A DNA stretch of 45,099 nt from Dhillonvirus LF50P3, in sequence record OZ035753.1; one strand, given 5' to 3'. Positions 1 through 45,099 of the stretch are shown here, one piece after another. The position numbers were made by a program, and so were the translations under genes. How positions within the stretch are numbered: position 1 is the first letter of the stretch; each line of letters begins with the position of its first letter. A model generated the notes under the pieces. The model was not told the origin of the DNA and made no database searches. It saw only the letters and a list, made by a program, of their open reading frames with translations.

Positions 1-8
1 CGGCGCAT

Positions 9-581
9 ATGAACAAAAGGGCTTATATCATGGCAGAAATCAAAGTTAAGGGCCGACGCGCCAAACTGGACGGACGAGTAGCAGTAACCCCTCGCCGTAA
101 ACCAGGCGAGCAAACCGAGCATACCAATCTCGGACCTGAAATCGAGTACGGCAAGCGCCGTAAAGGCGGCAAATGTGGACGCCCTACTGACTACCGATCC
201 GTTTACTGCGACCAGCTTCGCCGCTATTTTGCCGATGCCGACGCCTGGCAGGTCAATTACTCCGACAAGGGGGCCGCGCAGGTAATACCGCGCAACAAAA
301 TGCCAACCTTCGGCAGATTTGCCGCGGAAATAGGTGTGGGCGTCGCTTGCCTGTATCGCTGGGCGCGCGCACATGAGGAGTTCGCCGAGGCGATGGCGGA
401 CGCGATGGAGTTGCAGAAAACATTCCTGATGGAAGCTGGCGGCGTAACCATCGCGGCGGGCTTCGCCACGTTCCTGCTTAAAGCCAACCACGGCGTCCGC
501 GACGATACCCCACTGGAAGACGACGAAGATGATAACGGCGACGTCGTCGTCGAACCTACCGGCAAAGGCCAGGGCGAATAA
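9..581 (+). CDS. terminase small subunit (putative)
   Basis: 190-aa ORF directly upstream of the large terminase with an overlapping stop/start junction at 581; HTH-like segment FGRFAAEIGVGVACLYRWARAHEEF and acidic C-terminus; call is mainly positional. True start may be upstream of the window or at the internal Met (MAEIKVKG). Confidence 0.55.
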   Translation: MNKRAYIMAEIKVKGRRAKLDGRVAVTPRRKPGEQTEHTNLGPEIEYGKRRKGGKCGRPTDYRSVYCDQLRRYFADADAWQVNYSDKGAAQVIPRNKMPTFGRFAAEIGVGVACLYRWARAHEEFAEAMADAMELQKTFLMEAGGVTIAAGFATFLLKANHGVRDDTPLEDDEDDNGDVVVEPTGKGQGE

Positions 582-1966
582 TGCGTAACTATGCGGCAGA
601 ACATCGCGCACTGGAACGCGCGATCGCAAAGCGAAATCGACCGCCGCGCCCGACACGCGTTGCGCAGGCAGTCCGCCTTTACCAGCCTGATTGTCTTCCG
701 CACCAGGTGGAACTACTGCGGGACACTAAGACTAAAATCCTCGGTCTGTGTTCCGGCTTCGGTGGTGGTAAGTCATGGGTTGCGGCACGTAAGGTCATCC
801 AGCTTCTGACACTGAACCCTGGTCATGACGGCATCGTGACCGAGCCGACTATCCCACTCCTGGTTAAAATCATGTATCCGGAACTGGAGAAGGCATTCGA
901 CGAGGCAGGCTTCCGGTGGAAGTTCAACAAGCAGGACAAGATCTATAGCGTTCTGGTGAAAGGCAAATGGACTCGCGTTATCTGTGAGTCGATGGAGAAC
1001 TATACCCGCCTGATCGGGGTTAACGCCGCGTGGATTGTTGCCGATGAGTTCGACACCACGAAGCAAGTCGTCGCAATGGCGGCATACCACAAATTGCTAG
1101 GTCGTCTGCGTGCGGGCGTGGTCCGTCAGTTTGTCATCGTATCCACGCCGGAAGGCTTCCGGGCAATGTATCAAATTTTCGAGGTGGAGAAAGACAACCA
1201 GAAACGCTTGATCCGGGCGAAGACCACGGACAACCACCATTTACCGGCAGACTTTATCGACACGCTGCGCAGTCAGTACCCGTCTAACCTGATTGATGCG
1301 TACTTGAACGGCCTGTTTGTTAACCTTACGTCGGGCGCGGTGTACAAGATGTTCAACCGGGAGGAGAACGCCAGCACCGAAGAAGTGCAGCCGGAAGACA
1401 CGCTGATTATCGGTATGGACTTTAACGTCACGAAGATGGCGGCGGTCGTGTACGTCAGACGGCAGCGCATCACCGAAAACAAGGAGTTCCGCGACGAGAT
1501 CCACGCAGTGGATGAATTTGTGGACCTGTTTGACACCCCGGCTATGATTGAGGCGATCGAGGAGCGCTACCCGGAACATTGTGCCGCCGGTAGGGTCGTC
1601 GTTTACCCGGATAGCAGCGGCAAATCCCGCAAGACGGTCAACGCGTCGTCGTCCGATATCGCACAACTGGAAGACGCTGGCTTCGAGGTGGAGTATGACA
1701 GCGTTAACCCGCCTGTGAAAGACCGACTGATCGCGATGAATACGATGATGTGCAACTCGAAGGGCGTGCGCCAGTATTTTGTCAACCTGGATAAATGCCC
1801 TACACTAGCGAAATGTCTGGAACAGCAGGTGTACGACCTGAAGAAAGGCGAACCGGATAAAACGGCCGGGGTGGACCACATGAATGATGCAGCGGGCTAT
1901 CCAATTGCGCACCTGTTCCCAGTGATTCGTCCGATCGCCGTTGTTCCAACTGTAGACTTCTACTAA
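581..1966 (+). CDS. terminase large subunit
   Basis: 461-aa ORF with Walker A-like LCSGFGGGKSW in the N-terminal ATPase half and an acidic nuclease-like C-terminal half; sits between small terminase and portal. Confidence 0.85.
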   Translation: MRNYAAEHRALERAIAKRNRPPRPTRVAQAVRLYQPDCLPHQVELLRDTKTKILGLCSGFGGGKSWVAARKVIQLLTLNPGHDGIVTEPTIPLLVKIMYPELEKAFDEAGFRWKFNKQDKIYSVLVKGKWTRVICESMENYTRLIGVNAAWIVADEFDTTKQVVAMAAYHKLLGRLRAGVVRQFVIVSTPEGFRAMYQIFEVEKDNQKRLIRAKTTDNHHLPADFIDTLRSQYPSNLIDAYLNGLFVNLTSGAVYKMFNREENASTEEVQPEDTLIIGMDFNVTKMAAVVYVRRQRITENKEFRDEIHAVDEFVDLFDTPAMIEAIEERYPEHCAAGRVVVYPDSSGKSRKTVNASSSDIAQLEDAGFEVEYDSVNPPVKDRLIAMNTMMCNSKGVRQYFVNLDKCPTLAKCLEQQVYDLKKGEPDKTAGVDHMNDAAGYPIAHLFPVIRPIAVVPTVDFY

Positions 1967-1976
1967 GGAAACGAAC

Positions 1977-3497
1977 ATGACCGTTAACGTTGACAACCAG
2001 CACCCCCTCTATGCGCGCATCGCGCCAGAGTGGAAAATGATCCGGGATTGTGTAGCAGGGGAGCGCGCTGTGAAGGCGTGCGGCCCTTTGTACCTGCCAC
2101 ATCCTGCCAGCGGCGACAATACTGACCCGAAATCACGGGCGCGGTATAAGGCGTATAAGCAACGCGCTGTATTCCTGAACGCCACCGCCCGCACACTTAA
2201 CGCGCTGTTAGGCGTTGCCTTTGCTAAACCGGTAAGTCTGGACCTTTCCGGGGCGATGGCTGACCTGATTGACGACGTAGACGGCAGCGGCATGCCGCTG
2301 CCGCAACTCCTGCGCGGTGCTATGTCTGAAGTTCTGCAATCAGGCCGTGCGGGCTTTATGGTCGACTACGACCGCCAGGCGCATTTTGATGAACTGGGTA
2401 ATGTTGTGCCGCAGACAGCCGCCGAGATGGCGTCACACCGCCCGCTTATCCGCCTGTACACGGCAGAACAGATCATCAACTGGCGGCAGACCCACGGCGT
2501 CGATACACTAATTGTGCTGAAGGAAACGGACGAAATCAGCACCGAAGACCCGGACGACTTCGCAAACCACGAAGTAACAATCTGGACCGAGCTTCGCATG
2601 ATTAACGGTGCGGCACACGCCCGCCGCTGGTACTACAACGCGGACACGTCCGAGGTGCAAATGGATTTGCCGCGTGGATTCACCCGCACCGACCTGGTGC
2701 CGCTGGTGGATGCCGCCGGTAATGCGCTGACACAACTTCCGTTTTGCTGGTGTGGTGCGGTGGACAACAACGCAACGCCAGACGCCGCTCCGCTGGCGGA
2801 TATCGCATCCATCAACATTAAGCACTACAACGCCGAAGCTGACGTCGCCGAGATTGCGCACATCGTGGGCCAGCCTACCCTGGTGGCAACGGGCTTGACT
2901 CAATCATGGGCAGACAAGAACCTGAAGGGCGGCATTGCCCTCGGTGCGACTAAGGGCGTTATCCTGGGCCAGAACATGGACGCTAAACTGATTCAGGCGG
3001 AGGAGCGCAACTTGTCGGTTGCACTGTGTGAGCGTCGCGAATTGCAAATGGCTAAACTTGGCGCGGCCCTGGTCGAGAAGGGGACCGCACCTAAGACGGC
3101 AACCGAGGCGGCCTATGATGCGCAGACTGATAACAGTATCCTGTCGCTTATTGCCGGTAACGTTGAGAAGGCTTTCAACCGTGCGCTGCAAATCGTGCAG
3201 CTATTCACAGGCGACACCGCCGACCAGCGCGTAACGCTGAATAAGTTTTACACCGAGATCACGGTGGACGCACAGCTTATGACCGCGATGATGGCAGGTG
3301 TGCAGACTGGTACTGTCCGTCTGGCGGACTTTATCAAGTGGATGATGGCCCAGGGCGTCATTGATGACTCGCAAACCGTCGAGCAGGTGGAAGACGAACT
3401 GCGAAATCAGAATCCATTGCCTCAAATGTCCCCGGATGCGGTAGAATCTACCGAAGAAGACCCGGACAAGGTAGCGGACAATGGCGAAGACAATTAA
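1977..3497 (+). CDS. portal protein
   Basis: 506-aa ORF immediately after the large terminase, acidic C-terminal tail, RBS AAGGAAACGAAC before the ATG; size and position typical of portal proteins. Confidence 0.8.
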   Translation: MTVNVDNQHPLYARIAPEWKMIRDCVAGERAVKACGPLYLPHPASGDNTDPKSRARYKAYKQRAVFLNATARTLNALLGVAFAKPVSLDLSGAMADLIDDVDGSGMPLPQLLRGAMSEVLQSGRAGFMVDYDRQAHFDELGNVVPQTAAEMASHRPLIRLYTAEQIINWRQTHGVDTLIVLKETDEISTEDPDDFANHEVTIWTELRMINGAAHARRWYYNADTSEVQMDLPRGFTRTDLVPLVDAAGNALTQLPFCWCGAVDNNATPDAAPLADIASINIKHYNAEADVAEIAHIVGQPTLVATGLTQSWADKNLKGGIALGATKGVILGQNMDAKLIQAEERNLSVALCERRELQMAKLGAALVEKGTAPKTATEAAYDAQTDNSILSLIAGNVEKAFNRALQIVQLFTGDTADQRVTLNKFYTEITVDAQLMTAMMAGVQTGTVRLADFIKWMMAQGVIDDSQTVEQVEDELRNQNPLPQMSPDAVESTEEDPDKVADNGEDN

Positions 3498-4584
3498 TCA
3501 ACATTTGGCGGATCGAATGATTCGCCGTCACATCTTCACCCAGCGCCTGAGCAATGACCAGGCGCGGAGGGTGCTGGCTATGTGGGAGAAGTTCAGACCC
3601 TCGTTACTTGGTAAGCTGACCGAGTTGCTTGATGGCAAAAAATCCATGAATAACAGGGCACTTTCCACGCTGTTAACGCAACTCGACAAGACCGTTAAAG
3701 CAGAATTGCGCACCGAGTTTAAGGCGTTGGCTGAAAGCCTTCAGGAGTTTGCCGACACCGAGGCTGATTATCTTGCCGATACATTAACGGCAGCGATCCA
3801 GCCCGCGGTCGCCGTACCGGCTGTCGAGGTGGTGGGTGTTGTGACCGGCGCGCAGATCGCAGCGACGGCAATGAAAAACCCGTTCCAGGGAAACACCATG
3901 ATGCAGTGGCCTGATTCACTTTCCGAGTGGACCCGGACGCAGATCGGCAATCAGGTGCGCGCGGGATTCATCCAGGGCAAGCCGACTATGGAAATTATTG
4001 CGGACGTGAGGCGCGCGCTAGGCGGTCGTAGTGCGCAAGCAATCTCAAGCGTTGTTAAGTCCGCGGTCAACCACTATGCGGCGACCGCCCGCGAATTAAT
4101 GGTAAAAGCTAATGACGATATTCTCGAAGGACGCCAATGGTTGGCTACATTGGACACGCATACTTCTCCCATGTGCCAGCTACGCGATCGCCTGTTTTAT
4201 CCAGTTGATGTTACTCCCGACACAAAAGGGAAGCGCGGCGGGAAAATGGTGGCGGGATCACAATATGGCGCTGGTCCGGGCAAGCTACATTATTGCTGCC
4301 GGTCTACGGAGACGTGGAAAGTCAAAGGCATGGAAGATTGGCCCAGTGGTAAGCGTCCGGCACTGAAGGCTGACGCGGGTCGATTGCTTAGTGAGCAGGT
4401 CGACGCGCAGACTGATTTCTTCTCCTGGGTGCAGCGCCAGCCTCGCCATATTCTGGAGGAATTATATGGGGTGCAGCGCGCCGATCAGATTATGCGCGGC
4501 GTGAAAGTGCCGAAGATGTTCACCGATACTGGCGAACTAATGACTATTGCACAGCTTAAAAACCGGGGGTTATGGCGTGATTAA
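3481..4584 (+). CDS. minor head protein, Mu F-like / SPP1 gp7-like head morphogenesis protein
   Basis: 367-aa ORF overlapping the portal stop; contains the characteristic segment WLATLDTHTSPMCQLRDRLFYP of the phage Mu F head-morphogenesis family. Confidence 0.7.
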   Translation: MAKTINQHLADRMIRRHIFTQRLSNDQARRVLAMWEKFRPSLLGKLTELLDGKKSMNNRALSTLLTQLDKTVKAELRTEFKALAESLQEFADTEADYLADTLTAAIQPAVAVPAVEVVGVVTGAQIAATAMKNPFQGNTMMQWPDSLSEWTRTQIGNQVRAGFIQGKPTMEIIADVRRALGGRSAQAISSVVKSAVNHYAATARELMVKANDDILEGRQWLATLDTHTSPMCQLRDRLFYPVDVTPDTKGKRGGKMVAGSQYGAGPGKLHYCCRSTETWKVKGMEDWPSGKRPALKADAGRLLSEQVDAQTDFFSWVQRQPRHILEELYGVQRADQIMRGVKVPKMFTDTGELMTIAQLKNRGLWRD

Positions 4585-4906
4585 GTATGCAGCGATTGGG
4601 CTGGTTATCGGTCTGGTGGTAGGATTCTGGCTAGGTGACTCCTATCGCGCTGGCGTAGTGGCGGAGGCGGCGCAAGAAGCGCAAGCAGAAGCCCAACGGC
4701 AGCAAACTAAAGTTATTGAGCGCTCCGTGCAGGCCGAACAAGCCCGCGACGTAGAATACCGGACTATCACGAAAGAGGTTGTTAAATATGTTACGCGCCC
4801 TAACCGCCCTGATTGTAGTTTTGATGCTGAGCGCGTGCGGATCAAGCAACGTGCCGTTGATGCCGCTAACGGAGTCGGCACTGCGACCGCCGTGCAAGTT
4901 CGATAA
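4547..4906 (+). CDS. i-spanin (Rz-like), putative
   Basis: N-terminal hydrophobic helix IKYAAIGLVIGLVVGFWLG followed by an Ala/Gln/Glu-rich coiled-coil-like segment; an out-of-frame lipoprotein ORF overlaps its 3' end, the classic overlapped spanin arrangement. Start could be ATG 4547 or GTG 4577. Confidence 0.55.
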   Translation: MHSLKTGGYGVIKYAAIGLVIGLVVGFWLGDSYRAGVVAEAAQEAQAEAQRQQTKVIERSVQAEQARDVEYRTITKEVVKYVTRPNRPDCSFDAERVRIKQRAVDAANGVGTATAVQVR

Positions 4907-5018
4907 CCCGTCCGCGGACCCCGACGAAGATTTGATGATTGACGTGAAAAATATGGAATGCGGCGCGAAGCTAAGGGCGCAAGTGCTGGATTTGCAGAAA
5001 ATAATTCGGGGGCTGTGA
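4779..5018 (+). CDS. o-spanin lipoprotein (Rz1-like), putative
   Basis: Signal peptide plus lipobox LRALTALIVVLMLSAC-GSS; short proline-containing mature part; starts inside the i-spanin ORF in the +1 frame and extends past it. Confidence 0.55.
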   Translation: MLNMLRALTALIVVLMLSACGSSNVPLMPLTESALRPPCKFDNPSADPDEDLMIDVKNMECGAKLRAQVLDLQKIIRGL

Positions 5019-5030
5019 TGGCCCCCTTTT
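5008..5030. terminator. bidirectional intrinsic terminator between convergent genes
   Basis: GGGGGC-tgtgatg-GCCCCC stem-loop followed by TTTT; lies between the o-spanin stop (5016–5018, inside the loop) and the stop of the minus-strand gene at 5032. Confidence 0.6.
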
Positions 5031-5031
5031 G

Positions 5032-5796
5032 TTAGCGCGGAATACCGCAGATTTCGTTTAACGTCTTCACGTCCAGCGCCACCGCCGTGGATTTAGGCTT
5101 GTCCGGGTATGGAATGAATTGTTCCACTTCAGGCCACGCCTTGATCAGCTTCTTATCGGTATTGTGCATATCCAGCACGCCGGTAACGGTTAGTTTGAAC
5201 GCGTCATACGTCGCGCGCAATTCGCGGCGGGCCTTGTCGTTACGGTCCAGGCGCTTGCAGAAATCATGATCCGCCGGGAAATCTGCACGACAGCGCGGCT
5301 TATAGATCGGCAGCGCTTTCCCATCCTCGTCCACTTCGCACACAGAAGCCAGCATTACTTCTTCGTACCCAGGTACAATATCGCCGAGATCGGGAGATAG
5401 CGTATTCATGTATTTATATTCCCAGTATCCGCGATGTACTCGGTATTGTAGTCCGTCACCGCTCAATGACAGTGTGCGCACATTTCCGCCTGCGTTGATT
5501 TCGAAAGTGGCGTCGTAAACTCTGCCGATGCCTTTTGGGCGGTCAGCGTTATAACTATACGTCGCCTTGTTGGTGTATACGCTTACTCCGTACATCTGCG
5601 ACGGGTCATCGCCGATTGCTTTAATGCGCGCGAGTAGCTCGGCGAAAGTGCGAATTCCTTCCGGCATACAGTCCAGCGTAATGGCGTACGCCAGGTCGCG
5701 CGAGTCCATCATGATGGATTTGGCTTCGGTCGCGATTTCGTGGTCGCGCAGGATGTTAGCCAGAATCTGGTTTTTAATGTCTTTTGTAAGTCTCAT
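5032..5796 (-). CDS. hypothetical protein encoded opposite to the structural operon
   Basis: 254-aa ORF starting MRLTKDIKNQ with RBS GAGGA 8 nt upstream. The six-frame ORF extends to 6243 but that N-terminal part is low-complexity antisense of the scaffold gene and was trimmed. Own promoter-like element upstream and terminator downstream. Confidence 0.6.
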   Translation of the reverse strand: MRLTKDIKNQILANILRDHEIATEAKSIMMDSRDLAYAITLDCMPEGIRTFAELLARIKAIGDDPSQMYGVSVYTNKATYSYNADRPKGIGRVYDATFEINAGGNVRTLSLSGDGLQYRVHRGYWEYKYMNTLSPDLGDIVPGYEEVMLASVCEVDEDGKALPIYKPRCRADFPADHDFCKRLDRNDKARRELRATYDAFKLTVTGVLDMHNTDKKLIKAWPEVEQFIPYPDKPKSTAVALDVKTLNEICGIPR

Positions 5797-5825
5797 TTTT
5801 GCGTCCTCGTTGTTGGTGTGCAACC

Positions 5826-5854
5826 AATATATGCAACCAATACGCGGATTGCAA
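5826..5854 (-). promoter_or_regulatory. sigma70-like promoter candidate for the 5032–5796 gene
   Basis: Read on the minus strand: TTGCAA, 17-nt spacer containing TTGGTTGCA, TATATT, then GGTTGCACACCAAC...GAGGAC...ATG. Nearly the same promoter and leader recur at 40380–40436. Confidence 0.45.
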
Positions 5855-5944
5855 GCGAATTTTGCGATTATTTTTATCACTGATAATATTAGAGGCGTGA
5901 AGTCGAGCGGGTGGCCCGCTCTGCCACAATCCCAGGGGGATAGC

Positions 5945-6649
5945 ATGAAACTTACTAAAGCAGAATATGACGCGTTGCCGGAAGGTATGAAGGCGCTTTT
6001 TGTTGCCGATGGCGACGGGTATAAATCAACGTTCATGACCGCTGAAGAAGTACAGGCGGAAATCAAGGGTCTGAAAGACAACAACGCGAAGCTGGTGAGC
6101 GAGAAGAAAGCAGAAGCCGAACGCCGCGCCGAAGCTGAGCGCCTTGCGAAAGAGAAAGAGGAAGCCGCCGCGCGCAAAAATGGCGACCTCGAAGCGATCG
6201 ACAAGTCCTGGAAAGATAAGTTTGCTAAACACGAAGCAGACACAGCGGGAAAAATCGAAGCCTACCGCAAGCAGATCCACGATCTAACCATCGGCAGCGC
6301 TGCCAAAGACCTGGCATCGAAGCTATTCGGTAAGAATGCGGGCATCATGCAACGCCACGTAATGGATCGTCTGACGCTGGAAGACGGCGAAGACGGCAGC
6401 TTGAAAGTGCGTGTCTTGCAGGATGGCAAACCGTCCGCGCTGACTATGGAAGAGTTAGAAAAAGAGTTCCGTAATAACGCCGATTTTGCATCCGTCCTGG
6501 CGGGCACGCCAGCCGGTGGTGCGCCTAGCAAACCGACGCAGGTTGTCGAAGATGTGAAGTCGAAAATCACTATGGGCCACAGCTTCGGTATCACTGACCT
6601 TACGAAACAGGCAGGTGAAATCATCGCTAAGATGGGCGACGACGAGTAA
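5945..6649 (+). CDS. head scaffolding protein (putative)
   Basis: 234-aa ORF from MKLTKAEYDALPEG with RBS AGGGGGA; Lys/Glu/Ala-rich coiled-coil-like segment AEAERRAEAERLAKEKEEAAARK; directly upstream of the major capsid gene. Confidence 0.6.
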   Translation: MKLTKAEYDALPEGMKALFVADGDGYKSTFMTAEEVQAEIKGLKDNNAKLVSEKKAEAERRAEAERLAKEKEEAAARKNGDLEAIDKSWKDKFAKHEADTAGKIEAYRKQIHDLTIGSAAKDLASKLFGKNAGIMQRHVMDRLTLEDGEDGSLKVRVLQDGKPSALTMEELEKEFRNNADFASVLAGTPAGGAPSKPTQVVEDVKSKITMGHSFGITDLTKQAGEIIAKMGDDE

Positions 6650-6746
6650 GCAGATTGCCCGCGAAAGCGGGCAATTTTGCGAGCGCGTAAATCTAAGGTA
6701 ACATTAACGTCACTGGGCGAATGCTCACAACTCAAAGGATTTCGAT

Positions 6747-7847
6747 ATGTCTTTAACAGTGTTCCAGCGTAAACTCGTTACCGCGGTTACGCAAATGATC
6801 CCCGACAACCTGAACGTATTCAACGCTGCCGCCAATGGCGCTGTTGTTCTCGGTACTGGTGAAGTGCTGAAGGATGTTATTGAGAAAATGTCCGTAGGCT
6901 TGATCGCCAACCTCGTTACCGACCGTAACGCCTACGCCCCTGTCGGCACTCCGGCAACCGCTAAAGTGCTGGCGCGTATGCTGACCAACTCCGTTAACCT
7001 ATCCGCGAAAGTGGGTCCGGTAGCAATCACTAAGGCTATGATGGCTAAGATCGAAACCAACGTTAACAGCGTTGCGGCTGAGATTGCGGCACAGGCTACT
7101 CAAGCGATTATGCTGCACTACCTGAAAGCTGGTATCGGCGCAAGTAAAGCGGCGATCGAAAGCAACGCAGCGGCAAAATACACCCAACCGGCGCGCGTTG
7201 ACGGCGTTGGCGGTCGTACCTTCCCGACCCTGGCAGACTTCCCGCTGGCGGCTTCTAAGTTCGGCGATCAGGCGTCTTTGATTAAGTCTTGGTTTATGGA
7301 CGGCGTTACCTGGGCAAACTTCATTGCGTACCAGGCACTCCCTTCCGCTGAACAGGTATTCGCAATTGGCGATCTCCAGGTAATGGGTGATGGCCTGGGC
7401 CGTCGCTTCATTATCTCCGATGCCGCTGCCGATGCTATGGGGGCGGGTAACATGCTGGGTCTGGTCCCTGGCGCGGTTGCAGTTACCACCAACGGCCTCG
7501 ATATGCTGGCGCAGGAGAAAGGCGGTAACGAGAACATCGAGCGCTGGTGGCAGGGCGAGTTCGACTTCAACGTGGCTGTTAAAGGCTACCGTCTGAAGGC
7601 GTCCGCTCGTACCCCGATCGAAGGCGTCCGCTCGTTCAAGCTGGACGATATCACCACTTCCGCTAACTGGGAACTGGACCAGGGTCAGGTAGACAACGCA
7701 CCGGCAACCGTGCAGGACGTTGGCGCTGTTGGTGATGGCGATACTAAAGGCCGTCGTAAGACCCAGGCCGCACAGGCAGTGCCTACCCGCCACATCAAGG
7801 AAACCGCTGGCGTACTGGTTACGCTGACGGCGACTACCGCGTCTTAA
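6747..7847 (+). CDS. major capsid protein
   Basis: 366-aa ORF after the scaffold gene, RBS AAAGGA, followed by a strong intrinsic terminator as expected for a highly expressed structural gene; size typical. Confidence 0.8.
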   Translation: MSLTVFQRKLVTAVTQMIPDNLNVFNAAANGAVVLGTGEVLKDVIEKMSVGLIANLVTDRNAYAPVGTPATAKVLARMLTNSVNLSAKVGPVAITKAMMAKIETNVNSVAAEIAAQATQAIMLHYLKAGIGASKAAIESNAAAKYTQPARVDGVGGRTFPTLADFPLAASKFGDQASLIKSWFMDGVTWANFIAYQALPSAEQVFAIGDLQVMGDGLGRRFIISDAAADAMGAGNMLGLVPGAVAVTTNGLDMLAQEKGGNENIERWWQGEFDFNVAVKGYRLKASARTPIEGVRSFKLDDITTSANWELDQGQVDNAPATVQDVGAVGDGDTKGRRKTQAAQAVPTRHIKETAGVLVTLTATTAS

Positions 7848-7865
7848 TCGACGCACATCCCAAAT

Positions 7866-7890
7866 GGGCGGGCATAAGCCCGCCTTTTTT
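7866..7890 (+). terminator. intrinsic terminator after the major capsid gene
   Basis: GGGCGGGC-ataa-GCCCGCC stem-loop followed by TTTTTT. Confidence 0.7.
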
Positions 7891-7905
7891 ATAGGAGCAA
7901 ATAAG

Positions 7906-8406
7906 ATGTATGGCGACCCGCAAACCTTTGTTGTTTATGCCGCTGCGCGAGGCGTTGAAATTACGCAGAGCGACGCAACGCGACACCTTACCATTGTTAA
8001 TGACTTCCTTAACGGCATCAACTGGATCGGCGAACAGGCGGACCAGACAGGGATAGACGCATGGCCCCGCATCAATTACCCATCGGACGGGAAGCCGGTG
8101 CAAAACACGCTTACTGAAGATTTGGCAGTAGTTCCCGCTGGGCAGATTGTAGACTTCGCATCAATCCCTGTTGCCGTTGAGCAAGCCGTTTACCGGCTGG
8201 CAATGTTGGTGGCGGACGATGTTGATATTTCTCCGATCGGCGATGGCAAGGAGACTATCCGCGAAACTGTAGGCCCGATCACGATGGAGTATGACCCTGC
8301 GTCGATTGGTAGCGGGGTATCGTTCCCGTGGTGGGATGGCTTGTTAGGGCACTGGGTTGATTCTGGCGGCAACGCCGCAGGCAATTTCGACGTATTCAGG
8401 GGGTAA
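7906..8406 (+). CDS. hypothetical structural protein (head completion/connector region)
   Basis: In-frame ATG at 7906 preceded by RBS AGGAG; the listed start at 7864 lies inside the terminator hairpin and was rejected. Confidence 0.5.
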   Translation: MYGDPQTFVVYAAARGVEITQSDATRHLTIVNDFLNGINWIGEQADQTGIDAWPRINYPSDGKPVQNTLTEDLAVVPAGQIVDFASIPVAVEQAVYRLAMLVADDVDISPIGDGKETIRETVGPITMEYDPASIGSGVSFPWWDGLLGHWVDSGGNAAGNFDVFRG

Positions 8407-8513
8407 TATGAATCCTGCATTACTCGCGGCGATAATCGCCGCCAACGCTAAACGGCAACCAGAACAAGAACCGGAGCCAGAACCAGTACCACCGTCACAG
8501 GAGAGCGAAGAAG

Positions 8514-8867
8514 ATGGCGGGCTTTAATTACGCAGGATTAAAGCGGAAAGTGAATCCGCTGATTAAAAAATTCGGCATGACCGTTACGGTTACGCGTCCG
8601 GGATCGGTTGACCGCGTAGACGGCGACGAAGTGGTAATCCCGCCAACGTCGTTTGACGTCATCGGTCTTCGCGAGGAGTACAAGCCCAGCGAGATCGACG
8701 GAACGCGTATCGTTGCCGGTGATGTGAAGTTTTTATGTCGGGCGGTTGAGCAATTGCGGGTGGGCGACCTGGTTAACCTGAACGGCACTGACTACCGGGT
8801 CGTCAACCCCAACCCCCTGCAACCGGCGGGCACTACCATGCTGTTTCAACTACAGCTAAGGGGCTAA
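8514..8867 (+). CDS. hypothetical structural protein (head-tail joining region)
   Basis: 117-aa ORF in the tightly packed block between capsid and tail genes; no recognisable motif. Confidence 0.45.
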   Translation: MAGFNYAGLKRKVNPLIKKFGMTVTVTRPGSVDRVDGDEVVIPPTSFDVIGLREEYKPSEIDGTRIVAGDVKFLCRAVEQLRVGDLVNLNGTDYRVVNPNPLQPAGTTMLFQLQLRG

Positions 8868-8868
8868 C

Positions 8869-9462
8869 GTGGCTGAAGTCTACTCATTCGCCGCCACTAT
8901 TGCTACGTGGGTGGATAAGACGAAGGAGAACAACGATAAGGCGGTGCGGGCGTACGGGATGCAAATACTCGGACGACTGATCGAGATCTCCCCGGTTGGC
9001 GACCCTCGCCGGTGGAAGATTAACAAGGCTTATGCGATGGCCCGCCAGCACGCGAACAAGGTGAACGCCGCACAGCGCCGCAAGAATGGCGGCAAACTGA
9101 AGCGTGGGCAGAAGAAGCACGCCAGTGTGCTCATCTCATTCAAAACTAAAAACGGCAACGTCACGTTCCGCCAGCGTGGCTGGGCGGCGAAGAATTACAC
9201 CGGAGGACGCTTCCGGGGAAACTGGCAGGTTACGTTCGACCGCCCGGCTGTCGGCGCTATTGACCGCGTGGACAAGGCCGGAACGGCAACATTAGCCGCG
9301 GGGCGTGAAGTGCTGGCGCATTATGATTCCGGTGAATACGGGTCGATCTGGTTTACTAACAATGTGCCGTATGCGCAGCGACTTGAGTATGGCTGGAGTA
9401 AACAAGCGCCCGCGGGGATTGTTCGCGTCGTAGCGGCAGAAATCAATTCGAAGGTGAAATAA
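8869..9462 (+). CDS. hypothetical structural protein (head-tail joining region)
   Basis: 197-aa ORF with GTG start at 8869 two nt after the upstream stop and RBS-like AAGGGG; positional call. Confidence 0.45.
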   Translation: MAEVYSFAATIATWVDKTKENNDKAVRAYGMQILGRLIEISPVGDPRRWKINKAYAMARQHANKVNAAQRRKNGGKLKRGQKKHASVLISFKTKNGNVTFRQRGWAAKNYTGGRFRGNWQVTFDRPAVGAIDRVDKAGTATLAAGREVLAHYDSGEYGSIWFTNNVPYAQRLEYGWSKQAPAGIVRVVAAEINSKVK

Positions 9463-9884
9463 TGAGCAATACTCTAATCCGCAAGGCGCTTAACAGCGTA
9501 GTAGAAGAATTATCGGTAAGCCTGAGCACTAACCAGCGCCCGATAAAGGTTAACTGGGAGAACGTGAGCGGCGACCACGCAAACGGCAGCGGTGTCTACC
9601 TCGAACCGTACCTGCTTCCGGCACCGACCCAGTTTGTGGGCTTCCAGCAGAAGGGCCGGATCTATGCAGGCGTGTATCAGATTGCCGTGGTATTTCCTGC
9701 TGGCACGGGCACACAGTATGCAAGCGAACTGGCGGACGCCATTGCGACGTCAGACAAGTGGCAGGCCGTAAGGCTTACCGGCGCTGCATTCCAGCTTCAG
9801 GACGCGCCATACACCAGTTCAGTGATTGAGGATGTTGACCGCGCCCGCATCGTGGTTACAGTGCCCTATTCCTGTTGTGCCTGA
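9462..9884 (+). CDS. hypothetical structural protein (tail completion-like)
   Basis: 140-aa ORF whose start overlaps the upstream stop; positioned just before the major tail protein. Confidence 0.4.
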   Translation: MSNTLIRKALNSVVEELSVSLSTNQRPIKVNWENVSGDHANGSGVYLEPYLLPAPTQFVGFQQKGRIYAGVYQIAVVFPAGTGTQYASELADAIATSDKWQAVRLTGAAFQLQDAPYTSSVIEDVDRARIVVTVPYSCCA

Positions 9885-9944
9885 TTTGGCGCAATTCTGC
9901 GCGTGCTGTATCATTAAACCGTATATCTAAACAGGAGCTTTATT

Positions 9945-10670
9945 ATGGGTTATCAACTTCCCAACGGGTCCAGCGTCCAGATCGGGTCCGTATTAGGCAG
10001 CGGCATCGCGGTTACGGCAGCTACCAACGCCGCCGCGTCGATCTCCGACCTTACGCAAGGTTGCGTAATTACCTGCGCGGCTTCGCATGGTCTGGTTGTT
10101 GGCGACGTTGTTATGTTCACTAAAACCCCGTGGGTCCGAGCGCTTAACCGCGCGTTCATCGTGGGTAAAGTGGATACTAACGACGTGACGCTGGCGCGCT
10201 TCGACACCGAAGACGTCACAAAATACCCGACCGGCGCTTTCAGCGTAGGCACTCCGGGCGAAGTGGTGAAGGTGTCGGGCTTTATCGACTTCCCTTTCAT
10301 TACTAACGTTGCCGTGTCTGGTGGCGACCAGCAGACGACTACCTTCCAGCCGTTACAGGTGAACACCGCAATCAGTCTTAACACCACGAAAAACCCGTTG
10401 GTTCAGACTTACACCTTCACCCACGACGAAGAAGACCCGATCCGCCCAATCCTGGAAGACCTGGACGACACACAGAAAACCACTGTGATTAAGTTCACGA
10501 ACCCAGCGGCAGCAAGCGGCAAAGGTGAAATCCGTATTTACCCTGCTAAGGTATCTTTCCAGAAGATTCCGTCCGCTGAAGTAAACAACGTGGAAACGGT
10601 ACAATCCACTCTGACCATGCAGTCTGATATGGTTATCTACCGTAAGGATCTGGTCGAGGCATTGTCTTGA
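9945..10670 (+). CDS. major tail protein (tail tube), putative
   Basis: 241-aa ORF with RBS AACAGGAG, immediately upstream of the G/G-T chaperone pair and followed by a strong terminator; canonical position for the tube protein. Confidence 0.6.
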   Translation: MGYQLPNGSSVQIGSVLGSGIAVTAATNAAASISDLTQGCVITCAASHGLVVGDVVMFTKTPWVRALNRAFIVGKVDTNDVTLARFDTEDVTKYPTGAFSVGTPGEVVKVSGFIDFPFITNVAVSGGDQQTTTFQPLQVNTAISLNTTKNPLVQTYTFTHDEEDPIRPILEDLDDTQKTTVIKFTNPAAASGKGEIRIYPAKVSFQKIPSAEVNNVETVQSTLTMQSDMVIYRKDLVEALS

Positions 10671-10700
10671 TTTGGTCGCTTAAATAGCGAGTGATAATAT

Positions 10701-10725
10701 GGGGCCAGCACGGCCCCTTTTTTTT
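10701..10725 (+). terminator. intrinsic terminator after the major tail gene
   Basis: GGGGCC-agcac-GGCCCC stem-loop followed by TTTTTTTT. Confidence 0.7.
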
Positions 10726-10741
10726 ATTGGAGAATATTACA

Positions 10742-11104
10742 ATGGCTAAAGCACCACTCTTCACACTTGACCCTAAGCCAACCTTTAAGCTGCAGATTGA
10801 GATCCCGCGCCCTGGCGAGAACGAACCGGGCAAGATGACGTTTACCGTACGCCACCGCCCGATCGACGAGTTTTCGCAGACCATGCAGGACACCGAACGC
10901 AAGCTGTCGGAATATGACGACAATGACCCGGACGGCTTTAACGTTATGGTCGAGGCCATCATGCACGTCGCAGAAGGCTGGAATCTGCCGGACGAATTTA
11001 ACGCGGAGAACGTCCGCCGCCTGGTGGTCAACTATCCACGCGCGTTCGGTGTGTTCCACACGTCGTACTATCTCGAACTGATGGGATTGCGTGAAAAAAA
11101 CTAA
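10742..11104 (+). CDS. tail assembly chaperone (lambda G-like)
   Basis: 120-aa ORF starting MAKAPLFT at 10742 (the listed 10691 start runs through the terminator); ends at a slippery heptamer; sits between major tail and tape measure genes. Confidence 0.6.
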   Translation: MAKAPLFTLDPKPTFKLQIEIPRPGENEPGKMTFTVRHRPIDEFSQTMQDTERKLSEYDDNDPDGFNVMVEAIMHVAEGWNLPDEFNAENVRRLVVNYPRAFGVFHTSYYLELMGLREKN

Positions 11105-11418
11105 TTGAGGCGGCGCGACGCTTTTATGGCCCGCCGCCACCCTCTGAAGATTTAGCCGCAAGTTTATGGGGCGCGGCCCCCGAAGATGTTTGTCCTCCTG
11201 TTGCACTATGGCCCGACAACGCGAAGATAGTCGCAGTCTTCACAGATTGCGCCACGCAATGGCGCACCGGATTTGGTGGCGCATACGGCATCGACTACGG
11301 CGTGCTGGAGTGGTTATTTAAGATGCACGGTATCGAAAACGAGCAGCGCGCGTTTAAAGATATCAAGCTAATGGAACGCATCGCGCTTGATGAAATGGCG
11401 CAGCAGAACCCAGCATAA
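10742..11418 (+). CDS. tail assembly chaperone G-T fusion made by -1 programmed frameshift
   Basis: Slippery heptamer A_AAA_AAC at 11095–11101 in the zero frame, 1 nt before the G stop; the -1 frame is open for about 105 further codons (KLIEAARRFYGPPPPSEDL...EMAQQNPA) to TAA 11416–11418 and has no start codon of its own near its 5' end. Confidence 0.55.
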
Positions 11419-11422
11419 TGAA

Positions 11423-11737
11423 GCGGGACAAGCGGGACGTCCCGTTTTGTCCCGCCCCTGTGAAACTGCATACCTACTCACTCTCATTGCATAATCTAAA
11501 AGCGGGACAAGCGGGACGTCCCGTTTTGTCCCACCCCACAAAAGTGCATACGTATTCGGTTTTCGTGCATAAAACAAACGGGACAGAAAGCGGGACAAAC
11601 AAGAGGCGGGACAAAGCGGGACAGCACCCCGTCCCCGCCAGTGCTGCCGCGGTTTTCAGCCGATCGGGACAGGCGGGACAACCCCCAGTCTTTCAGACTA
11701 GACGGGGGTCAATGGCCCCCTCGTCTGAGACTGAATA
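11423..11737. repeat. CGGGAC(A) motif array with two 33-bp hairpin-palindromes and a long stem-loop (copy 1)
   Basis: Near-palindromic units GCGGGACAAGCGGGACGTCCCGTTTTGTCCC(G/A)C at 11423–11455 and 11502–11534; four direct CGGGACA sites at 11579–11623; two more at 11665–11680; imperfect long hairpin 11686–11733. The 11576–11737 part recurs at 40063–40219. Confidence 0.7.
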
Positions 11738-11801
11738 AGGTTTGTTTTGAAATCGCTGATACAATATCCATCGGCAACTGCATAAAAAAGGGGACTGCAT
11801 A

Positions 11802-14444
11802 ATGGCAGATCAGGCAGCAGGCATCACGCTAAAGGCTGATGTTGCACAAATCAGAACGGCAAATACTGTGCTGGACTCCTTCGCACAGAAATCCGAGAAC
11901 ACAGAAAACAAGGTTAAGAAATTAAACGACACCCTCGGCAAATCCAAAAAGGTGACGAGTGACGCCGCGGGCGGAATGGAAAAGCTGGCAAACGAATCGC
12001 AGCGCGCCGCCGATGGCATGACTAAACAGGAGCGACTCGCCAACAGGTTAGGGATGTCGACTAAAAACCTGGGCTTTGCCTCGCGTAACGCCGCATTCCA
12101 GCTACAGGATATTGCGGTAACGCTTGAGATGGGGATGCCGGTTCACCGCGTCATGCTTCAGCAGTTACCGCAGCTAACTGGGGCGTTCGGTGGACTGGGT
12201 AACACGCTGCGTTATGTTGCGGGCTTCCTCGGCCCAGTAGGGATCGGCCTCGCCGCCGTAACGGCAACGTTAGGCGTGGGCGTGGCAATTACGTCCCGCG
12301 CAGAGAACCAGGTCGCCGCGCTTAACAAGACGCTGGCGCTGTCAGGTAACATTTCCGGCCTCACTGCAAACCAGATCCTGGTGTTATCCGAGAACGCCGA
12401 GCGCATGGGCGGATCATTCCGCAAGACGCGTGACACAATCCAGGCGCTGGCGGCGGCGGGTGTGAAAGCGGGTGGTGACTTCGGCGCATTGGCTAAGGTA
12501 GTTAATGACTTTGCGAAGGTGTCCAGCCAGCCGATCGAGGATGTGGTAGCGGCGGTGGCGAAGCTGTCAACCGACCCCGTTGGCGGACTGCGTGCGCTGG
12601 CGGATAAGTATCACGTCGTAAACGAAGCGCAGATCCAGCAGGTGCAGTCACTAGTGACGGCTGGTCGCGAAACCGAAGCGGTGGCGCTGGCTAACAAAAC
12701 AGCCGCAGCGTCGTTTACCACTATGACCAATGAGATCAAGTCCAACATGGGTACGCTTGAGCGGTCGATGAACGCCATCACCTCGGCAGCTAAATCTATG
12801 TGGGATGCCATCCTGGATGTTGGACGCGCGCAGTCATCGAATGAGTCCGAGATGAAAGCGCGTGAGTCATTGCAGCGGCTGACCACGGCTTACTATGCCG
12901 AGATGAAAGCGGTAAACGCTGCCGGTGGGGTGATGACTGAAGCGCAAAAAGCGCGTATTAATATGCTTTACAGCGAACTGGTAGCGCAGGAGAAGGTGGT
13001 GGCGTCGCTCACCCTGCGCAACCGAGCCGAGCGAGACAACGCAAGTGCCGCTGACGAAGCAGCAAAGGCGAACGAAGAGGCAAACCGCACCGCCCGCGAC
13101 CGCGCCGCGTTTGAGAAGGAGTACGCAACCAACGCGAAGAGGCGCGCCGACGAGATCGCCCGCCTCAATTTGCTTAATAAGCGCGGCGTGATTGACGAGA
13201 AAGAGCTTGCCGAGGCGGTGAAGCAGGTAAACGAGCGTTACAAAGACCCCGCCCCGAAGAAGGCCGCCGCTGTTCGAGTCGATGCCGGGCTGAAAATGCT
13301 GGAGGTCGCACGGAGCGAACTGGCACAGCTTCGAGAATCAGGCAAGCAGATCGAGGCCAACTCTTCGACGCAGACCCGCACGCAACGAGCGCAAGCGGCC
13401 CTTAACAAGCTGATTGCCGACAACGAGCAGTTAATCGCTGCGAGCAAAGAAAGGGCACTGACGGCAGCAGAGAAGCAGCAATTAGTCGAGTTCGGGCGCG
13501 TGAAGGAAGTCCGCGAGCAGATCGTCGAAGAAGCCAAATTGCTGGACGCGAAAGAGAAGCAGGTCAAGGCGCACGCGCAGATCGACGCCTTCGTTAAGAA
13601 CCAGAACGCCGAGCTAAAAGCCACCGCGGCGGGCTATGCGCTTTCCACTCGCGAAGCGGCTAACCTTCGCGAAGAATTGCAGCTAATTGATCGCCTGAAG
13701 CGGGTGGGCGCTAACGATACTGATATTGATCTGGCGGTATCTAAGCTGCGCGAAGTGCAGGAAGCACAGACCGGTGCTAACGCCTCGCTATGGGACGGCT
13801 TCAGCCGCGGGCTTAAGGATAGCGTGGATGAAATGGGTAACGGATATACGCAGATGGCGTCACTCACAAAATTCACGTTCGGCGCTATGCAGGACACGAT
13901 GAACGAGTTTTTCGAGACTGGCAAGCTGAACGCAAAGGATATGGTTAAGTCCATCCTGAGCGAATTAATCAAGCTGGCTACATCGCAGGCATTCAAGTCC
14001 ATCGTTAGCGCTTTCGGTGGCGACGGCGGCAAAAACGGATTGTTCGGCGCTATCTTCTCGGGCCTCACTAAGAATGCGGACGGCGGAGCGTACGCAGGGG
14101 GCAATCTCGCGGCCTATTCGGGGAAAGTGGTAAGCCAGCCTACCTTTTTCAGTTATGGCGTCCAGGCGTTCGCTAAGGGCGCAGGATTGATGGGTGAGGC
14201 CGGACCCGAAGCCATCATGCCACTGAAGCGCGGCCCGGACGGCAAACTTGGAGTCGCCGCTGCCGGTGTAGGCGGAGGGATGATTGTGACGACCAACGTT
14301 AACATGGGGACCGGTAAGACGGATACCAGTGTTAGCGGACCAGACCCGCGCACCGCGCAGGCGTTCGGAAAGCAAATCACCGAAGCGGTGAAGGCCGAGA
14401 TCGTGAAAGCGACGAAACCGGGTGGTGTACTTTACAAACGATGA
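11802..14444 (+). CDS. tail tape measure protein
   Basis: 880-aa, largely alpha-helical, Ala/Gln/Glu/Lys-rich ORF with hydrophobic and Gly-rich segments; downstream of G/G-T and upstream of the tail-tip genes. Confidence 0.85.
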   Translation: MADQAAGITLKADVAQIRTANTVLDSFAQKSENTENKVKKLNDTLGKSKKVTSDAAGGMEKLANESQRAADGMTKQERLANRLGMSTKNLGFASRNAAFQLQDIAVTLEMGMPVHRVMLQQLPQLTGAFGGLGNTLRYVAGFLGPVGIGLAAVTATLGVGVAITSRAENQVAALNKTLALSGNISGLTANQILVLSENAERMGGSFRKTRDTIQALAAAGVKAGGDFGALAKVVNDFAKVSSQPIEDVVAAVAKLSTDPVGGLRALADKYHVVNEAQIQQVQSLVTAGRETEAVALANKTAAASFTTMTNEIKSNMGTLERSMNAITSAAKSMWDAILDVGRAQSSNESEMKARESLQRLTTAYYAEMKAVNAAGGVMTEAQKARINMLYSELVAQEKVVASLTLRNRAERDNASAADEAAKANEEANRTARDRAAFEKEYATNAKRRADEIARLNLLNKRGVIDEKELAEAVKQVNERYKDPAPKKAAAVRVDAGLKMLEVARSELAQLRESGKQIEANSSTQTRTQRAQAALNKLIADNEQLIAASKERALTAAEKQQLVEFGRVKEVREQIVEEAKLLDAKEKQVKAHAQIDAFVKNQNAELKATAAGYALSTREAANLREELQLIDRLKRVGANDTDIDLAVSKLREVQEAQTGANASLWDGFSRGLKDSVDEMGNGYTQMASLTKFTFGAMQDTMNEFFETGKLNAKDMVKSILSELIKLATSQAFKSIVSAFGGDGGKNGLFGAIFSGLTKNADGGAYAGGNLAAYSGKVVSQPTFFSYGVQAFAKGAGLMGEAGPEAIMPLKRGPDGKLGVAAAGVGGGMIVTTNVNMGTGKTDTSVSGPDPRTAQAFGKQITEAVKAEIVKATKPGGVLYKR

Positions 14445-14451
14445 TAAAATG

Positions 14452-14480
14452 GCCCTCACATCCATCGTGGGGGCTTTTTT
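14452..14480 (+). terminator. intrinsic terminator after the tape measure gene
   Basis: GCCCTCAC...GTGGGGGC imperfect stem-loop followed by TTTTTT. Confidence 0.55.
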
Positions 14481-15080
14481 ATGTCACAAGGTACAATCAC
14501 ATTAACTAAGGGGAGTAAGACCGTTACGGGCGCGGGAACGGCGTTCCTTAGCGAGATCGGGAAGGTACGCGTATTCGCCCGCATCGACGGCAACGACTAC
14601 ACCGGCAAAATTGCAGCATTCAACTCGAACACGGTCATTACACTGAAAGATAACTGGGCCGGTCCGACAAAAGCCGGTGTGGCTTATGAGCTAATCGAAG
14701 CGCACGACCCGCGGTCAAACGAATGGCCCTATTACTGGCACATGCAATTGCAAGGCGGCGGGGACGTGCAGTTGGCTTTCCGGTCCGAGGAATTGCAATT
14801 CGGTAACGGTTACGGCCAGAACATCGCGGACGGCCCGAACGCCGAAACGAAACAGTTCCCCGTGCAATTCATCGGACTGACTACTGACAAGTGGTGCGAC
14901 CCTAAACTGGTTTACAACTTTCTTCGCGGTCACTTCGTCAAGCCGTTTGTCGTCACCGCGCCGGATGGCGAAACAGGTTTATTCGTGGTCGAGCGATCGA
15001 GCTTGTCGTACACTGACAACGGACACAACACGGCAACGGTGTCCGCCACCCTTAAGACTGCTATTGGATTCGTAAGATGA
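14481..15080 (+). CDS. minor tail protein (lambda M position)
   Basis: 199-aa ORF first after the tape measure; its N-terminus (MSQGTITLTKGSKTVTGAGTAF) resembles the N-terminus of the tail fiber at 21956. Confidence 0.5.
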   Translation: MSQGTITLTKGSKTVTGAGTAFLSEIGKVRVFARIDGNDYTGKIAAFNSNTVITLKDNWAGPTKAGVAYELIEAHDPRSNEWPYYWHMQLQGGGDVQLAFRSEELQFGNGYGQNIADGPNAETKQFPVQFIGLTTDKWCDPKLVYNFLRGHFVKPFVVTAPDGETGLFVVERSSLSYTDNGHNTATVSATLKTAIGFVR

Positions 15081-15865
15081 ATAAACTATATCGCGAGGCG
15101 ACACGCTTCGACCCATCGGGCCGCGTTCGCCTGATTCACATTGACGCTCAGGACGTGGAACCTGGAGACGGCGCGATCGGAGCGGGGCATCACTATTTTC
15201 ACTACTGCTTTATTCCGCACACTGCGGAGGATATTGCTGCCGCTGGGGGTGACGAGGATAAGCTGAAGCCAAAATCCATCTTCTTCGGCGGGCAGGAGTT
15301 CGAATTCTGGCCCTTCGATCTGTCTGGCCTTAACTTCTCCACATCGACGGCAGCAGAACCGCAACTAACAATCGTCGATATTGGCGGCATAATAACCCGG
15401 CTGTCGCTGAACCACGACCAGCTACTTGGCGCGAAGGTTGAGATCATTGATACGTTCGCGAAGTTCCTGGACAACGGGACAGATCCAGACCCGACGCAGA
15501 AACGAGTTCAGGAGTATTACATCGACTCGCAGGTCGGGCGCAATCCGGGCAAGCAAATTACCTTCGCACTATCCTCGCCTGCGGATATGGAAGGGCAGGT
15601 CGTTCCCCGTCGCCAAATCATGAATATGTGCGAATGGGCGCTCAACGGGAAGTACGCCAGCGGGGACGGCTGCACGTGGAACCTTGCGAAGCCTGGCATC
15701 AAATACTACGACGAGCGCGGAAACGAAGTCATCTCGATGAATATGGACCGCTGCGGCGGATGCTTGTCGGACTGCTATCTTCGTTTTGGGCAAGGGCTTG
15801 CGGACCCTAAAGCGGCGGTGCTGGACTTCGGCGGCTTTCCGGGGTCCAGATTAATTAAGGGGTAG
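15077..15865 (+). CDS. minor tail protein L-like
   Basis: 262-aa ORF overlapping the upstream stop; C-terminal cysteine cluster (CEWALNG...C...CGGCLSDC) consistent with the Fe-S site described for lambda gpL-type proteins. Confidence 0.6.
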   Translation: MNKLYREATRFDPSGRVRLIHIDAQDVEPGDGAIGAGHHYFHYCFIPHTAEDIAAAGGDEDKLKPKSIFFGGQEFEFWPFDLSGLNFSTSTAAEPQLTIVDIGGIITRLSLNHDQLLGAKVEIIDTFAKFLDNGTDPDPTQKRVQEYYIDSQVGRNPGKQITFALSSPADMEGQVVPRRQIMNMCEWALNGKYASGDGCTWNLAKPGIKYYDERGNEVISMNMDRCGGCLSDCYLRFGQGLADPKAAVLDFGGFPGSRLIKG

Positions 15866-15867
15866 TC

Positions 15868-16608
15868 ATGTTAACGAAGAAGGTTAAAAGCGATATCGCC
15901 GCACACGTCGCGGCATGTCTGCCGGAAGAAGCCTGCGGCCTGGTTGTCATGGTGGGCCGTAAGCAAGTATTCGTCCCGTGCCTTAACGTGTTTGAAGACC
16001 CGACCGGCGTGCGCTCACGCAAAGACGCTTTCACTATTAGTGATATGGCCTGGATGGATGCCGAGGATATGGGCGACGTCGTGCGCGTAGTCCACTCGCA
16101 CCCAGGTCAGCGCGAGTTAACCCCGTCGTTGGGCGACGTTAACGGATGCAACGGCAGCGGCGTCGTCTGGACCATCACTAACGAATATGGCGACTTCATC
16201 GAGATCGACCCGGAAGACCCGCCGCTGGTAGGCCGCCGATTTGTTCTCGGGGTTACTGACTGTTACGGCCTCGTCATGGCATGGCATAAAAAGCAGGGCG
16301 TAAACCTGCCAGACTTCCGCGTACCGTACAACTGGTGGGAGACAGGCGAAAACCTGTATATGGACAATTGGTATGGAGCGGGCTTCCGGGAGTGTGCGGA
16401 GAATACGCCAGGGGCGATGGTCATCATGCAGATTAGCGCGCCAGTGCCTAACCATGCCGGAATCTACCTTCCGGGCAACCAACTACTACACCATATCTAC
16501 GGCAGTCTGTCGAGCGTGATACCCTTCCGGTCAGGATTTTTCCGCGACAATGTGGTTAAATGGGTGCGTCATAAAGACCTACCGGGGAATATCACAGAAT
16601 GGCAATGA
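15868..16608 (+). CDS. tail tip protein K-like (JAB/MPN metalloprotease-like plus NlpC/P60-like)
   Basis: 246-aa ORF with a JAMM-type motif VVHSHPG and a downstream Cys/His-containing domain, as in lambda gpK-family proteins. Confidence 0.7.
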   Translation: MLTKKVKSDIAAHVAACLPEEACGLVVMVGRKQVFVPCLNVFEDPTGVRSRKDAFTISDMAWMDAEDMGDVVRVVHSHPGQRELTPSLGDVNGCNGSGVVWTITNEYGDFIEIDPEDPPLVGRRFVLGVTDCYGLVMAWHKKQGVNLPDFRVPYNWWETGENLYMDNWYGAGFRECAENTPGAMVIMQISAPVPNHAGIYLPGNQLLHHIYGSLSSVIPFRSGFFRDNVVKWVRHKDLPGNITEWQ

Positions 16609-17216
16609 CAACGTTTAAATTGTACGGCGTCTTAGGGCGTCGATTCGGTAAAGTGCATAAGCTGGACTGCTTCACACCGGGCGAAGGCATCACCGGCCTG
16701 TGTGTGAAGTTGCCCGGGTTACAAGACTTTTTAATGTCGGCCCACCTGGACAACATGATGTTCAAGGTGCGCAAAGGCGACCACACAATGACCGGTTATG
16801 ATGAGCTTGGCGAGTTCCACGGCAACCGCGTCGTTACCATCGCGCCTGTTATGACTGGCGCAAAAAGAGGATTGGGCCAATTGCTGGCGGGTGTCGCGAT
16901 CGTAGTGGCGTCGTTCTATACGGGCGGACTTGCTACTGCCGCTTTCGGGGCTTCTGCGGCAACCGCTGCCGCTATCGGTACGGCTACGTTTTCGTTCGGC
17001 ATGTCGATGGCGCTGGGTGGCGTTATGCAATTGTTGTCGCCTCAACCGAAAGGATTGCAGACACGGCAGGACGTGGATAACAAGGCTTCGTATGCGTTCG
17101 GGGGGCCGGTAAACACGACCGCGCAAGGGACCGCACTTGGTGTATTATGGGGCGAGCGTGAGATCGGCGGCGCTATTATTTCAGCCGGAATCGTAACCGA
17201 GGATTTGAACGAATGA
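16599..17216 (+). CDS. tail assembly protein I-like
   Basis: 205-aa ORF overlapping K; N-terminus MAMTTFKLYGVLGRRFG and a Gly/Ala-rich hydrophobic C-terminal part typical of lambda gpI-like proteins. Confidence 0.6.
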   Translation: MAMTTFKLYGVLGRRFGKVHKLDCFTPGEGITGLCVKLPGLQDFLMSAHLDNMMFKVRKGDHTMTGYDELGEFHGNRVVTIAPVMTGAKRGLGQLLAGVAIVVASFYTGGLATAAFGASAATAAAIGTATFSFGMSMALGGVMQLLSPQPKGLQTRQDVDNKASYAFGGPVNTTAQGTALGVLWGEREIGGAIISAGIVTEDLNE

Positions 17217-20200
17217 CGATTATTTACGACGTCACGGGCCATAAAGGCGGCGGCGGCAAACAGCACACCCCACAGGAGACGCCCGATAGCCTGCATTCGC
17301 TGGCTAAAATCCGCATCTTGCTTGCGCTGGGAGAAGGTGAGTTCGAAGGTATTCCAGACCCTAACGAATTACGGCGGCGCGTATATCTGGACGGAACACC
17401 GATCCAGAACGCAGACCTGTCAGAAAACTTCCCCGGAGCGCGTGTGGAGTTCCGCCCAGGCACACAGCACCAGGATGTGATCCACGGATTTTCAGCGGTG
17501 GAAAGTGAGCAATCTGTCGGCGTAAAACTGGAAAACGGCACGCCGTGGGTGCGCCAGATTAACGATACCAGTCTGGACGCCGTTCGCATTCGCATCGGCA
17601 TTCCGGCCCTGTACACTAACGAAGATAATGGCGACCTGGTGGGCGGGCGCATCGACTATAAGATCGTTGTGTATACGGATAACGCCGACCCGCGTGAGTT
17701 CAGATTCGCCGCCGTTGGTAAAACAATGTCGCTATATGAGCGCGACCACCGCATCGAATTACCGCCGAACGTGAATACCGGCTGGCGAGTGGAGGTGCAC
17801 CGCATAACGGCAGACTCCACATCGGCGAAAGTGGTTAATGATATCCGGGTGCAATCCATCACTGAGATTATCGACGCCCGCCTGCGTTACCCGCTAACCG
17901 CGCTGTTGTTTGTGGAGTTCGACGCCAAAGCGTTCCAGAACATCCCGCGCGTGTCCATCAAGTGCAAAGGCCGCAAAGTTCTAATACCTAACAACTACGA
18001 CCCGATTAATCATACCTATTCCGGGGACTGGGACGGCACGTTTAAACGCGCATGGACGGATAACCCCGCGTGGCACTGGTACGATATTTGTATTACTGAG
18101 CGCTTCGGCCTCGGTCGGCGTATCAAACCGCAAATGTTAAACCGGTACGCGCTCTACCAGATTGCGCAGCGCTGCGATCAGTTGGTCAGCGACGGCAACG
18201 GTGGTCGAGAAATCCGCTTTAAGAATGATATGTACATTCAGTCACAGACGGATGCCTGGACCGTGCTTAAGGATTTAGCCGCTATCTTTGCCGGTATGAC
18301 CTGGTGGGGAAATCAGATGTTGAATATCGTCAGTGACCAGCCGGTCGCAGCGGTATCGCACACCATCACCAACGCCTCGGTCATTGATGGCCGATTCGAC
18401 TACGCGTCCGGTAGCCAGAAAACTCGGTATTCCACATTCGCGGTAGCATACGGCAACCCGAAGAACCACTATGAAGATGCCATTGCTACGGGGCAGCGTG
18501 TCGAACTGGTACGCCGCCATAAGATTAACCGTCTGGATATAACGGCGATCGGCTGTACGCGTGAGTCAGAAGCGCAACGACGTGGGCACTGGGCGCTAAT
18601 CTCCAACCAGCTTGACCAGCAAGTTAGCTTTAAGGTCGGCATGGAGGGACTTTTCTTTATTCCGGGTAGCGTAGTCGCGATCGCCGATACAAACATTTCT
18701 GGTGGCTTCGAGACACGCGGCGGTCGCCTGTTGTCGGACCCTGGCACGCGGACGGTGCTGAACACAGACAGCGAAATCACGTTCCGCCCGGGTGATAAAT
18801 TCCTGGTACGCACCGATAGCGGTAATGTGGAGACTCGCGAGATCGCCAGCGTCAACGGCAACAAGGTTACGCTAAAAACTGCACTGGACGCCGACCCTAT
18901 TCCAGACCAGCCGTTTTGCGTCGATGGCAACGATATCCAGTTGCAGAAGTTCCGCATCACCGACCTGGAATATGACGACTCTACCAGCACTTTTTCAGTG
19001 CGCGGGATCGAGTACAACGATAGCAAATATGATGCCGTTGATAATGGCGCTCGCCTTGATCCGGGCATCTTTACTCAAGTGCCCGACGGTGTAATGAAGG
19101 GGCCAGAGTCCGTAACCATCACCCCGTCGCAGATTTCATCGCAAGGCCAGCTAATCACCAACGTGGATATTGTATTCCCTCCGGTGAAGGACGCCGTGGT
19201 GTATGAAATCCAGTGGCGACGTACCAGCTTGCAGAATATGGAAATCCAGTGGGGTAACGACTGGGTGAACATCCCCCGCACGGCATCGAACGGCGCGCAC
19301 ATCCCTAACGTGTTCTCCGGTAACTACCAGGCACGCGTCCGCGCAATCGGTATGGGTGAGATTTCATCCCCGTGGGTGTCGTCTGCCATCACGCCGATAG
19401 AAGGTCGTCTCGGCGGGCTTAACGCGCCTATCATCACCAACGCGATTTCGGGCCTCCACCAAATTTTGTGGAAGTGGAACCACAACAACGCCGCGACGGA
19501 TATTTCGTACACCGAGCTTGAAGTGCGCAAGACCGGTGAAACGGAGTGGAAATTTCTTACCAACGTCCCATATCCGGGGGCGGAGTATGCGCAAACGTCA
19601 CTGGAGTTCGGGATCTATCAGCAGTTGCGCGCCCGTGTAGCGGATAAAATCGGCAACCTGTCGGACTGGTCGGCCCCGTTTGAAGGGCAGGTGAGTGACA
19701 AAGTTGACGAATACATGAAGGGGCTTGATGACGAGTTCTTGACTTCCGAGGACGGTAAACGCTTCCAGGAAGCGATCGACACCATGCCGCAAGGTATCTA
19801 TGAGTCTATGCTTACGGACGCCCAGCAGCTATTCAATGCCCGCGCCGAGTATAAAGGGATTTATGCGGAAATCACGGTGGCGTATAACGTGGCGGCGGAC
19901 GCGCATAAAGCCGTAGCGCAACTGGAAACGTTGATCGGCACGCGCCTTGATGACGCCGAAGCATCAATCCACACGTTGCAGACTGCGCAAAGCACACATG
20001 AACAAGCGTTCGCCCAGTACCAGCAAACTGTTGCCGCTAAGTTTTCGGAACAGGAAGCCGCCATCCAGCAGGTACAAACGGCAACGGCGGACGTGGCTGG
20101 CGCACTGGCTGAGTACAAGACCCAGGTAGCGGCACAGTTCGGTCAGCAGTCCGCCGCGATCGAGCAGAAGATGACGTCTTCGTTTAACCATGCTGGCGGC

Positions 20201-20659
20201 AGCGCCACGTACAGTCTTAAGGCTGGCGTGACGTATAACGGGACTTACTATGACGCCGGTATGCAGCTTTCAGTTGTGACGTCTGGCAACGCAGTTAAAT
20301 CGCGTATTGCGTTCAAAGCCGACCAGTTCTATATCATGCACCCATCTAATGGGTCGCTTTCGTCCGCGTTTATCGTTGACGGCGGGCAGGTGTATATTGA
20401 CACGGCACGCATCAAGGATGCGTCAATCAACTTTGCGCAGATCACGGACACGCTGCAATCAAATAACTTCGCTTCAGGGTCACGCGGCTGGCGTATCCAG
20501 AAAGGCGGCGCTGCGGAGTTTAACGAAGTAACGGTCCGCGGCAACCTGTACGCCACATCGGGTAACTTCGGGTTTTCTGGCGGGACCGTGACGATCGACA
20601 AGACAGGCGTAAACGTGCCGTTACCTGGCGGGGGAAGGGTGAAAGTCGGGACGTGGTAA
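17213..20659 (+). CDS. host specificity / central tail fiber protein J-like
   Basis: 1148-aa ORF overlapping I, the largest tail gene after the tape measure; completes a lambda-like M-L-K-I-J order. Confidence 0.85.
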   Translation: MTIIYDVTGHKGGGGKQHTPQETPDSLHSLAKIRILLALGEGEFEGIPDPNELRRRVYLDGTPIQNADLSENFPGARVEFRPGTQHQDVIHGFSAVESEQSVGVKLENGTPWVRQINDTSLDAVRIRIGIPALYTNEDNGDLVGGRIDYKIVVYTDNADPREFRFAAVGKTMSLYERDHRIELPPNVNTGWRVEVHRITADSTSAKVVNDIRVQSITEIIDARLRYPLTALLFVEFDAKAFQNIPRVSIKCKGRKVLIPNNYDPINHTYSGDWDGTFKRAWTDNPAWHWYDICITERFGLGRRIKPQMLNRYALYQIAQRCDQLVSDGNGGREIRFKNDMYIQSQTDAWTVLKDLAAIFAGMTWWGNQMLNIVSDQPVAAVSHTITNASVIDGRFDYASGSQKTRYSTFAVAYGNPKNHYEDAIATGQRVELVRRHKINRLDITAIGCTRESEAQRRGHWALISNQLDQQVSFKVGMEGLFFIPGSVVAIADTNISGGFETRGGRLLSDPGTRTVLNTDSEITFRPGDKFLVRTDSGNVETREIASVNGNKVTLKTALDADPIPDQPFCVDGNDIQLQKFRITDLEYDDSTSTFSVRGIEYNDSKYDAVDNGARLDPGIFTQVPDGVMKGPESVTITPSQISSQGQLITNVDIVFPPVKDAVVYEIQWRRTSLQNMEIQWGNDWVNIPRTASNGAHIPNVFSGNYQARVRAIGMGEISSPWVSSAITPIEGRLGGLNAPIITNAISGLHQILWKWNHNNAATDISYTELEVRKTGETEWKFLTNVPYPGAEYAQTSLEFGIYQQLRARVADKIGNLSDWSAPFEGQVSDKVDEYMKGLDDEFLTSEDGKRFQEAIDTMPQGIYESMLTDAQQLFNARAEYKGIYAEITVAYNVAADAHKAVAQLETLIGTRLDDAEASIHTLQTAQSTHEQAFAQYQQTVAAKFSEQEAAIQQVQTATADVAGALAEYKTQVAAQFGQQSAAIEQKMTSSFNHAGGSATYSLKAGVTYNGTYYDAGMQLSVVTSGNAVKSRIAFKADQFYIMHPSNGSLSSAFIVDGGQVYIDTARIKDASINFAQITDTLQSNNFASGSRGWRIQKGGAAEFNEVTVRGNLYATSGNFGFSGGTVTIDKTGVNVPLPGGGRVKVGTW

Positions 20660-20666
20660 ATGCGAA

Positions 20667-20688
20667 GGGGCCAGATGGCCCCATTTTC
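20667..20688. terminator. hairpin between convergent J gene and minus-strand cassette
   Basis: GGGGCC-agat-GGCCCC stem-loop followed by a short T tract; between the J stop (20659) and the minus-strand stop at 20687. Confidence 0.5.
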
Positions 20689-21652
20689 AATACATATTCG
20701 GGATGACGAGTAGCGGGGTTGGTACTGCAATATTTTTACTTGGCATCTGGAATTGCTGCCGTGAGTAGTTGCCGATGACGCGGTTTTTAGCGACGCGCAC
20801 ATTATTACCCGCCATGCGTATGCCGTTCATGCGGACGTGGTTATAGCCACCGTTGTTCTGAATCAGTGCGCCGGTGTATGAAAGCTGGATCAGGCTGTTT
20901 CCAATATTCTGGTCGCCCGTTCCGATGTTAATAGTGCGGTCATATACGAACGGCTTGTTCACCGTCGAGAACGTAACCTGATTCTGGTTATTCGTCATGG
21001 TGATTCCGGCCCCCGGCGTTGGTGGTGTGTTGTTGAATATCACCAAATCCATGTCCACCGAAGCCGCCACATCGTCGATGCCTCCATAGGACGCGTTGCG
21101 GACGATAATACTGCCGCCGTCGAAGCCTACTGATACGTTGCCATCGTCCCATCGGGCGAACGGGACACCGCTAACGGGCAATGCCATACTGCCGTTGACG
21201 CGCACGCGCTGTGCGTATCGGCAGGTCATTAGCTTAGACACGTTGGATATGGCGGTGAAGTCCGTCGAGTTAGCCACCAGTAAACCTGCGTTGCGCGACC
21301 CAACCGGCAGCACTTCCATTATGACGCCCGCCCATTGTGGTAAACCTGAGTACGCGCCATACACATCCTCCCCGCGCAGGGTTATTCCGCTATTACCGTT
21401 GCGAGTAACCGACGTAACGTAAAACGGATCAGGTATTACCAGTGTCTGGTCGAACACTTCAATCACCTCTACCGGGCGAGTGAGCGCTACGATTACTTGC
21501 GACCCCTCCGTAAGCGGGGTGTTAATGGTTAGCGTCTTGTTGGCCTGTGCCCGCTGGTTAAAGCTGGTGCAGTATGACGGCGCGCGGAGTCCCGCGGTGA
21601 TTTCCATTACCGGCCTGCCGTCGTTATAGTCGATAAGTATTCCAGCGCCCAT
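20687..21652 (-). CDS. hypothetical Asn/Gly/Val/Thr-rich protein co-transcribed with the Cor-like lipoprotein
   Basis: 321-aa ORF whose ATG lies 2 nt after the lipoprotein stop (TAATAATG), implying coupled translation; no signal peptide; composition resembles fiber or beta-helix proteins (GGYNHVRMNGIRMAGNNVRVAKNRVIGNY). Confidence 0.55.
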   Translation of the reverse strand: MGAGILIDYNDGRPVMEITAGLRAPSYCTSFNQRAQANKTLTINTPLTEGSQVIVALTRPVEVIEVFDQTLVIPDPFYVTSVTRNGNSGITLRGEDVYGAYSGLPQWAGVIMEVLPVGSRNAGLLVANSTDFTAISNVSKLMTCRYAQRVRVNGSMALPVSGVPFARWDDGNVSVGFDGGSIIVRNASYGGIDDVAASVDMDLVIFNNTPPTPGAGITMTNNQNQVTFSTVNKPFVYDRTINIGTGDQNIGNSLIQLSYTGALIQNNGGYNHVRMNGIRMAGNNVRVAKNRVIGNYSRQQFQMPSKNIAVPTPLLVIPNMY

Positions 21653-21654
21653 TA

Positions 21655-21876
21655 TTACCACTCCCGTGATTTAACTGATACGGTGCCTGAGAAATTGCCG
21701 TCGCTATCGGATGACAGCCCAGTGAATCGCATGTCCACATCTCCTGCCGGGACTTTTTGCCCGTCAACGTAGCGCAACATGCAGCTACCGTAAGCAACCG
21801 TAACGCAATCGCCATTGTTGCGTTCTACGGCGCAACCGGACAAAAGAACCGCACAAATCATAATTAAAGTTTTCAT
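21655..21876 (-). CDS. small lipoprotein, Cor-like superinfection-exclusion candidate
   Basis: 73-aa ORF starting MKTLIMICAVLLSGC (lipobox LSGC) with RBS AGGGGA; located opposite-strand beside tail-fiber genes as are Cor/Llp-type lipoproteins of FhuA-dependent phages. The listed 94-aa version was trimmed. Confidence 0.6.
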   Translation of the reverse strand: MKTLIMICAVLLSGCAVERNNGDCVTVAYGSCMLRYVDGQKVPAGDVDMRFTGLSSDSDGNFSGTVSVKSREW

Positions 21877-21955
21877 GGTATCATCCCCTATATTTGGTTG
21901 AGTTTTAGTATTACACCGCTCAACCAGGATTGCAACCAATTACGAGGATTTAGCT

Positions 21956-24382
21956 ATGGCAGCGGGTACGCTATCCGTAACGAACAACAGCAAGGCGGTA
22001 GTAGGGGTTGGCACAACGTTTACCGCGTTTAAAGCAGGCGACTTTTTAACGCTGGTGGTAGGACAAGTCCCCTACACCGTAGCGATCGCGTCCATTGAAA
22101 GCGCAACCGCGCTCACGCTGGTGTTACCGTTCGACGGCCCAACGGCAACCGGCCTTGCGTGGGACGGCGTTAAACGCGATACCATGTCACTGGCAACGAT
22201 GGGCGTTACCGTACAGGCACAGAAAGCGTTGCGATTGATGATCGCAGATGAAAACAACTGGCGCGCTATCTTCGGCGAAGAAGAAGAAATCTCGGTCACG
22301 CTACCGAACGGTCAAGTGGTGCAGGGTATGTCGTGGGGCTACCTGTCAAAACTGCTTAAAGACGTAGATCCTGTTGAATTGCAGGCTATCGCGGACCAGA
22401 CCATCACGGCTAAAAACCAGGCGCAAGGATTCCGTAACGAGGCGGAAGGATTCAAGAACACCGCGAATACCGCGAAAGAGGCCGCAGTAGCTGCGAAGAC
22501 CGCGGCTGAAACGGCGCAGGGTAAAGCCGAGACAGCTAAAACGGCAGCGGAGTCCGCGAAGACTGCCGCCGAAACAGCTAAATCGCAGGCCGTAACCGCT
22601 AAAGACCAGGCAAAAGGATTCCGCGACGAGGCAGAAGGCTTTGCGAACAGCGCGGACGCGTCAAAGAAAGTGCCGTATGCTGGCGTGGATATTGGAACGC
22701 CTGCTGGCATTAGGGATATGCTCAAGACGCTACGTGATACGGTCAAAGGTGGCTTTTGGCGGGTAACGAACTCGACGCAGTTCCCGGCTGGCGAACTGAC
22801 ACCTGGTCGCTATGGTCCCGGTGTGTGTGGCGGGGCGGGCGATACTTTCTTTGCAATCAACGTTGACTATCAAACCTCTCGCGTCAAAGTTTACGCTGGA
22901 AACAATGCCGCGATTAACGGCTCTTCGGGGAATGTGAGCGCCGTCGAACTAGCAAGGCTGGGTGCTAACGGGGACGTGGCGTTAGCGGACGGCGGGACCG
23001 GTGCATCGAACGACCAGGACGCGAGAAAAAACCTTCAGGCAATGCACGAGCGACAGGCATCGTTGGGTACTGAAGATCTTAACGAATTGAAAGGGGATAA
23101 GGCTGGATTTTACTTTCAGTCCATGTCGGCGAACGCCACCCCTGAGCGTAACTATCCAGTCGCCACGGCTGGTTGCTTGCTGGTGCAGCGTACTGGTGCT
23201 AACGTCGCGACAAGCTGCGTGCAGACTTTCACATCATACTTAGACGGGCGTCGGTGGATGCGCTGGATTAGCAACGGGGCAACTGGCACCTGGTCGCAGT
23301 GGTACGAATTATATAACTCGGGGTCGTCGCCGACTTTTTCCGGGGTGGTCGCGGGCTCTTCGGTGGAGGCTAGAGGGGACGGAAAGCGCGCAGTTCTTCG
23401 CACATGGCCTAACGATGTATCTGTTTCCAACTCGGCATCTAATAAATTCTTGCAATTAAGGGACAATGGTGAGCTTGCATATGACAACAAGCTGATCGCG
23501 TATAATGGCCTTGTAGCAAGCGGCTCATTTTATATGCAAGTTCCGAGCATTAAGGTTAATACCGCTAATGGTGGCTTCCGTATCGACGGAACAACGGCAA
23601 CAAACGACCAACCACTGCACGTAACAGGCTACAACTCCGCAGGTACGCGTCTTTGGTTTTTAGGGAAGGACACCGGGACGAACGCGCTATTCCTGAACGA
23701 TGTTACATCGTCTAAGGTTGAGCTGATCACAGACGGCGTTGTGCTTGGTACAAAGAATTTTGCGGGCAAGGCATACGTCCAGGCCGCAAGTTTAGAGATC
23801 GACCGACCGAGCGGCAAGTATTTCAAAATGCTGAACGACGGCAACTCGTCGCACCCGGCAACCTTCAAATTATGGGGTAACGGGTCCGATAGGGCGTCGG
23901 TTTTTGAGTGTGGTTTTGATAACGGCCCTGGGTGGGTGTTTTACGCGCAATATAACAGCAACGGCACGCGCCAGATGAACGTTAACGGCACGGTAAACTG
24001 CACGACGGTAAACCAGTCGTCTGACCGCGAGTTGAAGGATAACATCAAGCCGATCGAGAACGCCCGCGCGGGCCTTGCTAAGATGGGTGGCTATACCTAC
24101 ACCCTGAAGAAAGACGGTATGCCGTACGCCGGGGTGATTGCACAGGAAGTAATGGACGTTGTGCCGGAAGCGGTGAGCACTTTTGAGGACTACGAATACC
24201 TGGCAGGACCAACGAAAGACGGCGAGGAACTGGTAGGGCGTCAGCGCTTCTTCCAGGTTGATTATGGTGCTATTGCTGCATACGCGGTGCAAGTGTGTAA
24301 AGAACAGGAAGAGGAACTGGTGTCATTGCGTAGCGAACTGGAGGAATTGAAAGCTGCCGTAGCGGCACTGACTAAAGCATAA
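21956..24382 (+). CDS. tail fiber with C-terminal intramolecular chaperone (peptidase S74-like) domain
   Basis: 808-aa ORF; C-terminus NQSSDRELKDNIKPIENARAGLAKMGGYTYTLK matches the self-cleaving chaperone domain found at the C-termini of endosialidase-type and L-shaped fibers; internal AKTAAETAK-type helical repeats flanked by a duplicated QAQGFRNEAEGF / QAKGFRDEAEGF motif. Confidence 0.8.
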   Translation: MAAGTLSVTNNSKAVVGVGTTFTAFKAGDFLTLVVGQVPYTVAIASIESATALTLVLPFDGPTATGLAWDGVKRDTMSLATMGVTVQAQKALRLMIADENNWRAIFGEEEEISVTLPNGQVVQGMSWGYLSKLLKDVDPVELQAIADQTITAKNQAQGFRNEAEGFKNTANTAKEAAVAAKTAAETAQGKAETAKTAAESAKTAAETAKSQAVTAKDQAKGFRDEAEGFANSADASKKVPYAGVDIGTPAGIRDMLKTLRDTVKGGFWRVTNSTQFPAGELTPGRYGPGVCGGAGDTFFAINVDYQTSRVKVYAGNNAAINGSSGNVSAVELARLGANGDVALADGGTGASNDQDARKNLQAMHERQASLGTEDLNELKGDKAGFYFQSMSANATPERNYPVATAGCLLVQRTGANVATSCVQTFTSYLDGRRWMRWISNGATGTWSQWYELYNSGSSPTFSGVVAGSSVEARGDGKRAVLRTWPNDVSVSNSASNKFLQLRDNGELAYDNKLIAYNGLVASGSFYMQVPSIKVNTANGGFRIDGTTATNDQPLHVTGYNSAGTRLWFLGKDTGTNALFLNDVTSSKVELITDGVVLGTKNFAGKAYVQAASLEIDRPSGKYFKMLNDGNSSHPATFKLWGNGSDRASVFECGFDNGPGWVFYAQYNSNGTRQMNVNGTVNCTTVNQSSDRELKDNIKPIENARAGLAKMGGYTYTLKKDGMPYAGVIAQEVMDVVPEAVSTFEDYEYLAGPTKDGEELVGRQRFFQVDYGAIAAYAVQVCKEQEEELVSLRSELEELKAAVAALTKA

Positions 24383-24388
24383 CGAGAA

Positions 24389-24410
24389 GGGGCCATCCGG
24401 CCCCTTTTTT
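24389..24410. terminator. bidirectional intrinsic terminator
   Basis: GGGGCC-atcc-GGCCCC stem-loop followed by TTTTTT; between the tail fiber stop (24382) and the minus-strand stop at 24409. Confidence 0.7.
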
Positions 24411-24984
24411 AGTTTGAGTTTTCCCAGTCCATTTTGCGCCGCACCAGCGGGCTTTCGTAATATTCCTTGCCTTCCACTTCCACCAGAGGCCAGTCGTTCA
24501 CAATCACGTATGGCTCTGCGATATCCTCGATCACGCCGTGCGCGCTTTGCGGCCCTAACGATACACCCACCAGGATAACACCGGCAACGCGACGTGACAG
24601 ATACTCGCGAGCGCAACGCGCCTCTACCAGCCCGCGACGGATGCCGCTGGTGGCTTTAACCTCGTAGGTCCAGACGGCATCGATCACATGCTCGCGGAAG
24701 TCGGGGCCGGACTTTACCTTGCGCTTGCCGACCATGATGATATCGCCGCGGTCGATGGTATTGGAGCTAAACAAGCCGGTACGCATTAGTAAGCCTTGCG
24801 GTATGCAACTACGCCCGCCCGCCTGCCCCTCAAGGTACATACCGGCAAACATCTCGCCCAAAACACCGACAAGACGGCTTTGCTTGCACGCGTCAGACTT
24901 TAAGCGCCACTGGTCAAACTCGATGCTTGCTATCATCGCCGCCAGGTGGAATTGTTTACCGGATATTTCATATTCGCCGTACAT
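24409..24984 (-). CDS. hypothetical protein, possible PD-(D/E)xK-type nuclease
   Basis: 191-aa ORF with RBS GAGGA; contains a D...EVK arrangement (VIDAVWTYEVKATSG) reminiscent of restriction-endonuclease-fold nucleases; weak motif-level call only. Confidence 0.4.
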   Translation of the reverse strand: MYGEYEISGKQFHLAAMIASIEFDQWRLKSDACKQSRLVGVLGEMFAGMYLEGQAGGRSCIPQGLLMRTGLFSSNTIDRGDIIMVGKRKVKSGPDFREHVIDAVWTYEVKATSGIRRGLVEARCAREYLSRRVAGVILVGVSLGPQSAHGVIEDIAEPYVIVNDWPLVEVEGKEYYESPLVRRKMDWENSN

Positions 24985-25026
24985 CGTGTGGTCCTCATTG
25001 ATGCGGGCCGAAGCCCGCGATTAGAA

Positions 25027-25548
25027 TTATTTCAGTGCGCTACGTACCAGTGTTTTTTCCATGTTGCGGAAGTCTTCCGGCGTCATGAGGATTTTGGACC
25101 CATCCTCGCCAGTGAGCACGACAATAGGCTGGACGTCCTGGGCTACGACGCCGAAATCGGCGGCTTTGACAGTCTTGCCCGCAGATGCCGAAGGACTCCA
25201 CGTTCCGCCTGTTTTGATGGGCCAACCTTTAAGGCTGTCGTATTGCGCTGCCGTTGTATCGACCTGAATCTCGTCGTGTACGGTCATGTACGACTCGCCC
25301 AGCAATGCGGCATACGCCACCAGATCCACGATGTTATCTTCCTGGTGCTTACGGTGCTGGCGCACCAGCTTCAGGCAGATCAGGAAGGTCCAGGCTTCTT
25401 GCTCGGTAAGGTCGCGACCGGTAAGCGCGTTAAACACGGCGGCGACCTGTTTAGCGCTGCGTTCTTCTTTCGCGTTGTCATAGCCGTTTTCTTTTCCGCG
25501 CTGCTCCATAGTGGTGGCGGCGTTTTTGCAGTATTCGTATGCTTTCAT
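25027..25548 (-). CDS. hypothetical protein
   Basis: 173-aa ORF preceded by a sigma70-like promoter candidate; no confident motif. Confidence 0.5.
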   Translation of the reverse strand: MKAYEYCKNAATTMEQRGKENGYDNAKEERSAKQVAAVFNALTGRDLTEQEAWTFLICLKLVRQHRKHQEDNIVDLVAYAALLGESYMTVHDEIQVDTTAAQYDSLKGWPIKTGGTWSPSASAGKTVKAADFGVVAQDVQPIVVLTGEDGSKILMTPEDFRNMEKTLVRSALK

Positions 25549-25593
25549 TATGTTTTCCTTTTTAGCGTGGGGCCGTATTGCCCCGACGCGTTA

Positions 25594-25623
25594 ACTATAG
25601 TGCAACCAACCTATTGGTTGCAA
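25594..25623 (-). promoter_or_regulatory. sigma70-like promoter candidate overlapping a 22-bp palindrome
   Basis: Minus-strand reading TTGCAA, 18-nt spacer, TATAGT; the -35 lies inside the palindrome TGCAACCAAcctaTTGGTTGCA (25601–25622), which also overlaps the stop of the upstream gene. Confidence 0.45.
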
Positions 25624-26081
25624 GTGAATTTTGCAACGTTTATCGCATAAATTTTCGGGACCAGATCGCTGCACGCCCGACGAATTGCCGCGATGTTCTT
25701 AGGACAGTCTTCAATGATGACCAGTTCCGATACGTCCGCATAGCAGACCATTTTGAACACCGCGCACGCTTTAAACTCTGGCGGCGGGGTGTCGTCCAGC
25801 ATGTGGCGCATAAACAACCGCCCTACGGGGAATACTTCCAATTGCTCGGCGGTGGTTTCCCAGCATTCGCGCTGCCGGTTTGTCAGATACGCTATCTCGA
25901 AGCCTTGCTCTTTATACATGCGCAACAGCGGCAGCATATCCATGTTCAGGTCTTCGCGTACGTGCGCTTTGTGCCACTTCGCCCAAAAAGTGGATTTGGT
26001 TTTTATACCCGGCACAAGGTCGGCGCGTGCATCACTCGAACCATTAATAACGCCATCCAGATCACAAATCAGTAGTTTCAT
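25611..26081 (-). CDS. HAD-superfamily phosphatase-like protein (possible nucleotidase)
   Basis: 156-aa ORF with RBS GAGGAA and the HAD motif I signature LLICDLDGV at the N-terminus. Confidence 0.5.
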   Translation of the reverse strand: MKLLICDLDGVINGSSDARADLVPGIKTKSTFWAKWHKAHVREDLNMDMLPLLRMYKEQGFEIAYLTNRQRECWETTAEQLEVFPVGRLFMRHMLDDTPPPEFKACAVFKMVCYADVSELVIIEDCPKNIAAIRRACSDLVPKIYAINVAKFTCNQ

Positions 26082-26302
26082 TTTAATTCCTCAACCAAAT
26101 CCGAACGAACAACTCTGGCGGAAAACTTGTTACACACAAGATGCCAATTTGCGGTTATGACAAGCCAGCCGGTAAGGTCCATACCCAGGATATATTCTGG
26201 ACGTGACACTCGCTTCACACGATCGCGGCGCGGGTCGATGTTATAGTCTCTTTGCATTCGGTCTACTACCGCGGGGTCGCGGTCAACGATTAAGATATTC
26301 AT
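26078..26302 (-). CDS. hypothetical protein
   Basis: 74-aa ORF from the internal ATG (MNILIVDRD); the listed ORF starts at GTG 26311. Packed between the HAD-like and Dam-like genes. Confidence 0.4.
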   Translation of the reverse strand: MNILIVDRDPAVVDRMQRDYNIDPRRDRVKRVSRPEYILGMDLTGWLVITANWHLVCNKFSARVVRSDLVEELK

Positions 26303-26768
26303 GTAACTCACTCTCGCTCATTATTTCAATTTGTGCGCTGCCGATGGGCGGCGCTTCGTCAAATATTATCAATTGCTGGCACTTGTTATTGCTCGGCCCG
26401 ACTTCACCGGTTACAGCGTGTATAAATCTCACCCGCCAGTCCAGAAGAATTATCAGGTTTGCAGTCCTCCGGGCCAGCCTCGCCCACTTCGTCGACGTGT
26501 CCTGATTCAGTAGCATGACAGTCCGGCGTCCGTGCGCTGCGCACTCGACCCACGGCAGCGGGTCGGAATACGGCGGATTGCACCACTTCCACCCTTTCAA
26601 CTCTGCCCAGTCCACATCAAGCGCGCTGTGCTCTGCCGTGAAGTAACGCGGTAGCAGATGATTGGCGTCGCTTGCCGCCATATCGTAACGGAATCGGTAT
26701 TTCCGACGAAGCGGTTTAAATAAAGCTGGCGGCGTGCGCCAGCTATCTTTTTGCTCACTCTTCAGCAT
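26283..26768 (-). CDS. dam: DNA N6-adenine methyltransferase (phage Dam-type)
   Basis: 161-aa ORF with N-terminal WRTPPALF, DMAASDANHL and the catalytic NPPY motif, matching the small phage Dam family. Confidence 0.75.
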   Translation of the reverse strand: MLKSEQKDSWRTPPALFKPLRRKYRFRYDMAASDANHLLPRYFTAEHSALDVDWAELKGWKWCNPPYSDPLPWVECAAHGRRTVMLLNQDTSTKWARLARRTANLIILLDWRVRFIHAVTGEVGPSNNKCQQLIIFDEAPPIGSAQIEIMSESELHEYLNR

Positions 26769-27219
26769 GATCTTGGTCTATCGCGTACAGGGCAATCTTA
26801 TCGCCTTTCGTCAAGATGCGCTGCACGCGCTTTGACTCCTCGGCGCTCATAGGGCGAGCGTTCGGGTATAGGCTGCCGTTTGTGGGATTGCGCCACGCCA
26901 CAAGCACCAGATCTTTCCGGTCGATCTTAGACTGGCGGCCCTTCGGTCGCACGTACGCCTCGGCCCGTTTGCAATGCTCGCGCAGACCTTCGGCAGTGAT
27001 GCGGTTTAGCGCGACGGTGGTTGTGTACCCGGTGCGCTGCATAATACCCATCAACTCATACAGCAGTTCGAAGCGCTCCTCTAACTCCTTGCGCATCTTT
27101 TCCTCGCCTTCATAGCTCGCCAGGTAGGTATCCGCCAGCGCGTTCGCCCGTTCGACCTGTTCGCGGGCTTCGAGGCATTGCGCGGCCCAGTAATTTTTCT
27201 CTTCTTGTAAAATTTTCAT
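26755..27219 (-). CDS. hypothetical protein
   Basis: ORF from MKILQEEKNYWAAQ with RBS GGAGA; promoter-like element 27266–27294 upstream; helical and charged, no confident motif. Confidence 0.5.
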   Translation of the reverse strand: MKILQEEKNYWAAQCLEAREQVERANALADTYLASYEGEEKMRKELEERFELLYELMGIMQRTGYTTTVALNRITAEGLREHCKRAEAYVRPKGRQSKIDRKDLVLVAWRNPTNGSLYPNARPMSAEESKRVQRILTKGDKIALYAIDQDHAEE

Positions 27220-27265
27220 CGTGTTGTCTCCAGGTATTAAAAAGGGCGTCCAACCGGACACCCTT

Positions 27266-27294
27266 AAGATAATGCAACCAATCTAATTATGCAA
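27266..27294 (-). promoter_or_regulatory. sigma70-like promoter candidate with tandem TTGGTTGCA elements
   Basis: Minus-strand reading aTTGGTTGCATaattagaTTGGTTGCATTATCTT: TTGCAT, 17-nt spacer, TATCTT. Confidence 0.45.
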
Positions 27295-27299
27295 CCAAT

Positions 27300-27623
27300 T
27301 TACGAATAAAAATTTGGGTCGCGTGCAACGTCTACCAGATACAGATTGCAGATTCGGTTGCCGTAGTGGCCTGGTGTTCGCTGGCGGCACACAACGGCGT
27401 AGCCTGGAGGAATTGTATTGCCGGTCGCGATAATCCACGCCACGCGTGCGCCCGATAGAGTTTTGCCGTTGCATTCGATGCGCGTGCCGCCATCTGCAGT
27501 GTTAAGGTTGCCGATTTTGCAGCCGGTGGACTTCAGACGAATGACGCCGGTTTTGCTGTCGTAGGTGAATAGCTGGTTAGTCATTGCGACCGAAAAGTCG
27601 ATGGCTTCGAATGTCGTATTCAT
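27300..27623 (-). CDS. HNH-like endonuclease, possibly degenerate
   Basis: 107-aa ORF whose layout (YDSKTGVIRLK...GKTLSGARVAWIIATG...GNRICNLYLV) resembles small phage HNH homing-endonuclease-like proteins, but the canonical His-Asn-His residues are not clearly present. Confidence 0.45.
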   Translation of the reverse strand: MNTTFEAIDFSVAMTNQLFTYDSKTGVIRLKSTGCKIGNLNTADGGTRIECNGKTLSGARVAWIIATGNTIPPGYAVVCRQRTPGHYGNRICNLYLVDVARDPNFYS

Positions 27624-28330
27624 TTTAAATTTTCCTCGTTAACCGCTATCGCGAAGCCGCGCGGAGTGAGCGACCGGATTAATTTTGTGCGGGCTGATTT
27701 GCCTCCGAGGCGACTATACTGCTTCGAGTACCCTTTTTCAACGAAAACGGGTTTCTTCTCTGGCATACGGAAGCCGTTGCCGGTCCATAAGCAGGTCAGC
27801 TTCGGATATGAATCGCGGGCGTTGATGTATTCCGGGAAGAGCGGGTGTACGTCATCCTCCGGCAGATATCCCCCATACTCCCACGGGTCGAATGAGTGAT
27901 CCGGTTTGCGCCACTGGGTGGATAGCACACTGCGCGGATTCTCAATCATATATGGCACTTCGAAGAAGTCACCCAGGTAAGCGGCGATCTTCGCGGTGCG
28001 CACCGCCTTAAGCTGAAAGGCTGGGTCTTTTGCACGCTTGCGCGGGAAAGCTGGCGCACCGCTCACTGCCAGATCCGTGCACGGAGGAAACGCATAGATG
28101 ATATCTGGCGTACCGAAATCGCCATTCATCGCACGGTCTACAAAGTCCAGATCGATAAACTCATTGCGATACCGGATTCCGCGACCATAAATCCGGTAGT
28201 CAAGGTAAGACCCGTGATCGGCTTCGGAGTAGTTGAAGCAATAACACTTATGCCCCATCTCAGCCGCACGCTCAATCATCAAGCCGCTGCCGTCAAACAA
28301 CGACCAGATTGTCATTTTAGCAATAGTCAT
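27620..28330 (-). CDS. C5-cytosine DNA methyltransferase-like protein (compact)
   Basis: 236-aa ORF with motif I-like SLFDGSG, motif IV-like AFPPCTDLAVSG (catalytic Cys, Thr in place of the usual Gln) and motif VI-like MIENPRS; shorter than typical C5 methyltransferases. Confidence 0.5.
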   Translation of the reverse strand: MTIAKMTIWSLFDGSGLMIERAAEMGHKCYCFNYSEADHGSYLDYRIYGRGIRYRNEFIDLDFVDRAMNGDFGTPDIIYAFPPCTDLAVSGAPAFPRKRAKDPAFQLKAVRTAKIAAYLGDFFEVPYMIENPRSVLSTQWRKPDHSFDPWEYGGYLPEDDVHPLFPEYINARDSYPKLTCLWTGNGFRMPEKKPVFVEKGYSKQYSRLGGKSARTKLIRSLTPRGFAIAVNEENLK

Positions 28331-29787
28331 TTGCGCGCCTTTTTAGCTTTCATGTATTCCATCAAGTCGTCCTGGATATCTCGCTTACTGTCGCGGCGCT
28401 CGGCGACCAATTCGTCCAGTGTCCCGCGCGCCTGGATAATGTAGACGAATACCGGTCGAGGGTGTCCGGCCTGCATCTGGCGAACCGGCCCGATACGTTC
28501 AACGATCTGCGAAAAGTGCTCAAAGTTCCAGGTATCGGAGAAGATTGCCAGGTGATGACCGCCGTCCTGCAAGTTAAGGCCGTGGCCCGCCGATGCCGGG
28601 TGCGCAAACATGATGGGGATCTCGCCTCTGTTCCACGCTTCCATATCCTTATTGCCCTGCTTACCTTTACCCAGCGCAACGCCGTGCGGAAATTTCTTCT
28701 TAAGACGTGCCAGGTCATGCTTGTACTGATACGCAACGAGCAACGGCGCACCGTTCAACTCCTCCACGATACTTTCCAGCGCGTCCAGTTTGGCGTCGTG
28801 AATCTTCACCCACTCGTCGGTCCTTTCGCCGTCTTCGTCCACCTTATACACAGCGCCGGAAGCAAGCTGAAGGCACTTAATTGTCTTCGATGCCGCGTTC
28901 GCCGCTTCCACAGTCCCGCTTTCCAGTTCGGCGAATAGCTCGCTTTCAAACTGGTCGTAAATCTTGCGGGCTTTCTTCGGCAGGTCCACAACAACAGGCG
29001 TATAGATTGGCTTGTCGCACCCGAAATATTCAGCCGCGTCAACGGTGAGGGATACATCTGACAGACGTTGTTGTATCTCTTTCTCGGAGTTCTTTAGCGG
29101 AGCGTGCTGCATAGTGAAGCTGCCAGGCTTAACAGGCTTGCTAATGAACCAGCGGTCGGTAAATGCCTTATAGCTACTGCCGAGGCGTTCGCCACCGTCG
29201 ACAAACCACGTCTGACCCCATAAGTCTTTCAGCCCGTTGGGTGCGGGTGTGCCTGTAAGGTTAATCCAGCGCTTGACGTGTTTATGTGCAATCGCTGCCA
29301 GTGCGCGGGCGCGCTTGCTCCCCTGCTTGCTACGATAGCCTTTCAGCTTAGTCGATTCATCGGCAACAACGACCGTAAAGGGCCACGCATCGCCGTAATA
29401 TTCGACCAGCCACTCAACCACATCGTAGTTAACACAAACCACGTTAGCGTCGCTCTCAAGCGCGGCAATACGGTCCTTCTCCGGTCCGGTGCCGTCTACG
29501 ACCAGCAGGGATGAGAACCGCCATTTCTCCTGTTCCGGGGGCCATGTACCCGACGCAACACGCAGCGGGGCCAGCACCAGTACGCGGTCCTCATGATGGG
29601 ACAGGACGCCAGTCTGGAACATTTTATTCAGCGCCCACATTGTCGCGCCGGTTTTACCGGATCCCATTGTCGCCCATATATTACATCGCTTATGCTTGAG
29701 GATGAACGCGGTTATCAACTTCTGATATTCGCGGCGTCGGAAACGTGCCATATCTTTATTCCGCCTTTTTCCAGACTTCTGTTTCAC
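28327..29787 (-). CDS. SNF2/DEAD-like superfamily II helicase
   Basis: 486-aa ORF with Walker A-like MGSGKTG, DEAD-box-like VVADESTKL and C-terminal helicase-domain motifs. Confidence 0.8.
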   Translation of the reverse strand: MKQKSGKRRNKDMARFRRREYQKLITAFILKHKRCNIWATMGSGKTGATMWALNKMFQTGVLSHHEDRVLVLAPLRVASGTWPPEQEKWRFSSLLVVDGTGPEKDRIAALESDANVVCVNYDVVEWLVEYYGDAWPFTVVVADESTKLKGYRSKQGSKRARALAAIAHKHVKRWINLTGTPAPNGLKDLWGQTWFVDGGERLGSSYKAFTDRWFISKPVKPGSFTMQHAPLKNSEKEIQQRLSDVSLTVDAAEYFGCDKPIYTPVVVDLPKKARKIYDQFESELFAELESGTVEAANAASKTIKCLQLASGAVYKVDEDGERTDEWVKIHDAKLDALESIVEELNGAPLLVAYQYKHDLARLKKKFPHGVALGKGKQGNKDMEAWNRGEIPIMFAHPASAGHGLNLQDGGHHLAIFSDTWNFEHFSQIVERIGPVRQMQAGHPRPVFVYIIQARGTLDELVAERRDSKRDIQDDLMEYMKAKKARK

Positions 29788-29989
29788 TGTTCCAGTTCCT
29801 TTTTGTGGCGTCGTAGTTGGTGGCGTGTCCGATGTGCACGCCGGTCGCCCGGAAGCTCTTAAATTTTTGCCAGCACACCGTTAACGGCAGCGGGTAATTC
29901 ATGCCCGCGATAAACCATACGCGATCGCCTGGTTTGCATTCGCCCAGTGTGGTGAGTCGGTAGTGTTCTTTCATCGTCATGTCTCCCAA
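29756..29989 (-). CDS. hypothetical small protein
   Basis: 77-aa ORF overlapping the helicase start; no motif; may start at an internal Met. Confidence 0.3.
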   Translation of the reverse strand: MGDMTMKEHYRLTTLGECKPGDRVWFIAGMNYPLPLTVCWQKFKSFRATGVHIGHATNYDATKRNWNSETEVWKKAE

Positions 29990-30017
29990 AAATGGCGGGA
30001 CAAGCCCGCCGTATTAA

Positions 30018-30191
30018 TTATGCTTGCGCTGCGCGGTAACGGCGCTGCCGTTCACGCTCTTTTTTATTGCGGCATGATTTGCACTCGGCCCTATACCCGT
30101 CTGGACTGCGCGCAGTCTTACCGGTGTATTTGTGGAACTGGGATAGCGGCTTGATGCAACCGCAATTACTGCAGCGTTTTTCTTCAATCAT
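30018..30191 (-). CDS. zinc-ribbon-like small protein
   Basis: 57-aa ORF from MIEEKRCSNCGC with RBS GAGGA 8 nt upstream; two Cys pairs (CSNCGC ... CKSC) and a basic C-terminus. Confidence 0.45.
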   Translation of the reverse strand: MIEEKRCSNCGCIKPLSQFHKYTGKTARSPDGYRAECKSCRNKKERERQRRYRAAQA

Positions 30192-30231
30192 TTCTAAAAT
30201 CCTCGTTAGTGCTAACCTGCTCACTATACTG

Positions 30232-30510
30232 TTACGCGACCAATTCAGCAACCAATAAATCACAGTCGGCTATGTTGTCGATGACGCGAACGTCCGCACC
30301 GCGGCGGGCCATCCGCTCATGTTCTCGTACCTGGTGCGGCTTCGGTTTGCCTCCGGGGCGCTTCACTTCGACGAAAACTATTCTGCCGTTGATGATGATA
30401 ATCAGATCGGGCGCACCGGCGCGCCCCTCCCAAGCCACTTTGCGGCAGAATCCGCCGACGGCTTTCACCAGCTTCATAAGGTGACTTTGAATCTTGCCTT
30501 CTGGTGTCAT
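30232..30510 (-). CDS. VRR-NUC domain nuclease
   Basis: 92-aa ORF with PDLIIIINGRIVFVEVKRPGGK, the D...E.K core of VRR-NUC/PD-(D/E)xK nucleases commonly found next to phage helicase genes. Confidence 0.7.
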   Translation of the reverse strand: MTPEGKIQSHLMKLVKAVGGFCRKVAWEGRAGAPDLIIIINGRIVFVEVKRPGGKPKPHQVREHERMARRGADVRVIDNIADCDLLVAELVA

Positions 30511-30702
30511 TTAGTTTGCAATTCCACGTTACGCAGACGAAGGTCTACCGGTATATCCGATCGACCGGTTAGCGCCAGCGCCAGGTTTTCAGGCGTGACA
30601 AGTGCCGTTATGGTCTTGCCACGTTCCAGTCTAATGACGATTCGAATCTCGTCATTGTCCGTCGCTCCAGCGCGCATAATGCTCATTTCTGCTTTCATAA
30701 TC

Positions 30703-32994
30703 TTACTTCCTGTACCTGTACATAATGTCGCCTTCGGCGGCAAGTGGGAAGCCTTTCGCCCAAATAGGCAGGTCGCACATCAGCGCGCAAAGCTCCTCGG
30801 TCGTGTAGTCGTCGGTGTCCGGCACTTCTGTGATCAATTCGTCGTGTACTGACAGGACGATTTCATACCCCGCAGCTTCAACGCCAGGCATGGACCATGC
30901 GAGAATATCGCGACACAACGCCTGTACGATGTTCTCCGTCAGTTTGCCGCCGTAGGTATACTGGAATCCCCACTGGCGCGTCGTCTGATTCTCGCCCTGA
31001 TATTTAATGCGTGTGCTGGTGCGCTTCTTGCCGGTGTCTTCGTCAATCTCGGTAGTGACAGACAGCGCGATGCCCGGGTAGCTCATGATGCGCCCCGACG
31101 GCAACTCAATTTTCAACCACCAACCGGCGGCGTTAGGGTCGTCGCGCTCCTCGTCGAAGGTTGGGTCGTGCTTCGCCTTCGTACGGACAATCTTGAGCGC
31201 TTTTCTACCGTCCGGGCGAACGTTCGCGCCCGCCCAGTATGCTTTGCCCGGATTGCGGATTGCACACAACACCGCGTCCTCAAGCTCGGCCCAAAAGGCT
31301 ACCGTCTTCGGGTGAGCCTCACGCCACATACGTTTGATTGCGTCACAAGTAAGCCATACGTTTTTCGGCAGTATGTATGTTGGGCGCTCGTCTTTCTTAC
31401 CTGGCTTCGGTGGGCGTTTCGCTTCGTTAATGCGGGCGTACTCATAACCACGTTTCGCCGCCGCCCAAATGTGATCCGGGAACGTGCCTTTCATCACGTC
31501 CGCCATAGTGTAAAGGTCGAGGCCCAGGTTTTTAGCGAACTGCAAGAACGCCGCGACGCCGCCACCATAGCCCAGTCCCAATTCGCACGCCTTACCAATC
31601 TGGCGTAAGTCCTTGCGGTTGGCTTTAATGTAATCCGGGTCCAGGCCGAACATCTTACCGGCAGTCTCACAATAGATATCGCGACCGGCCTTAAACACCA
31701 TGAGCGCTGTTTTCTCGCCCGCGATCCAGGCAAGGCCACGCCCTTCCACGTTGGAGTAGTCCGCTACGACAAACTTCTTGCCCTTCGCCGGAATAATGCA
31801 CCCGCGAACGGTCGAGGCGGTTAGCTTCGATATGTCATACGCCCAGTGCGCGGTCCCGCGTAACAGGGAGTTGATGCCGTTGGTGAGCATGTGCGACCGG
31901 ACCCAAAACGAGACGTCGCTTTCGCCTTCGCGGCGCTTAATCTTACCTTCGTGGTCGTCGCTATACTCGCCGCGTGCCAGGTTTTGAGGCTGAAAGCCTT
32001 TACCGGCCCAGCGCAGCGTGCGCTTTGCGCCGCCATACTGAAGACACCCACGGCGGCGACCATCGGCAGACAGGCCATTAACGAGCGGATTGTATTTAGT
32101 CGATGCCGTTGATGACGCTCCGAGGCGCATTTCGATAAGCGCTTTGCCCTCGTCGGGGAAGTCCGGGTCTTCAAGCAGGTCGTTAAGTGTGGATTTCTGC
32201 GCGTTGTGGATCGTGAACGCTGGGGCGATATCACGCAGGATTGGCAGGAAATCATTGCCGGTCAGCTTACCGCCAAATCGCTCCCAGGCTTCTTCCTTCA
32301 ATTCTTCCTTATGCGCCTGCACCGCTTTGATCGCGGCGTTCGCCAGGTCAACGTCCACATAGAAGCCGCGGTCGTTGATCAACTGGTCGATAAGCAGGAT
32401 TTCATCTTCCTTCGGAGTATTACCCCAGTCCGGTATGCGCCAGTAGACTTCACGCATTGCGATAATATCCAGCGCGGCATAGCGCAGAAATTTGGCCCAT
32501 TCTTCCGGGTGAGTCTCGCGAGTGTAGCGGCGTATTTTGTAGGTCTTAGGGGTAGGCTTACAGAATCGTTTAATCAGCGCCTTGCCTGCCTTATCCTTCG
32601 CGTGCTCTGCGTCAACGCCCAGCACCTGGCACTGCATATCGAGGCTACCCGGCAGCGCGTGGCGAAAGGCCATAATCATGGTGTCTTCGATCTGGCTTAC
32701 CGGCAGGTCGATGCCCCACTTCTCACGGATAACCAGGCGGTCAAACAGGAGGCCGTTAGCCATCACTATTTTTGCTTTCTTGCGGGATACATGGCGGAGC
32801 GCCTTGCGCAGTTCACGCGGCATTGTGGGGGATTCAGTGCAATCCCATGTCTGCACGCGGCCTTCGTCGATGGCGTAGGTGCAAATCATAATCTCGGTTG
32901 TTGGGTGCTCCGCGTAGGCGTACGCCCCAACTTTCTTCAGGTCCACCCCGCTAAATGTCTCGGTATCGAGAAACAGGCGTTCGAAGTCTTTCAT
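30703..32994 (-). CDS. DNA polymerase, family A, with N-terminal 3'-5' exonuclease domain
   Basis: 763-aa ORF: exonuclease motif LFLDTETFS; polymerase motif A VVADYSNVEGRGLAWIAGE; motif B RQIGKACELGLGYGGG; motif C VLSVHDELITE. Confidence 0.85.
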   Translation of the reverse strand: MKDFERLFLDTETFSGVDLKKVGAYAYAEHPTTEIMICTYAIDEGRVQTWDCTESPTMPRELRKALRHVSRKKAKIVMANGLLFDRLVIREKWGIDLPVSQIEDTMIMAFRHALPGSLDMQCQVLGVDAEHAKDKAGKALIKRFCKPTPKTYKIRRYTRETHPEEWAKFLRYAALDIIAMREVYWRIPDWGNTPKEDEILLIDQLINDRGFYVDVDLANAAIKAVQAHKEELKEEAWERFGGKLTGNDFLPILRDIAPAFTIHNAQKSTLNDLLEDPDFPDEGKALIEMRLGASSTASTKYNPLVNGLSADGRRRGCLQYGGAKRTLRWAGKGFQPQNLARGEYSDDHEGKIKRREGESDVSFWVRSHMLTNGINSLLRGTAHWAYDISKLTASTVRGCIIPAKGKKFVVADYSNVEGRGLAWIAGEKTALMVFKAGRDIYCETAGKMFGLDPDYIKANRKDLRQIGKACELGLGYGGGVAAFLQFAKNLGLDLYTMADVMKGTFPDHIWAAAKRGYEYARINEAKRPPKPGKKDERPTYILPKNVWLTCDAIKRMWREAHPKTVAFWAELEDAVLCAIRNPGKAYWAGANVRPDGRKALKIVRTKAKHDPTFDEERDDPNAAGWWLKIELPSGRIMSYPGIALSVTTEIDEDTGKKRTSTRIKYQGENQTTRQWGFQYTYGGKLTENIVQALCRDILAWSMPGVEAAGYEIVLSVHDELITEVPDTDDYTTEELCALMCDLPIWAKGFPLAAEGDIMYRYRK

Positions 32995-33161
32995 TGCTTT
33001 ATCCTCACTACGGCGTCAGCGCTGCCGATCATGGAGAAGATGCCGTCGGACAGGGCGATTTCTTCGCCGTTGTTGCGAATCTCGGCAACTGTGAAATATT
33101 CCCCCAGTAGCTTGGACCATACTTGCATTCCGACTTTTACTTCGCTGGCTTTAATACGCAT
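32991..33161 (-). CDS. hypothetical small protein translationally coupled to the polymerase
   Basis: 56-aa ORF (MRIKASEVKVG...) whose TGA stop overlaps the polymerase ATG (ATGA junction). Confidence 0.4.
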   Translation of the reverse strand: MRIKASEVKVGMQVWSKLLGEYFTVAEIRNNGEEIALSDGIFSMIGSADAVVRIKQ

Positions 33162-33177
33162 TTTTCATTGTCCTATT

Positions 33178-33199
33178 AAAAAGCCCGCATTAAGCGGGC
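33178..33199 (-). terminator. intrinsic terminator candidate after the SSB gene
   Basis: Minus-strand hairpin AGCCCGC-ttaat-GCGGGCT followed by TTTTT, downstream of the SSB stop at 33220. Confidence 0.5.
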
Positions 33200-33219
33200 T
33201 TGAATAGTGGGCTTTGCCC

Positions 33220-34002
33220 TTAACGGCGGCGACGTTTACGTGGCGCTTCGTCTTCGTCGTCGTCCTCATCTTCGTCATCGCGTGGCTTACGACGTTTGCG
33301 AGGTTTTTCATCTTCCTCATCGTCGTCGTCATCGCGGCGCTTGGATTTCTTGGACTTGCGCGGCTTGTCATCTTCGTCATCGTCATCACGACGTTTTGAC
33401 TTTTTGGACTTGCGCGGGCTTTCGTCTTCGTCATCGTTGTCCAGGTCTTCGTCGGAACATGAAGACCCGCCACCTCCGAAGGCTTCGCCGTCTTCACGGA
33501 ATCGCAGACCCAGCAAGCCAGCCCCGAGTCCCTTGCCGTTGGTATTGTTCCACGCCCAAATATCCAGGGACACATTGCAATAACAACCGGAGTAGATCTC
33601 CTGGCCTTCGATCTCGTCACCTTCTACGGTCAGACCTTGTTCCGTCTGCTTCTCGCCGAGTGACGTTTGAATGATCGGCTGTTTGAACGATTTGGCGTTG
33701 ATATACAACATGCCTTCGAATTCTTCGGTTACTTCATCGCGCTCGTCGCCGTCGCGCACTGCGCATTCCTTAGAATCCTGGGCGTAGTGGCGGTCCATCC
33801 ACTTATCGGCATTCTTCTCGGATTTCAGCTTGTCGGTGAGCACTGCGCGCGCTGCCGCTTCCACTTTGTCCACCTGCGGATCTTCTTTATCCAGAAGAAT
33901 CACGGCACGGTATGCCGGTTTTTGTCCATCCTGTTTAGGGGTATCACGTTCCCAAATTTTCAGGAAGCATACGCGCACATTTTTCAGGTTGACTTTAGCC
34001 AT
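33220..34002 (-). CDS. single-stranded DNA-binding protein, DUF2815-like (T7 gp2.5-type) with repetitive charged tail
   Basis: N-terminus MAKVNLKNVRVCFLKIWE typical of the DUF2815 phage SSB family; the C-terminal 80 residues are alternating poly-Asp/Glu and Lys/Arg blocks encoded by DNA-level tandem repeats. Confidence 0.6.
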   Translation of the reverse strand: MAKVNLKNVRVCFLKIWERDTPKQDGQKPAYRAVILLDKEDPQVDKVEAAARAVLTDKLKSEKNADKWMDRHYAQDSKECAVRDGDERDEVTEEFEGMLYINAKSFKQPIIQTSLGEKQTEQGLTVEGDEIEGQEIYSGCYCNVSLDIWAWNNTNGKGLGAGLLGLRFREDGEAFGGGGSSCSDEDLDNDDEDESPRKSKKSKRRDDDDEDDKPRKSKKSKRRDDDDDEEDEKPRKRRKPRDDEDEDDDEDEAPRKRRRR

Positions 34003-34092
34003 TTTCCAATTCCTCATTTTCACATATATCGGGGTTATTGGAAGCCACCCCGTTCGGCTTGGTTGCCAATTTACTTGGTTGCGCCTAAGCGG

Positions 34093-34335
34093 TCAAGCAT
34101 TTTCATTAAAAAGATTTCTGGTAACGTAGTCGGTAGCGTTCTCGATCCAGCTTAATGGCGGGCGGTCGATATTCTTCGCCCCCCAATCGGCGGCAGCTTC
34201 GCTATATCCGTCATCCAGCCAGCGGGTCGGATGCCGAATCATCCACGCCACCCTTAACACGCCATGCACACAATGCAGGATAAAGCCCAGCGCGCCGATA
34301 ACAAACATCAATAATATTGCGAATACTTTATTCAT
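34093..34335 (-). CDS. hypothetical membrane protein
   Basis: 80-aa ORF with N-terminal hydrophobic helix VFAILLMFVIGALGFILHCV. Confidence 0.4.
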   Translation of the reverse strand: MNKVFAILLMFVIGALGFILHCVHGVLRVAWMIRHPTRWLDDGYSEAAADWGAKNIDRPPLSWIENATDYVTRNLFNENA

Positions 34336-35758
34336 TGCTTAAGTCCTCGTCAGTAGCTACAGGCCACGCAGGGCGCGGGTCGTCGATGGGTGCTAATACC
34401 GGTTTAGCTGGTGCGCGCGTTATTTTATCACACAACTTTGCCCACACTTTCGGCTTCTCGTCCTTCAATACCTTCTCGGCATCAGTAGGGCTGAGTAATG
34501 TTTCTTTGTACATAACATCGCGCTTGATCCGGGCCTTCGTGAAGATTTCAATCACTTCGCTTTCGTCCGCCCACTTGCGGATCCCTTCCTTACCGGCAAC
34601 CATTTTGAGGCCCAGCGATTCGCCTTCGCCAGCCATAACCGCCTTGAATACCGCGGACTCTATAGCCTTGATGTGCTGGCGCATTGCGTCTAGACCTTCA
34701 TATGCCTTGCGCAGTTCTGCGGCGGTCATAGCGCCTGGGGCCGCTTCTTTCTTACCACGCTTCGCACGTCGTGCCGCTTTGCGGGCTTCGCGGGCCATAT
34801 TGCGGTCGTGATTGGCGCATTCTTCCTCTGTCGCAATACTCACGTCGTCGCCCAGGTCTTCGTCTGTTGCCGTTGGTGGGGCCATCGTGTCGATTGCGGC
34901 CTTAGCGCGGGCGCTACACTGATCCGCAAATCTGCACCACTGACACGCATCAACGCTCGGTCGGAAGTCGGCACGGGTGAGTCCCTTTTTGCCGCGGGCG
35001 TACGCTTCCAGGGCGGCGATAGCACGCTTGGACGCAAACTTCGCGAATATCTCCAGGGCTTCTACCGAAATATCCCACTCCGACGCCCCGCCGCAATACG
35101 GCTGGAAGATAACCAGGCGCACGGTCGTAATGTCGTACATGGATTGCAGCTTGCGCAGCAGGCCGAGCGCGTACAACATAAGCTGTTTGTTTTCTTTCGC
35201 CTCGACCTTATGTCGTCCCGTCTTCAGGTCGCCAACAATCAGCATGTACGTGCCGTCGGTCTTCTTCATGACCATGACCATATCCGCAGTGCCGAACGTC
35301 TTAACCCGGTTGCCGTCGATCTCGAAGCCAGAGTGTAGGACGCGGGTGAGATCGGCGCGCATCTCAAGCTGAACAAACTCCGCCACTTCGAGTAGCGGTC
35401 GCCAGTGGTCGATGTACGCGTCGCACTGTTTCACCATGTCGTCGTTGACCAGTACGCCGCCTTTCGGTGCTTTCGGGTGCGCCTTTACCGGCCCCTTACC
35501 TTCGTTCTCGACGTAGCACCCTTTGTACGTTTTCGCGGTTATCAGCTTCTCACCGGCGATAATGCGGTTGAGCACGACTTCCGATACGGTGTGCATACTC
35601 GTACCGTTAATAGCCGCTTGCCCGGATTCGTTCGGGATATCTTTTTCCACCACCAGGGCGGCGGGGCAACCCATCCATTTTTTAGCACCGGATGGGCCGA
35701 GTAATGAGTGTTCCGTGTTGCTGCCGGATTGCGTTTTACGTTTTGGTTTAATCGCCAT
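34328..35758 (-). CDS. Cas4/RecB-like PD-(D/E)xK nuclease, DUF2800-like, with C-terminal extension
   Basis: 476-aa ORF with N-terminal GPSGAKKWMGCPAA, central D...E.K-type core (LIVGDLKTG) and cysteine cluster CQWCRFADQC typical of Fe-S-containing Cas4-like nucleases; about 170-residue charged C-terminal extension. Confidence 0.65.
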   Translation of the reverse strand: MAIKPKRKTQSGSNTEHSLLGPSGAKKWMGCPAALVVEKDIPNESGQAAINGTSMHTVSEVVLNRIIAGEKLITAKTYKGCYVENEGKGPVKAHPKAPKGGVLVNDDMVKQCDAYIDHWRPLLEVAEFVQLEMRADLTRVLHSGFEIDGNRVKTFGTADMVMVMKKTDGTYMLIVGDLKTGRHKVEAKENKQLMLYALGLLRKLQSMYDITTVRLVIFQPYCGGASEWDISVEALEIFAKFASKRAIAALEAYARGKKGLTRADFRPSVDACQWCRFADQCSARAKAAIDTMAPPTATDEDLGDDVSIATEEECANHDRNMAREARKAARRAKRGKKEAAPGAMTAAELRKAYEGLDAMRQHIKAIESAVFKAVMAGEGESLGLKMVAGKEGIRKWADESEVIEIFTKARIKRDVMYKETLLSPTDAEKVLKDEKPKVWAKLCDKITRAPAKPVLAPIDDPRPAWPVATDEDLSNE

Positions 35759-35946
35759 TATTCCACCCTTGAAAATTGAGCAATGTAATAATCGTGTTCA
35801 ACATTGGCCCGCTTCGCGGCTTCGTTCATGGTCGGGGCGAGTTCGCAGGCTTGCGTCCAGCAACGAATACAGTCCACATTCATAACAATTTCCGGTTGCT
35901 CGTCGCCGGTGATACGGCAACGAAATAAAACAAAGAATATAGCCAT

Positions 35947-36198
35947 TTATTTTGTCTCCCAGCGATCAATTGTTTTTGCTTCGGATGCAACTGCGAAGCG
36001 AACATATTCCAGATTGGAATCCGCCCAAATATAAAAGTCGGGATTAATAAAGGTGGTGCGCTTAATTTGCGCGGGGGTATTGCGGCGTTTGTCTATTACG
36101 GCAACGCGTGACTGAAAATTGCCGATGCGTTCGAATAGCCAATAATATGGGCGCTGGTCGCGGGAGTCCACCGCCTCGATTAGCGTGAAGCGTGCCAT
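35947..36198 (-). CDS. hypothetical protein
   Basis: 83-aa ORF in the minus-strand early block; no motif. Confidence 0.4.
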   Translation of the reverse strand: MARFTLIEAVDSRDQRPYYWLFERIGNFQSRVAVIDKRRNTPAQIKRTTFINPDFYIWADSNLEYVRFAVASEAKTIDRWETK

Positions 36199-36376
36199 TG
36201 TCTCGTCCTCTAAAAATAGGCCCGCAGATTAGCGGGCCGGATAATATTAATCTTCACCGCCGAGTTGTCTATAAACCTCGTCCGGGTCGTCGCCTCTTTC
36301 TTCGCAGAAGGCGGTGAATGCCGCCCAATTTTCCGCTATGAAATCGAGCATGATTCTCATTTCATAGTCCATGATA

Positions 36377-36895
36377 TTAATCTTCCAGTTCGAAATAAGT
36401 TTCGACGATTTCTTTTAGCTCTTTGTGGAAGTCTTCGACGTCGTCATCTTCCAGCTTAGCGATTGATTTGATCTCGAACGATTCCAGCAGGTCGTCGAAT
36501 TCATCGTTCGCATCGTCGTCATCGCCACCGGCGATAATCGCGGCATACTGCTTGATTTCGTCGCGCATTTCTGCCAGCGGATCGGCATCTTTCTTACCTT
36601 TGCCTTTCGCCGGTGCTTTTTTAGACTTAGCCGGTTTTTCGTCTTCTGCGTCTTCGTCGTCGTCATCTTCTACGACTTCTTTTTTGGCCTTACCCTTCGC
36701 CGGTGCTTTTTTAGCTTTAGCCGGTTTTTCGTCTTCGGCGTCATCGTCGTCATCTTCGGCAACTTCTTTTTTGGCCTTAGACGGCTTCTTGTCTTCCTGT
36801 TTACCAACGGCAGCGCCAACGGTTTCATAATGCTTTGCAATGGTTTCCAGTGCTACTACGCCGCGAGTGATCAGGTTTACGATTTGCTCAAACAT
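36377..36895 (-). CDS. acidic repeat protein
   Basis: 172-aa ORF from MFEQIVNLITRG with RBS GGAGAT; contains two copies of a Lys/Ala-rich plus poly-Asp/Glu unit (KKPSKAKKEVAEDDDDDAEDEKPAKAKKAPAKGKAKKEVVEDDDDEDAEDEKPAKSKKAPAKGKGKK) from a DNA tandem repeat, then a very acidic C-terminus. The listed start at 37075 runs into the intergenic region and was trimmed. Confidence 0.55.
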   Translation of the reverse strand: MFEQIVNLITRGVVALETIAKHYETVGAAVGKQEDKKPSKAKKEVAEDDDDDAEDEKPAKAKKAPAKGKAKKEVVEDDDDEDAEDEKPAKSKKAPAKGKGKKDADPLAEMRDEIKQYAAIIAGGDDDDANDEFDDLLESFEIKSIAKLEDDDVEDFHKELKEIVETYFELED

Positions 36896-37132
36896 GGTAT
36901 ATCTCCGATTGGTTAAGTTTAGGTGTCGGCAGTTAACTTCGTCGGTGGCCTTAACATATTGCCAGGTTACGCGTTCTCCCGTTCGGGTAGTGGACCTGGT
37001 TATATAATCACGGTTGGGAATCCTGACACTTCGATCCGGCCCCTGCGTTGCCCCTCTCCAGTTTGCGTCCTGCATCCTGTCGACGGGGGGAATAATAGAT
37101 TGGTTGCAGGATGGGTGTCAACAACTAATTTC

Positions 37133-37167
37133 AAAAAAAAAGCGCCGAGGCAAAATGCGACGGCGCT
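37133..37167 (-). terminator. orphan minus-strand intrinsic terminator in a divergent intergenic region
   Basis: Plus strand shows A9 then AGCGCCG-aggcaaaatgcga-CGGCGCT; on the minus strand this is a 7-bp GC-rich stem followed by U9. No minus-strand CDS ends here. Confidence 0.55.
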
Positions 37168-37237
37168 AACCAATAAGAGACAATGAGACGGGAATTATTA
37201 TTACACGCGTGCGCGCCCGTTTCAATATCCAAAGGAT

Positions 37238-37266
37238 TTGACACAGTGCAGTTTTGGGTGTAGTTT
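37238..37266 (+). promoter_or_regulatory. sigma70-like promoter candidate for the HTH gene
   Basis: Consensus -35 TTGACA, 17-nt spacer, -10-like TAGTTT; about 30 nt upstream of the ATG at 37298 with RBS GAGGG. Confidence 0.4.
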
Positions 37267-37297
37267 CGTTGGTCATTAACCAACTGAGGGCAGAGCA

Positions 37298-37627
37298 ATG
37301 AATGTAAACGACGCAATCGAAATGTTAACGAAGACTGTTTGCAGTGAGACAAGCCGGTCATGGGCATATACCGATGCCGTGGGGGCTGTGTTATTTGAAA
37401 TCGAACGACTGCGGCTTACCGAAAAAGAATTGCGCGCCAGGCTGGAACTACTCAACGGTACAGCAGCAAGCAAGCTGCAAAAACACAATGAAGAAATGGA
37501 AGAATACAAAAAGCAGGTTATCCGTTTGCGCGCCGAGGGCAAATCTTGGGCGATGATTGCCGAGTTGACCGGAATTAATCAGAGCACAGTGCGCTCCTGG
37601 GTACGCAATAATAAAACTTCTAAGTAA
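37298..37627 (+). CDS. small helix-turn-helix DNA-binding protein (putative transcriptional regulator)
   Basis: 109-aa ORF; coiled-coil-like middle and C-terminal HTH-like segment KSWAMIAELTGINQSTVRSWVRN; first gene of the right-hand plus-strand block. Confidence 0.6.
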   Translation: MNVNDAIEMLTKTVCSETSRSWAYTDAVGAVLFEIERLRLTEKELRARLELLNGTAASKLQKHNEEMEEYKKQVIRLRAEGKSWAMIAELTGINQSTVRSWVRNNKTSK

Positions 37628-37637
37628 GGCCACGGCA

Positions 37638-39902
37638 ATGAGCTTGATTAAATTCGCTATAACAAAACCCGCTAAAAAAGGCGAAAAAGCCAGGGCGGAA
37701 AACTTCCAGATGACGACCGATGAGTTTTTCGAATTTATCAAAGATGCGAAAGAAATCTCCTCGGTGCATATCAACAAGACGGAAGATAAAGCCGAGTATG
37801 CGCGCCGCAAGCGTAAGGCCGATGGCATCGTGGCGTATACCAGTGACGGATTGCGTCGTAAGACCAGTGCGGTGGACCGCTCGATCCTGTTCTTTGATAT
37901 TGACCGCACCGACACCCGCACCCTGCGCCGCTGCCGTAAGGCGTTCATCGACGCGGGACTGGAGCACGTCTTCCACACCACTACCGGCGACCGCCACCCG
38001 CTGAAAGGCGGCACGCGTTGCGCTCGTTTCCTGGTGCTCACTGACAAGCCTGTACCGGCGGAAGACCTGGGCCGCGTCCAGTATGCACTATTACACCAAC
38101 TGGGCCTGTCAGATGTGGACTTCGACGATTGCACGAAAGACACAAACCGCCTTATGTACCTGCCTCACCAGCAATCGGTTGTTAAGTGTCACTACGGCAA
38201 ACGCGCCCGCGTCCGTCGTCTTCTTCGCCTGGCTGATAAGCTGGGAGTGGAAAAAGAGGAAGTACGCCGCGAACTAACCCAGGGCGATGACGGCGTGGCG
38301 GACGGTATTCTGGATTGGTGCTTCCAGGCGGGATTCGAACCGCTGTCGTCCGGTCGTGGTTATGAAGTGCCGTGCCCTAACGAACACCTGCATAGCGGCG
38401 AAGGGTCAACCGCTATCATGGTTAAGGATGGCGAGATCCGTTTCAAGTGTATGCACACCGGCAACGAGTGTTGCTCGGAACTGAATAGACACCAGCACCT
38501 GGCGCTACGTCTTATCGGGATCCCGGACCACCTGAACGTCGAACCGCACAACATGTCACGTAAGCAAATCGCCGCCATCCTTCCGGGACTGGACGATGAG
38601 GAAGTGGAATCGTGCTACGAACATATCGTTGATGCGGTCGGAGACGGCGACGAGTACGGCGTATGTACAGATGCAGACCTGGACAACGAGCCGGTTGCTC
38701 TGTTCAGTAAGCACGACCCGATCATCGAGGGGCTGATTAACTTCAAATCGACCTGGTATCTGGCTGGCGAGTCGAACATCGGTAAATCGTTCTACGTGCT
38801 GGGCCAGATGGCGTCAGTATCTGCCGGTATTCCGTTCGGCGGCGCGAAGGTCGTCCAGTCTCATTGCTTCTATTTCGACGCGGAAGGTGGCGAAGCCTCC
38901 AACCAGCGTAAGGAGGCATTGCAGATTAAATATGAGCACGACCTGGACAAGCTGCACATTATCGATCTGCAATCACGCGGCTGGGATATCACCAGCAAAT
39001 CCGGCTTGCGTGAAGTTATCAGCTTCATCAACCGCACCGCTAACGGCGAGCCGGTTGGCCTGGTGGCGTTCGACTCACTCAACCAGACTGTTGCGCTGCG
39101 GTCCGCCGATGCAAAACCGTTCGACGAGAACAACGCCAGCGATATGGGCGAAGTGGTCAAAGCGCTGAAGGCCATTGCGGAAAATACAGGCGGCAGTGCG
39201 GGCGTCATCCACCACCCGGCGAAAGGTGCAAACGGCAGCAGATCCCCCCGCGGGTCCGGCGCGCTGCATGGTGCTGTTGATTCTGCGTTCTTCCTGGAGC
39301 AACCGGACGACAACCAGCCAGGCCAATTGAACCTGTATCACGAAAAGGCACGTAACGGCATCAAGCAAGCGCCGCGCGGCTTCGTCCTGCTCAAGTGCAA
39401 GGTTAAGGTGGATCTCCGCAAGTCCGAAGCGTTCGAAGCCCACCAGTCCACCAGCGCCGGGCCAGACTTCGGCGATGTGGTTGCCGGTTGGGACGTCAAG
39501 CCGATTGCATCCACGCCACGCGACGAGACTCTGTACCTCGTACCGGTCGCCCTGGCACCGTTCGCTATTGAACAGGCGAAGGCTGCGGGCAAAGCAGCAG
39601 TTAAGGAAGAGAACGCCGCAGGGCCGCGCAACGAAAAAGAGAAAGTGCTTTATGCAGCACTGGAAAAACTGATGGAAGATAACCCGGACCATACCGGATT
39701 CAGCAAATCGGCAATTGTCCGCCAGGCTGGGCTTGCGAAAGGTGGCACATCTACGAAGGCAATAGACGATATGGTCGAGCGCGGCGTGCTTGGGTTTTAC
39801 ACAGACCCACACACCGGGGCCATCTATGGGTCGTCTAATATCGTCATCAAAACGAACATACCCATCACGCTTTCGGCTACCGATGACGACCTGAAAGATT
39901 AA
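37638..39902 (+). CDS. DNA primase/helicase fusion
   Basis: 754-aa ORF: N-terminal primase-like region with acidic cluster LFFDIDRTD, a Cys/His cluster (CPNEHLH...CMHTGNECC) and a C-terminal RecA/DnaB-like ATPase with Walker A GESNIGKS and Walker B-like LVAFDSL. Confidence 0.8.
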   Translation: MSLIKFAITKPAKKGEKARAENFQMTTDEFFEFIKDAKEISSVHINKTEDKAEYARRKRKADGIVAYTSDGLRRKTSAVDRSILFFDIDRTDTRTLRRCRKAFIDAGLEHVFHTTTGDRHPLKGGTRCARFLVLTDKPVPAEDLGRVQYALLHQLGLSDVDFDDCTKDTNRLMYLPHQQSVVKCHYGKRARVRRLLRLADKLGVEKEEVRRELTQGDDGVADGILDWCFQAGFEPLSSGRGYEVPCPNEHLHSGEGSTAIMVKDGEIRFKCMHTGNECCSELNRHQHLALRLIGIPDHLNVEPHNMSRKQIAAILPGLDDEEVESCYEHIVDAVGDGDEYGVCTDADLDNEPVALFSKHDPIIEGLINFKSTWYLAGESNIGKSFYVLGQMASVSAGIPFGGAKVVQSHCFYFDAEGGEASNQRKEALQIKYEHDLDKLHIIDLQSRGWDITSKSGLREVISFINRTANGEPVGLVAFDSLNQTVALRSADAKPFDENNASDMGEVVKALKAIAENTGGSAGVIHHPAKGANGSRSPRGSGALHGAVDSAFFLEQPDDNQPGQLNLYHEKARNGIKQAPRGFVLLKCKVKVDLRKSEAFEAHQSTSAGPDFGDVVAGWDVKPIASTPRDETLYLVPVALAPFAIEQAKAAGKAAVKEENAAGPRNEKEKVLYAALEKLMEDNPDHTGFSKSAIVRQAGLAKGGTSTKAIDDMVERGVLGFYTDPHTGAIYGSSNIVIKTNIPITLSATDDDLKD

Positions 39903-39977
39903 ATCCTGCGCGCATTGGTTGCCGATATGGGAATTCCCATATCGCTAAATGGTTAAATTTTGCGCGCATTGGTTGCC
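39901..39977. repeat. 23-bp direct repeats flanking a perfect 22-bp palindrome
   Basis: AAATCCTGCGCGCATTGGTTGCC (39901–39923) and AAATTTTGCGCGCATTGGTTGCC (39955–39977); between them CGATATGGGAATTCCCATATCG (39923–39944) is its own reverse complement; a third partial copy GTATTGGTTGCCG at 40001–40013. Confidence 0.7.
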
Positions 39978-40062
39978 ATTTTGAGTGTTTTTATCAGGTC
40001 GTATTGGTTGCCGTGTAGTGTGAATATAGTGAATAGTTATGCAGTTTTGTTGCATAAAGTAA

Positions 40063-40219
40063 GCGGGACAGAAAGCGGGACAAACAAGGGGCGGGACAAA
40101 GCGGGACAGCACCCCCGTCCCGCCCCGGATGGCGCGGCCTGGAGAGGAGCGGGACAGGCGGGACAACCCCCAGTCTTTCAGACTAGACGGGGGTCAATGG
40201 CCCCCCTCGTCTGAGACTG
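40063..40219. repeat. CGGGAC(A) motif array and long stem-loop (copy 2)
   Basis: GCGGGACA at 40063, 40075, 40091, 40101, 40149 and 40158, then the hairpin CAGTCTTTCAGACTAGACGGGGGTCAATGGCCCCCCTCGTCTGAGACTG (40171–40219); near-identical to 11576–11737. Confidence 0.7.
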
Positions 40220-40379
40220 AATAAAATCCGGGGATTGCAAAACACACGGCAGCATGATGCGAAGTTCGGTCGTCGACGAACTAGGCAACCAATGCGGGTC
40301 GCATTATGCCGAGTGAAAAATGCAGTTTGCAGCCACAGCGGATAGCGATCAACTTTTTCATGCGCGTGATTAACATTGG

Positions 40380-40408
40380 TTGCACCCTACCTGGCACCCT
40401 GCTATATT
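40380..40408 (+). promoter_or_regulatory. sigma70-like promoter candidate with conserved leader
   Basis: TTGCAC (inside ATTGGTTGCAC), 17-nt spacer, TATATT, then TTGGTTGCACACCAACGTGAGGAC...ATG at 40437; the -10 and leader closely match 5797–5831 on the minus strand. Confidence 0.45.
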
Positions 40409-40436
40409 GGTTGCACACCAACGTGAGGACTGAACA

Positions 40437-40742
40437 ATGAAAGCGATTATCTGGAATTACGCAATGGCCCTGGCAAAGCTGAACGAAGCGAAAGCGCTGA
40501 ACGGCAACGTAGACCGTGCGCGCCAGTTTGCGACACTGGCATACCAGTCAATCATGTGTGCGCTAGACGATATGGACGCCAGCATGGATGACCTGGGTCC
40601 GCTGCGTAAGGCAATCCATGAATACGCGCTGGCATTCTCCCGTGAGCGCCTGGCTTATCGCTTCGGTATTGGCGAGAAGGCAGTGACAAACGTCGCCAGG
40701 ATTAAAGCCCAGCGTGAGCTATTCGCCCAGCTTGCGAAATAA
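40437..40742 (+). CDS. hypothetical protein
   Basis: 101-aa ORF with RBS GAGGAC and the promoter candidate just upstream. Confidence 0.5.
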   Translation: MKAIIWNYAMALAKLNEAKALNGNVDRARQFATLAYQSIMCALDDMDASMDDLGPLRKAIHEYALAFSRERLAYRFGIGEKAVTNVARIKAQRELFAQLAK

Positions 40743-40751
40743 GGGGCCAAA

Positions 40752-41021
40752 ATGGGACGTAGACGAGCAAAACAGCTTTCGTGGCATATTCCCCTGCATT
40801 GCATACGAATATGGGCTAAGAATGCGACTGAGGGCGATTCTGTATTCTGGTGCTATCGCGATGACGTAAAGCCACTGACGCAGACTCGCTACTTACACCA
40901 GTTCGCAGCACAACACGATTTCAGGGTGCGGACTTCCTTGCAACCAATGGGAATACGTATTACATTACGCCAGAAGCCCGCCATTGAGCGGGTGGGCAAA
41001 CACTGGAGACTGAGCAAATGA
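40752..41021 (+). CDS. hypothetical protein
   Basis: 89-aa ORF with RBS AAGGGG; ends in the repeated junction GGAGACTGAGCAAATGA. Confidence 0.5.
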   Translation: MGRRRAKQLSWHIPLHCIRIWAKNATEGDSVFWCYRDDVKPLTQTRYLHQFAAQHDFRVRTSLQPMGIRITLRQKPAIERVGKHWRLSK

Positions 41022-41170
41022 TCAAAGTTCAGAGCAAGGCAACCGGTCTGATTTATCTTGTGGTGTGGGAGGGGAACGGAAGCGTAACGCTCATGCACCC
41101 AAAAACCAAATCACGCCACACTATCAGCCAATTTACCCTGAACCAGAACTATCGGAGACTGAGCAAATGA
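41018..41170 (+). CDS. hypothetical small protein
   Basis: 50-aa ORF bounded at both ends by the repeated junction motif, which supplies RBS, ATG and the overlapping upstream stop. Confidence 0.4.
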   Translation: MIKVQSKATGLIYLVVWEGNGSVTLMHPKTKSRHTISQFTLNQNYRRLSK

Positions 41171-41319
41171 CACCAATGCAAAGAGCGCTAATGGCGGGAT
41201 TCTCGCAGAAGTTTATTTCGGTAGACGCCTGCATAGCTGATTATGAGATGGACGGCATCGCTACGGTATGCGATGGCGACTATAAGACTGTTGACGAGAT
41301 TGAGGAGACTGAGCAATGA
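41167..41319 (+). CDS. hypothetical small acidic protein
   Basis: 50-aa ORF starting at the second junction ATG and ending in the third junction; the listed 41065 start ignores the junction RBS. Confidence 0.4.
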   Translation: MTPMQRALMAGFSQKFISVDACIADYEMDGIATVCDGDYKTVDEIEETEQ

Positions 41320-41870
41320 GATTACTATTCCGCCGCAAATCAGACGGGCGCATACTGAAGCCGATCCAGACCCTGGATTCCTACGTCCGCTTGCACCACG
41401 CGGCAAGCGATCGGGTATTCCGCGCATCGAAGGGCACATTGCCGCAGTTCTTCGAAGTCCTCACACACGATATTGAGCGCGGCGATGTGTTGCGTGATAT
41501 TCGCGACGGGCAATTGTGGGTCGTGGAGCACACCTCCCAGCACGGCTTGCGGTTGAAGTCCGGTATCTTGTTGAAGGGGATGACGTACTTCGGCCTCGTA
41601 AATTACGAGCGAGTGGGTCGCAAATACAGCCTTCGGGACCGCCAGCCTCATGAGCGCGTGGAGTTCCGCAAGTCGCAGCCCGCGTATGCCACTTACGACG
41701 CGAGCAAAGTGATGGAGCCGATCCGCCAGGCCACGCGTGAGATAGTCAATCGCTTTGATGCCGTGACGAATGCACAGCGCCAGGCGCGGGAATACGGTGT
41801 GGGATTTATCCGTGTCGAACCAGACGGCAGCATGAAGGCCATCGACCCGCGCTCGGTGATTCTGAAATGA
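41316..41870 (+). CDS. hypothetical protein
   Basis: 184-aa ORF starting at the third junction ATG; no motif. Confidence 0.5.
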   Translation: MRLLFRRKSDGRILKPIQTLDSYVRLHHAASDRVFRASKGTLPQFFEVLTHDIERGDVLRDIRDGQLWVVEHTSQHGLRLKSGILLKGMTYFGLVNYERVGRKYSLRDRQPHERVEFRKSQPAYATYDASKVMEPIRQATREIVNRFDAVTNAQRQAREYGVGFIRVEPDGSMKAIDPRSVILK

Positions 41871-42089
41871 GTGCGTCTATCCGTGATATGCTCATGCACA
41901 ACCGCTTTGAGATAGGCGGTCGGGTGTTTCGCAATTACTTCGTGGCGCGTGCATGGGCGCGCCATATTGGCAAACCGGAAGGGGCAATTCGATGCTATAC
42001 GTCTTCGCGGTAGTATGTGGCGGTAGTCTGGCAGCCCTGGTGCTGTTGGCGGCTGTTATTAGTCTGGTTAAATACCTATGGAGCAGATT

Positions 42090-42377
42090 ATGATTCATGA
42101 TGTGATTTATTGGTTTGGTATGGCCAGCATGTTATGCCTGGTTACGGGAGTGCTGGGCGCAATATGGGTATTCCTGGTATGGCCCGCCGTGGAAGCTGCC
42201 AGCATTACCCGGATGACGTTCCAGATATACAAGCGCCGCGGGATCACGGAGCACCCGACCAGGTTGCGCATGTGGTGGCTGTGGTATCGCGATATGATCG
42301 GCGGGCGAATGTTCGAGGCCGTCCGATCGGAAGGGTGGGAGTGGAAAGGCGTCGGCAAGTGGTCCATTTTCGATTAA
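42090..42377 (+). CDS. hypothetical membrane protein
   Basis: ORF with hydrophobic N-terminal helices (WFGMASMLCLVTGVLGAIWVFLVW); alternative start at 42078; followed by a strong terminator. Confidence 0.45.
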   Translation: MIHDVIYWFGMASMLCLVTGVLGAIWVFLVWPAVEAASITRMTFQIYKRRGITEHPTRLRMWWLWYRDMIGGRMFEAVRSEGWEWKGVGKWSIFD

Positions 42378-42395
42378 TTATGCAAGCGTGATATA

Positions 42396-42429
42396 GTCCC
42401 AGTGAGCTAAAACTTACTGGGACTTTTTT
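42396..42429 (+). terminator. intrinsic terminator upstream of the lysis cassette
   Basis: GTCCCAGTGAG...CTTACTGGGAC long stem-loop followed by TTTTTT; the holin ATG follows at 42430. Confidence 0.65.
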
Positions 42430-42720
42430 ATGGATAAGCTAAACGAGTGGTTATTTGCCCTCGCATGTCTGGCAGGCGGCTTCGTAGGCGCACGCATTCA
42501 TGGCGAGGCTACGAAAGGCCCGCTGAACTTCGTTTTATATATCGTAGTTGGCTTCCTGTGCGCCGTATTTGGTGCGCCAGCTATCGCCGAGTGGGCGGGC
42601 TTATCGGGCGAGCGCACTGTCGCCGGTTTGGGCTTCGTAACTGCAATCTTCTGGATGCCAATAGCCGCCCGGATCAGGGAGACTATTGAGTCGTTCCGAC
42701 TTCCGGGGGGCGCAAAATGA
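42430..42720 (+). CDS. holin (putative, three predicted transmembrane helices)
   Basis: 96-aa ORF with three hydrophobic segments and a charged C-terminus; first gene of a holin-holin-endolysin arrangement. Confidence 0.6.
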   Translation: MDKLNEWLFALACLAGGFVGARIHGEATKGPLNFVLYIVVGFLCAVFGAPAIAEWAGLSGERTVAGLGFVTAIFWMPIAARIRETIESFRLPGGAK

Positions 42721-42962
42721 TTATCTCCGTCCTGTTGTTTGTTATCATAGGGGCTTCGTCCCTGTTTAACGTGTATGCGCCGTCCGTCCAGGATGGCATT
42801 TTAGGCCGGGTGTTATATCTGCTAACGGCGATGATCTGCGTTATCGGATTGTTGCAAACAGGAGACGTATCTGACACCACCTGGACCGCGTTAATCTGGC
42901 TGTTTGCATTGCGCACGCTGCGTAATGCTGTTTTGAATGGGGTAAAACATGCGATTCAGTGA
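42717..42962 (+). CDS. second holin-like or antiholin-like membrane protein
   Basis: 81-aa ORF overlapping the holin stop; two or three hydrophobic helices; directly upstream of the endolysin. Confidence 0.45.
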   Translation: MIISVLLFVIIGASSLFNVYAPSVQDGILGRVLYLLTAMICVIGLLQTGDVSDTTWTALIWLFALRTLRNAVLNGVKHAIQ

Positions 42963-43440
42963 CAACGGTCTAAGATTTACGGCAGCATGGGAGGCTTTCA
43001 GCCCGGTGCCGTATTTCGCGACCAAGAAAGAGCAGGCCCGCGGCCTGTACACATGGGGTTATGGTCATACCGGCACTAATCCTCCTCGAAGCATTACCCG
43101 CGAGGAAGCGCTGGCACTGCTCAAGCGCGATGTGGCGTATGCTGAGGACTGGGTGAACAAATACGCACATCCGAGCATTAACCAGGCGCAATTCGACGCG
43201 CTGGTGGACCTGGTAATCAACGCCGGTCAGGGTCCGATCGTACCGGACCATATCGCTAATGACTTCGATGATGCGGTGCGCCTGGGTGACTGGGCGAAGG
43301 TCCGTGCTACTCTGCCGCAGTTCCGCAAGCAAGGCGGGGAAGTGCTTAAGGGTCTGGTCCGTCGAGCAATTGGCAGACAGGCGTTGTTTGATGGTAAGCA
43401 GTGGGACGTTGCCGAGCGAATCGGGCGTAACGCAGCATAA
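42949..43440 (+). CDS. endolysin, phage lysozyme-like (GH24-type)
   Basis: 163-aa ORF with the lysozyme-family signature around EAFSPVPYFATKKEQARGLYTWGYGHTG (compare the G-x-x-T-I-G-Y-G-H motif of P22/T4-type lysozymes); no signal peptide. Confidence 0.7.
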   Translation: MRFSDNGLRFTAAWEAFSPVPYFATKKEQARGLYTWGYGHTGTNPPRSITREEALALLKRDVAYAEDWVNKYAHPSINQAQFDALVDLVINAGQGPIVPDHIANDFDDAVRLGDWAKVRATLPQFRKQGGEVLKGLVRRAIGRQALFDGKQWDVAERIGRNAA

Positions 43441-43456
43441 TACGAGGTAACACAGT

Positions 43457-43618
43457 ATGTTAAAAAGCATTCTTGATCATAACGCTGACGCGCTCGCCGC
43501 GCTGGCTAAAACCGAAGACCCTGGCGCACGCGCTATCATCGCGGACACTATCAGCCATGCAGGCGTCTTTGACGCGAAGCTGCCGAGTCCGCCACCGCCG
43601 GAAGAGCCAGAAGTGTAA
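43457..43618 (+). CDS. hypothetical small protein
   Basis: 53-aa ORF with RBS GAGG, proline-rich acidic C-terminus; followed by a terminator. Confidence 0.4.
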   Translation: MLKSILDHNADALAALAKTEDPGARAIIADTISHAGVFDAKLPSPPPPEEPEV

Positions 43619-43625
43619 ACTACCA

Positions 43626-43650
43626 AGCCCGGATAATTCCGGGCTTTTTA
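43626..43650 (+). terminator. intrinsic terminator after the lysis block
   Basis: AGCCCGGA-taat-TCCGGGCT stem-loop followed by TTTTT. Confidence 0.7.
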
Positions 43651-43855
43651 TTGCTTGACTCGCAACCAACACAGGGGCCATACTGCAACCAATCAACTGG
43701 AGGAGTAATCAAGATGGCACGTAAAGATATTTGGGTATTAGCGATCTGGACCACCGCGGCTTTTATCGGCATGGTTATTTGCGAATTGATATAGCCCGTC
43801 GCAATACGGACCGTGGTATATTGTCCACGGTCCACTAATCAGGAATTAATTAAAT

Positions 43856-44998
43856 ATGCACCCGCAAACTAAAATTACCGATGAGCAATTGATCGCAGAA
43901 ATTCAGGCAGGGACTACGGTTAAAGAGATTGCGAAGAAATACGGGATTGCCCTACGAAACGTCTACATGCGCAAAGCCCGCCTGTCGAAGAAAGGCATTG
44001 GACACGGCAACGATGCCGTAATCCGCAAGCGCGTTGCCGATGGCTTTGGGGTTAAGCGCGTATCGGCCCTGGTGCGCGGCAATGGCGAAGAGGTCATGTC
44101 GTGGGTCATCACTGAGCAGGACAAAGAGCGCCAACTCGAAGCCATGCGCGCTGTTGTCGAGGGTATGAACAGCGAAATCACACCGGCAGCGCCAGTAAAA
44201 GCCCCGCCAGTACCGATCCAGGCGCTCGACTTGCTCAACCTGTACACCGTGTCAGACTTCCACCTGGGCATGTTGGCATGGGGCGAGGAGACTGGCGAAG
44301 ACTGGGATATGGCGATCGCCGAAGACCTGTTCTACCGCTGGTTTGTCGAAGCCTTCGCACGCGCCCCGGACGCAGGCACTGCCGTGATCAATATCCTCGG
44401 TGATATGGCCCACTTTGATAGCCTCGATGCTGTCACTCCGGCAAGTGGTCACATACTGGACGCCGACACCCGATACCAGAAGTTGGTCCGCTACATGATT
44501 CGCATGGTGCGCAACGTCGTCGAACTGGCGCTGCAAAAACACCACAAAGTCAAACTGCTAATCGTCCAGGGAAATCATGACGAGTCGGGTATGATTTGGC
44601 TGGCTGAGATGTTCAATACTCTGTACGAGAACGAGCCGCGCGTCGATGTGGATACGTCCCCGGACGTCTACAAAATGGTGCAGCACGGCAAGACCACGCT
44701 ATTCTTCCACCACGGGCACAAAGCGCGATTCGATGCTATCGAGCAGGTTATGATTTCTAAATTCAGACAGGCTTTCGGATCCAGTGAGTACAGCTACGCG
44801 CACGTAGGCCACTTGCACCACCAGAAGATTGTAGAATCCCGCAACATGATTGTTGAACAGCACCGGACGCTCGCAGCGAAAGACGCCTACGCCAGTCGTG
44901 GTGGTTGGATGAGCGGTCGCAGCGCAAACGTCGTAACCTATAGCGCCAACTACGGCGAAGTAGCGCGCTTAACCATTAGCCCCGAAATGTTGAAGTAA
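43856..44998 (+). CDS. HTH domain fused to a calcineurin-like metallophosphoesterase
   Basis: 380-aa ORF: N-terminal HTH-like TVKEIAKKYGIALRNVYMRKARL, then metallophosphatase motifs DFHLG, GDMAHFD, GNHDE and GHLHH (Mre11/SbcD or Ser/Thr phosphatase-like fold). Confidence 0.6.
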   Translation: MHPQTKITDEQLIAEIQAGTTVKEIAKKYGIALRNVYMRKARLSKKGIGHGNDAVIRKRVADGFGVKRVSALVRGNGEEVMSWVITEQDKERQLEAMRAVVEGMNSEITPAAPVKAPPVPIQALDLLNLYTVSDFHLGMLAWGEETGEDWDMAIAEDLFYRWFVEAFARAPDAGTAVINILGDMAHFDSLDAVTPASGHILDADTRYQKLVRYMIRMVRNVVELALQKHHKVKLLIVQGNHDESGMIWLAEMFNTLYENEPRVDVDTSPDVYKMVQHGKTTLFFHHGHKARFDAIEQVMISKFRQAFGSSEYSYAHVGHLHHQKIVESRNMIVEQHRTLAAKDAYASRGGWMSGRSANVVTYSANYGEVARLTISPEMLK

Positions 44999-45099
44999 CG
45001 GCGACCCGTAACCCTCCCAGCCTGCCGATTTGGTGGGCTTTTTTGTGCCTGTTATAATCCCAATTAGATGGCAGGGCCGTCTCCTATGTTGCCGATGGT

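What the first reader, a model, noticed from the sequence alone, without database searches (positions are those of the whole stretch)
27620..28330. Atypically short C5-methyltransferase-like protein with Thr in the Pro-Cys-Gln position
Seen directly: motifs I (LFDGSG), IV (FPPCTDLAVSG) and VI (ENPRS) are present in a protein of only 236 residues, and the residue after the catalytic Cys is Thr rather than the usual Gln. The C-terminal 110 residues carry no obvious target-recognition domain. Inference: either a minimal methyltransferase with unusual specificity, or a paralog repurposed for another base modification or for nucleic-acid binding without catalysis.
Basis: inference. Interest (0 to 1): 0.45.

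Follow-up and report, generated by a model that had tools for sequence, protein, structure and literature searches.

The report
Known minimal phage cytosine-C5 DNA methyltransferase
This gene encodes an ordinary member of a large, already annotated family of very small phage DNA cytosine methyltransferases; a 54%-identical relative with the same unusual motifs has been shown to make 5-methylcytosine, so it is not a new kind of enzyme.

Summary
A 236-aa ORF lies at 27620..28330 on the minus strand and carries LFDGSG, FPPCTDLAVSG and IENPR.

The window is a Dhillonvirus-type coliphage. A 100%-identical protein is already deposited and annotated as a C-5 cytosine methylase. The protein belongs to PHROG 757. 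tblastn finds it in 1511 phage records, and the family spans about 1900 clusters at 50% identity, nearly all 200-260 aa. Small size and Pro-Cys-Thr are therefore family traits: Cys is kept in 115/123 representatives, Thr in 104/123 and Glu of ENP in 120/123.

The AlphaFold model (pLDDT 91) matches only C5-methyltransferases at the top of the fold searches, best DNMT3A/B. These also have a very short target-recognition region.

The protein is 54% identical over its full length to the KarlJaspers/K42 phage "Dcm". That enzyme has the same PPCTDL / IENP / KxTC motifs. It raises 5mC in retron Ec86 msDNA (LC-MS), loses its effect when C82/E128/K175/K176 are mutated, and triggers that retron.

The best reading is an active orphan SAM-dependent DNA C5-methyltransferase in the replication module. 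CCWGG is the presumed target but has not been rigorously mapped. Interest is low.

The parts
27620..28330 (-). CDS of the 236-aa minimal C5-cytosine DNA methyltransferase (stop codon at 27620-27622). An alternative start at Met6 would begin at 28315.
28283..28300 (-). Motif I, LFDGSG (residues 11-16), the SAM-binding loop after strand beta-1.
   Evidence: F12, G14, S15 and G16 are invariant in 32 close homologues. The motif aligns to DLFAGIGG of E. coli Dcm in hhalign. In the wider family it reads L[FY]DxTG.
28232..28234 (-). Asn33 at the motif II position, the end of strand beta-2, which is normally an acidic residue that binds the SAM ribose.
   Evidence: Asp in 111/123 family representatives, but Asn in the window's clade and in KarlJaspers Dcm. 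Assigning it to motif II is an inference from the hhalign register.
28058..28090 (-). Motif IV, FPPCTDLAVSG (residues 81-91), with catalytic Cys84 followed by Thr85.
   Evidence: Family conservation: P82 114/123, C84 115/123, T85 104/123, G91 122/123. The motif aligns to GFPCQPFSLAG of Dcm. It corresponds to C82 of K42/KarlJaspers Dcm.
27932..27946 (-). Motif VI, IENPR (residues 129-133). Glu130 is the presumed proton donor to cytosine N3.
   Evidence: Family conservation: E130 120/123, N131 115/123, P132 121/123. The motif aligns to LENV of canonical enzymes. It corresponds to E128 of K42 Dcm.
27809..27865 (-). Family-specific insertion (residues 156-174, LPEDDVHPLFPEYINARDS) between the EYGGY segment and the motif VIII-like strand.
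   Evidence: Absent (gapped) in about a quarter of family representatives at positions 160-167. No counterpart in the canonical alignment.
27779..27808 (-). Motif VIII-like strand YPKLTCLWTG (residues 175-184). Lys177 is the presumed contact with the flipped cytosine or its phosphate.
   Evidence: Family conservation: Y175 120/123, K177 115/123, T179 112/123, W182 119/123. K175/K176 of K42 Dcm were assigned as substrate-binding by superposition on DNMT3A and were mutated in the dead enzyme. The second Lys is Leu178 in the window protein.
27680..27778 (-). Short variable segment (residues 185-217), in the position of the target-recognition domain.
   Evidence: Residues 191-210 form the least conserved block of the C-terminal half (mean top-residue frequency 0.35 against 0.6-0.7 in the flanks). 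The distance from motif VI to motif IX is 92 residues here, against 126-179 in canonical phage and E. coli enzymes.
27641..27679 (-). Motif IX-like IRSLTPRGFAIAV (residues 218-230), possibly fused with what remains of motif X.
   Evidence: Family conservation: R219 114/123, T222 97/123, P223 115/123, G225 112/123. hhalign places it on RRLTPRE of Dcm. Only 12 residues follow TPR, so there is no separate QxGN(A/S)V motif X.
28327..29787 (-). Upstream SNF2-type DNA helicase. Its stop overlaps the methyltransferase start (ATGA).
   Evidence: PF00176 1.8e-10. phrog_62 DNA helicase 1.7e-156. Junction sequence.
27300..27623 (-). Downstream 107-aa HNH-type (homing) endonuclease ORF. Its start overlaps the methyltransferase stop (ATGA).
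   Evidence: phrog_99 HNH endonuclease 4e-16. Annotated as a homing endonuclease in relatives. Junction sequence.
26283..26768 (-). Second orphan methyltransferase of the module: a Dam-like N6-adenine methyltransferase, 161 aa.
   Evidence: PF05869 Dam 5.2e-35. phrog_111.

Best explanation
The ORF encodes an active, orphan, SAM-dependent DNA cytosine-C5 methyltransferase of the minimal phage 'Dcm-like' family (PHROG 757). It is expressed as part of the Dhillonvirus replication module, translationally coupled to the SNF2 helicase upstream.

The chemistry below is inferred from the family and the fold. The N-terminal Rossmann half (LFDGSG, Asn33) binds SAM. The target cytosine is flipped out. 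Cys84 of the Pro-Cys-Thr loop attacks C6, and Glu130 of ENP protonates N3. Lys177 and Arg141 hold the flipped nucleotide. The methyl group is transferred to C5, and beta-elimination then releases the enzyme.

The enzyme is small for three reasons. The segment between motifs VIII and IX, the target-recognition region, is cut down to about 20-33 residues. The 28-32 residues that canonical enzymes have between motifs IX and X are missing. There is no N-terminal extension. This architecture is closest to the DNMT3 catalytic domain.

The biological role is also inferred: methylating replicating phage DNA to blunt methylation-sensitive host restriction. The presumed target is CCWGG, of which the 45-kb window has 155 copies. 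A known cost is that the same activity methylates retron Ec86 (Eco1) msDNA and triggers that abortive-infection system.
For: Fold:
- AF2 model with pLDDT 91 and pTM 0.89.
- The top 39 Foldseek hits are DNMT3A/B/C, E about 3e-7.

Sequence link to the canonical family:
- Three relatives at 63% identity pass the PF00145 gathering score over motifs I-IV.
- Profile-profile alignment to eight canonical enzymes puts motifs I, IV, VI and IX in register, E = 0.0027.

Purifying selection on catalytic residues in 123 cluster representatives:
- C84 115, E130 120, N131 115, P132 121, R141 108, K177 115, R219 114.

Experimental anchor:
- 54% identity over 234 residues to KarlJaspers Dcm.
- Residues C82/E128/K175/K176 of KarlJaspers Dcm match the numbering published for phage K42 Dcm.
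- K42 Dcm gave high 5mC in msDNA by LC-MS. The quadruple mutant did not. All four retron escapers had lesions in the 711-bp dcm gene.

Supporting observations:
- Pantoea phage AAS23 gp52 (52% identical) sits in a phage whose DNA behaved as Dcm-methylated in digests.
- Klebsiella phage KP36 gp74 (44% identical) sits in a phage whose 155 EcoRII sites were uncut.

Context:
- The gene lies in the replication module between the helicase and an HNH endonuclease, with ATGA overlaps.
- CCWGG is not avoided in the window: 155 sites, observed/expected 0.94.
Against: No activity data exist for this exact protein or for any Dhillonvirus orthologue that I could find.

The window protein itself has no Pfam, NCBIfam or PDB sequence hit.

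It deviates from canonical enzymes at several positions. It has Asn33 where most of the family has the motif-II Asp. It has Leu178 where K42 Dcm has its second Lys. It has Thr85 instead of Gln, and no separate motif X.

CCWGG specificity was assumed in the K42 study by analogy with E. coli Dcm. It was not mapped. Those experiments were done in dcm+ MG1655, where empty-vector msDNA nevertheless had low 5mC.

The AAS23 and KP36 digests are confounded by possible host Dcm.

The protein has no TRD similarity to E. coli Dcm.
Confidence: 0.85

Rival explanations
1. It is an active C5-methyltransferase, but its sequence specificity is not CCWGG. With only about 20-33 residues in the TRD position, it may read a shorter or degenerate motif as DNMT3 does with CpG. 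Alternatively it may need dimerisation to read a 5-bp palindrome. The name 'Dcm-like' would then be misleading.
For: The TRD region is far shorter than in E. coli Dcm, and no similarity to Dcm exists outside the catalytic motifs. The best structural matches are DNMT3 enzymes, which read 2 bp and work as oligomers. The K42 study assumed the motif. It found low 5mC on msDNA in a dcm+ host without the phage enzyme, which is odd if the site were an ordinary Dcm site. The authors also mention toxicity of Dcm itself.
Against: Changing CCTGG to AATGG, ACTGG or CATGG in the msDNA stem abolished defence. Phages carrying family members had EcoRII-resistant or 'Dcm-methylated' DNA. The region flanking the TRD position is strongly conserved across the family, which fits one shared specificity.
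Confidence: 0.2
2. The enzyme transfers something other than a methyl group (for example carboxymethyl from Cx-SAM), or acts on RNA/tRNA as Dnmt2 does. The smaller Thr after the catalytic Cys would open the cofactor pocket.
Against: 5mC rose strongly when the 54%-identical K42 enzyme, which has the same PCT motif, was expressed. These structural matches score no better than ordinary DNA methyltransferases. No cofactor-synthesis gene was seen among the neighbouring genes.
Confidence: 0.04
3. It is a catalytically dead paralog that only binds DNA or SAM, for instance as a regulator or as a decoy against restriction or defence systems.
For: Asn33 replaces the usual acidic SAM-ribose ligand, and Leu178 replaces a Lys that was mutated in the dead K42 enzyme. 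A few remote family members have lost both Cys and Glu, for example P0243.
Against: Cys84, Glu130, Asn131, Pro132, Arg141 and Lys177 are all intact and are under strong conservation in the family. KarlJaspers/K42 Dcm also has Asn at the motif II position and is active. Position 178 is variable among close relatives.
Confidence: 0.03

Closest known systems
Phage K42 / KarlJaspers (Bas06) 'Dcm-like C5 cytosine methyltransferase', the trigger of retron Ec86 (Eco1); PHROG 757
   Same: Same length (236 aa). 54% identity over the whole protein. Same motif variants: LFDGSG, Asn at motif II, FPPCTDLA, IENP, K-x-TCLWTGNGF and IRSLTPRGFA. Both are orphan genes in lytic siphoviruses of E. coli.
   Different: The host phage lineage differs: Dhillonvirus here, Drexlerviridae/Hanrivervirus there. 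The gene neighbourhood differs: here the gene is ATGA-coupled to an SNF2 helicase and an HNH ORF. Leu178 replaces the second Lys (K176). No direct activity or retron data exist for this orthologue.
Canonical bacterial and phage C5-cytosine methyltransferases (Pfam PF00145: E. coli Dcm, M.HhaI, M.HaeIII, phage RB16 and P0094 enzymes)
   Different: The window protein has no PF00145 hit. It has PCT instead of PCQ and ENP instead of ENV. The distance from motif VI to IX is 92 residues against 126-179. It has no separate QxGN(A/S)V motif X. It is 236 aa, against 287-472 aa.
Eukaryotic DNMT3A/3B/3C catalytic domains
   Different: Sequence identity is only 12-17%. The PWWP/ADD regulatory domains are absent, and there is no DNMT3L-type partner. 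The oligomeric state is unknown. The resemblance is one of architecture, not evidence of membership.

Membership tests
C5-cytosine methyltransferase superfamily (PF00145-type fold) | Class I SAM-methyltransferase fold whose closest structural neighbours are C5-MTases | tested here: met
C5-cytosine methyltransferase superfamily (PF00145-type fold) | Motif IV Pro-Cys catalytic nucleophile | tested here: met
   P83-C84 is present. Cys is conserved in 115/123 representatives and aligns with PCQ of Dcm. The following residue is Thr, not Gln (104/123).
C5-cytosine methyltransferase superfamily (PF00145-type fold) | Motif VI Glu-Asn-Val (Glu protonates N3) | tested here: met
   E130-N131-P132 (ENP). 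Conservation is E 120/123 and N 115/123. It aligns with ENV.
C5-cytosine methyltransferase superfamily (PF00145-type fold) | Motif I FxGxG SAM loop and acidic motif II residue | tested here: inconclusive
   F12-D-G14-S-G16 fits FxGxG, but the wider family has L[FY]DxTG. The motif II position is Asn33 here, against Asp in 111/123. Active K42/KarlJaspers Dcm shares Asn.
C5-cytosine methyltransferase superfamily (PF00145-type fold) | Motif VIII QxRxR basic residues at the flipped cytosine | tested here: inconclusive
   There is no QxRxR. A conserved K177 on strand 179-184 and R141 are the candidates. The assignment rests on the published superposition of K42 Dcm on DNMT3A. I had no model coordinates to measure it.
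C5-cytosine methyltransferase superfamily (PF00145-type fold) | Motif IX RxLTPRE | tested here: met
   I218-R-S-L-T-P-R224 aligns to RRLTPRE of Dcm. Conservation is R219 114/123 and P223 115/123.
C5-cytosine methyltransferase superfamily (PF00145-type fold) | Separate motif X QxGN(A/S)V about 30 residues after motif IX | tested here: not met
   Only 12 residues follow TPR (GFAIAVNEENLK). All eight canonical enzymes have GN[AS][VI] 28-32 residues after motif IX. Fusion of motifs IX and X is my inference.
C5-cytosine methyltransferase superfamily (PF00145-type fold) | Pfam PF00145 gathering threshold | tested here: not met
   The window protein has no hit at E <= 10. Relatives P0022, P0026 and P0058 (63% identical) score 24.7-28.5 bits against a cut-off of 22, over motifs I-IV only.
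C5-cytosine methyltransferase superfamily (PF00145-type fold) | Formation of 5-methylcytosine in DNA | not testable with these tools
   Shown by LC-MS for the 54%-identical K42 Dcm. Nothing is available for this protein.
Minimal phage 'Dcm-like' methyltransferases (PHROG 757; K42/KarlJaspers Dcm) | Full-length homology, length about 200-260 aa | tested here: met
   phrog_757 E = 7.4e-84 over residues 2-234. 54% identity to KarlJaspers Dcm. Family median length is 240 aa.
Minimal phage 'Dcm-like' methyltransferases (PHROG 757; K42/KarlJaspers Dcm) | Residues mutated in the inactive K42 enzyme (C82, E128, K175, K176) | tested here: met
   C84, E130 and K177 are present. The fourth position is Leu178, which is variable among close relatives (K, F, Q, T, E).
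Minimal phage 'Dcm-like' methyltransferases (PHROG 757; K42/KarlJaspers Dcm) | Orphan gene in a phage genome without a cognate restriction enzyme | tested here: met
   The neighbours are a helicase, an HNH homing endonuclease, a ligase-like ORF and a Dam-like MTase. There is no PADLOC hit.
E. coli Dcm / M.EcoRII orthologues (CCWGG-specific) | Sequence similarity extending through the target-recognition domain | tested here: not met
   hhalign of the family against Dcm alone aligns only motif IV (E = 0.2). Against eight canonical enzymes only the catalytic motifs align, and the 170-residue Dcm variable region is gapped.
E. coli Dcm / M.EcoRII orthologues (CCWGG-specific) | Methylation of the inner cytosine of CCWGG | not testable with these tools
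   Assumed, not mapped, for K42 Dcm. Digest data for AAS23 and KP36 are indirect and confounded by the host.

The most novel reading that the evidence does not exclude
The PHROG 757 enzymes are a distinct, DNMT3-like minimal clade of C5-methyltransferases whose true recognition sequence or mode of recognition differs from E. coli Dcm. Possibilities are a shorter or degenerate motif, or obligate dimer read-out of the palindrome by a TRD of about 30 residues. The widespread 'Dcm-like / CCWGG' label would then be an untested assumption. If so, they would be the smallest sequence-reading C5-methyltransferases known, and a compact scaffold for studying how so little protein specifies a target.
Probability: 0.2. 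Interest if true: 0.4.

Novelty: already known. Interest (0 to 1): 0.15.

Why it matters
For a genome scan this is a routine call: an annotated orphan cytosine methyltransferase in a common coliphage genus. Two points give it modest residual value.

First, the family escapes Pfam and NCBIfam. Automated annotation therefore often calls it hypothetical, and older papers missed it. The KP36 authors, for example, reported no cytosine methyltransferase gene.

Second, the same activity that is presumed to shield phage DNA from restriction is what retron Ec86/Eco1 senses. Presence of this gene may therefore predict sensitivity of the phage to that retron.

The direct sequence specificity of the family has still not been mapped rigorously.

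Tried and rejected
- **Sequence libraries.** Pfam, NCBIfam and PADLOC scans of the window protein gave nothing.
- **PDB by sequence.** phmmer and profile searches of PDB sequences, including with a PF00145-positive relative, gave no methyltransferase hit. Only fold comparison linked the protein to solved C5-MTases.
- **Profile comparison with Dcm alone.** hhalign of the close-homologue profile against E. coli Dcm aligned only motif IV. I therefore built a 123-sequence family profile and an eight-sequence canonical profile. A forced global alignment was uninformative in the C-terminal half.
- **Literature on specificity.** Searches for a direct methylation-motif determination for this family found none. 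The Druantia preprint and the retron Eco2 paper were relevant only indirectly.
- **CCWGG counts.** Counts in the window neither support nor exclude CCWGG as the target, because the site is simply not avoided.
- **Repurposed-paralog and non-catalytic readings.** Rejected because the catalytic residues are conserved and because of the K42 experimental data.
- **Fusion partners as functional hints.** Longer family members gave no informative Pfam domains.

Full report
**What is there**

The window is a Dhillonvirus-type coliphage. Window 26000-30000 is 92-94% identical to phages Gluttony_ev152, welsh, jat, Sponge, SO-1, EK99P-1 and PaulFeyerabend.

A 236-codon ORF lies at 27620..28330 on the minus strand. 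Its ATG overlaps the stop of the upstream SNF2-type helicase (28327..29787) as ATGA. Its stop overlaps the start of a 107-aa HNH-type ORF (27300..27623) in the same way. The three genes therefore form one translationally coupled block in the replication module. A ligase-like ORF and a 161-aa Dam-like N6-adenine methyltransferase follow downstream.

A 100%-identical protein is already deposited for phage vB_EcoS-UDS3lw as 'C-5 cytosine-specific DNA methylase'. BASEL Dhillonviruses carry it as 'Dcm-like C5 cytosine methyltransferase'.

**The family**

The protein has no Pfam, NCBIfam, PADLOC or PDB-sequence hit. It matches PHROG 757 'DNA methyltransferase' at E = 7e-84.

- tblastn finds it in 1511 phage records, from Escherichia, Klebsiella, Salmonella, Shigella, Campylobacter, Vibrio, Arthrobacter and other phages.
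- The large protein collection holds 2880 homologues.
- An exhaustive profile search finds 1942 clusters at 50% identity with E <= 1e-3.
- Lengths cluster tightly. The median is 240 aa among the 123 representatives of 195-340 aa that I aligned. Small size is therefore a property of the family and not a truncation.

In those 123 representatives the presumed catalytic positions are strongly conserved:

| Residue | Conserved in |
|---|---|
| Pro82 | 114/123 |
| Cys84 | 115/123 |
| Gly91 | 122/123 |
| Glu130 | 120/123 |
| Asn131 | 115/123 |
| Pro132 | 121/123 |
| Arg141 | 108/123 |
| Lys177 | 115/123 |
| Trp182 | 119/123 |
| Arg219 | 114/123 |
| Pro223 | 115/123 |

The residue after Cys is Thr in 104/123. 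It is Asp in 7, Arg in 4, Glu in 3 and Gln in only 1. Pro-Cys-Thr is therefore the family norm.

**Fold and motif mapping**

An AlphaFold2 model built on 32 homologues is confident, with pLDDT 91 and pTM 0.89.

- Foldseek gives DNMT3A/B/C as its first 39 hits, E about 3e-7.

At the sequence level, three relatives at 63% identity pass the PF00145 gathering score, but only over motifs I-IV.

I built a profile of eight canonical enzymes: E. coli Dcm and seven phage enzymes of 287-360 aa. Profile-profile alignment to the family profile gave E = 0.0027. It put these motifs in register:

| Motif | Family | Canonical |
|---|---|---|
| I | LFDGSG | LFAGIGG |
| IV | FPPCT | GFPCQ |
| VI | IENP | LENV |
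| IX | IRSLTPR | RRLTPRE |

The distance from motif VI to motif IX is 92 residues here, against 126-179 in the canonical set. Only 12 residues follow TPR, whereas canonical enzymes have QxGN(A/S)V 28-32 residues further on.

Within the C-terminal half, only residues 191-210 are poorly conserved. The place where a target-recognition domain sits therefore holds some 20-33 residues. A family-specific insertion at 156-174 is missing in about a quarter of members. A TRD position exists, but it is minimal, as in DNMT3.

From my own recollection and not tested here, DNMT3A also lacks Gln after the catalytic Cys (PCNDL).

**Experimental anchor from the literature**

A preprint on retron Ec86 (bioRxiv 10.1101/2023.08.16.553469) isolated escapers of phage K42, which is 95.4% identical to KarlJaspers Bas06.

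- All four escapers had lesions in or just upstream of a 711-bp dcm gene.
- Expressing this Dcm was toxic only when the retron was present.
- LC-MS showed high 5mC in msDNA with wild-type Dcm. 5mC was low with a C82A/E128A/K175A/K176A mutant or with empty vector.
- Changing the CCTGG in the msDNA stem abolished defence.
- 34 of 35 Ec86-sensitive phages in their collection encode such a Dcm.
- A later paper cites this as established (PMC12916289).

The KarlJaspers gene is 711 bp. Its product has Cys82 (FPPCTDL), Glu128 (IENP) and Lys175/176 (FKKTC), exactly the published numbering. The window protein is 54% identical to it over 234 residues, E = 2e-86.

Two weaker supports:

- Pantoea phage AAS23 gp52 is 52% identical. 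Its authors found no conserved domain but a 99.7% HHpred match to a C5-MTase, and reported 'Dam and Dcm methylated' DNA in digests (PMC8004638).
- Klebsiella phage KP36 gp74 is 44% identical. KP36 DNA had 155 EcoRII sites in silico and none was cut. The 2013 authors saw no cytosine methyltransferase gene and credited the host (PMC3620542).

**Mechanism and role**

Shown: fold, motif conservation, and homology to an enzyme that raises 5mC.

Inferred: SAM binding by the N-terminal half, Cys84 attack on C6, Glu130 protonation of N3, and Lys177/Arg141 holding the flipped nucleotide. Also inferred is protection of phage DNA from methylation-sensitive restriction. The window has 155 CCWGG sites, observed/expected 0.94, so the site is not avoided. 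The known cost of this activity is activation of retron Ec86/Eco1.

**Open points**

- The K42 work took CCWGG from E. coli Dcm rather than mapping it. It was done in dcm+ MG1655, where msDNA without the phage enzyme still had little 5mC.
- The enzyme shares nothing with Dcm's recognition domain.
- The window clade, like active KarlJaspers Dcm, has Asn33 where 111/123 family members have the motif-II Asp. The window protein has Leu178 where K42 has its second Lys, a position that varies among close relatives.

None of this argues against activity. It does leave the exact specificity and the mode of DNA recognition untested for this orthologue.

**Verdict**

- This is an already known and already annotated protein family with a characterised member.
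- Interest is low (0.15).
- The most novel reading still open is that this DNMT3-like minimal clade does not recognise DNA the way its 'Dcm-like' label implies (probability about 0.2).

Noticed in passing
window 27300..29787 (-): The SNF2-type helicase, the methyltransferase and the 107-aa HNH-type ORF are linked by two ATGA stop/start overlaps. This suggests translational coupling of all three. Some close relatives align in two pieces, with about 240 extra bases in this region, so there is an indel polymorphism nearby that I did not locate.
   Followed up: partly
window 26283..26768 (-): A second, also very small (161 aa), orphan methyltransferase lies here: Dam-like N6-adenine, PF05869 5e-35. 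The module therefore encodes both adenine and cytosine methylation.
   Followed up: partly
window 26755..27261 (-): This 168-aa ORF matches phrog_10530 'DNA ligase' (7e-96) but has no Pfam hit. One GenBank annotator wrote 'Possible DNA ligase but no evidence'. At 168 aa it would be far smaller than known ligases, so the label looks doubtful.
   Followed up: no
window 28232..28234 (-), residue Asn33: The window's clade and the experimentally active KarlJaspers/K42 Dcm have Asn where 111 of 123 family representatives have Asp. This position is normally the acidic residue that binds the SAM ribose.
   Followed up: partly
proteins P0243 and P0261, remote family members, not in the window: P0243 (414 aa) has lost both the catalytic Cys (APPGRDL) and the Glu (ISNP). 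P0261 (401 aa) has a long low-complexity Ser/Ala/Pro/Glu-rich N-terminus, with FPPCTNF and MENP. Both look like non-phage, possibly eukaryotic, versions of the family, and one is probably inactive.
   Followed up: no
L017:17553-18245 (Klebsiella phage KP36 gp74): KP36 carries a family member (44% identical, with PSCTLL instead of PPCTDL). The 2013 paper nevertheless reported no cytosine methyltransferase gene and attributed complete EcoRII resistance of the phage DNA to the host. This shows how the family escapes domain-based annotation.
   Followed up: partly
literature: bioRxiv 10.1101/2023.08.16.553469: The retron Ec86 experiments were done in dcm+ E. coli MG1655, yet msDNA without the phage enzyme had little 5mC and the retron was not self-activated. 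Either host Dcm cannot reach the msDNA CCTGG, or the phage enzyme does not have the same target.
   Followed up: no

What the first reader, a model, noticed from the sequence alone, without database searches (positions are those of the whole stretch)
33220..33450. SSB with a tandem-repeat tail of alternating poly-acidic and poly-basic blocks
Seen directly: the C-terminal part of the DUF2815-like SSB is encoded by two to three imperfect DNA repeats of about 60 bp, giving ...DDEDESPRKSKKSKRRDDDDEDDKPRKSKKSKRRDDDDDEEDEKPRKRRKPRDDEDEDDDEDEAPRKRRRR. Established knowledge: phage and bacterial SSBs usually end in a short acidic tail used for partner-protein docking. An extended tail that interleaves strongly basic stretches is unusual and may be self-interacting or nucleic-acid-binding; the repeat also makes this a likely length-variable locus.
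Basis: partly seen in the sequence, partly recalled or inferred. Interest (0 to 1): 0.5.

Follow-up and report, generated by a model that had tools for sequence, protein, structure and literature searches.

The report
Phage SSB with repeated acidic/basic tail
The DNA-coating protein (SSB) of this E. coli phage ends in a real, selectively maintained, disordered tail of four acidic-then-basic repeat units; the number of units differs between related phages, and the tail ends in a run of arginines instead of the usual acidic tip.

Summary
The window is a Dhillonvirus, an HK578-like E. coli siphophage. Minus strand 33220..34002 encodes a 260-aa Enc34/T7-gp2.5-type SSB. Residues 1-183 form a confidently predicted OB fold. 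Residues 184-260 (33223..33453) are a predicted-disordered tail of four units, each [8-12 D/E]-x-Pro-[K/R-rich], ending ...EAPRKRRRR.

The DNA repeat has period 54, not about 60, with 2.3 copies. It is not an artefact: about 150 phage genomes carry it, and it is under purifying selection in this frame (pN/pS 0.13).

The predicted length variation is real. Isolated dhillonviruses carry 1, 2, 3 or 4 units, always in frame and always with the last unit kept.

The tail type is not unique. About 10% of cluster representatives found with the window's OB domain have such mixed-charge tails, with lineage-specific in-frame repeats of 39-78 nt. Most of the more distant relatives keep an acidic-hydrophobic tip. 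The clade containing the dhillonviruses mostly ends in oligo-arginine.

Function is inferred, not shown. I read the tail as an elongated version of the family's acidic tail. It would tune self-inhibition, SSB-SSB cooperativity or condensation, and partner docking through electrostatics.

Verdict: a new variant of a known kind, of moderate to low interest.

The parts
33220..34002 (-). SSB gene: 260 aa plus stop. The ATG start is preceded by GAGGAA 7 nt upstream. The ORF extends in frame to a GTG at 34023.
   Evidence: Pfam PF10991 E=1.9e-31. PHROG 112, gp2.5-like SSB/annealing protein, E=3e-57. The closest homologue, P0001, is 261 aa and starts at the same Met.
33454..34002 (-). OB-fold ssDNA-binding domain, residues 1-183, ending in the Gly-rich hinge FGGGGSSCS.
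   Evidence: AlphaFold2 block-mean pLDDT is 93-99 for residues 1-170 and 72 for 171-180. Foldseek: 5odl (Enc34 SSB bound to ssDNA) E=1.8e-12, 4klk E=2e-12, T7 gp2.5 1je5 E=2.4e-6. phmmer against PDB sequences.
33223..33453 (-). Disordered mixed-charge C-terminal tail: 77 aa with 36 D/E, 28 K/R and 5 Pro.
   Evidence: Fraction of charged residues 0.83, net charge -8, kappa 0.53. pLDDT 48-61 with no secondary structure. pN/pS 0.128.
33388..33453 (-). Unit 1, DEDLDNDDEDES-PRKSKKSKRR. Its acidic part, with the conserved Leu, lies where the family's canonical short acidic tail lies.
   Evidence: The family consensus after the OB domain is D.FDDL.D..D..P.
33334..33387 (-). Unit 2, DDDDEDDK-PRKSKKSKRR (net charge +1). 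It is an internal unit and is absent from the 3-unit phages HK578, EK99P-1 and Envy.
33280..33333 (-). Unit 3, DDDDDEEDEK-PRKRRKPR (net charge -2). It is an internal unit and is absent from the 2-unit phage EP23 and the 1-unit phage welsh.
33223..33279 (-). Unit 4, DDEDEDDDEDEA-PRKRRRR-COOH. The terminal PRKRRRR is kept in every complete dhillonvirus gene examined (the residue before the Ala is E in all but one).
   Evidence: Relatives at 43-76% identity end in [D/E]n-x-P-R-R-R-R-R.
33313..33437 (.). DNA-level tandem repeat: period 54, 2.3 copies, 82% matches.
33181..33201 (-). GC-rich hairpin AAGCCCGC-TTAAT-GCGGGCTT followed by T-rich sequence, 19 nt after the SSB stop. It is a likely intrinsic terminator or attenuator before the 56-aa ORF and the polymerase gene.
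   Evidence: The 61-nt stretch containing it folds at -24.6 kcal/mol, z -4.9, with 0 of 200 shuffles as stable. Some related records annotate a 'terminator' within the 1.2-kb matched stretch. The simple terminator scan did not flag it.
34068..34096 (-). Sigma-70-like promoter match (TTGACC-17-TAAATT) upstream of the SSB gene.
   Evidence: one site was found where about 0.8 is expected by chance, so this is weak on its own. Retron-Eco8 escape mutants of SECphi4 and SECphi18 include mutations in the intergenic region upstream of this gene.

Best explanation
Shown: the region encodes the genuine C-terminal 77 residues of the phage's Enc34/T7-gp2.5-type SSB. This tail is predicted to be disordered and is a block-wise mixture of charges built from four units of [8-12 Asp/Glu]-x-Pro-[Lys/Arg-rich].

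I read it as an elongated form of the family's canonical short acidic tail, for three reasons. The proximal acidic segment, with its conserved Leu, is retained. Roughly charge-neutral acid/basic units are inserted, so the tail's net charge stays near -8, as in short-tailed relatives. The usual acidic-hydrophobic tip is replaced by a conserved ...PRKRRRR-COOH.

The array grows and shrinks by in-frame gain or loss of whole units. Viable dhillonviruses carry 1-4 units.

Inferred mechanism: the acidic blocks compete with DNA for the basic ssDNA groove of the OB domain. This is the self-inhibition and ssDNA-versus-dsDNA discrimination shown for Enc34 ORF6 and T7 gp2.5. The interleaved basic blocks pair with acidic blocks of neighbouring SSB molecules and/or with the DNA backbone. 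The result would be multivalent, salt-sensitive SSB-SSB contacts that set cooperativity or condensation on ssDNA. The internal units would be dispensable tuning elements. The terminal acidic block plus oligo-Arg would be the conserved functional tip, for partner docking or DNA contact.
For: Identity of the protein:
- Pfam PF10991 at 109.5 bits and PHROG 112.
- PDB relatives 4klk, 4jg2 and 5odj.
- AlphaFold2 gives a confident OB fold and a tail with pLDDT about 50.
- Foldseek matches 5odl at 1.8e-12 and 1je5 at 2.4e-6.
- The gene sits in a replication module of DUF2800 nuclease, SSB, PolA, SNF2 helicase and primase-helicase.

The tail is real and under constraint:
- 154 related phage records match.
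- pN/pS is 0.128 for the tail and 0.058 for the core, with pS about 0.3.
- All indels in the tail are multiples of 3.
- The repeat is kept at the protein level while synonymous sites are randomised.

Copy number: 4 units in most phages; 3 in HK578, EK99P-1, Envy and SECphi4; 2 in EP23; 1 in welsh. The last unit is always present.

Family-wide pattern:
- Of 254 homologues, 138 have short acidic tails, 51 have mixed tails with an acidic end and 65 have mixed tails with a basic end.
- Other lineages have their own in-frame repeats of 39/78, 42 and 57 nt, within the same gene module.
- Pro follows the acidic block at 291 of 311 acid-to-basic junctions, but lies at only 26 of 295 basic-to-acid junctions.
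- Median net tail charge is -8 in short tails and -7 in basic-ended mixed tails.

Basis for the mechanism:
- Removing the acidic tail of Enc34 ORF6 gives it dsDNA binding, and in the crystal the tail lies in a neighbouring molecule's groove (PMC5686142).
- Alternating charge blocks drive self-assembly of the Caulobacter RNase E C-terminal domain (10.1101/272286).
- The disordered linker of E. coli SSB governs condensation (PMC12143593).
Against: There is no functional data on this tail. Phage welsh is viable with one unit, so the internal repeats are not essential and could be nearly neutral.

The family statistics come from related sequences and are not independent events. The neighbour-joining tree behind 'multiple gains' is rough. 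The first homologue search was biased towards similar tails because its candidates are picked by shared words. The unbiased set shows mixed tails in only about 10% of representatives.

The more acidic OB core of the basic-ended class (median net charge -7 against +2) is confounded with phylogeny.

No partner protein for the oligo-Arg tip was identified.
Confidence: 0.5

Rival explanations
1. The tail is a nearly neutral low-complexity expansion. Slippage or unequal recombination in GAY/GAR and AAR/CGN-rich DNA produces repeats that are tolerated so long as the net charge and the terminal unit are preserved. On this view the internal units have no function of their own.
For: Viable phages carry 1-4 units. 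The internal units are about charge-neutral, at +1 and -2. Net tail charge is the same in short and long tails. Each lineage has its own repeat period.
Against: pN/pS of 0.13 at pS 0.31 shows amino-acid-level constraint inside the tail. Units 1 and 2 stay nearly identical in protein while their synonymous sites are randomised. The directional D/E-x-P-K/R junction is conserved across clades that share about 30% identity. Most dhillonviruses keep 4 units.
Confidence: 0.28
2. The basic blocks are primarily extra nucleic-acid-binding arms, either for strand annealing (gp2.5-like annealing activity) or for binding dsDNA or RNA. They would not be SSB-SSB contact sites. The adjacent acidic blocks would only mask them until DNA is engaged.
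For: PHROG 112 is annotated as an ssDNA-binding and annealing protein. The basic blocks are K/R-rich with S and P, like many DNA-binding tails, which the sequence shows directly. The positive patches of RNase E were proposed to bind RNA as well.
Against: The tail is net negative (-8), and every basic block is flanked by an equal or larger acidic block. That predicts weak net DNA affinity. In Enc34, the tail reduces dsDNA binding rather than adding binding.
Confidence: 0.12
3. The tail is a fast-changing surface that helps the phage evade host defences that sense SSB, such as Retron-Eco8, Hachiman and ShosTA.
For: The SSBs of the closely related phages SECphi4 and SECphi18 trigger Retron-Eco8. 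Copy number differs between SECphi4 (3 units) and SECphi18 (4 units).
Against: All Retron-Eco8 escape mutations listed for SECphi4 and SECphi18 are T56P in the OB domain or lie in the upstream intergenic region; none is in the tail. [quoted passage not shown]
Confidence: 0.04
4. The effect is at the level of translation. Long Asp/Glu runs followed by Pro can destabilise the ribosome. The basic blocks might counteract this, or abortive translation at each junction might yield a ladder of shorter SSB forms.
For: Acidic runs with intermittent prolines are the described trigger of intrinsic ribosome destabilisation (abstract of 10.1101/2021.02.02.429294). Every acid-to-basic junction here carries a Pro.
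Against: From my own recollection of that work, not checked here, the effect is strongest near N-termini and is counteracted by a long nascent chain. This tail follows 183 residues. There is no evidence of truncated products.
Confidence: 0.03
5. The tail is an artefact, or the wrong reading frame: the true C-terminus lies upstream, or another frame is the one translated.
For: The alternative frame (ORF 33165..33620) is open across the whole tail. Two database proteins, P0005 and P0008, carry tails shifted into that frame. In phage 22664B1 this is due to a 2-nt insertion at the start of the tail.
Against: About 150 independent genomes share the standard frame. All natural indels are multiples of 3, and synonymous change far exceeds non-synonymous change in this frame. 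The frameshifted proteins are single records whose downstream DNA still carries the standard-frame codon pattern.
Confidence: 0.02

Closest known systems
Enterobacter/Hafnia phage Enc34 ORF6 SSB (PF10991/DUF2815; PDB 5odj, 5odk, 5odl)
   Same: Same Pfam family, same OB-fold variant and same replication gene module. Both have a disordered C-terminal segment that starts with an acidic stretch directly after the conserved ...DGEAFGG motif.
   Different: The Enc34 tail is short and purely acidic: 16 of its last 29 residues are D/E, and by my translation of the paper's cloning primer it ends ...WDEDEV. The window's tail is 77 aa, interleaves four basic blocks and ends in PRKRRRR. Sequence identity is only about 22% in the structure-based alignment.
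T7 gene 2.5 protein (PDB 1je5)
   Same: Same structural class of SSB (Foldseek E=2.4e-6). Both have a Gly-rich hinge followed by a charged disordered tail. Both trigger Retron-Eco8.
   Different: gp2.5 has a 26-residue acidic tail ending in Phe (sequence). That tail docks on the polymerase and the helicase-primase. It has no basic blocks, no repeats and no basic terminus.
E. coli SSB disordered linker plus acidic tip (DDDIPF)
   Same: Same overall logic: an OB core, then a long disordered region that controls cooperativity or condensation, then a terminal docking element.
   Different: It is an unrelated OB family; there is no PF00436 hit. Its linker is Gly/Gln/Pro-rich and sparsely charged, whereas here 83% of tail residues are charged. 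Its tip is acidic-hydrophobic, not oligo-Arg.
C-terminal domain of Caulobacter/alpha-proteobacterial RNase E (BR-bodies)
   Same: A bacterial disordered region with alternating positive and negative charge blocks, poorly conserved in sequence but conserved in pattern. In RNase E these blocks are needed for salt-sensitive self-assembly with nucleic acid.
   Different: A different protein and process (RNA decay). There is no homology. Phase separation by the SSB tail is untested.
Eukaryotic nucleolar proteins with alternating acidic and basic tracts (nucleophosmin, Nopp140) and the charge blocks of Ddx4. This comparison rests on my own knowledge and was not checked here.
   Same: Alternating acidic and basic tracts in disordered regions mediate electrostatic self-interaction and nucleic-acid-dependent condensation.
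   Different: They are eukaryotic and unrelated in sequence. Their acidic tracts are often phosphoserine-dependent. The resemblance is an analogy only.

Membership tests
PF10991 / DUF2815 Enc34-type (T7 gp2.5-like) phage SSB | Matches the Pfam model above its gathering score. | tested here: met
   109.5 bits against a cut-off of 26; residues 10-200 match model positions 2-173 of 176.
PF10991 / DUF2815 Enc34-type (T7 gp2.5-like) phage SSB | The OB-fold variant seen in 5odj, 4klk and 1je5. | tested here: met
   The AlphaFold2 model has block-mean pLDDT of 93 or more for residues 1-170. Foldseek: 5odl E=1.8e-12 with target-normalised TM-score 0.70; 4klk TM-score 0.75; 1je5 E=2.4e-6.
PF10991 / DUF2815 Enc34-type (T7 gp2.5-like) phage SSB | A conserved aromatic residue at the start of strand beta-4 that stacks on a base (Enc34 W150, T7 Y158). 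| tested here: inconclusive
   Y137 is at least 90% conserved, and G139 and C140 are invariant, in the motif IYSGCY. This motif aligns with YSG.Y in 4klk and 4jg2. Equivalence to Enc34 W150 is inferred from the paper's description, not from a superposition I inspected.
PF10991 / DUF2815 Enc34-type (T7 gp2.5-like) phage SSB | Preferential ssDNA binding. | not testable with these tools
   There is only indirect support. The SSB of the closely related phage SECphi4 activates Retron-Eco8 when expressed, and a later paper cites it as binding the retron's msDNA.
PF10991 / DUF2815 Enc34-type (T7 gp2.5-like) phage SSB | A short acidic C-terminal tail ending in an acidic-hydrophobic tip. | tested here: not met
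   An acidic proximal segment is present (DEDLDNDDEDE), but the tail is 77 aa with four basic blocks and ends in PRKRRRR. This is a variant tail on a protein that is otherwise a clear member.
PF10991 / DUF2815 Enc34-type (T7 gp2.5-like) phage SSB | Location in a module of DUF2800 nuclease, SSB and family-A polymerase. | tested here: met
   DUF2800/PD-(D/E)XK nuclease at 34328-35758, PolA at 30703-32994, SNF2-type helicase at 28327-29787 and primase-helicase at 37638-39902.
Bacterial SSB (PF00436) with disordered linker and DDDIPF tip | SSB-type OB domain, Gly/Gln/Pro-rich linker and an acidic-hydrophobic C-terminal tip. | tested here: not met
   There is no PF00436 hit. E. coli SSB 1qvc matches only at E about 1. 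The tail composition is 47% D/E and 36% K/R. The terminus is basic.
Charge-block disordered regions that self-assemble (RNase E C-terminal-domain type) | Predicted disorder with segregated blocks of opposite charge. | tested here: met
   pLDDT 48-61 and no secondary structure. Kappa 0.53 against 0.10 +/- 0.04 for shuffles, and 83% charged residues.
Charge-block disordered regions that self-assemble (RNase E C-terminal-domain type) | Salt-sensitive self-association or condensation, modulated by nucleic acid. | not testable with these tools
   This needs purified protein. No data were found in the literature searches.

The most novel reading that the evidence does not exclude
A lineage of gp2.5/Enc34-type phage SSBs has replaced the supposedly universal acidic-hydrophobic docking tip with an oligo-arginine tip. 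It has also turned the tail into a repeat array of charge blocks. On this reading the array drives electrostatic SSB-SSB condensation, forming a phage replication compartment on ssDNA. The strength of condensation would be tuned by the number of units, which changes easily through in-frame recombination. This would be a new mode of partner docking and a genetically adjustable condensate scaffold in a phage.
Probability: 0.2. Interest if true: 0.6.

Novelty: new variant of a known kind. Interest (0 to 1): 0.35.

Why it matters
SSB C-terminal tails are the hub through which replication, recombination and repair proteins are recruited. The accepted picture for bacteria and phages is an acidic tail with a hydrophobic tip.

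This protein belongs to a well-sampled group of E. coli phages that includes SECphi4 and SECphi18, whose SSB triggers Retron-Eco8. Its tail is an acid/basic repeat array ending in oligo-arginine, and nature has already supplied variants with 1, 2, 3 and 4 units. That makes a ready-made series for testing how charge-block number affects three things: SSB self-inhibition, cooperativity or condensation, and replisome coupling.

If the tail turns out to be only a tolerated expansion, the result is still useful. It would show which parts of the tail are constrained: its net charge of about -8, the proximal acidic segment with the conserved Leu, and the terminal unit.

Tried and rejected
- Rfam scan of the whole window found no RNA family.
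- The simple terminator scan did not flag the hairpin downstream of the stop codon. Folding shows it is strongly stable, so I keep it as a likely terminator.
- Looking up the genomic context of P0072 (Amorphus orientalis) found no record. I used P0079 and P0102 for the acid-ended class instead.
- Three literature searches (DUF2815; SSB + phage + polyampholyte; SSB linker + charge patterning) found no description of this tail.
- I tested whether defence-escape mutations fall in the tail. They do not: they are T56P or upstream intergenic changes, so the defence-evasion reading is rejected.
- I tested the alternative-frame and artefact idea through the frameshifted database proteins P0005 and P0008. 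P0005 is explained by a 2-nt insertion in a single record whose downstream DNA keeps the standard-frame pattern. Rejected.
- My first motif-based extraction of tails was unreliable for many short-tailed proteins. I replaced it with tail boundaries taken from phmmer domain coordinates.
- The first homologue search picks its candidates by shared words and so over-represents similar tails. I corrected this with a search using the OB domain alone against 1.84 billion representatives.

Full report
**What is there**

The window is a Dhillonvirus, an HK578-like E. coli siphophage. A 1.2-kb stretch around the finding matches 154 phage records at 83-97% identity. These include HK578, EP23, SSL-2009a, Sodalis phage SO-1 and SECphi18.

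The probable start is the ATG at 34002, which has GAGGAA 7 nt upstream. This gives a 260-aa protein, the same length class as the closest database homologues.

The protein is a clear member of the Enc34/T7-gp2.5-type SSB family:
- Pfam PF10991 at 109.5 bits, against a cut-off of 26.
- PHROG 112, 'Gp2.5-like ssDNA binding and annealing protein'.
- Sequence matches to the solved structures 4klk, 4jg2 and 5odj.
- An AlphaFold2 model whose residues 1-170 have block-mean pLDDT of 93 or more.
- Foldseek matches of that model to Enc34 SSB bound to ssDNA (5odl, E=1.8e-12) and to T7 gp2.5 (1je5, E=2.4e-6).

It sits in the expected replication module. The DUF2800 PD-(D/E)XK nuclease and an 80-aa ORF lie upstream. 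A 56-aa ORF and then the family-A polymerase lie downstream. The SNF2-type helicase and the primase-helicase are nearby.

**The tail itself**

Residues 184-260 (33223..33453) follow the Gly-rich hinge FGGGGSSCS and form four units:
- U1: DEDLDNDDEDES-PRKSKKSKRR
- U2: DDDDEDDK-PRKSKKSKRR
- U3: DDDDDEEDEK-PRKRRKPR
- U4: DDEDEDDDEDEA-PRKRRRR-stop

Of the 77 residues, 36 are D/E, 28 are K/R and 5 are Pro. The net charge is -8. The charge-segregation measure kappa is 0.53, against 0.10 +/- 0.04 for shuffled sequences. AlphaFold2 gives pLDDT 48-61 and no secondary structure for this region.

Tandem Repeats Finder reports period 54 with 2.3 copies and 82% matches at 33313..33437. At the protein level there are four units.

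The lag-54 similarity of 44/54 is never reached by codon shuffles (0 of 2000). It is reached in 290 of 2000 trials when the protein is held fixed and synonymous codons are permuted. So the duplication is old, and the repeat is maintained at the protein level rather than as recent DNA.

**Not an artefact, and the frame is right**

I extracted the SSB gene from 17 dhillonviruses. In pairwise comparisons, pN/pS is 0.058 for the OB core and 0.128 for the tail, with pS of 0.25 and 0.31. This is clear purifying selection in this frame. Every indel in the tail alignment is a multiple of three.

The other frame is open across the tail (ORF 33165..33620). Two database proteins carry tails shifted into it (P0005 and P0008). 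For P0005, from phage vB_EcoS-22664B1, the cause is a 2-nt insertion at the start of the tail. It occurs in a single record whose downstream DNA still has the standard-frame codon pattern. It is either an error or a very recent mutation.

Most dhillonviruses have four units (259-261 aa). The exceptions seen are:
- 3 units: HK578 (240 aa), EK99P-1 (241 aa), Envy (236 aa) and SECphi4.
- 2 units: EP23 (224 aa).
- 1 unit: phage welsh (202 aa), with the tail SDEDLDNDDEDEAPRKRRRR.

In a spread sample of 60 records, about 11 are shorter by 45-174 nt across this stretch. All variants keep the proximal acidic segment and the terminal PRKRRRR. The internal units are therefore dispensable for viability, and the terminal unit appears not to be.

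**How unusual it is**

My first homologue search suggested that such tails are everywhere. That search selects its candidates by shared words, so it is biased towards similar tails. A search with the OB domain alone against 1.84 billion cluster representatives found 2,168 relatives. Of the best 142 with a full OB domain, 128 have the canonical short acidic tail with a hydrophobic end. Six have acid/basic units followed by an acidic end, and eight have acid/basic units with a basic end. Mixed-charge tails are thus a recurrent minority, about 10%.

Pooling both searches gives 254 proteins: 138 short-tailed, 51 mixed with an acidic end (up to 12 basic blocks) and 65 mixed with a basic end. A rough neighbour-joining tree of the OB domains needs at least 13 changes between short and mixed tails. 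It places the window in a 72-member all-mixed clade, of which 58 are basic-ended. I treat this tree as indicative only.

Other lineages carry their own in-frame DNA repeats, of 39/78, 42 and 57 nt, within the same gene module. This fits repeated, independent expansions.

Two regularities cross lineages:
- A proline follows the acidic block at 291 of 311 acid-to-basic junctions, but occurs at only 26 of 295 basic-to-acid junctions. The unit is directional: [D/E]n-x-P-[K/R]n.
- Net tail charge is about the same whatever the length: median -8 in short tails, -7 in basic-ended mixed tails, and -8 in this window.

The OB core is more acidic in the basic-ended class (median -7 against +2). This is confounded with phylogeny.

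**What it most likely does**

Shown: this is the disordered C-terminal tail of a replication SSB, it is under selection, and it is modular.

Inferred: it works as an elongated version of the family's acidic tail. In Enc34 ORF6, the acidic tail lies in the groove of a neighbouring molecule in the crystal. Deleting it lets the protein bind dsDNA as well as ssDNA (PMC5686142). T7 gp2.5 uses its tail to contact the polymerase and the helicase-primase. I propose three roles here:
- The acidic blocks play that DNA-mimicking, self-inhibiting role.
- The interleaved basic blocks pair with acidic blocks of neighbouring SSBs and/or with the DNA backbone. This would give multivalent, salt-sensitive contacts that tune cooperativity or condensation.
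- The conserved acidic block plus oligo-Arg terminus replaces the acidic-hydrophobic tip as the docking or DNA-contact element.

The closest functional analogies are the alternating charge blocks of the alpha-proteobacterial RNase E C-terminal domain, which are required for self-assembly (10.1101/272286), and the disordered linker of E. coli SSB, which governs condensation (PMC12143593). Neither is homologous to this tail.

I put about 0.9 on the descriptive account and about 0.35 on the specific mechanism. The main rival, at about 0.28, is that the internal units are nearly neutral expansions constrained only in net charge.

**Rejected readings**

- Defence evasion. The SSBs of SECphi4 and SECphi18 trigger Retron-Eco8. 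The escape mutations are T56P or upstream intergenic changes, never in the tail. Deleting the T7 C-tail does not affect activation.
- A translational effect through ribosome destabilisation by acidic runs plus Pro. This is conceivable but unsupported.
- Artefact or alternative frame. Refuted as described above.

**Novelty**

The protein and its family are known. Several related records annotate it as an SSB, and the SECphi4 homologue has been expressed experimentally. In the papers I could search, nobody describes the repeat architecture, its copy-number variation or the basic terminus. The one paper that shows the SECphi4 model omits the 'flexible C-terminal residues'.

I rate this as a new variant of a known kind, of moderate to low interest. 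Its practical value is that a natural 1-4-unit series already exists for experiments.

Noticed in passing
window 33165-33219 (hairpin 33181-33201) and the 56-aa ORF at 32991-33161: [quoted passage not shown] The changes are +TT, G->T and an ATTAA->TTAAT change; ATTAA is the hairpin-loop sequence in this window, so it looks like a loop inversion (the match to SECphi4 coordinates was not checked). Other escapers, in a phage not identified in the excerpt read, have an E21 frameshift in the 56-aa ORF, whose sequence is identical to the window's. The system name rests on the main text attributing the T5 and SECphi4 polymerase escapers to Borvo; I did not see the table row header itself.
   Followed up: partly
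window 33835-33837 (codon for T56 of the SSB): The window's SSB has Thr56, the residue changed to Pro in the Retron-Eco8 escape mutants of SECphi4 and SECphi18. This phage is therefore predicted to be sensitive to Retron-Eco8. That is an inference.
   Followed up: partly
window 33165-33620, minus strand, alternative frame; L022 1100-1420: A 151-aa ORF in another frame stays open through the whole tail. GenBank record MZ234008.1 (phage vB_EcoS-22664B1) annotates a 269-aa SSB that shifts into this frame through a 2-nt insertion (GGCGACGCGATGAC against GGACAA--CGATGAC). It is probably a sequencing error, but this is unresolved.
   Followed up: partly
L014, end of contig IMGVR_UViG_3300045988_003101: The SSB tail on this contig runs into ...RRDDAVSYTHLRAHET at the end of the contig. 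I recognise this as the translation of a Nextera transposase adapter, from my own knowledge. If so, the IMG/VR contig ends in untrimmed adapter inside the repeat.
   Followed up: no
phage records MG065648.1 and PQ843332.1: 'Campylobacter phage A144' (35 kb, unannotated) is 95.6% identical to this E. coli dhillonvirus across the SSB region. Single records labelled Acinetobacter and Salmonella phage also match. These are probably contaminants or mislabelled hosts. PQ843332.1 (P-GXEC-L2P5) is 88.6 kb with three matching places, which suggests a concatenated or chimeric assembly.
   Followed up: no
L019-L021 (metagenomic relatives), genes at about 6001-6890: Relatives at 31-48% identity sit in the same DUF2800 - SSB - polymerase - SNF2 module. 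In L020 and L021 the roughly 695-aa gene in the polymerase position has no Pfam hit on record. A GcrA/Trans_reg_C-like regulator lies upstream of DUF2800.
   Followed up: no
window 34093-34335, minus strand: An 80-aa ORF between the DUF2800 nuclease and the SSB matches PHROG 11211 (unknown function). It has a hydrophobic N-terminal stretch, MNKVFAILLMFVIGALGFILHCV, that looks like a transmembrane segment. This is odd in the middle of a replication module.
   Followed up: no

What the first reader, a model, noticed from the sequence alone, without database searches (positions are those of the whole stretch)
36244..36895. Acidic repeat protein plus adjacent small acidic ORF: DNA-mimic or anti-restriction candidates
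Seen directly: the 172-aa protein at 36377–36895 contains a duplicated Lys/Ala-rich plus poly-Asp/Glu unit from a DNA tandem repeat of about 100 bp (36590–36790) and ends in a highly acidic segment. An unlisted 41-codon acidic ORF at about 36244–36369 follows immediately (MDYEMRIMLDFIAENWAAFTAFCEERGDDPDEVYRQLGGED). Both are first in the minus-strand block nearest the divergent control region, so likely early. Established knowledge: very acidic early proteins such as Ocr act as DNA mimics against restriction or other DNA-binding defences. The assignment here is inference.
Basis: partly seen in the sequence, partly recalled or inferred. Interest (0 to 1): 0.5.

Follow-up and report, generated by a model that had tools for sequence, protein, structure and literature searches.

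The report
Acidic replication-operon protein and leader RNA
The two acidic genes are real. The larger is a conserved first gene of a coliphage DNA replication and recombination operon rather than a recognisable anti-restriction DNA mimic, the small one is an optional mobile gene, and both are transcribed behind a previously uncatalogued, strongly conserved structured RNA.

Summary
The window is a Dhillonvirus (HK578-like coliphage). ORF A (36377-36895, minus strand, 172 aa, pI 4.45) contains a 90-bp x2 tandem repeat.

ORF A has three parts:
- a conserved N-terminal heptad helix;
- a disordered, charge-neutral Lys/Ala plus Asp/Glu linker, 21-85 aa long among close relatives; this is the repeat;
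- a conserved acidic three-helix bundle of about 63 aa.

No sequence or fold search linked ORF A to Ocr, ArdA or Gam. In every relative with enough downstream flank to check (25-98% identity), it heads the same operon: DUF2800 nuclease, gp2.5-type SSB, PolA. I therefore read it as a tethered acidic protein-binding module of that DNA-metabolism module. This is inference.

ORF B is unlinked to ORF A. It is a 129-bp cassette bounded by 12-nt direct repeats, present in about 28% of Dhillonvirus records. Homologues occur in P22-like, N4-like and other phages. It remains an untested anti-defence candidate.

The 166-nt leader (36920-37085) is a structured RNA shared with Drexlerviridae and Sortsnevirus phages. 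Of its 40 base pairs, 21 show compensatory changes, and it matches no Rfam family.

The parts
37092..37121 (-). Sigma-70-type promoter of the ORF A transcription unit: TTGACA, 18-nt spacer, TATTAT.
   Evidence: It matches 11 of 12 consensus positions. It is retained in all Dhillonvirus relatives examined, including those that lack the leader RNA.
36920..37085 (-). Structured leader RNA motif of about 166 nt. It starts at the predicted transcription start and ends about 15 nt before the ribosome-binding site. It has a closing stem P1, then P1b, P2, a long invariant hairpin P3, and a variable stem P4 that encloses hairpin P5.
   Evidence: A covariance model built only from 12 non-Dhillonvirus copies matches this stretch over its full length (125 bits, E about 1e-31). 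Of the cells, 93.7% are paired, against 30-47% when partners are slid. Of 40 pairs, 21 show compensatory changes, and 0 of 500 shuffles reach the observed values. It matches no Rfam 15 family even at E<=10.
36903..36906 (-). Shine-Dalgarno GGAG of ORF A.
   Evidence: Read directly from the sequence.
36377..36895 (-). ORF A, 172 aa plus stop codon. It belongs to PHROG 3127 (function unknown).
   Evidence: Supported by the ORF list and sequence, the PHROG match (E 1.7e-53), database relatives and purifying selection.
36815..36895 (-). ORF A N-terminal amphipathic helix, residues 1-27. Hydrophobic residues sit at heptad positions F2, V6, I9, V13, L16, A20 and Y23.
   Evidence: AlphaFold2 predicts a helix at residues 2-27 with low monomer confidence. 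L8, R11, V13, A15, E17, I19 and A20 are invariant in alignment A2. That the helix oligomerises is inference.
36581..36814 (-). ORF A disordered linker of mixed positive and negative charge, residues 28-105. It contains the 90-bp x2 tandem repeat at 36606-36779.
   Evidence: Supported by the repeat call, pLDDT below 50 for residues 23-101, 22 K/R against 25 D/E, and linker lengths of 21-85 aa with 0-2 acidic blocks among 101 close relatives.
36380..36580 (-). ORF A acidic C-terminal three-helix bundle, residues 106-172, net charge -19.
   Evidence: AlphaFold2 predicts helices at 106-123, 127-139 and 150-168 with pLDDT about 90. The C-terminal stretch measured from its conserved start motif is a constant 62-64 aa in the family. 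It is acidic in 25 of 28 diverse members. Structurally it is only a generic three-helix bundle.
36247..36372 (-). ORF B, 41 aa plus stop codon. It belongs to PHROG 15754 (function unknown) and is predicted to form a helical hairpin.
   Evidence: Supported by the ORF list, the PHROG match and an AlphaFold2 model with pLDDT 91.7 and helices at 3-26 and 30-36. It is present in only 43 of about 154 Dhillonvirus records, and has homologues below 60% identity in other genera.
36374..36385 (-). Left copy of the 12-nt direct repeat GAAGATTAATAT. It covers the last two codons and stop codon of ORF A plus TAT.
   Evidence: Alignment A6 shows that relatives without ORF B carry one copy, joined directly to the terminator.
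36244..36255 (-). Right copy of the direct repeat GAAGATTAATAT. It covers the last two codons and stop codon of ORF B plus TAT. Together the two copies bound the 129-bp ORF B cassette.
   Evidence: Alignment A6.
36210..36238 (-). Intrinsic terminator: a 7-bp all-G+C stem (GGCCCGC...GCGGGCC), a 6-nt loop and the tail UAUUUUU. It lies between ORF A/B and the downstream replication genes.
   Evidence: Supported by the terminator scan and a fold of -18.4 kcal/mol. PTXU06 annotates it as a terminator. Relatives keep the stem while the loop varies.

Best explanation
This stretch is a short transcription unit read by the host RNA polymerase. In order it contains a promoter, a 166-nt structured leader RNA, ORF A, the optional ORF B and a terminator. 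It opens the phage's replication and recombination operon: DUF2800 PD-(D/E)XK nuclease, gp2.5/Enc34-type single-strand-binding and annealing protein, and PolA.

ORF A is a modular protein. It has a short N-terminal heptad helix, probably an oligomerisation or docking helix. A long flexible charge-neutral linker follows, whose length drifts through slippage of the 90-bp repeat. The protein ends in a small, strongly acidic three-helix bundle.

The most likely mechanism is that the tethered acidic bundle binds a basic, DNA-binding surface of a protein in DNA metabolism. Candidates are the phage's own nuclease, SSB, polymerase or primase-helicase, or a host factor that acts on the same DNA ends. 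ORF A would thereby recruit or restrain that partner. Functionally this would resemble the acidic C-terminal tails of T7 gp2.5 and E. coli SSB, or the small helical C-terminal domains of phage annealases.

ORF B is a separate, horizontally mobile small helical protein of unknown target.

Shown here: the anatomy, conservation, synteny, disorder and fold predictions, and the cassette boundaries. Inferred: oligomerisation, the binding partner and the mode of action.
For: Synteny.
- Every locus that encodes an ORF A relative and has enough flank has the same order: primase-helicase divergent, then ORF A, 0-3 small ORFs, DUF2800 nuclease, SSB, PolA. This holds from 98% down to 25% identity.
- In L010 the nuclease gene starts 52 nt after the ORF A homologue.
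- The duf2800-gp2.5-polA module is a recognised unit (PMC8093625).

Family features.
- The family is small and uniform: 63 clusters at 50% identity, 31-212 aa including fragments, about 115-212 aa for full-length members.
- The N-terminal helix and the C-terminal domain are under purifying selection, with dN/dS 0.00-0.34.
- The linker varies from 21 to 101 aa and stays near charge neutrality.
- The C-terminal domain is acidic in 25 of 28 members.
- AlphaFold2 gives a confident three-helix bundle (pLDDT about 90) and a disordered linker.

Weak hints that agree with each other but are not significant point to partner-binding helical domains of recombination proteins:
- the Red-beta C-terminal domain in complex with lambda Exo (Foldseek E 5.6);
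- the C-terminal part of a DUF1071 annealase (hmmsearch E 0.17);

ORF B independence.
Against: No partner has been identified and no significant homology to any characterised protein exists.

Conserved position as first gene is also a property of T7 Ocr (my own knowledge), so synteny alone does not exclude an anti-host role.

The DUF2800-gp2.5-PolA module exists in many phages, for example phages of Firmicutes. I did not look there for an ORF A relative, so ORF A is not shown to be a general requirement of the module.

A BFVD structural relative in Salmonella phage MB78 is named '13.88 kDa late protein'. I could not trace the basis of that name.
Confidence: 0.4

Rival explanations
1. ORF A and/or ORF B would be Ocr/ArdA-like DNA mimics that block type I restriction-modification or another DNA-binding defence early in infection.
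For: Both proteins are acidic, with pI 4.45 and 4.05. Both are transcribed first from a strong host-type promoter. The acidity of ORF A's C-terminal domain is conserved. ORF B behaves like an accessory gene: it has a patchy distribution, is flanked by direct repeats, and has homologues in unrelated phages' early regions. That is typical of counter-defence genes.
Confidence: 0.12
2. ORF A would be a functional analogue of lambda Gam or T7 gp5.9. It would inhibit a host end-processing nuclease (RecBCD or SbcCD) and so protect the phage's linear DNA and recombination intermediates.
For: ORF A lies immediately upstream of the phage's own exonuclease and annealing-SSB genes. From my own knowledge, gam lies next to bet and exo in lambda, and gene 5.9 lies next to gene 6 in T7. 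ORF A has an acidic domain and a probable oligomerisation helix. No other RecBCD inhibitor is evident in this region: the 'Gam' label some records give to the ORF at 37298-37627 rests on an HTH protein.
Against: There is no sequence or fold similarity to Gam, gp5.9 or Abc2. I did not survey the whole genome for other candidates. The long variable linker has no counterpart in those inhibitors.
Confidence: 0.18
3. The charge-block linker would itself be the functional part. ORF A would act as a scaffold that concentrates replication proteins by multivalent electrostatic interactions. The phage SSB's C-terminal tail has a similar Lys/Arg plus Asp/Glu repeat and could take part.
For: Two proteins of the same operon carry tandem-repeat-encoded blocks of alternating basic and acidic residues: ORF A and the SSB tail, encoded by a 54-bp repeat at 33313-33437. 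The linker keeps its mixed-charge composition across the family even though its sequence is not conserved.
Against: A natural variant with a 21-aa linker and no acidic block exists (P0098), so the blocks are not essential. The best-conserved parts are the two folded ends. No direct evidence was obtainable.
Confidence: 0.1
4. ORF B would be an early small regulator or toxin-like host-takeover factor with no role in defence evasion. ORF A would be a host-transcription or nucleoid modifier that binds, for example, H-NS, HU or RNA polymerase.
For: Small acidic early proteins of other phages act on H-NS, HU or RNA polymerase (my own knowledge). ORF B homologues sit in early regions next to varied genes.
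Against: There is no similarity to any such protein. ORF A's strict linkage to the nuclease-SSB-polymerase genes is not explained by a general host-takeover role.
Confidence: 0.1

Closest known systems
T7 Ocr (gp0.3) and ArdA DNA-mimic anti-restriction proteins
   Same: These are acidic proteins. Ocr is encoded at the start of an early transcription unit read by host RNA polymerase, and conserved negative charge is the functional surface.
   Different: There is no sequence or fold match. Only a 63-aa three-helix bundle of ORF A is acidic. The repeat region is neutral and disordered. ORF A is tied to a replication and recombination module across distant phages.
Acidic C-terminal tails of T7 gp2.5 and E. 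coli SSB (a disordered linker plus an acidic tip that docks on replication and repair partners)
   Same: ORF A also combines a flexible low-complexity linker with a terminal acidic element in a DNA-replication gene context, and the linker length is variable.
   Different: ORF A has no OB fold or other DNA-binding domain. Its acidic element is a folded bundle, not a short peptide. The other end of the protein is a single helix. The resemblance is functional analogy only, from my own knowledge, and was not tested.
C-terminal partner-binding helical domains of phage annealases (the Red-beta C-terminal domain bound to lambda Exo, the C-terminal region of DUF1071/Sak3) and lambda NinB/Orf
   Same: These are small helical domains, and in the 6m9k Red-beta/lambda Exo complex the domain contacts the cognate exonuclease. 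ORF A sits next to the phage exonuclease. Weak hits were found to each.
Lambda Gam and T7 gp5.9 (RecBCD inhibitors)
   Same: They are small, acidic, oligomeric proteins encoded beside the phage exonuclease and annealing genes.
   Different: No similarity was detected, and inhibition of RecBCD was not tested.
For the leader RNA: promoter-proximal cis-acting phage RNAs such as the HK022 put processive antiterminators, and riboswitch aptamers
   Same: The motif begins at the transcription start and lies upstream of a terminator that precedes essential genes. It has a closing stem around a multi-stem junction with many invariant unpaired nucleotides.
   Different: There is no sequence or structure match to any of the 4227 Rfam families. 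At about 165 nt with five or six stems it is larger than put. Some Dhillonviruses lack it yet keep the terminator. No ligand or partner is known.

Membership tests
Ocr / ArdA DNA-mimic anti-restriction proteins | Sequence membership in the family (a Pfam family match). | tested here: not met
   ORF A has no Pfam hit above its cut-off. The only hits are BUD22 (E 0.015) and DUF6669 (E 0.067), both below cut-off. ORF B has none. Among 28 diverse ORF A family members, the 25 most frequently matched Pfam families (of 34 matched at E<=0.1) include no anti-restriction family.
Ocr / ArdA DNA-mimic anti-restriction proteins | A fold that presents an extended array of carboxylates imitating B-form DNA. 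| tested here: not met
Ocr / ArdA DNA-mimic anti-restriction proteins | Binds type I restriction-modification enzymes and relieves restriction in vivo. | not testable with these tools
   This needs plating assays or binding assays.
Lambda Gam / T7 gp5.9 RecBCD inhibitors | Sequence or fold similarity to a known inhibitor. | tested here: not met
   There is no such hit in Pfam, in the PDB sequence search or in the fold searches.
PHROG 3127 (phage protein family of unknown function) | Full-length profile match. | tested here: met
   E 1.7e-53, residues 1-172 on profile positions 1-178.
PHROG 15754 (phage protein family of unknown function) | Full-length profile match for ORF B. | tested here: met
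   E 1e-24, residues 1-41 on profile positions 3-43. There is also a match to PHROG 21467 at E 8e-09.
duf2800-gp2.5-polA replication and recombination module (PMC8093625) | ORF A is co-located and co-oriented with a DUF2800 nuclease, a DUF2815/Enc34-type SSB and PolA. | tested here: met
   The nuclease scores 1.3e-66 against DUF2800. The gene order is conserved in all loci with enough flank.
Annealase C-terminal partner-binding domain (Red-beta C-terminal domain, DUF1071 C-terminal region) | Significant sequence or structure similarity. | tested here: inconclusive
   Foldseek gives E 5.6 to 6m9k. hmmsearch gives E 0.17 to 8qe9 residues 137-194. Both are at or below chance level.
Any Rfam 15 RNA family (for the leader RNA) | Covariance-model match at the gathering score, or at E<=10. 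| tested here: not met
   There is no match over 36920-37085 in the window, and none on the copies in L040, L041 and L042.

The most novel reading that the evidence does not exclude
The 166-nt leader would be a new class of functional phage RNA. It could be a ligand-sensing or machinery-binding element: riboswitch-like, a processive antiterminator, or an RNA decoy against a host defence. It moves horizontally between at least three groups of virulent enterobacterial siphophages and sits at the very 5' end of early transcripts. The protein behind it in Dhillonviruses, ORF A, would be a new hub or regulator that uses a tethered nucleic-acid-mimicking bundle to control the DUF2800 nuclease, which a 2026 preprint reports as the trigger of retron type IX immunity.
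Probability: 0.25. Interest if true: 0.75.

Novelty: new variant of a known kind. Interest (0 to 1): 0.5.

Why it matters
Dhillonviruses (SECphi18, Bas14-18) are now standard test phages in bacterial immunity work. Their replication module supplies several known immune triggers: the SSB for Retron-Eco8, the polymerase for Borvo, and the DUF2800 nuclease for retron IX.

Three outcomes are useful:
- ORF A is a conserved, uncharacterised first gene of that module, so it is an obvious missing component to test.
- Showing that ORF A and ORF B are unrelated units, and that the repeat is a linker rather than a mimic surface, redirects the experiments.
- The leader RNA has strong covariation support, is absent from Rfam, and comes with natural motif-plus and motif-minus phage pairs. 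That makes its function directly testable.

Tried and rejected
Homology searches for ORF A.
- Pfam, PHROGs and a PDB sequence profile gave only unknown-function families and composition-driven sub-threshold hits: BUD22, DDRGK, ribosome-recycling factor at E 0.033.
- An exhaustive profile search of 1.84 billion representatives found only 63 clusters, all of the same architecture and none annotated.

Literature.
- ORF A and ORF B are not Ksap1 (74 aa, between a methylase and a phosphatase gene), not anti-Tmn ORF35, and not the RAZR, Retron-Eco8 or Borvo determinants.
- The HIDEN-SEQ essentiality preprint does not cover Dhillonviruses.
- The EE09 proteomics text I searched names CDS numbers only, so it did not resolve ORF A.
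- The 'late protein' name of the MB78 relative could not be traced.

The 232-aa upstream-extended ORF (ATG at 37075) is rejected as coding. It overlaps the RNA motif, is out of frame in L006 and is absent from motif-less relatives.

The leader RNA.
- Single-sequence folding gave z = +0.68, so the structure is invisible without comparison.
- RNAalifold on plain MAFFT alignments lost stems P1 and P4. I therefore used anchored duplex analysis and a covariance model.
- A tRNA or tmRNA reading is rejected, because ARAGORN finds none.
- A resemblance to 5S rRNA that I noticed by eye is not colinear, and Rfam does not support it.

Other attempts.
- The search for related loci with the most diverse alignment failed for lack of conserved stretches.
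- The large-database search with ORF B returned only its own cluster.

Full report
Identity of the window. A megablast of 35900-37700 finds 175 phage records. Almost all are Dhillonvirus (HK578-like E. coli siphophages), and the best is phage welsh at 98.2%. The genes around the finding are:
- a divergent HTH gene (37298-37627, plus strand) and a primase-helicase (37638-39902, plus strand; AAA_25, PHROG 3228);
- on the minus strand, ORF A, ORF B, two small ORFs, a DUF2800/PD-(D/E)XK nuclease (34328-35758; Pfam E 1.3e-66), a gp2.5/Enc34-type SSB (33220-33999) and PolA (30703-32994).

Checking the observation. ORF B lies at 36247-36372, 3 bases from the stated coordinates. Tandem Repeats Finder reports a 90-bp unit in 2.0 copies at 36606-36779, with 88% matches and score 272. 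ORF A has pI 4.45 and charge -23. ORF B has pI 4.05 and charge -9.5. Relatives annotate both as hypothetical proteins. They belong to PHROG 3127 and PHROG 15754, both of unknown function.

The unit is framed by a near-consensus sigma-70 promoter (TTGACA, 18-nt spacer, TATTAT; 37121-37092) and a terminator with an all-G+C stem (36238-36219). Host-polymerase, presumably early, expression is a fair inference.

What ORF A is made of. Alignments of close and distant relatives show three parts.
- The N-terminal helix is conserved. L8, R11, V13, A15, E17, I19 and A20 are invariant in A2, and hydrophobic residues fall at heptad positions 2, 6, 9, 13, 16, 20 and 23.
- The middle region has no conserved sequence.
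- The C-terminal stretch, measured from its conserved start motif, has a constant length of 62-64 residues.

AlphaFold2 with a 35-sequence alignment gives a helix at 2-27, disorder at 23-101 (pLDDT below 50), and a confident three-helix bundle at 106-168 (pLDDT about 90).

The tandem repeat encodes the disordered middle. That region is not acidic overall: it has 22 K/R against 25 D/E. In contrast, the C-terminal bundle carries -19. Among 101 close relatives the linker ranges from 21 to 85 aa with 0, 1 or 2 acidic blocks. P0098 has no acidic block at all. Across 28 diverse members the linker stays near neutrality, while the bundle is acidic (-9 to -20) in 25 of them.

The N- and C-terminal domains are under purifying selection, with dN/dS 0.00-0.34. 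The 'acidic repeat' is therefore a slippage-prone flexible tether. The conserved functional elements are the terminal helix and the acidic bundle.

Search for relatives of known function. None was found.
- Pfam gives only sub-threshold composition hits.
- A profile search of PDB sequences gives nothing below E 0.03.
- An exhaustive profile search of 1.84 billion representative proteins returns just 63 clusters. The full-length members have the same three-part architecture and the rest are fragments of it; this library carries no names or annotation.
- Foldseek against the PDB has no hit below E 0.47.
- BFVD returns only uncharacterised phage proteins. Examples are Edwardsiella phage eiAU Gp46, Salmonella phage St162, and MB78 '13.88 kDa late protein'.
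- Ocr, ArdA and Gam do not appear anywhere.

Genomic context. This is the strongest evidence. In five contigs found through distant homologues, and in 27 IMG/VR loci, every locus with enough flank shows the same order. A primase-helicase is divergent, followed by the ORF A relative, 0-3 small ORFs, the DUF2800 nuclease, the gp2.5-type SSB and PolA. ORF A identity in these loci runs from 98% down to 25%.

The duf2800-gp2.5-polA module is described in the literature (PMC8093625). The Bas14 DUF2800 nuclease is reported as the trigger of retron type IX (bioRxiv 10.64898/2026.07.14.737667). ORF A is therefore a core, syntenic member of the replication and recombination module, not a patchy accessory gene.

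My best explanation, at confidence 0.4, is a tethered acidic protein-binding module that recruits or restrains a DNA-binding partner in this module or a host enzyme acting on the same DNA. A Gam-like role (0.18), an Ocr-like anti-restriction role (0.12), a charge-block scaffold (0.1) and a general host-takeover role (0.1) remain open.

ORF B is a separate element.
- tblastn finds it at 90% identity or more in only 43 phage records, whereas 154 records carry ORF A. It is present in 5 of about 18 Dhillonvirus loci held here.
- Alignment of phages with and without ORF B shows a clean 129-bp insertion/deletion bounded by the 12-nt direct repeat GAAGATTAATAT. This repeat covers the last two codons and stop codon of ORF A, and again of ORF B. 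Phages without ORF B join ORF A's stop codon directly to the terminator.
- Homologues at 44-46% identity share F11, W16, A17, C23, E24, G27, P30 and L37. They occur in a P22-like phage (between N and recT), in N4-like Pectobacterium phages (between primase and recombinase), in mEp010 and in others.
- AlphaFold2 predicts a confident helical hairpin with pLDDT 91.7.

This distribution fits an accessory, possibly counter-defence gene. No test here shows its function. It is not Ksap1 or anti-Tmn.

The leader RNA. Between the promoter and ORF A lies a cassette of about 166 nt.
- It is about 96% identical in L006, a relative whose ORF A domains are only 79% identical at the nucleotide level with dS of 0.5-1.0.
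- It is cleanly missing from 4 of the 15 IMG/VR Dhillonvirus loci (L012-L026). Those loci keep the promoter, remnants of the closing stem, and the terminator.
- A sensitive blastn finds its core at 86-92% identity in unrelated phages: Drexlerviridae (Motto, JK16, KMI8), Sortsnevirus (sortkaff, IME279) and BUCT618. It always lies in a 200-260-nt intergenic gap, in the sense orientation. In the copies inspected it begins about 7 nt after a -10 box and is followed by the ribosome-binding site of genes from different unknown families.
- Anchored duplex analysis shows stems P1, P4a, P4b and P5 changing sequence while keeping their pairing. In P4b, for example, the paired strands are CCAGG/CCTGG, CCTGG/CCAGG, CCCGG/CCGGG, CTATC/GATAG, CGCAC/GTGCG and CATTGG/CCAATG.
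- A covariance model built from 12 non-Dhillonvirus copies matches the window copy over its full length at 125 bits, E about 1e-31.
- On the resulting 24 distinct sequences, 93.7% of cells are paired, against 30-47% for slid controls. Of 40 pairs, 21 have compensatory changes. The covariation score is 0.408, against 0.02-0.07 for slid controls, and 0 of 500 shuffles reach the observed values.
- Rfam 15 has no match, even at E<=10.
- Pattern scans find 19 IMG/VR loci and 15 metagenome contigs, where complete of phage size and all full-length model matches. Only one hit occurs in 185,579 bacterial species genomes, on a 42.7-kb contig that I suspect is phage DNA (not checked).
- A literature search for its core sequence found nothing relevant.

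The motif is a real, conserved, horizontally mobile structured RNA at the 5' end of early transcripts. Its function is unknown. A promoter-proximal cis-acting role (antitermination or ligand sensing) or an RNA decoy role are my inferences. Because some Dhillonviruses lack it, it is dispensable.

Verdict. The early and acidic parts of the interpretation hold, but the DNA-mimic anti-restriction assignment has no support. For ORF A the context points instead to the replication and recombination module. ORF B is an independent accessory cassette. The leader RNA is the most novel item at this locus.

Noticed in passing
window 36920-37085 (minus strand); also L039 2477-2641, L040 2474-2638, L041 2489-2651, L042 1489-1652, L044 1476-1640: A structured RNA motif of about 165 nt lies at the 5' end of the ORF A transcript. 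It is shared with Drexlerviridae, Sortsnevirus and other siphophages. Of its 40 pairs, 21 show compensatory changes. It is absent from Rfam 15 and essentially absent from bacterial genomes, and some Dhillonviruses lack it. After the closing stem most copies read ACCA or ACCU.
   Followed up: yes
window 37131-37225 (minus strand): A second promoter-like site (TTGAAA, 17-nt spacer, AATAAT with a TG; 37225-37197) is followed by a terminator hairpin and a U-run (37183-37134), just upstream of the ORF A promoter. This could give an RNA of about 55 nt, or insulate the divergent operons. It is the best-conserved part of the intergenic region (93-96% mean identity). L024 shows compensatory changes in the terminator stem.
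   Followed up: partly
window 33220-33999 (minus strand); repeat at 33313-33437: The gp2.5/Enc34-type SSB ends in a tail of alternating Lys/Arg and Asp/Glu blocks (SPRKSKKSKRRDDDDED...). The tail is encoded by a 54-bp tandem repeat in 2.3 copies. This is the same kind of repeat-generated mixed-charge segment as in ORF A.
   Followed up: partly
window 36896-37075 (minus strand): An in-frame upstream ATG extends ORF A to 232 aa. Several database entries use the extended form (P0003 231 aa, P0063 239 aa, P0066 and P0076 207 aa). The extension overlaps the RNA motif, is out of frame in L006, and is absent from motif-less relatives, so these gene calls are probably wrong.
   Followed up: yes
window 37298-37627 (plus strand): Several phage records call this 109-aa ORF 'DNA recombination nuclease inhibitor gamma', 'transposase' or 'resolvase'. 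Pfam finds only a C-terminal HTH (HTH_23, Sigma70_r4_2), so the Gam label looks unsupported.
   Followed up: partly
window 34328-35758 (minus strand): The DUF2800 PD-(D/E)XK nuclease belongs to the same Pfam family and the same phage genus as Bas14_0045 (B14T). A 2026 preprint reports B14T as the non-essential phage trigger of retron type IX. I did not compare the two sequences directly.
   Followed up: partly
window 11421-11438, 11500-11517, 11579-11624 and 40061-40109: Short repeats built on AAGCGGGAC / CGGGACAGAAAG recur at two distant places in the genome. I did not examine them.
   Followed up: no
P0121 (208 aa): One distant family member carries two copies of the acidic C-terminal domain in tandem. 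The bundle therefore behaves as an independent, duplicable module.
   Followed up: no
phage records MG065648 (Campylobacter phage A144), OQ221563 (Acinetobacter phage NJ01), NC_013600 (Sodalis phage SO-1): Records with non-E. coli host labels carry this region at about 99% identity to coliphage Dhillonviruses. The host labels may be wrong or may reflect contamination.
   Followed up: no

What the first reader, a model, noticed from the sequence alone, without database searches (positions are those of the whole stretch)
37133..37228. Candidate small RNA or antisense transcript on the minus strand of the divergent control region
Seen directly: the minus strand has a strong intrinsic terminator (7-bp GC stem, 13-nt loop, U9) at 37133–37167 although no minus-strand coding gene ends there. 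About 35–60 nt upstream on that strand is a sigma70-like promoter: TTGAAA (plus 37220–37225), 16-nt spacer, TAATAA (plus 37198–37203). Together they predict a transcript of roughly 60 nt lying between the early-left and early-right gene blocks and upstream of the HTH regulator gene. Inference: a regulatory small RNA or a transcriptional insulator.
Basis: partly seen in the sequence, partly recalled or inferred. Interest (0 to 1): 0.5.

Follow-up and report, generated by a model that had tools for sequence, protein, structure and literature searches.

The report
Unannotated small RNA gene in phage control region
Between the two divergent early promoters of this E. coli phage (a Dhillonvirus) lies a conserved, unannotated mini-gene, with its own strong promoter and terminator, that should make a roughly 55-nucleotide RNA whose free 5' end is complementary to the ribosome-binding regions of the phage's first early genes, so it probably tunes early protein synthesis.

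Summary
On the minus strand, TTGAAA (37225-37220), a 17-nt spacer and TGT-AATAAT (37205-37197) lie about 50 nt upstream of the strongest intrinsic terminator on that strand (hairpin 37167-37141, U tract 37141-33). Only three sites in the 45-kb genome match the sigma70 consensus at 10 of 12 or better, and only two T runs reach 8 bases. The window is a Dhillonvirus (HK578-like coliphage). The unit is present in every relative examined, about 50 loci giving 28 distinct versions. The promoter hexamers and the 23-nt 5' tail carry no substitutions, while the 7 nt before the predicted start show 10 variants. The terminator stem exists in three compensating versions. In the most divergent relative the promoter is different, but it sits at the same distance from the conserved CUCAUUGUCU. 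No Rfam family, E. coli homologue or published Dhillonvirus transcriptome was found. The free 5' tail is complementary to translation start regions of promoter-proximal early genes. These are the helicase-primase (12 bp in two divergent lineages), the first leftward gene and the HTH gene. Shuffled seeds rarely match these regions as well. Best reading: a trans-acting, probably Hfq-type small RNA that represses early translation. It is not a cis-antisense RNA. Expression and targets are untested. A separate find: the adjacent P_L leader is a 140-nt structured RNA shared with unrelated siphophages and absent from Rfam.

The parts
37220..37225 (-). -35 hexamer TTGAAA of the small-RNA promoter
   Evidence: Scan. 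It is TTGAAA in 27 of 28 distinct modules and TTGAAC in one. The HK578 GenBank record annotates it as a promoter.
37206..37219 (-). Promoter spacer CGGGCGCGCACGCG, an alternating purine-pyrimidine tract that contains the palindrome CACGCGTG
   Evidence: Six variants were seen: five substitutions, all transitions, plus one 2-nt deletion. The hexamers stay fixed.
37197..37205 (-). Extended -10 element TGT-AATAAT
   Evidence: Scan (TG flag). It is identical in 28 of 28 distinct modules.
37190..37196 (-). Discriminator, untranscribed (AATTCCC)
   Evidence: Ten variants occur in 7 nt across 28 modules. This marks the boundary between the drifting and the fixed sequence.
37134..37189 (-). Predicted small RNA of about 55 nt: 5'-GUCUCAUUGUCUCUUAUUGGUUAGCGCCGUCGCAUUUUGCCUCGGCGCUUUUUUUU, with the start inferred at G37189
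   Evidence: G lies 7-8 nt after the -10 element in all variants. The covariance model finds one copy per genome, at 37134-37187 in the window. The fold is given.
37168..37189 (-). Single-stranded 5' region (seed): two GUCUC units, CAU (anti-AUG) and AUUGGUU. With A37167, the first hairpin base, it forms the 23-nt block counted.
   Evidence: It is unpaired in the MFE and centroid structures. The 23-nt block is identical in 25 of 28 distinct modules, with no substitutions. CUCAUUGUCU is kept in the divergent L017/L129 type.
37141..37167 (-). Terminator hairpin: 7-bp stem, 2x2 internal loop, 3-bp stem, UUU loop
   Evidence: Three stem versions compensate each other: AGCGCCG/CGGCGCU, AUCCCCG/CGGGGAU and AAUCCCCAG/CUGGGGAUU. 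In the pair counts, 88.6% of cells are paired and three pairs changed on both sides. Two GenBank records annotate it as a terminator.
37133..37141 (-). U tract (U9 here, U8 to U14 in relatives). On DNA it also occupies the UP-element position of P_L.
   Evidence: The UP-element role is inferred from position only.
37092..37121 (-). P_L, the leftward early promoter (TTGACA, 18 nt, TATTAT), starting 12 bp after the U tract
   Evidence: It scores 11 of 12. The HK578 record annotates it.
37238..37266 (+). P_R, the rightward early promoter (TTGACA, 17 nt, TAGTTT). Its -35 lies 12 bp from the -35 of the small-RNA promoter, back to back.
   Evidence: Read from the sequence. It is conserved in alignment A1 and annotated in HK578.
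37634..37642 (+). Candidate target: start region of the helicase-primase gene, GGCAAUGAG (AUG at 37638)
   Evidence: It pairs over 9 bp here, over 12 bp perfectly in the L017 type and over 12 bp with one G-U in the L015 type. In all five TIR variants the real seed beats 98-100% of shuffled seeds.
36902..36915 (-). Candidate target: UAACCAAUCGGAGA at the Shine-Dalgarno sequence of the first leftward gene (AUG at 36895)
   Evidence: The inverted repeat with 37167-37180 matches at 12 of 14 positions. Duplex energy is -17.9, p = 0.006 against shuffles.
37276..37303 (+). Candidate target: TIR of the 109-aa HTH gene, UUAACCAACUGAGGGCAGAGCAAUGA
   Evidence: Duplex energy is -19.1, second of 64 TIRs in the window. 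p = 0.005-0.015 in five sequence variants.

Best explanation
This is a stand-alone small-RNA gene. Host sigma70 RNA polymerase starts at about G37189 from a near-consensus promoter with an extended -10 element. It stops about 55 nt later at a strong intrinsic terminator, just before the leftward early promoter P_L. The product has a 22-nt unstructured, C/U-rich 5' tail, a U-rich stretch next to the hairpin and a tail of at least eight U's. This is the standard architecture of enterobacterial Hfq-dependent base-pairing RNAs. The tail reads as the antisense of a translation initiation region: UUGGUUA, then UCUC (anti-Shine-Dalgarno), then CAU (anti-AUG). Most likely it pairs in trans with the ribosome-binding regions of promoter-proximal early mRNAs on both sides and lowers their translation. 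These are the first leftward gene, the HTH regulator gene and the helicase-primase gene. It would thus act as an RNA brake or threshold on immediate-early and replication proteins.

Shown: the sequence elements, their non-random occurrence, their genus-wide conservation, the compensatory stem changes and the statistically unusual complementarity.

Inferred: that the RNA is made, that it binds Hfq, that pairing occurs in vivo, and that the effect is repression.
For: Promoter and terminator.
- The promoter and terminator are as described under the observation check.
- This site is one of only three sites scoring 10 of 12 or better in the genome.
- The terminator is followed by one of only two T runs of 8 or more in the genome.

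Conservation. The window is a Dhillonvirus, and the unit is in all roughly 50 loci examined. Across 28 distinct modules:
- The -35 hexamer is the same in 27 of 28.
- The extended -10 is the same in 28 of 28.
- The 23-nt tail is identical in 25 of 28, with no substitutions.
- The discriminator shows 10 variants.
- The segment between the two -35 hexamers shows 13 variants.
- P_L's own -10 shows 3 variants.

Structure.
- Three compensating stem versions exist.
- Variation is confined to the internal loop and the length of the U run.

The divergent L017/L129 type (helicase-primase 69% identical).
- It has a different promoter, TTGCGC-17-TATTAT, which overlaps P_R.
- It keeps the same 8-9 nt distance from the -10 to CUCAUUGUCU.
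- It keeps a terminator.

The unit is an insertion.
- It is absent from Cornellvirus relatives and from L148.
- In those phages the divergent promoters sit back to back within about 150 bp.

Targets.
- The helicase-primase start region pairs over 12, 12, 9, 8 or 5+3 bp in the five lineage variants. Each gives p = 0.02 to <0.0005 against shuffles.
- In L129 and L077 this is the best non-self match in 14 kb on both strands.
- The TIRs of the first leftward gene and of the HTH gene give p = 0.002-0.015 in eight of their nine sequence variants. The L015-type leftward TIR gives p = 0.058.
- In HK578, which has curated gene starts, gp42-46 rank 3, 8, 7, 16 and 2 of 57 TIRs. Only 0.25% of shuffled seeds do as well.
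- Early TIRs pair better than late ones.
- GAGAC occurs in 7 of 60 TIRs, all in the early regions, against 0.9 expected.
- TTGGTTA occurs only three times in the genome, all in this region. The copies are oriented so that both mRNAs carry UAACCAA and the small RNA carries UUGGUUA.
Against: - No transcript has been observed. No Dhillonvirus transcriptome was found in the paper library.
- The choice of targets is partly post hoc. In the window itself the helicase-primase TIR ranks only 9th of 64.
- In the L006/L007 lineage its pairing is interrupted by a C-U mismatch.
- Any C/U-rich seed that contains CAU will match TIRs better than shuffled versions do.
- The TTGGTT motif also lies in the untranscribed spacer of P_L (37100) and as an inverted repeat at the P_R start. 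It may therefore be a DNA operator, and part of the 'complementarity' could be a by-product of that.
- Host targets could not be searched.
- Hfq binding is inferred from architecture alone.
Confidence: 0.5

Rival explanations
1. This is a transcription-only module that acts as an insulator or interference device. What matters is that polymerase starts and stops here. For example, this could keep upstream polymerases out of P_L and its structured leader, occlude or load P_L and P_R, or supply a T-rich UP element. The RNA itself would be a by-product.
For: The U tract ends 12 bp before P_L's -35 and lies at UP-element position. The -35 of the small-RNA promoter is 12 bp from the -35 of P_R, so polymerases could interact. 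In other siphophages the same type of structured leader is also preceded by a terminator and then a promoter, as in Arya.
Against: A pure start-and-stop device does not need a fixed transcribed sequence. Yet the 23-nt tail has no substitutions in 28 distinct modules, while the adjacent discriminator has 10 variants. CUCAUUGUCU survives a complete change of promoter in L017. The tail is unusually complementary to early TIRs. The only upstream transcription that would need insulating comes from the unit's own promoter.
Confidence: 0.15
2. The conserved tail is a DNA element. It would be an operator array for the 109-aa HTH protein or another regulator, or part of the replication origin, built on the motif TTGGTT(A). 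The promoter and terminator would be secondary.
For: TTGGT(T/C) occurs five times in 405 bp (Poisson p about 1e-4), and all three genomic TTGGTTA copies are here. One copy lies in the untranscribed P_L spacer and is invariant even in L017. An inverted repeat, GTTGGTCATTAACCAAC, sits at the P_R start. The neighbouring gene encodes an HTH_23/sigma-r4-like protein.
Against: The motif covers only 7 of the 23 fixed bases and does not explain GUCUCAUUGUCUC. HK578 and CHD5UKE2 have a different first rightward gene and lack the P_R inverted repeat, yet keep the small-RNA unit unchanged. Compensatory stem changes and a U run of at least 8 point to selection at the RNA level. The L017 type keeps CUCAUUGUCU but not AUUGGUUA. 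The two readings are not mutually exclusive.
Confidence: 0.15
3. This is a leader and attenuator of a second, upstream leftward promoter, resembling lambda P_R'-tR' and its 6S RNA. Transcripts normally stop at the terminator. A phage antiterminator would later let them read through into the 12.5-kb leftward operon and past its internal terminators.
For: A strong constitutive-looking promoter followed at once by a terminator, in front of a long operon, resembles P_R'-tR'. The leftward operon has a strong internal terminator at 36238-36219. The tail contains CUCUUA, which by my recollection, not a test, matches six of the eight bases of lambda boxA (CGCUCUUA).
Against: The operon has its own 11-of-12 promoter directly after the terminator. 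No Q-, N- or other antiterminator family was detected among the neighbouring early proteins, though most have unknown function. This model does not explain the complementarity to TIRs.
Confidence: 0.1
4. A small protein is encoded here, as some GenBank records annotate (47-48 aa on the minus strand).
For: Gene callers placed CDSs across this region in CHD5UKE2 and KarlBarth. The window has a 36-aa and a 78-aa minus-strand ORF here.
Against: One-nucleotide indels occur within the putative frame in several relatives, for example GGGAG-TATT and ATAT(C)CC in L005 and L011-13. The ORF would have to start inside or upstream of P_R, where no promoter exists. It would also run through a terminator. 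The conservation pattern follows promoter, seed and stem, not codons.
Confidence: 0.02

Closest known systems
Hfq-dependent trans-acting small RNAs of enterobacteria and their prophages (for example DicF; the lambda PreS RNA in bioRxiv 10.1101/2024.10.31.621285; the prophage sRNAs in PMC12803456 and PMC13502914)
   Same: It has its own sigma70 promoter, a length of about 50-100 nt and a single-stranded conserved seed. A U-rich stretch sits next to a Rho-independent terminator with a long U tail. The seed is complementary to Shine-Dalgarno and AUG regions.
   Different: It is encoded by a virulent siphophage, in the gap between the two divergent early promoters. It has no sequence or Rfam relationship to any described RNA. 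The predicted targets are the phage's own early genes. Neither expression nor Hfq binding has been shown.
Cis-antisense RNAs of phage control regions: lambda OOP (against cII) and P22 Sar (against ant)
   Same: It is a short RNA of about 70 nt, made constitutively from a small promoter-terminator unit inside the early regulatory region of a phage. Repression of a neighbouring early gene is proposed.
   Different: OOP and Sar overlap their target gene and are fully complementary to it. This RNA overlaps no gene or UTR and has only 8-14 bp of partial, trans complementarity.
Antisense control of replication-protein translation in plasmids (CopA/repA of R1; RNAI of IncB/I plasmids)
   Same: A small, constitutively made RNA would pair with the translation start region of the replication initiator or helicase gene and so set its level.
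   Different: Those RNAs are cis-encoded with complete complementarity and use kissing-loop structures. Here the RNA is encoded 450 bp away, transcribed in the opposite direction, and pairs through an unstructured 5' tail.
Lambda P_R'-tR' 6S RNA (Q antitermination leader)
   Same: A strong promoter is followed within tens of nucleotides by an efficient terminator, upstream of a long operon.
   Different: No Q-like gene was found, and the downstream operon has its own strong promoter directly after the terminator.

Membership tests
Hfq-type trans-acting base-pairing sRNA | Independent promoter and a defined 5' end | tested here: met
   The site scores 10 of 12 with an extended -10 and is one of three such sites in the genome. 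The hexamers are invariant while spacer and discriminator vary, and the fixed block starts at the predicted +1. This is prediction only; no 5' end has been mapped.
Hfq-type trans-acting base-pairing sRNA | Rho-independent terminator with a tail of at least 6-8 U, preceded by a U/A-rich single-stranded stretch (the Hfq-binding module) | tested here: met
   The hairpin has a fold energy of -16.7 kcal/mol and a tail of U8-U14. UCUCUUAUUGGUUA lies immediately 5' of the stem. The stem covaries.
Hfq-type trans-acting base-pairing sRNA | Conserved single-stranded seed | tested here: met
   The tail is unpaired in the MFE and centroid structures of all three types. There are no substitutions in 28 modules. 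CUCAUUGUCU is kept in L017.
Hfq-type trans-acting base-pairing sRNA | Seed pairing with target mRNAs, conserved across relatives | tested here: inconclusive
   Complementarity to early TIRs is significantly better than for shuffled seeds. However, the choice of targets is post hoc, one lineage has a mismatch and host targets could not be searched.
Hfq-type trans-acting base-pairing sRNA | Detected transcript, Hfq association, regulatory effect | not testable with these tools
   No Dhillonvirus infection transcriptome or RIL-seq data set was found.
Cis-antisense phage RNA (OOP or Sar type) | The transcript overlaps a gene or UTR on the opposite strand | tested here: not met
   The transcript (37134-37189) lies between P_L's -35 (37121-37116) and P_R's -35 (37238-37243). 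The nearest plus-strand gene starts at 37298, with a predicted TSS near 37273.
Any described RNA family (Rfam 15) | Covariance-model match at the gathering score | tested here: not met
   There are no matches in the window at gathering threshold. At E up to 10 only weak hits appear, 15-22 bits against cut-offs of 43-72, and they are driven by the terminator.
Lambda-type Q antitermination leader (P_R'-tR') | An antiterminator protein gene and a dependent operon that lacks its own promoter | tested here: not met
   P_L, scoring 11 of 12, follows the terminator directly. No antiterminator family was found among nine neighbouring early proteins. The search of the genome was not exhaustive.

The most novel reading that the evidence does not exclude
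The Dhillonvirus control region carries two unannotated RNA regulators. The first is this 55-nt RNA. It would be an RNA counterpart of a translational repressor such as T4 RegA, shutting down or setting a threshold for translation of immediate-early genes on both sides and of the replicative helicase-primase. Its plus strand, TAACCAA-NNN-GAGA-CA-ATG-AG, reads like a copy of the HTH-gene start region, so it may have arisen by duplication of a target TIR that is now transcribed backwards. The second is the adjacent 140-nt P_L leader. It would be a new class of cis-acting structured RNA, possibly a put-like antiterminator, exchanged among unrelated siphophage genera.
Probability: 0.25. Interest if true: 0.7.

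Novelty: new member of a known kind. Interest (0 to 1): 0.5.

Why it matters
Small RNAs encoded by phages are known mostly from temperate phages and prophages. Very few have been defined in virulent phages, and almost none have a proposed target set within the phage itself. Dhillonviruses are common, easily grown E. coli K-12 phages that belong to the BASEL collection and are used as therapy candidates. A 55-nt gene with a clear prediction can therefore be tested cheaply. The prediction is that seed mutations and compensatory TIR mutations change synthesis of the helicase-primase, the HTH protein and the first leftward protein. If confirmed, it would show an RNA-based control layer on immediate-early and replication genes of a lytic phage. 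It would also add a feature that annotation pipelines currently miss or mis-call as a 47-aa ORF. The neighbouring leader RNA motif lies in about 170 GenBank phage records without annotation. It may be the more novel object and deserves its own study.

Tried and rejected
- **Rfam.** The gathering scan of the whole window and the permissive scan of 36800-37400 found no family.
- **E. coli homologue.** blastn of the unit against 5,426 E. coli genomes found nothing, so it is neither a host nor a prophage homologue.
- **Exact-pattern scan of IMG/VR** for seed plus U run. Only the Dhillonvirus contigs already held were real hits. About 90 others were chance matches without a terminator hairpin.
- **Metagenome scans.** The L129 helicase-primase alone found nothing. 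The two-sequence profile added 12 loci but no new small-RNA type.
- **16-mer scan of genome contigs** for the leader motif. It is uninformative, because about 550 chance hits are expected in 596 Gb. Only one of the returned loci (L245) was a true instance.
- **Genome-wide RNAduplex and G-U-tolerant run scans.** They were too noisy to name targets on their own. TIR-restricted tests with shuffled-seed controls replaced them.
- **Bidirectional terminator.** Rejected, because no T run follows the hairpin on the plus strand.
- **Small ORF.** Rejected, because frame-breaking indels occur within it.
- **MAFFT-based per-column variability.** The alignment was unreliable. Anchored segment counts replaced it.
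- **Literature.** No transcriptome, promoter mapping or small-RNA report for Dhillonvirus or HK578 was found. The one RNA-seq paper that used phage bov25_1D sequenced uninfected cells.
- **Host mRNA targets.** These could not be searched, because no E. coli genome is available to the scripts and BLAST cannot detect 10-nt matches.
Full report
**Context**

The window is a complete or nearly complete genome of a Dhillonvirus, an HK578/EP23/welsh-like virulent E. coli siphophage. A 2-kb query around the finding matches 175 phage records, the best at 97.6% identity. Genes run rightward at 9-24382, leftward at 24409-36895 and rightward again at 37298-45099. The finding therefore lies in the single 400-bp divergent control region. 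To its left is the first leftward gene, with AUG at 36895. To its right is a 109-aa HTH gene (37298-37627, HTH_23/sigma-r4-like), followed by the replicative helicase-primase (37638-39902).

**The observation**

Read directly, the minus strand carries 5'-AGCGCCG UC GCA UUU UGC CU CGGCGCU followed by U's. The hairpin spans 37167-37141 and the U tract 37141-37133.

The '13-nt loop' is really a 2x2 internal loop, a 3-bp stem and a UUU loop. The fold energy is -16.7 kcal/mol, and none of 200 shuffles folds as well (z = -4.3). The seventh, A-U, pair uses the first U of the run.

The scanning tool calls TTGAAA at 37225-37220, a 17-nt spacer and AATAAT at 37202-37197 with an upstream TG. This scores 10 of 12 with an extended -10.

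Three further facts show the arrangement is not a chance match.
- My own scan of both strands of the whole genome finds only three sites at 10 of 12 or better. They are this site, P_L 100 bp downstream (11 of 12) and one at 27741.
- Only two T runs of 8 or more exist in the genome. Each follows a stable GC hairpin.
- The curated HK578 record independently annotates exactly three promoters in its whole genome: P_L, this one and P_R. Two other records annotate the terminator. No record annotates an RNA gene.

The predicted RNA is about 50-57 nt (37189 to about 37134).

**Comparative evidence**

I collected the region from about 50 loci: 15 IMG/VR contigs, 12 metagenome contigs and several GenBank records. 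Anchored segment counts over 28 distinct versions give the following.

| Segment | Variation in 28 versions |
|---|---|
| -35 hexamer | TTGAAA in 27 of 28 |
| TGTAATAAT (extended -10) | identical in 28 of 28 |
| Spacer | 6 variants (transitions or a 2-nt deletion) |
| 7-nt discriminator | 10 variants |
| 12-13 nt between the two -35 hexamers | 13 variants |
| 23-nt transcribed tail GUCUCAUUGUCUCUUAUUGGUUA | identical in 25 of 28, no substitutions (one 1-nt deletion type, one 5-nt duplication) |
| U run | 8 to 13 (up to 14 in the wider locus set) |
| P_L -10 | 3 variants |
| P_L spacer | 8 variants |

The fixed block begins at the G that lies 7-8 nt after the -10 element, which is the predicted +1.

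The terminator stem occurs as AGCGCCG/CGGCGCU in most loci and as AUCCCCG/CGGGGAU in L015, L020, L077 and L146. In L017/L129 it is AAUCCCCAG/CUGGGGAUU. Two positions are therefore changed on both sides between the first two types. The inner 3-bp stem changes from GCA/UGC to UCA/UGA in L017. All other loop variation falls in the internal-loop bases.

On a model-based alignment, 88.6% of cells pair and three pairs have changes on both sides. The covariation score is reached by only 2 of 500 shuffles. Only 7 distinct rows were available, so this is supportive rather than decisive.

L017/L129 is the most informative relative. Its helicase-primase is only 69% identical. The TTGAAA promoter is gone and is replaced by TTGCGC-17-TATTAT, which overlaps P_R. 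Yet CUCAUUGUCU sits at the same 8-9 nt from the -10 element and a terminator follows.

HK578 and CHD5UKE2 carry a different first rightward gene and a different P_R leader, but an unchanged unit. The next relatives lack the unit entirely. These are the Cornellvirus phages VSiA and GRNsp27 (helicase-primase 44% identical) and the metagenomic L148 (47%). In them the divergent promoters sit back to back within about 150 bp. The unit is therefore an insertion specific to the Dhillonvirus lineage and has been maintained under selection.

**What it is not**

- It matches no Rfam 15 family and has no relative in 5,426 E. coli genomes.
- It is not a cis-antisense RNA. It lies upstream of both P_L and P_R and overlaps no gene or predicted UTR.
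- The 47-48-aa ORFs that some records call here are refuted by 1-nt indels in relatives.
- The terminator is one-directional, because no T run follows the hairpin on the plus strand.

**Mechanism**

All three types fold as a free 5' tail plus a terminator hairpin. With a U-rich stretch next to the stem and a tail of at least eight U's, this is the architecture of Hfq-dependent base-pairing RNAs. That comparison rests on established knowledge of the family. Hfq binding was not tested.

The tail is the antisense of a generic translation start region. Its complement reads UAACCAA-UAA-GAGA-CA-AUG-AGAC.

*Helicase-primase start region*.
- The L017 type has GACAAUGAGCAA, 12 perfect base pairs with its own RNA.
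- The L015 type has GAGACGAUGAGA, 12 bp with one G-U.
- The window type has GGCAAUGAG, 9 bp with one G-U.
- HK578, whose TIR is not homologous, has AAUGAGAC 9-16 nt upstream of the AUG, 8 bp.
- L006/L007 have GACCAUGAG, with one C-U mismatch.
- In all five, the duplex energy beats 98-100% of shuffled seeds.
- In the 14-kb loci L129 and L077 this is the best non-self match on either strand.

*First leftward gene and HTH gene.*
- The TIR of the first leftward gene is UAACCAAUCGGAGA. It matches the RNA at 12 of 14 positions.
- The TIR of the HTH gene is UUAACCAAC-N-GAGG/GGAGACA.
- Both pair with UCUCUUAUUGGUUA at p = 0.002-0.015 in eight of nine sequence variants. The L015-type leftward TIR gives p = 0.058.

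*Genome-wide tests in HK578, where gene starts are curated.*
- The five promoter-proximal genes gp42-46 rank 3, 8, 7, 16 and 2 of 57 TIRs.
- Four of the five fall in the top ten (hypergeometric p = 0.002). Only 0.25% of shuffled seeds do as well.
- Their mean energy advantage is 5.6 kcal/mol, against 0 +/- 1.1 for shuffles.
- Early TIRs as a class pair better than late ones.
- GAGAC occurs in 7 of 60 TIRs, all in the early regions, against 0.9 expected.

*The TTGGTTA motif.* All three TTGGTTA copies in the genome lie in this 405-bp region (p = 3e-6). They are oriented so that both mRNAs carry UAACCAA and the RNA carries UUGGUUA.

I therefore consider trans-pairing with early TIRs, probably repressive because it covers the Shine-Dalgarno sequence and the AUG, to be the most likely function.

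**Caveats**

- The target set was chosen after looking at the results.
- In the window the helicase-primase TIR ranks 9th of 64. The HTH gene and the first leftward gene rank 2nd and 3rd.
- A seed that contains CAU and UCUC is biased towards any TIR.
- TTGGTT also occurs in the untranscribed P_L spacer, where it is invariant even in L017, and as an inverted repeat at the P_R start. It may be, or may also be, a DNA operator.
- Host targets could not be examined.

**Rivals**

- *Insulator or interference module.* This reading fits the geometry. The U tract ends 12 bp before P_L's -35, and the two -35 hexamers lie back to back 12 bp apart. It does not explain a fixed transcribed sequence.
- *Operator or origin.* This reading explains the TTGGTT motif. 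It does not explain GUCUCAUUGUCUC, the stem covariation or the persistence of the unit where P_R and its gene are replaced.
- *Lambda P_R'-tR'-like attenuator.* This is made unlikely by the strong P_L directly after the terminator and by the absence of a recognisable antiterminator.

I put 0.5 on the small-RNA, anti-TIR explanation as a whole. I put about 0.75 on the narrower claim that a discrete RNA of about 55 nt is made here.

**Comparison and novelty**

The unit works like an enterobacterial Hfq-type small RNA. It occupies a niche similar to lambda OOP or P22 Sar but fails their defining feature of overlap with the target. It resembles plasmid CopA-type control of replication-protein translation only in logic.

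It is a new, unvalidated member of a known kind. Its parts had been noted piecemeal by annotators, but it has never been described as an RNA gene. No transcriptome of this genus was found.

**Seen in passing, and possibly more novel**

The P_L transcript begins with a structured RNA of about 140 nt (minus strand, about 37085 to 36935). BLAST first showed 52-66-nt matches in unannotated DNA of unrelated siphophages.

Alignment shows the same multi-helix motif directly after a -10-like box in intergenic gaps of five other phages. These are Arya (Jilinvirus), slyngel (Hanrivervirus), Lumpael (Murrayvirus), PHB17 (Changchunvirus) and IME279. It also occurs in several IMG/VR contigs. In GenBank phages it is found in about 171 records.

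RNAalifold predicts 31 pairs, 11 of them with compensatory changes among seven sequences. One stem has a different complementary sequence in each lineage. The motif matches no Rfam family in six sources, and no paper contains its sequence. Some Dhillonviruses lack it through a 135-bp indel but keep the small-RNA unit.

Noticed in passing
window 36935-37085, minus strand (5' leader of the P_L transcript); also L027-L030, L151-L153, L157, L159, L160, L162: The P_L transcript starts with a multi-helix RNA motif of about 140 nt. The same motif lies directly after a -10-like box in intergenic gaps of unrelated enterobacterial siphophages (Jilinvirus, Hanrivervirus, Murrayvirus, Changchunvirus, IME279) and in about 171 GenBank phage records. 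Eleven of 31 predicted pairs have compensatory changes, and one stem differs in every lineage. It matches no Rfam 15 family and its sequence appears in no paper. Some Dhillonviruses lack it through a 135-bp indel. It may be a cis-acting leader, for example a put-like antiterminator, but its function is unknown.
   Followed up: partly
window 36909, 37100, 37173, 37269-37285: The motif TTGGTT(A) is strongly concentrated in the control region, with 5 TTGGT(T/C) copies in 405 bp. All three genomic TTGGTTA copies are here. One copy lies in the P_L spacer and is invariant even in the most divergent relative. An inverted repeat, GTTGGTCATTAACCAAC, sits at the P_R start. These are candidate operators for the 109-aa HTH protein.
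   Followed up: partly
window 37206-37218: The spacer of the small-RNA promoter is a 13-nt perfectly alternating purine-pyrimidine tract (GCGCGCACGCGTG, containing the palindrome CACGCGTG). All variants in relatives keep the alternation, through transitions or a 2-nt deletion. L017 has a comparable GCGCGCGTATA tract inside P_R. This might make the promoter sensitive to supercoiling or able to form Z-DNA, but the pattern is not statistically compelling.
   Followed up: no
window ~11600-11720 and ~40080-40200, plus strand: Two copies of an element of about 120 bp contain GAAAGCGGGACAAAC...GGGACAAAGCGGGACAG and a hairpin, GACGGGGGTCAATGGCCCCCTCGTC. One lies between tail genes and one downstream of the helicase-primase gene (seen in the output).
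   Followed up: no
window 36219-36238, minus strand: A strong intrinsic terminator (7 G-C pairs, then TATTTTT) lies inside the leftward early operon, after its first two genes and immediately before the 83-aa gene. The start region of that gene, GAGACAAUGG, also matches the small RNA. This implies regulated read-through or a separate promoter.
   Followed up: no
window 36377-36895, minus strand (first leftward gene, 172 aa): The protein is highly acidic, with repeated DDDDEDAEDEKPAKxKKAPAKGK units. It belongs to phrog_3127 (unknown function) and has no Pfam match. The welsh record annotates its internal DNA repeat as repeat_region.
   Followed up: no
GenBank records CHD5UKE2 (L021 432-575) and KarlBarth (L023 438-584): Gene callers annotate a 47-48-aa 'hypothetical protein' across the small-RNA unit. 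This is very probably a mis-annotation.
   Followed up: yes

What the first reader, a model, noticed from the sequence alone, without database searches (positions are those of the whole stretch)
39903..40436. 530-bp non-coding hub after the primase gene: direct repeats, perfect palindrome, motif array and promoter
Seen directly: this is the largest intergenic region in the window. It holds two 23-bp direct repeats ending in TGCGCGCATTGGTTGCC (39901–39923, 39955–39977) with a third partial copy, and a perfect 22-bp palindrome CGATATGGGAATTCCCATATCG (39923–39944). It also holds copy 2 of the CGGGAC array and stem-loop (40063–40219), two more ATTGGTTGCAC elements and a promoter-like -35/-10 at 40380–40408. 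Its position beside the primase/helicase gene, and the mix of iteron-like repeats and palindromes, make it a candidate origin of replication and/or main regulatory switch. That is inference.
Basis: partly seen in the sequence, partly recalled or inferred. Interest (0 to 1): 0.65.

Follow-up and report, generated by a model that had tools for sequence, protein, structure and literature searches.

The report
Likely phage replication origin and promoter
The 534-base gap after the primase-helicase gene of this E. coli phage (a Dhillonvirus) is most likely the phage's replication origin joined to a regulated promoter, and short repeats of the same kind sit directly after related helicase genes in many unrelated phages.

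Summary
The window is a near-complete Dhillonvirus (HK578-like) genome. The gap 39903-40436 is non-coding and is its largest intergenic region.

Two unrelated repeat systems overlap there.

(A) ATTGGTTGC occurs 16 times in the genome against 0.56 expected. It usually comes in pairs over sigma-70-like promoters, so it behaves as an operator or promoter box. Two copies clamp the conserved promoter at 40380-40408.

(B) GCGGGACA octamers (six direct, one inverted) lie next to one of the least stable AT-rich stretches of the genome and are followed by hairpins. An 85%-identical second copy lies at 11421-11738 in the tail operon.

The adjacent gene encodes an AEP primase, zinc finger, RepA-like (AAA_25) helicase and C-terminal winged helix. 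In viral contigs, 41 of 120 CGGGACA arrays lie directly 3' of an AAA_25 helicase gene, against 0 of 120 for a control motif. Others lie inside O-like initiator genes. In nine related lineages the hub layout is kept, while the repeat unit changes together with the winged-helix recognition helix.

Best reading: an iteron-type origin of a self-loading primase-helicase, comparable to SaPI, P4 and pRN1. The 23-bp repeats and the palindrome are polymorphic and probably not essential. No origin activity was tested.

The parts
37298..37627 (+). 109-aa helix-turn-helix protein gene, first gene of the replication operon. Candidate reader of the ATTGGTTGC boxes (inference).
   Evidence: Pfam HTH_23 2.3e-7 and Sigma70_r4_2 2e-6. 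PHROG 9366. The C-terminal HTH is conserved in L013, L014 and L080, which keep the box. No homologue in distant loci.
37638..39902 (+). 754-aa primase-helicase: AEP/PrimPol domain (1-345) with zinc finger, RepA-like AAA_25 helicase (357-531), C-terminal winged helix (about 665-740).
   Evidence: Pfam AAA_25 1.3e-20. N-terminal model pLDDT 85.5, best Foldseek match the cyanophage S-2L PrimPol AEP domain, E 1.6e-5. C-terminal model pLDDT 76 with H-s-H-H-hairpin topology; top matches are mainly MarR/MepR-type winged helices, with ORC2 lower in the list, E about 0.01-0.1. Invariant C246/H252/C271/H273/C279.
39891..39998 (.). 54-bp tandem duplication (two units) that re-copies the primase stop-codon region plus one A box. 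Polymorphic among relatives.
   Evidence: the repeat finder D3. Present in L001, L002, L009 and L011 and absent in seven other aligned genomes.
39923..39944 (.). Perfect 22-bp palindrome CGATATGGGAATTCCCATATCG at the duplication junction. Probably dispensable.
   Evidence: Absent with the duplication in 7 of 12 relatives and imperfect in L001, L009 and L011.
39914..40011 (+). Three direct A boxes ATTGGTTGCC (39914-39922, 39968-39976, 40003-40011), not paired with -10 elements at promoter distance.
   Evidence: Copy number is 1-3 among relatives. The orientation is flipped in L080.
39975..40062 (.). AT-rich, low-stability segment abutting the iteron array; candidate DNA-unwinding element. Contains a -10-like TATAGT (40025-40030).
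   Evidence: 40023-40062 is the 5th least stable 40-mer of the window (GC 25%). 39975-40074 is the 7th least stable 100-mer.
40031..40057 (.). Conserved box GAATAGTTATGCA (40031-40043) forming the hairpin TTATGCA-N7-TGCATAA (40037-40057).
   Evidence: The same 13-mer precedes the repeat array in L021, L022, L026, L340, L341 and L342, whose primases are 38-49% identical. The loop is found in both orientations among relatives.
40063..40165 (+). B array: six direct GCGGGACA (40063, 40075, 40091, 40101, 40149, 40158) plus an inverted GTCCCGCC (40117). Proposed iterons.
   Evidence: Iteron columns are more conserved than spacers: 28/42 against 17/61 invariant, p = 8e-5. Association with AAA_25 helicase genes. 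Co-variation with the winged helix.
40171..40219 (.). Hairpin cluster: AGTCT-TTC-AGACT, then GACGGGGG-loop-CCCCCCTCGTC, then GAGACTG. Stems invariant, loop free.
   Evidence: The exact 18-mer is found only in Dhillonvirus contigs. The same three-hairpin pattern with other sequences occurs in L021, L022, L026 and L339-L342. The folding signal is similar on both strands, z -3.2 and -2.8. No T-tract follows.
40244..40254 (+). Conserved box ACACGGCAGCA between the hairpins and the promoter.
   Evidence: Invariant in the 13-genome alignment. Present at the same relative place in L021, L022, L026 and L340, and as ACGGCARCA in L337, L339, L341 and L342.
40285..40293 (-). Inverted A box (GCAACCAAT on the + strand).
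   Evidence: Invariant in relatives.
40375..40416 (+). Promoter TTGCAC(40380-40385)-17 nt-TATATT(40403-40408) overlapped by two A boxes (40375-40385 over the -35; 40406-40416 over the end of the -10 and the start site).
   Evidence: Sequence. Conserved in 13 genomes. The 20-nt stretch TATATTGGTTGCACACCAAC is shared with the minus-strand promoter at 5811-5830.
40437..40742 (+). First gene downstream (101 aa, unknown function), preceded by the ribosome-binding site GAGGA at 40425-40429. It opens the small-gene and lysis cluster.
   Evidence: PHROG 9839, unknown function.
11421..11738 (+). Second copy of the B module in the tail operon: two palindromic units (two direct plus two inverted GCGGGAC) separated by AT-rich 40-mers, then a unit 85% identical to 40030-40224.
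   Evidence: In the phage collection 158 records hold 340 places.
11757..11765 (+). Extended -10 element TGATACAAT between the second B module and the tape-measure gene (11802).
   Evidence: Sequence. Invariant in 14 genomes.

Best explanation
The hub is a composite cis-acting region with two parts.

**1. Origin module, about 39975-40255.** It consists of an AT-rich unwinding segment, the GAATAGTTATGCA box and hairpin, an array of GCGGGACA iterons, three hairpins and the ACACGGCAGCA box. Proposed mechanism, which is inference:
- The primase-helicase encoded immediately upstream binds the iterons through its C-terminal winged helix.
- It assembles on and melts the adjacent AT-rich or hairpin DNA, so it loads itself without a separate loader.
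- Its AEP primase domain then makes the first primers for the phage DNA polymerase.
- The 85%-identical module at 11421-11738 is a second origin or a cis-acting replication enhancer.

**2. Regulated promoter, 40375-40416.** It drives the downstream small-gene and lysis cluster. Its -35 and start site are covered by two ATTGGTTGC boxes. These boxes belong to a genome-wide set of paired operator or promoter boxes read by a phage regulator. The 109-aa HTH protein is the candidate, with weak support. The four further boxes in the hub may couple replication-gene or origin activity to that regulator.

**Shown:** the anatomy, its conservation, the domain architecture, the statistical link between such arrays and AAA_25 helicase genes, and co-variation of repeat unit with the winged helix.

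**Inferred:** binding, melting, priming, and any timing role.
For: - **Architecture.** The upstream gene encodes AEP primase + zinc finger + AAA_25/RepA-like helicase + winged helix. This is the functional organisation of known self-loading initiators (PMC9371898; PMC2777425; PMC4234260).
- **Layout.** Short repeats begin after the gene, occur in both orientations, and adjoin one of the least stable segments of the genome. In the second copy, iteron sets flank AT-rich spacers.
- **Independent association.**
  - In IMG/VR, 41 of 120 loci with three close CGGGACA copies have an AAA_25 helicase ORF ending within 600 nt of the array. The figure is 0 of 120 for the reversed heptamer.
  - The helicase is the only window protein, and the only protein family, shared widely by these loci.
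  - A Hyphomicrobium contig carries 14 copies starting 8 nt after such a gene.
  - In 18 of 80 loci the array lies inside an O-like or DnaD-like initiator gene, as lambda ori lies in gene O.
- **Co-variation.** In nine lineages of this primase-helicase family the hub layout is kept. The repeat unit changes with helix 3 of the winged helix and not with the upstream HTH protein.
- **Selection.** Iteron columns are more conserved than spacers, and hairpin stems are invariant with free loops. All 158 related phage records keep the module, mostly twice.
- **Non-coding.**
- **A boxes.** 16 against 0.56 expected. They occur in pairs over -35, spacer, -10 or +1 of promoter-like sites, in both orientations.
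Against: - No experimental datum: no marker-frequency, binding or replicon assay exists for any Dhillonvirus in the literature I could search.
- Cumulative GC skew has its minimum at about 36-37 kb, the divergent promoter region. It follows transcription direction, so it neither supports nor excludes 40 kb.
- The winged-helix tail of this protein shows no detectable homology to the C-terminal tail shared by the helicases that sit next to CGGGACA arrays elsewhere. The cross-family association therefore supports 'origin' but not a particular reader.
- L021, L022 and L339 have similar winged-helix helix 3 but different repeat units, so specificity would have to rest on two or three residues.
- The winged-helix fold assignment is moderate (pLDDT 76, Foldseek E about 0.01).
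- A second copy inside a tail operon is unusual for an origin.
- AT-rich minima are also found at ordinary promoters.
A-like boxes occur in relatives that lack the 109-aa protein.
Confidence: 0.62

Rival explanations
1. Purely transcriptional control region. The B arrays and hairpins are binding sites for a regulator, or a roadblock or insulator, separating the replication operon (and, for copy 1, the upstream tail genes) from a downstream promoter. There is no role in replication.
For: Both copies lie between the end of one transcription unit and a promoter-like element: TTGCAC-17-TATATT at 40380-40408, and the extended -10 at 11757-11765. A boxes in the same hub are promoter-associated genome-wide.
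Against: - It does not explain why CGGGACA arrays sit 3' of AAA_25 helicase genes in 41 of 120 unrelated contigs and inside initiator genes in others.
- It does not explain why the repeat unit follows the helicase's own winged helix rather than the neighbouring HTH regulator.
- No intrinsic terminator is predicted in the hub.
Confidence: 0.17
2. The conserved module is transcribed and acts as a structured RNA, for example a processing or stability element, an antitermination element of the HK022 put type, or a small RNA made from the -10-like TATAGT at 40025.
For: - The segment 40030-40230 folds better than shuffles, z = -3.2.
- Hairpin stems are invariant with variable loops.
- Both copies have the orientation of the surrounding genes.
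- There are two copies per genome, as with putL and putR (from my own knowledge).
Against: - The opposite strand folds almost as well, z = -2.8, as expected for DNA palindromes.
- No Rfam family matches.
- Direct octamer repeats at 9-16-nt spacing are typical of protein-DNA sites.
- In other contigs the arrays occur in either orientation relative to the helicase gene.
- No compensatory changes are available within the genus, because the stems never vary.
Confidence: 0.08
3. Selfish or neutral repeat: a small duplicated intergenic element (MITE-like, or a recombination scar) with no function for the phage.
For: There are two copies with partial concerted evolution. The 54-bp duplication and the flipped hairpin loop next to it show that this DNA is prone to rearrangement.
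Against: - The module is kept in all 158 related phage records at 85-99% identity.
- Iteron cores are more constrained than spacers.
- The layout is conserved in lineages whose primase is only 38-49% identical.
- There are no copies in E. coli genomes or plasmids.
Confidence: 0.05
4. Packaging or other DNA-transaction site, for example terminase-binding pac repeats or a partition-type centromere.
For: Arrays of short repeats bound by small DNA-binding proteins are typical of pac and cosB sites (from my own knowledge).
Against: The arrays are not near the terminase genes (9-1966). The cross-phage association is with helicase and initiator genes, not terminases: only 2 loci shared terminase homologues.
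Confidence: 0.03

Closest known systems
SaPI origins with Rep/PriRep self-loading helicases (Staphylococcus aureus pathogenicity islands)
   Same: - The helicase also acts as the initiator through a C-terminal winged helix.
- Six to twelve short (5-6 nt) iterons lie immediately downstream of the rep ORF.
- There is an AT-rich region, and iterons point in opposite directions.
- Primase is fused in SaPI5 (PMC9371898).

Here: 7 octamers after the gene, an AT-rich flank, opposite orientations (clearest in the second copy), a fused primase and a predicted C-terminal winged helix.
   Different: - SaPI Reps are AAA+ superfamily-3 helicases. This one is a RecA-type AAA_25/RepA-like helicase with an AEP primase.
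- In the hub the AT-rich stretch lies on one side of the array rather than in its centre.
- The array starts 161 nt after the stop codon, because A boxes intervene.
- A second copy lies 28.6 kb away.
- Binding and melting are untested.
Satellite phage P4: alpha protein with ori and crr
   Same: - One polypeptide carries primase, helicase and a C-terminal winged helix that binds repeats at the origin (PMC2777425; PMC4234260).
- From my own knowledge (Flensburg & Calendar 1987; Ziegelin et al. 1993): octamer iterons TGTTCACC occur at two separate loci, ori and crr, and crr is next to the alpha gene. That matches octamers at two loci here, one next to the gene.
   Different: P4 alpha has a Toprim (DnaG-type) primase and an SF3 helicase. 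There is no sequence homology, the octamer is different, and the two loci are 4.5 kb apart in an 11.6-kb replicon.
Plasmid pRN1 (orf56/orf904 operon with origin stem-loop) and Bordetella phage BIP-1
   Same: - The operon has a small DNA-binding repressor followed by a prim-pol/helicase/winged-helix protein.
- The origin lies in the non-coding DNA 3' of the replication gene and depends on a stem-loop.
- The authors noted the same arrangement in phages (PMC4234260).

Here: HTH gene, then AEP primase-helicase-winged helix, then a downstream hub with conserved hairpins.
   Different: pRN1 has an SF3 helicase, a single 100-nt stem-loop and no iterons.
IncQ plasmid RSF1010 oriV (RepA, RepB', RepC)
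   Same: A RepA-type helicase: the only PDB sequence relative, though weak (E 0.07-0.46). Iterons are followed by stem-loops (ssiA, ssiB) that are exposed by the helicase and recognised by an AEP-like primase (PMC4234260).
   Different: RSF1010 uses three separate proteins, including a dedicated iteron binder RepC for which I found no counterpart. Its iterons are 20 bp. Whether the hairpins here are priming signals is untested.
Phage lambda ori inside gene O; SPP1 oriL/oriR
   Same: In 18 of 80 viral loci the same CGGGACA arrays lie in the linker of O-like or DnaD-like initiator genes. SPP1, a 44-kb siphovirus, has two initiator-bound origins about 32 kb apart (from my own knowledge), comparable to the two modules here.
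   Different: This phage has no O-like or G38P-like initiator gene, and its arrays are intergenic.

Membership tests
Iteron origin 3' of a self-loading helicase-initiator gene (SaPI type) | Multiple short (5-8 nt) repeats immediately downstream of the helicase/initiator ORF | tested here: met
   Six direct and one inverted GCGGGACA at 40063-40165, 161 nt after the stop codon (107 nt in relatives without the duplication).
Iteron origin 3' of a self-loading helicase-initiator gene (SaPI type) | AT-rich region flanked by iterons pointing in opposite directions | tested here: inconclusive
   In the hub the AT-rich stretch (40023-40062, 5th least stable 40-mer) lies on one side of the array, with only one inverted copy. 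In the second module, sets of two direct plus two inverted repeats flank AT-rich 40-mers.
Iteron origin 3' of a self-loading helicase-initiator gene (SaPI type) | C-terminal winged-helix domain in the helicase that determines iteron specificity | tested here: met
   The AlphaFold model has winged-helix topology (pLDDT 76) and the Foldseek hits are winged helices (E about 0.01). The repeat unit co-varies with its helix 3 in four discriminating lineage pairs. Binding itself was not tested.
Iteron origin 3' of a self-loading helicase-initiator gene (SaPI type) | Helicase of AAA+ superfamily 3 homologous to SaPI Rep | tested here: not met
   The only Pfam hit is AAA_25 (RecA-type, RepA-like), and the PDB sequence search finds only RSF1010 RepA. 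This is therefore an analogue, not a member of the Rep family.
Iteron origin 3' of a self-loading helicase-initiator gene (SaPI type) | Origin activity: specific binding, melting, and replication of a linked plasmid | not testable with these tools
   Needs wet-lab assays.
P4 alpha / ori-crr system | Homology to alpha protein (Toprim primase, SF3 helicase, alpha-type winged helix) | tested here: not met
   The N-terminus is an AEP fold and the helicase is AAA_25. No P4 alpha structure (1ka8) appeared among the sequence or fold hits listed.
P4 alpha / ori-crr system | Octamer repeats at two separate loci, one adjacent to the replication gene | tested here: met
   Clusters at 40063-40165 and 11423-11680. 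The arrangement is genus-wide.
RSF1010-type oriV | Separate RepC-type iteron-binding initiator and 20-bp iterons | tested here: not met
   Repeats are 8 bp. No RepC-like protein appears in the annotated relative. I did not search every ORF of the window for one.
Lambda-type origin within the initiator gene | Iterons inside an O-like gene | tested here: not met
   The hub is non-coding. No O-like gene is annotated in the relative.
Intrinsic (Rho-independent) terminator | GC-rich hairpin immediately followed by a T-tract | tested here: not met
   The scan found none in 39903-40436. The hairpin at 40187-40213 is followed by GAGACTGAATAAAATCC.
Known RNA families (Rfam 15) | Match to a covariance model at or near the gathering score | tested here: not met
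   No hit at gathering thresholds in the whole window. The only hit at E below 1 is a spurious mir-606 match: 21 bits against a gathering score of 80.
Sigma-70 promoter (for 40380-40408) | -35 and -10 hexamers with 16-18 nt spacing | tested here: inconclusive
   The -10 TATATT matches 5 of 6, the spacer is 17 nt, and the -35 TTGCAC matches only 3 of 6, so it falls below the scanner's cut-off. It is conserved in 13 genomes. Five other A boxes lie 27-29 nt upstream of a -10-like hexamer, which suggests a factor-assisted promoter class. No start-site data exist.

The most novel reading that the evidence does not exclude
CGGGACA-type heptamer arrays would mark a widespread and so far undescribed class of phage replication origins. 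These origins belong to self-loading RecA-type (AAA_25) primase-helicases, which are the SF4-side counterpart of the SF3 systems of SaPI, P4 and pRN1. The origin sits directly 3' of the helicase gene and is read by the protein's own C-terminal domain. Dhillonviruses would be a tractable E. coli model for this class (BASEL phages, SECphi18), with two such origins per genome, one of them embedded in the tail operon. The recurrence of the same heptamer with at least three initiator domains that show no detectable sequence homology would then need its own explanation: an ancient shared winged helix, convergence, or a common host partner.
Probability: 0.4. Interest if true: 0.72.

Novelty: new variant of a known kind. 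Interest (0 to 1): 0.6.

Why it matters
No replication origin has been mapped for Dhillonviruses or their relatives. They are widely used E. coli model and therapy-candidate phages. This analysis gives two precise, testable candidates (about 40.0-40.25 kb and 11.4-11.75 kb), a candidate initiator domain (residues about 650-754 of the primase-helicase), and a set of natural specificity variants for swap experiments.

More broadly, arrays of short repeats placed directly 3' of AAA_25 helicase genes could be used to predict origins in many uncultivated phages, and to define a self-loading helicase class outside superfamily 3.

The ATTGGTTGC boxes also define a probable regulon: paired sites at about eight promoter regions. 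That could explain temporal control in a phage group that has no RNA polymerase of its own.

Tried and rejected
- **Rfam.** Nothing at gathering thresholds on the whole window, and only a spurious miRNA match at relaxed E-value on the hub.
- **GC skew.** The cumulative curve turns at about 24 kb and about 36-37 kb, following gene orientation. It is uninformative for the origin.
- **Simple promoter/terminator scan.** It lists nothing inside the hub. The promoter was assessed by eye and by conservation.
- **Coding hypothesis for the hub.** Some GenBank records annotate small hypothetical proteins here, such as Bas84_0054. Rejected on codon-position variability and frame-breaking indels.
- **Protein search with the C-terminal 214 residues alone.** It returned nothing; the full-length search worked.
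- **PDB sequence searches.** Only a weak RSF1010 RepA hit, plus a low-complexity BurrH hit that I disregard.
- **Phage Jersey (NC_021777).** Its gene order differs and no comparable array was found, so it was not used.
- **Search for a second AGGGATAA array in the L022 contig by exact pattern.** Uninformative.
- **Homology between the Dhillonvirus winged-helix tail, the tail of array-linked helicases and O-like initiators.** None detected (jackhmmer and hhalign).
- **Homologue of the 109-aa HTH protein in distant loci, to test it as the A-box reader.** None found.
- **E. coli genomes and plasmids.** No copy of the hub, so there is no sign of satellites borrowing it.
- **Known host sites (from my own knowledge).** DnaA box, IHF, Pho box, CsrA and sigma-54 readings of the motifs were considered and dropped for lack of fit. 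None was tested formally.
- **Genome-contig scan for the 19-mer.** Most hits were two-copy coincidences in coding DNA, for example in Duganella.
Full report
**What the window is.** The 1.2 kb around the finding matches 158 phage records. Nearly all are Escherichia or Shigella Dhillonvirus (HK578-like siphoviruses of about 44-45 kb); the best match is KS_S9 at 95%. The window is therefore essentially one such genome. In an annotated relative, the gene to the left of the gap is the 'replicative helicase-primase', preceded by a small gene labelled transposase. To the right come small genes of unknown function and then holins and endolysin.

**Check of the observation.**
- The gap 39903-40436 is 534 bp and is the largest in my ORF map.
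- The '23-bp direct repeats' are part of a 54-bp tandem duplication. Its units 39891-39923 and 39945-39977 are 85% identical. It re-copies the last codons and the stop codon of the primase gene, and the 22-bp perfect palindrome sits at the junction.
- ATTGGTTGC occurs 16 times in the window against 0.56 expected. GCGGGACA occurs 16 times against 2.0 expected.
- The promoter-like TTGCAC-17-TATATT is at 40380-40408.
- The gap is non-coding. An 85-codon open frame spans the array, but variable alignment columns by codon position number 32/23/18. Relatives carry +1 and -16 nt indels, and four frames are open together because the sequence is GC-rich.

A sixth, inverted ATTGGTTGC copy lies at 40285. 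The duplication with its palindrome is absent from 7 of 12 aligned relatives, and the palindrome is imperfect in three of the four aligned relatives that carry it.

**Two different repeat systems.**

*A boxes (ATTGGTTGC).*
- Outside the hub they lie in or next to promoter-like sites, mostly in pairs 12-31 nt apart and in either orientation. Positions are 5820/5833, 21932, 25602/25613, 27274/27291, 30236/30248, 34058/34074, 37099 and 43662/43685.
- In five cases the box starts 27-29 nt upstream of a -10-like hexamer, so its TTGCA takes the place of a -35 element. The partner box then lies in the spacer or over the -10 and start site.
- The hub promoter has one box over the -35 and one over the end of the -10 and the start site. 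It shares a 20-nt identity (TATATTGGTTGCACACCAAC) with the minus-strand promoter near 5820.
- This is the behaviour of an operator or activator box of a phage-encoded regulator.
- The 109-aa protein encoded just upstream of the primase has a sigma-70 region-4-like HTH. It is conserved in the lineages that keep the box. The assignment remains weak, because A-like boxes (TTGGYTG) also occur in relatives that lack this protein.

*B repeats (GCGGGACA).*
- They form only two clusters, 40063-40165 and 11423-11680.
- Each ends in the same hairpin cluster. The two modules are 85% identical over about 195 nt.
- The second lies in the tail operon, between the ORF ending at 11418 and the tape-measure gene.
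- All 158 related records keep the module, with 340 places in all.
- Within 30 distinct module sequences, iteron columns are more conserved than spacer columns: 28/42 against 17/61 invariant, p = 8e-5. The hairpin stems never vary, while the 8-nt loop does.

**The neighbouring protein.**
- Residues 357-531 are an AAA_25 (RSF1010 RepA-like) helicase domain.
- The N-terminal 345 residues fold (pLDDT 85.5) as an archaeo-eukaryotic primase. The best match is the PrimPol domain of cyanophage S-2L (E 1.6e-5), followed by an invariant Cys/His cluster.
- The last 105 residues fold (pLDDT 76) as helix-strand-helix-helix-hairpin. Their top structural matches are MarR/MepR-type winged helices, with the ORC2 winged helix lower in the list, at modest E-values.
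- This tail is the least conserved part of the protein: 23-37% identity where the helicase core keeps 62-65%.

Primase + helicase + C-terminal winged helix is the organisation of P4 alpha, pRN1 ORF904 and SaPI PriRep. These bind origins next to their own genes (PMC2777425; PMC4234260; PMC9371898).

**Independent evidence that such arrays are origins.**
- A scan of bacterial and archaeal genomes for a 19-mer from the array gave mostly coincidences. One Hyphomicrobium contig, however, has 14 copies of the same octamer starting 8 nt after the stop codon of a 660-aa AAA_25 helicase ORF.
- I then scanned IMG/VR for three CGGGACA copies spaced 1-8 nt apart. The scan stopped at 120 loci, none of them Dhillonvirus.
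- In 41 of these loci an AAA_25 helicase ORF ends within 600 nt of the array, and the first repeat is usually within 60 nt of the stop codon. With the reversed heptamer as control, 0 of 120 loci showed this, and only one had such a helicase anywhere.
- The primase parts differ: Prim-Pol, Toprim with zinc ribbon, or none.
- No other protein family is shared by more than 7 of these loci. The primase-helicase is the only window protein with homologues there.
- The usual layout is three to five direct repeats, then a GC-rich palindrome bracketed by inverted repeats, with AT-rich spacers.
- In 18 of the first 80 loci the array lies inside a gene that PHROGs call replication initiation, O-like or DnaD-like, in the linker region. 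Lambda ori lies inside gene O in the same way.

Two independent replication contexts for the same repeat make a replication role much more likely than a transcriptional one.

**Evidence within the protein's own family.** Nine lineages with 38-49% identical primase-helicases (L021, L022, L026, L337-L342) all show the same order: small HTH gene, primase-helicase, a 300-555-bp non-coding hub, then small genes.

The hub has the same order of parts in most of these lineages (L337 and L338 show only part of it):
- an optional A-like box;
- one or two GAATAGTTATGCA boxes;
- four or five direct short repeats, two inverted, two direct;
- a small, a GC-rich and a small hairpin;
- an ATTCAT...ACACGGCARCA box;
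- a promoter.

The repeat unit differs by lineage:

| Lineage | Repeat unit |
|---|---|
| Window | GCGGGACA |
| L339 | GGGACAA |
| L342 | CGGACAA |
| L021 | TCCGACAG |
| L022 | AGGGATAA |
| L026 | GGGGATGA |
| L340, L341 | GGGGGAGA |
| L337, L338 | ACTCGCAA |

The unit follows helix 3 of the winged helix, not the recognition helix of the upstream HTH protein:
- L340 and L341 share the repeat and the winged-helix helix 3 but differ in the HTH.
- L342 and L026 share the HTH helix exactly but differ in repeat and winged helix.
- L341 and L021 behave likewise.
- L337 and L338 share repeat type and winged-helix type but differ in the HTH.

This is the pattern expected if the primase-helicase reads its own iterons. 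It rests on few lineages. L021, L022 and L339, which have similar helix 3 and different repeats, show that two or three residues would have to carry the specificity.

**Other supporting details.**
- The 40-mer 40023-40062, which abuts the array, is the fifth least stable in the genome. The 100-mer 39975-40074 is the seventh.
- In the second module, iteron sets flank AT-rich 40-mers.
- The module folds better than shuffles on both strands, z -3.2 and -2.8. That fits DNA palindromes rather than a strand-specific RNA.
- No T-tract follows the hairpins.
- The hub has no match in 5,426 E. coli genomes or 72,556 plasmids.

**Most likely mechanism (inferred).**
1. Early transcription of the HTH/primase-helicase operon supplies the initiator.
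2. Its winged helices bind the GCGGGACA iterons just downstream of its own gene.
3. Hexamers assemble and open the adjacent AT-rich or hairpin DNA.
4. The AEP domain primes, and the phage polymerase takes over.
5. The second module in the tail operon acts as a second origin or an enhancer, like P4 crr or SPP1 oriR.
6. The ATTGGTTGC boxes tie the hub and its promoter into a phage-wide regulatory circuit.

Not shown: binding, melting, priming, timing, and which protein reads the A, GAATAGTTATGCA and ACACGGCAGCA boxes.

**What argues against it.**
- There are no experimental data, and I found no paper on Dhillonvirus origins or on CGGGACA/TGTCCCG iterons in the searchable library.
- GC skew is uninformative.
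- The Dhillonvirus tail is not detectably homologous to the tail of the array-linked helicases.
- The winged-helix call is of moderate confidence.
- A tail-operon location for an origin is odd.

**Comparison with known systems.** It works like SaPI ori/PriRep, P4 alpha with ori/crr, and pRN1 orf56/orf904 with its downstream stem-loop. It also recalls RSF1010 (RepA-type helicase, iterons, then hairpins for an AEP-like primase). It is not a member of any of these protein families. The helicase is RecA-type AAA_25 rather than SF3, the primase is AEP rather than Toprim, and there is no RepC. I therefore rate it a new variant of a known kind.

**Verdict.** The origin reading of the CGGGAC module is well supported by comparative evidence but remains experimentally untested (confidence about 0.6). 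The link between short-repeat arrays and AAA_25 helicase genes across phages appears not to have been described and is directly testable.

Noticed in passing
window, genome-wide (for example 8452, 9152, 12261, 40246): The octamer ACGGCA[AG]C occurs 51 times (38 on the + strand, 13 on the - strand). Each variant is 13-16 times over expectation, mostly on the coding strand. It is also the core of the conserved hub box ACACGGCAGCA. It could be a codon effect or a polar signal.
   Followed up: partly
window 40037-40057: In the hairpin TTATGCA-N7-TGCATAA, the 7-nt loop occurs in both orientations among relatives (GTTTTAT or ATAAAAC). The whole palindrome has been flipped.
   Followed up: no
window 39891-39998: A 54-bp tandem duplication re-copies the primase stop-codon region and one A box, with the 22-bp palindrome at the junction. 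It is present in 5 of the 13 aligned genomes, counting the window.
   Followed up: yes
window 11419-11801: A 380-bp non-coding insert lies inside the tail operon, between the ORF ending at 11418 (probably the frameshifted tail chaperone) and the tape-measure gene. It carries the second B module and an invariant extended -10, TGATACAAT.
   Followed up: partly
window 5811-5830 (- strand) and 40403-40422 (+ strand): An identical 20-mer, TATATTGGTTGCACACCAAC, spans the -10 and start region of two promoters on opposite strands 34.6 kb apart.
   Followed up: no
L089 6650-6860 (Hyphomicrobium MAG DATLJG010000275.1): Fourteen TGTCCCGC/GCGGGACA copies lie between an AAA_25 helicase gene and a convergent reverse-transcriptase (RVT_1) gene.
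   Followed up: partly
L099, L122, L124, L129-L131, L133, L138 and others: CGGGACA arrays lie inside O-like or DnaD-like replication-initiator genes of uncultivated phages. They are translated as an SGT/AGQ/RD-rich linker.
   Followed up: partly
L018, L019, L021-L024, L026, L337-L342, upstream of the primase gene: Distant relatives carry an XRE-type HTH gene at the position where Dhillonviruses carry the sigma-region-4-like HTH gene.
   Followed up: partly
L025 6259-7040: A relative with a 46% identical primase has an approximately 900-bp hub with ten (G)TTGGTTGCA boxes in both orientations, starting inside the 3' end of the primase gene. It also has a 29-bp inverted repeat about 230 bp apart, and no B-type array.
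   Followed up: partly
window c1 against c2, and the same pair in 12 relatives: Partial concerted evolution of the two B modules. In several genomes both copies share the same variant of the last iteron pair and of the hairpin loop; in others they differ.
   Followed up: partly
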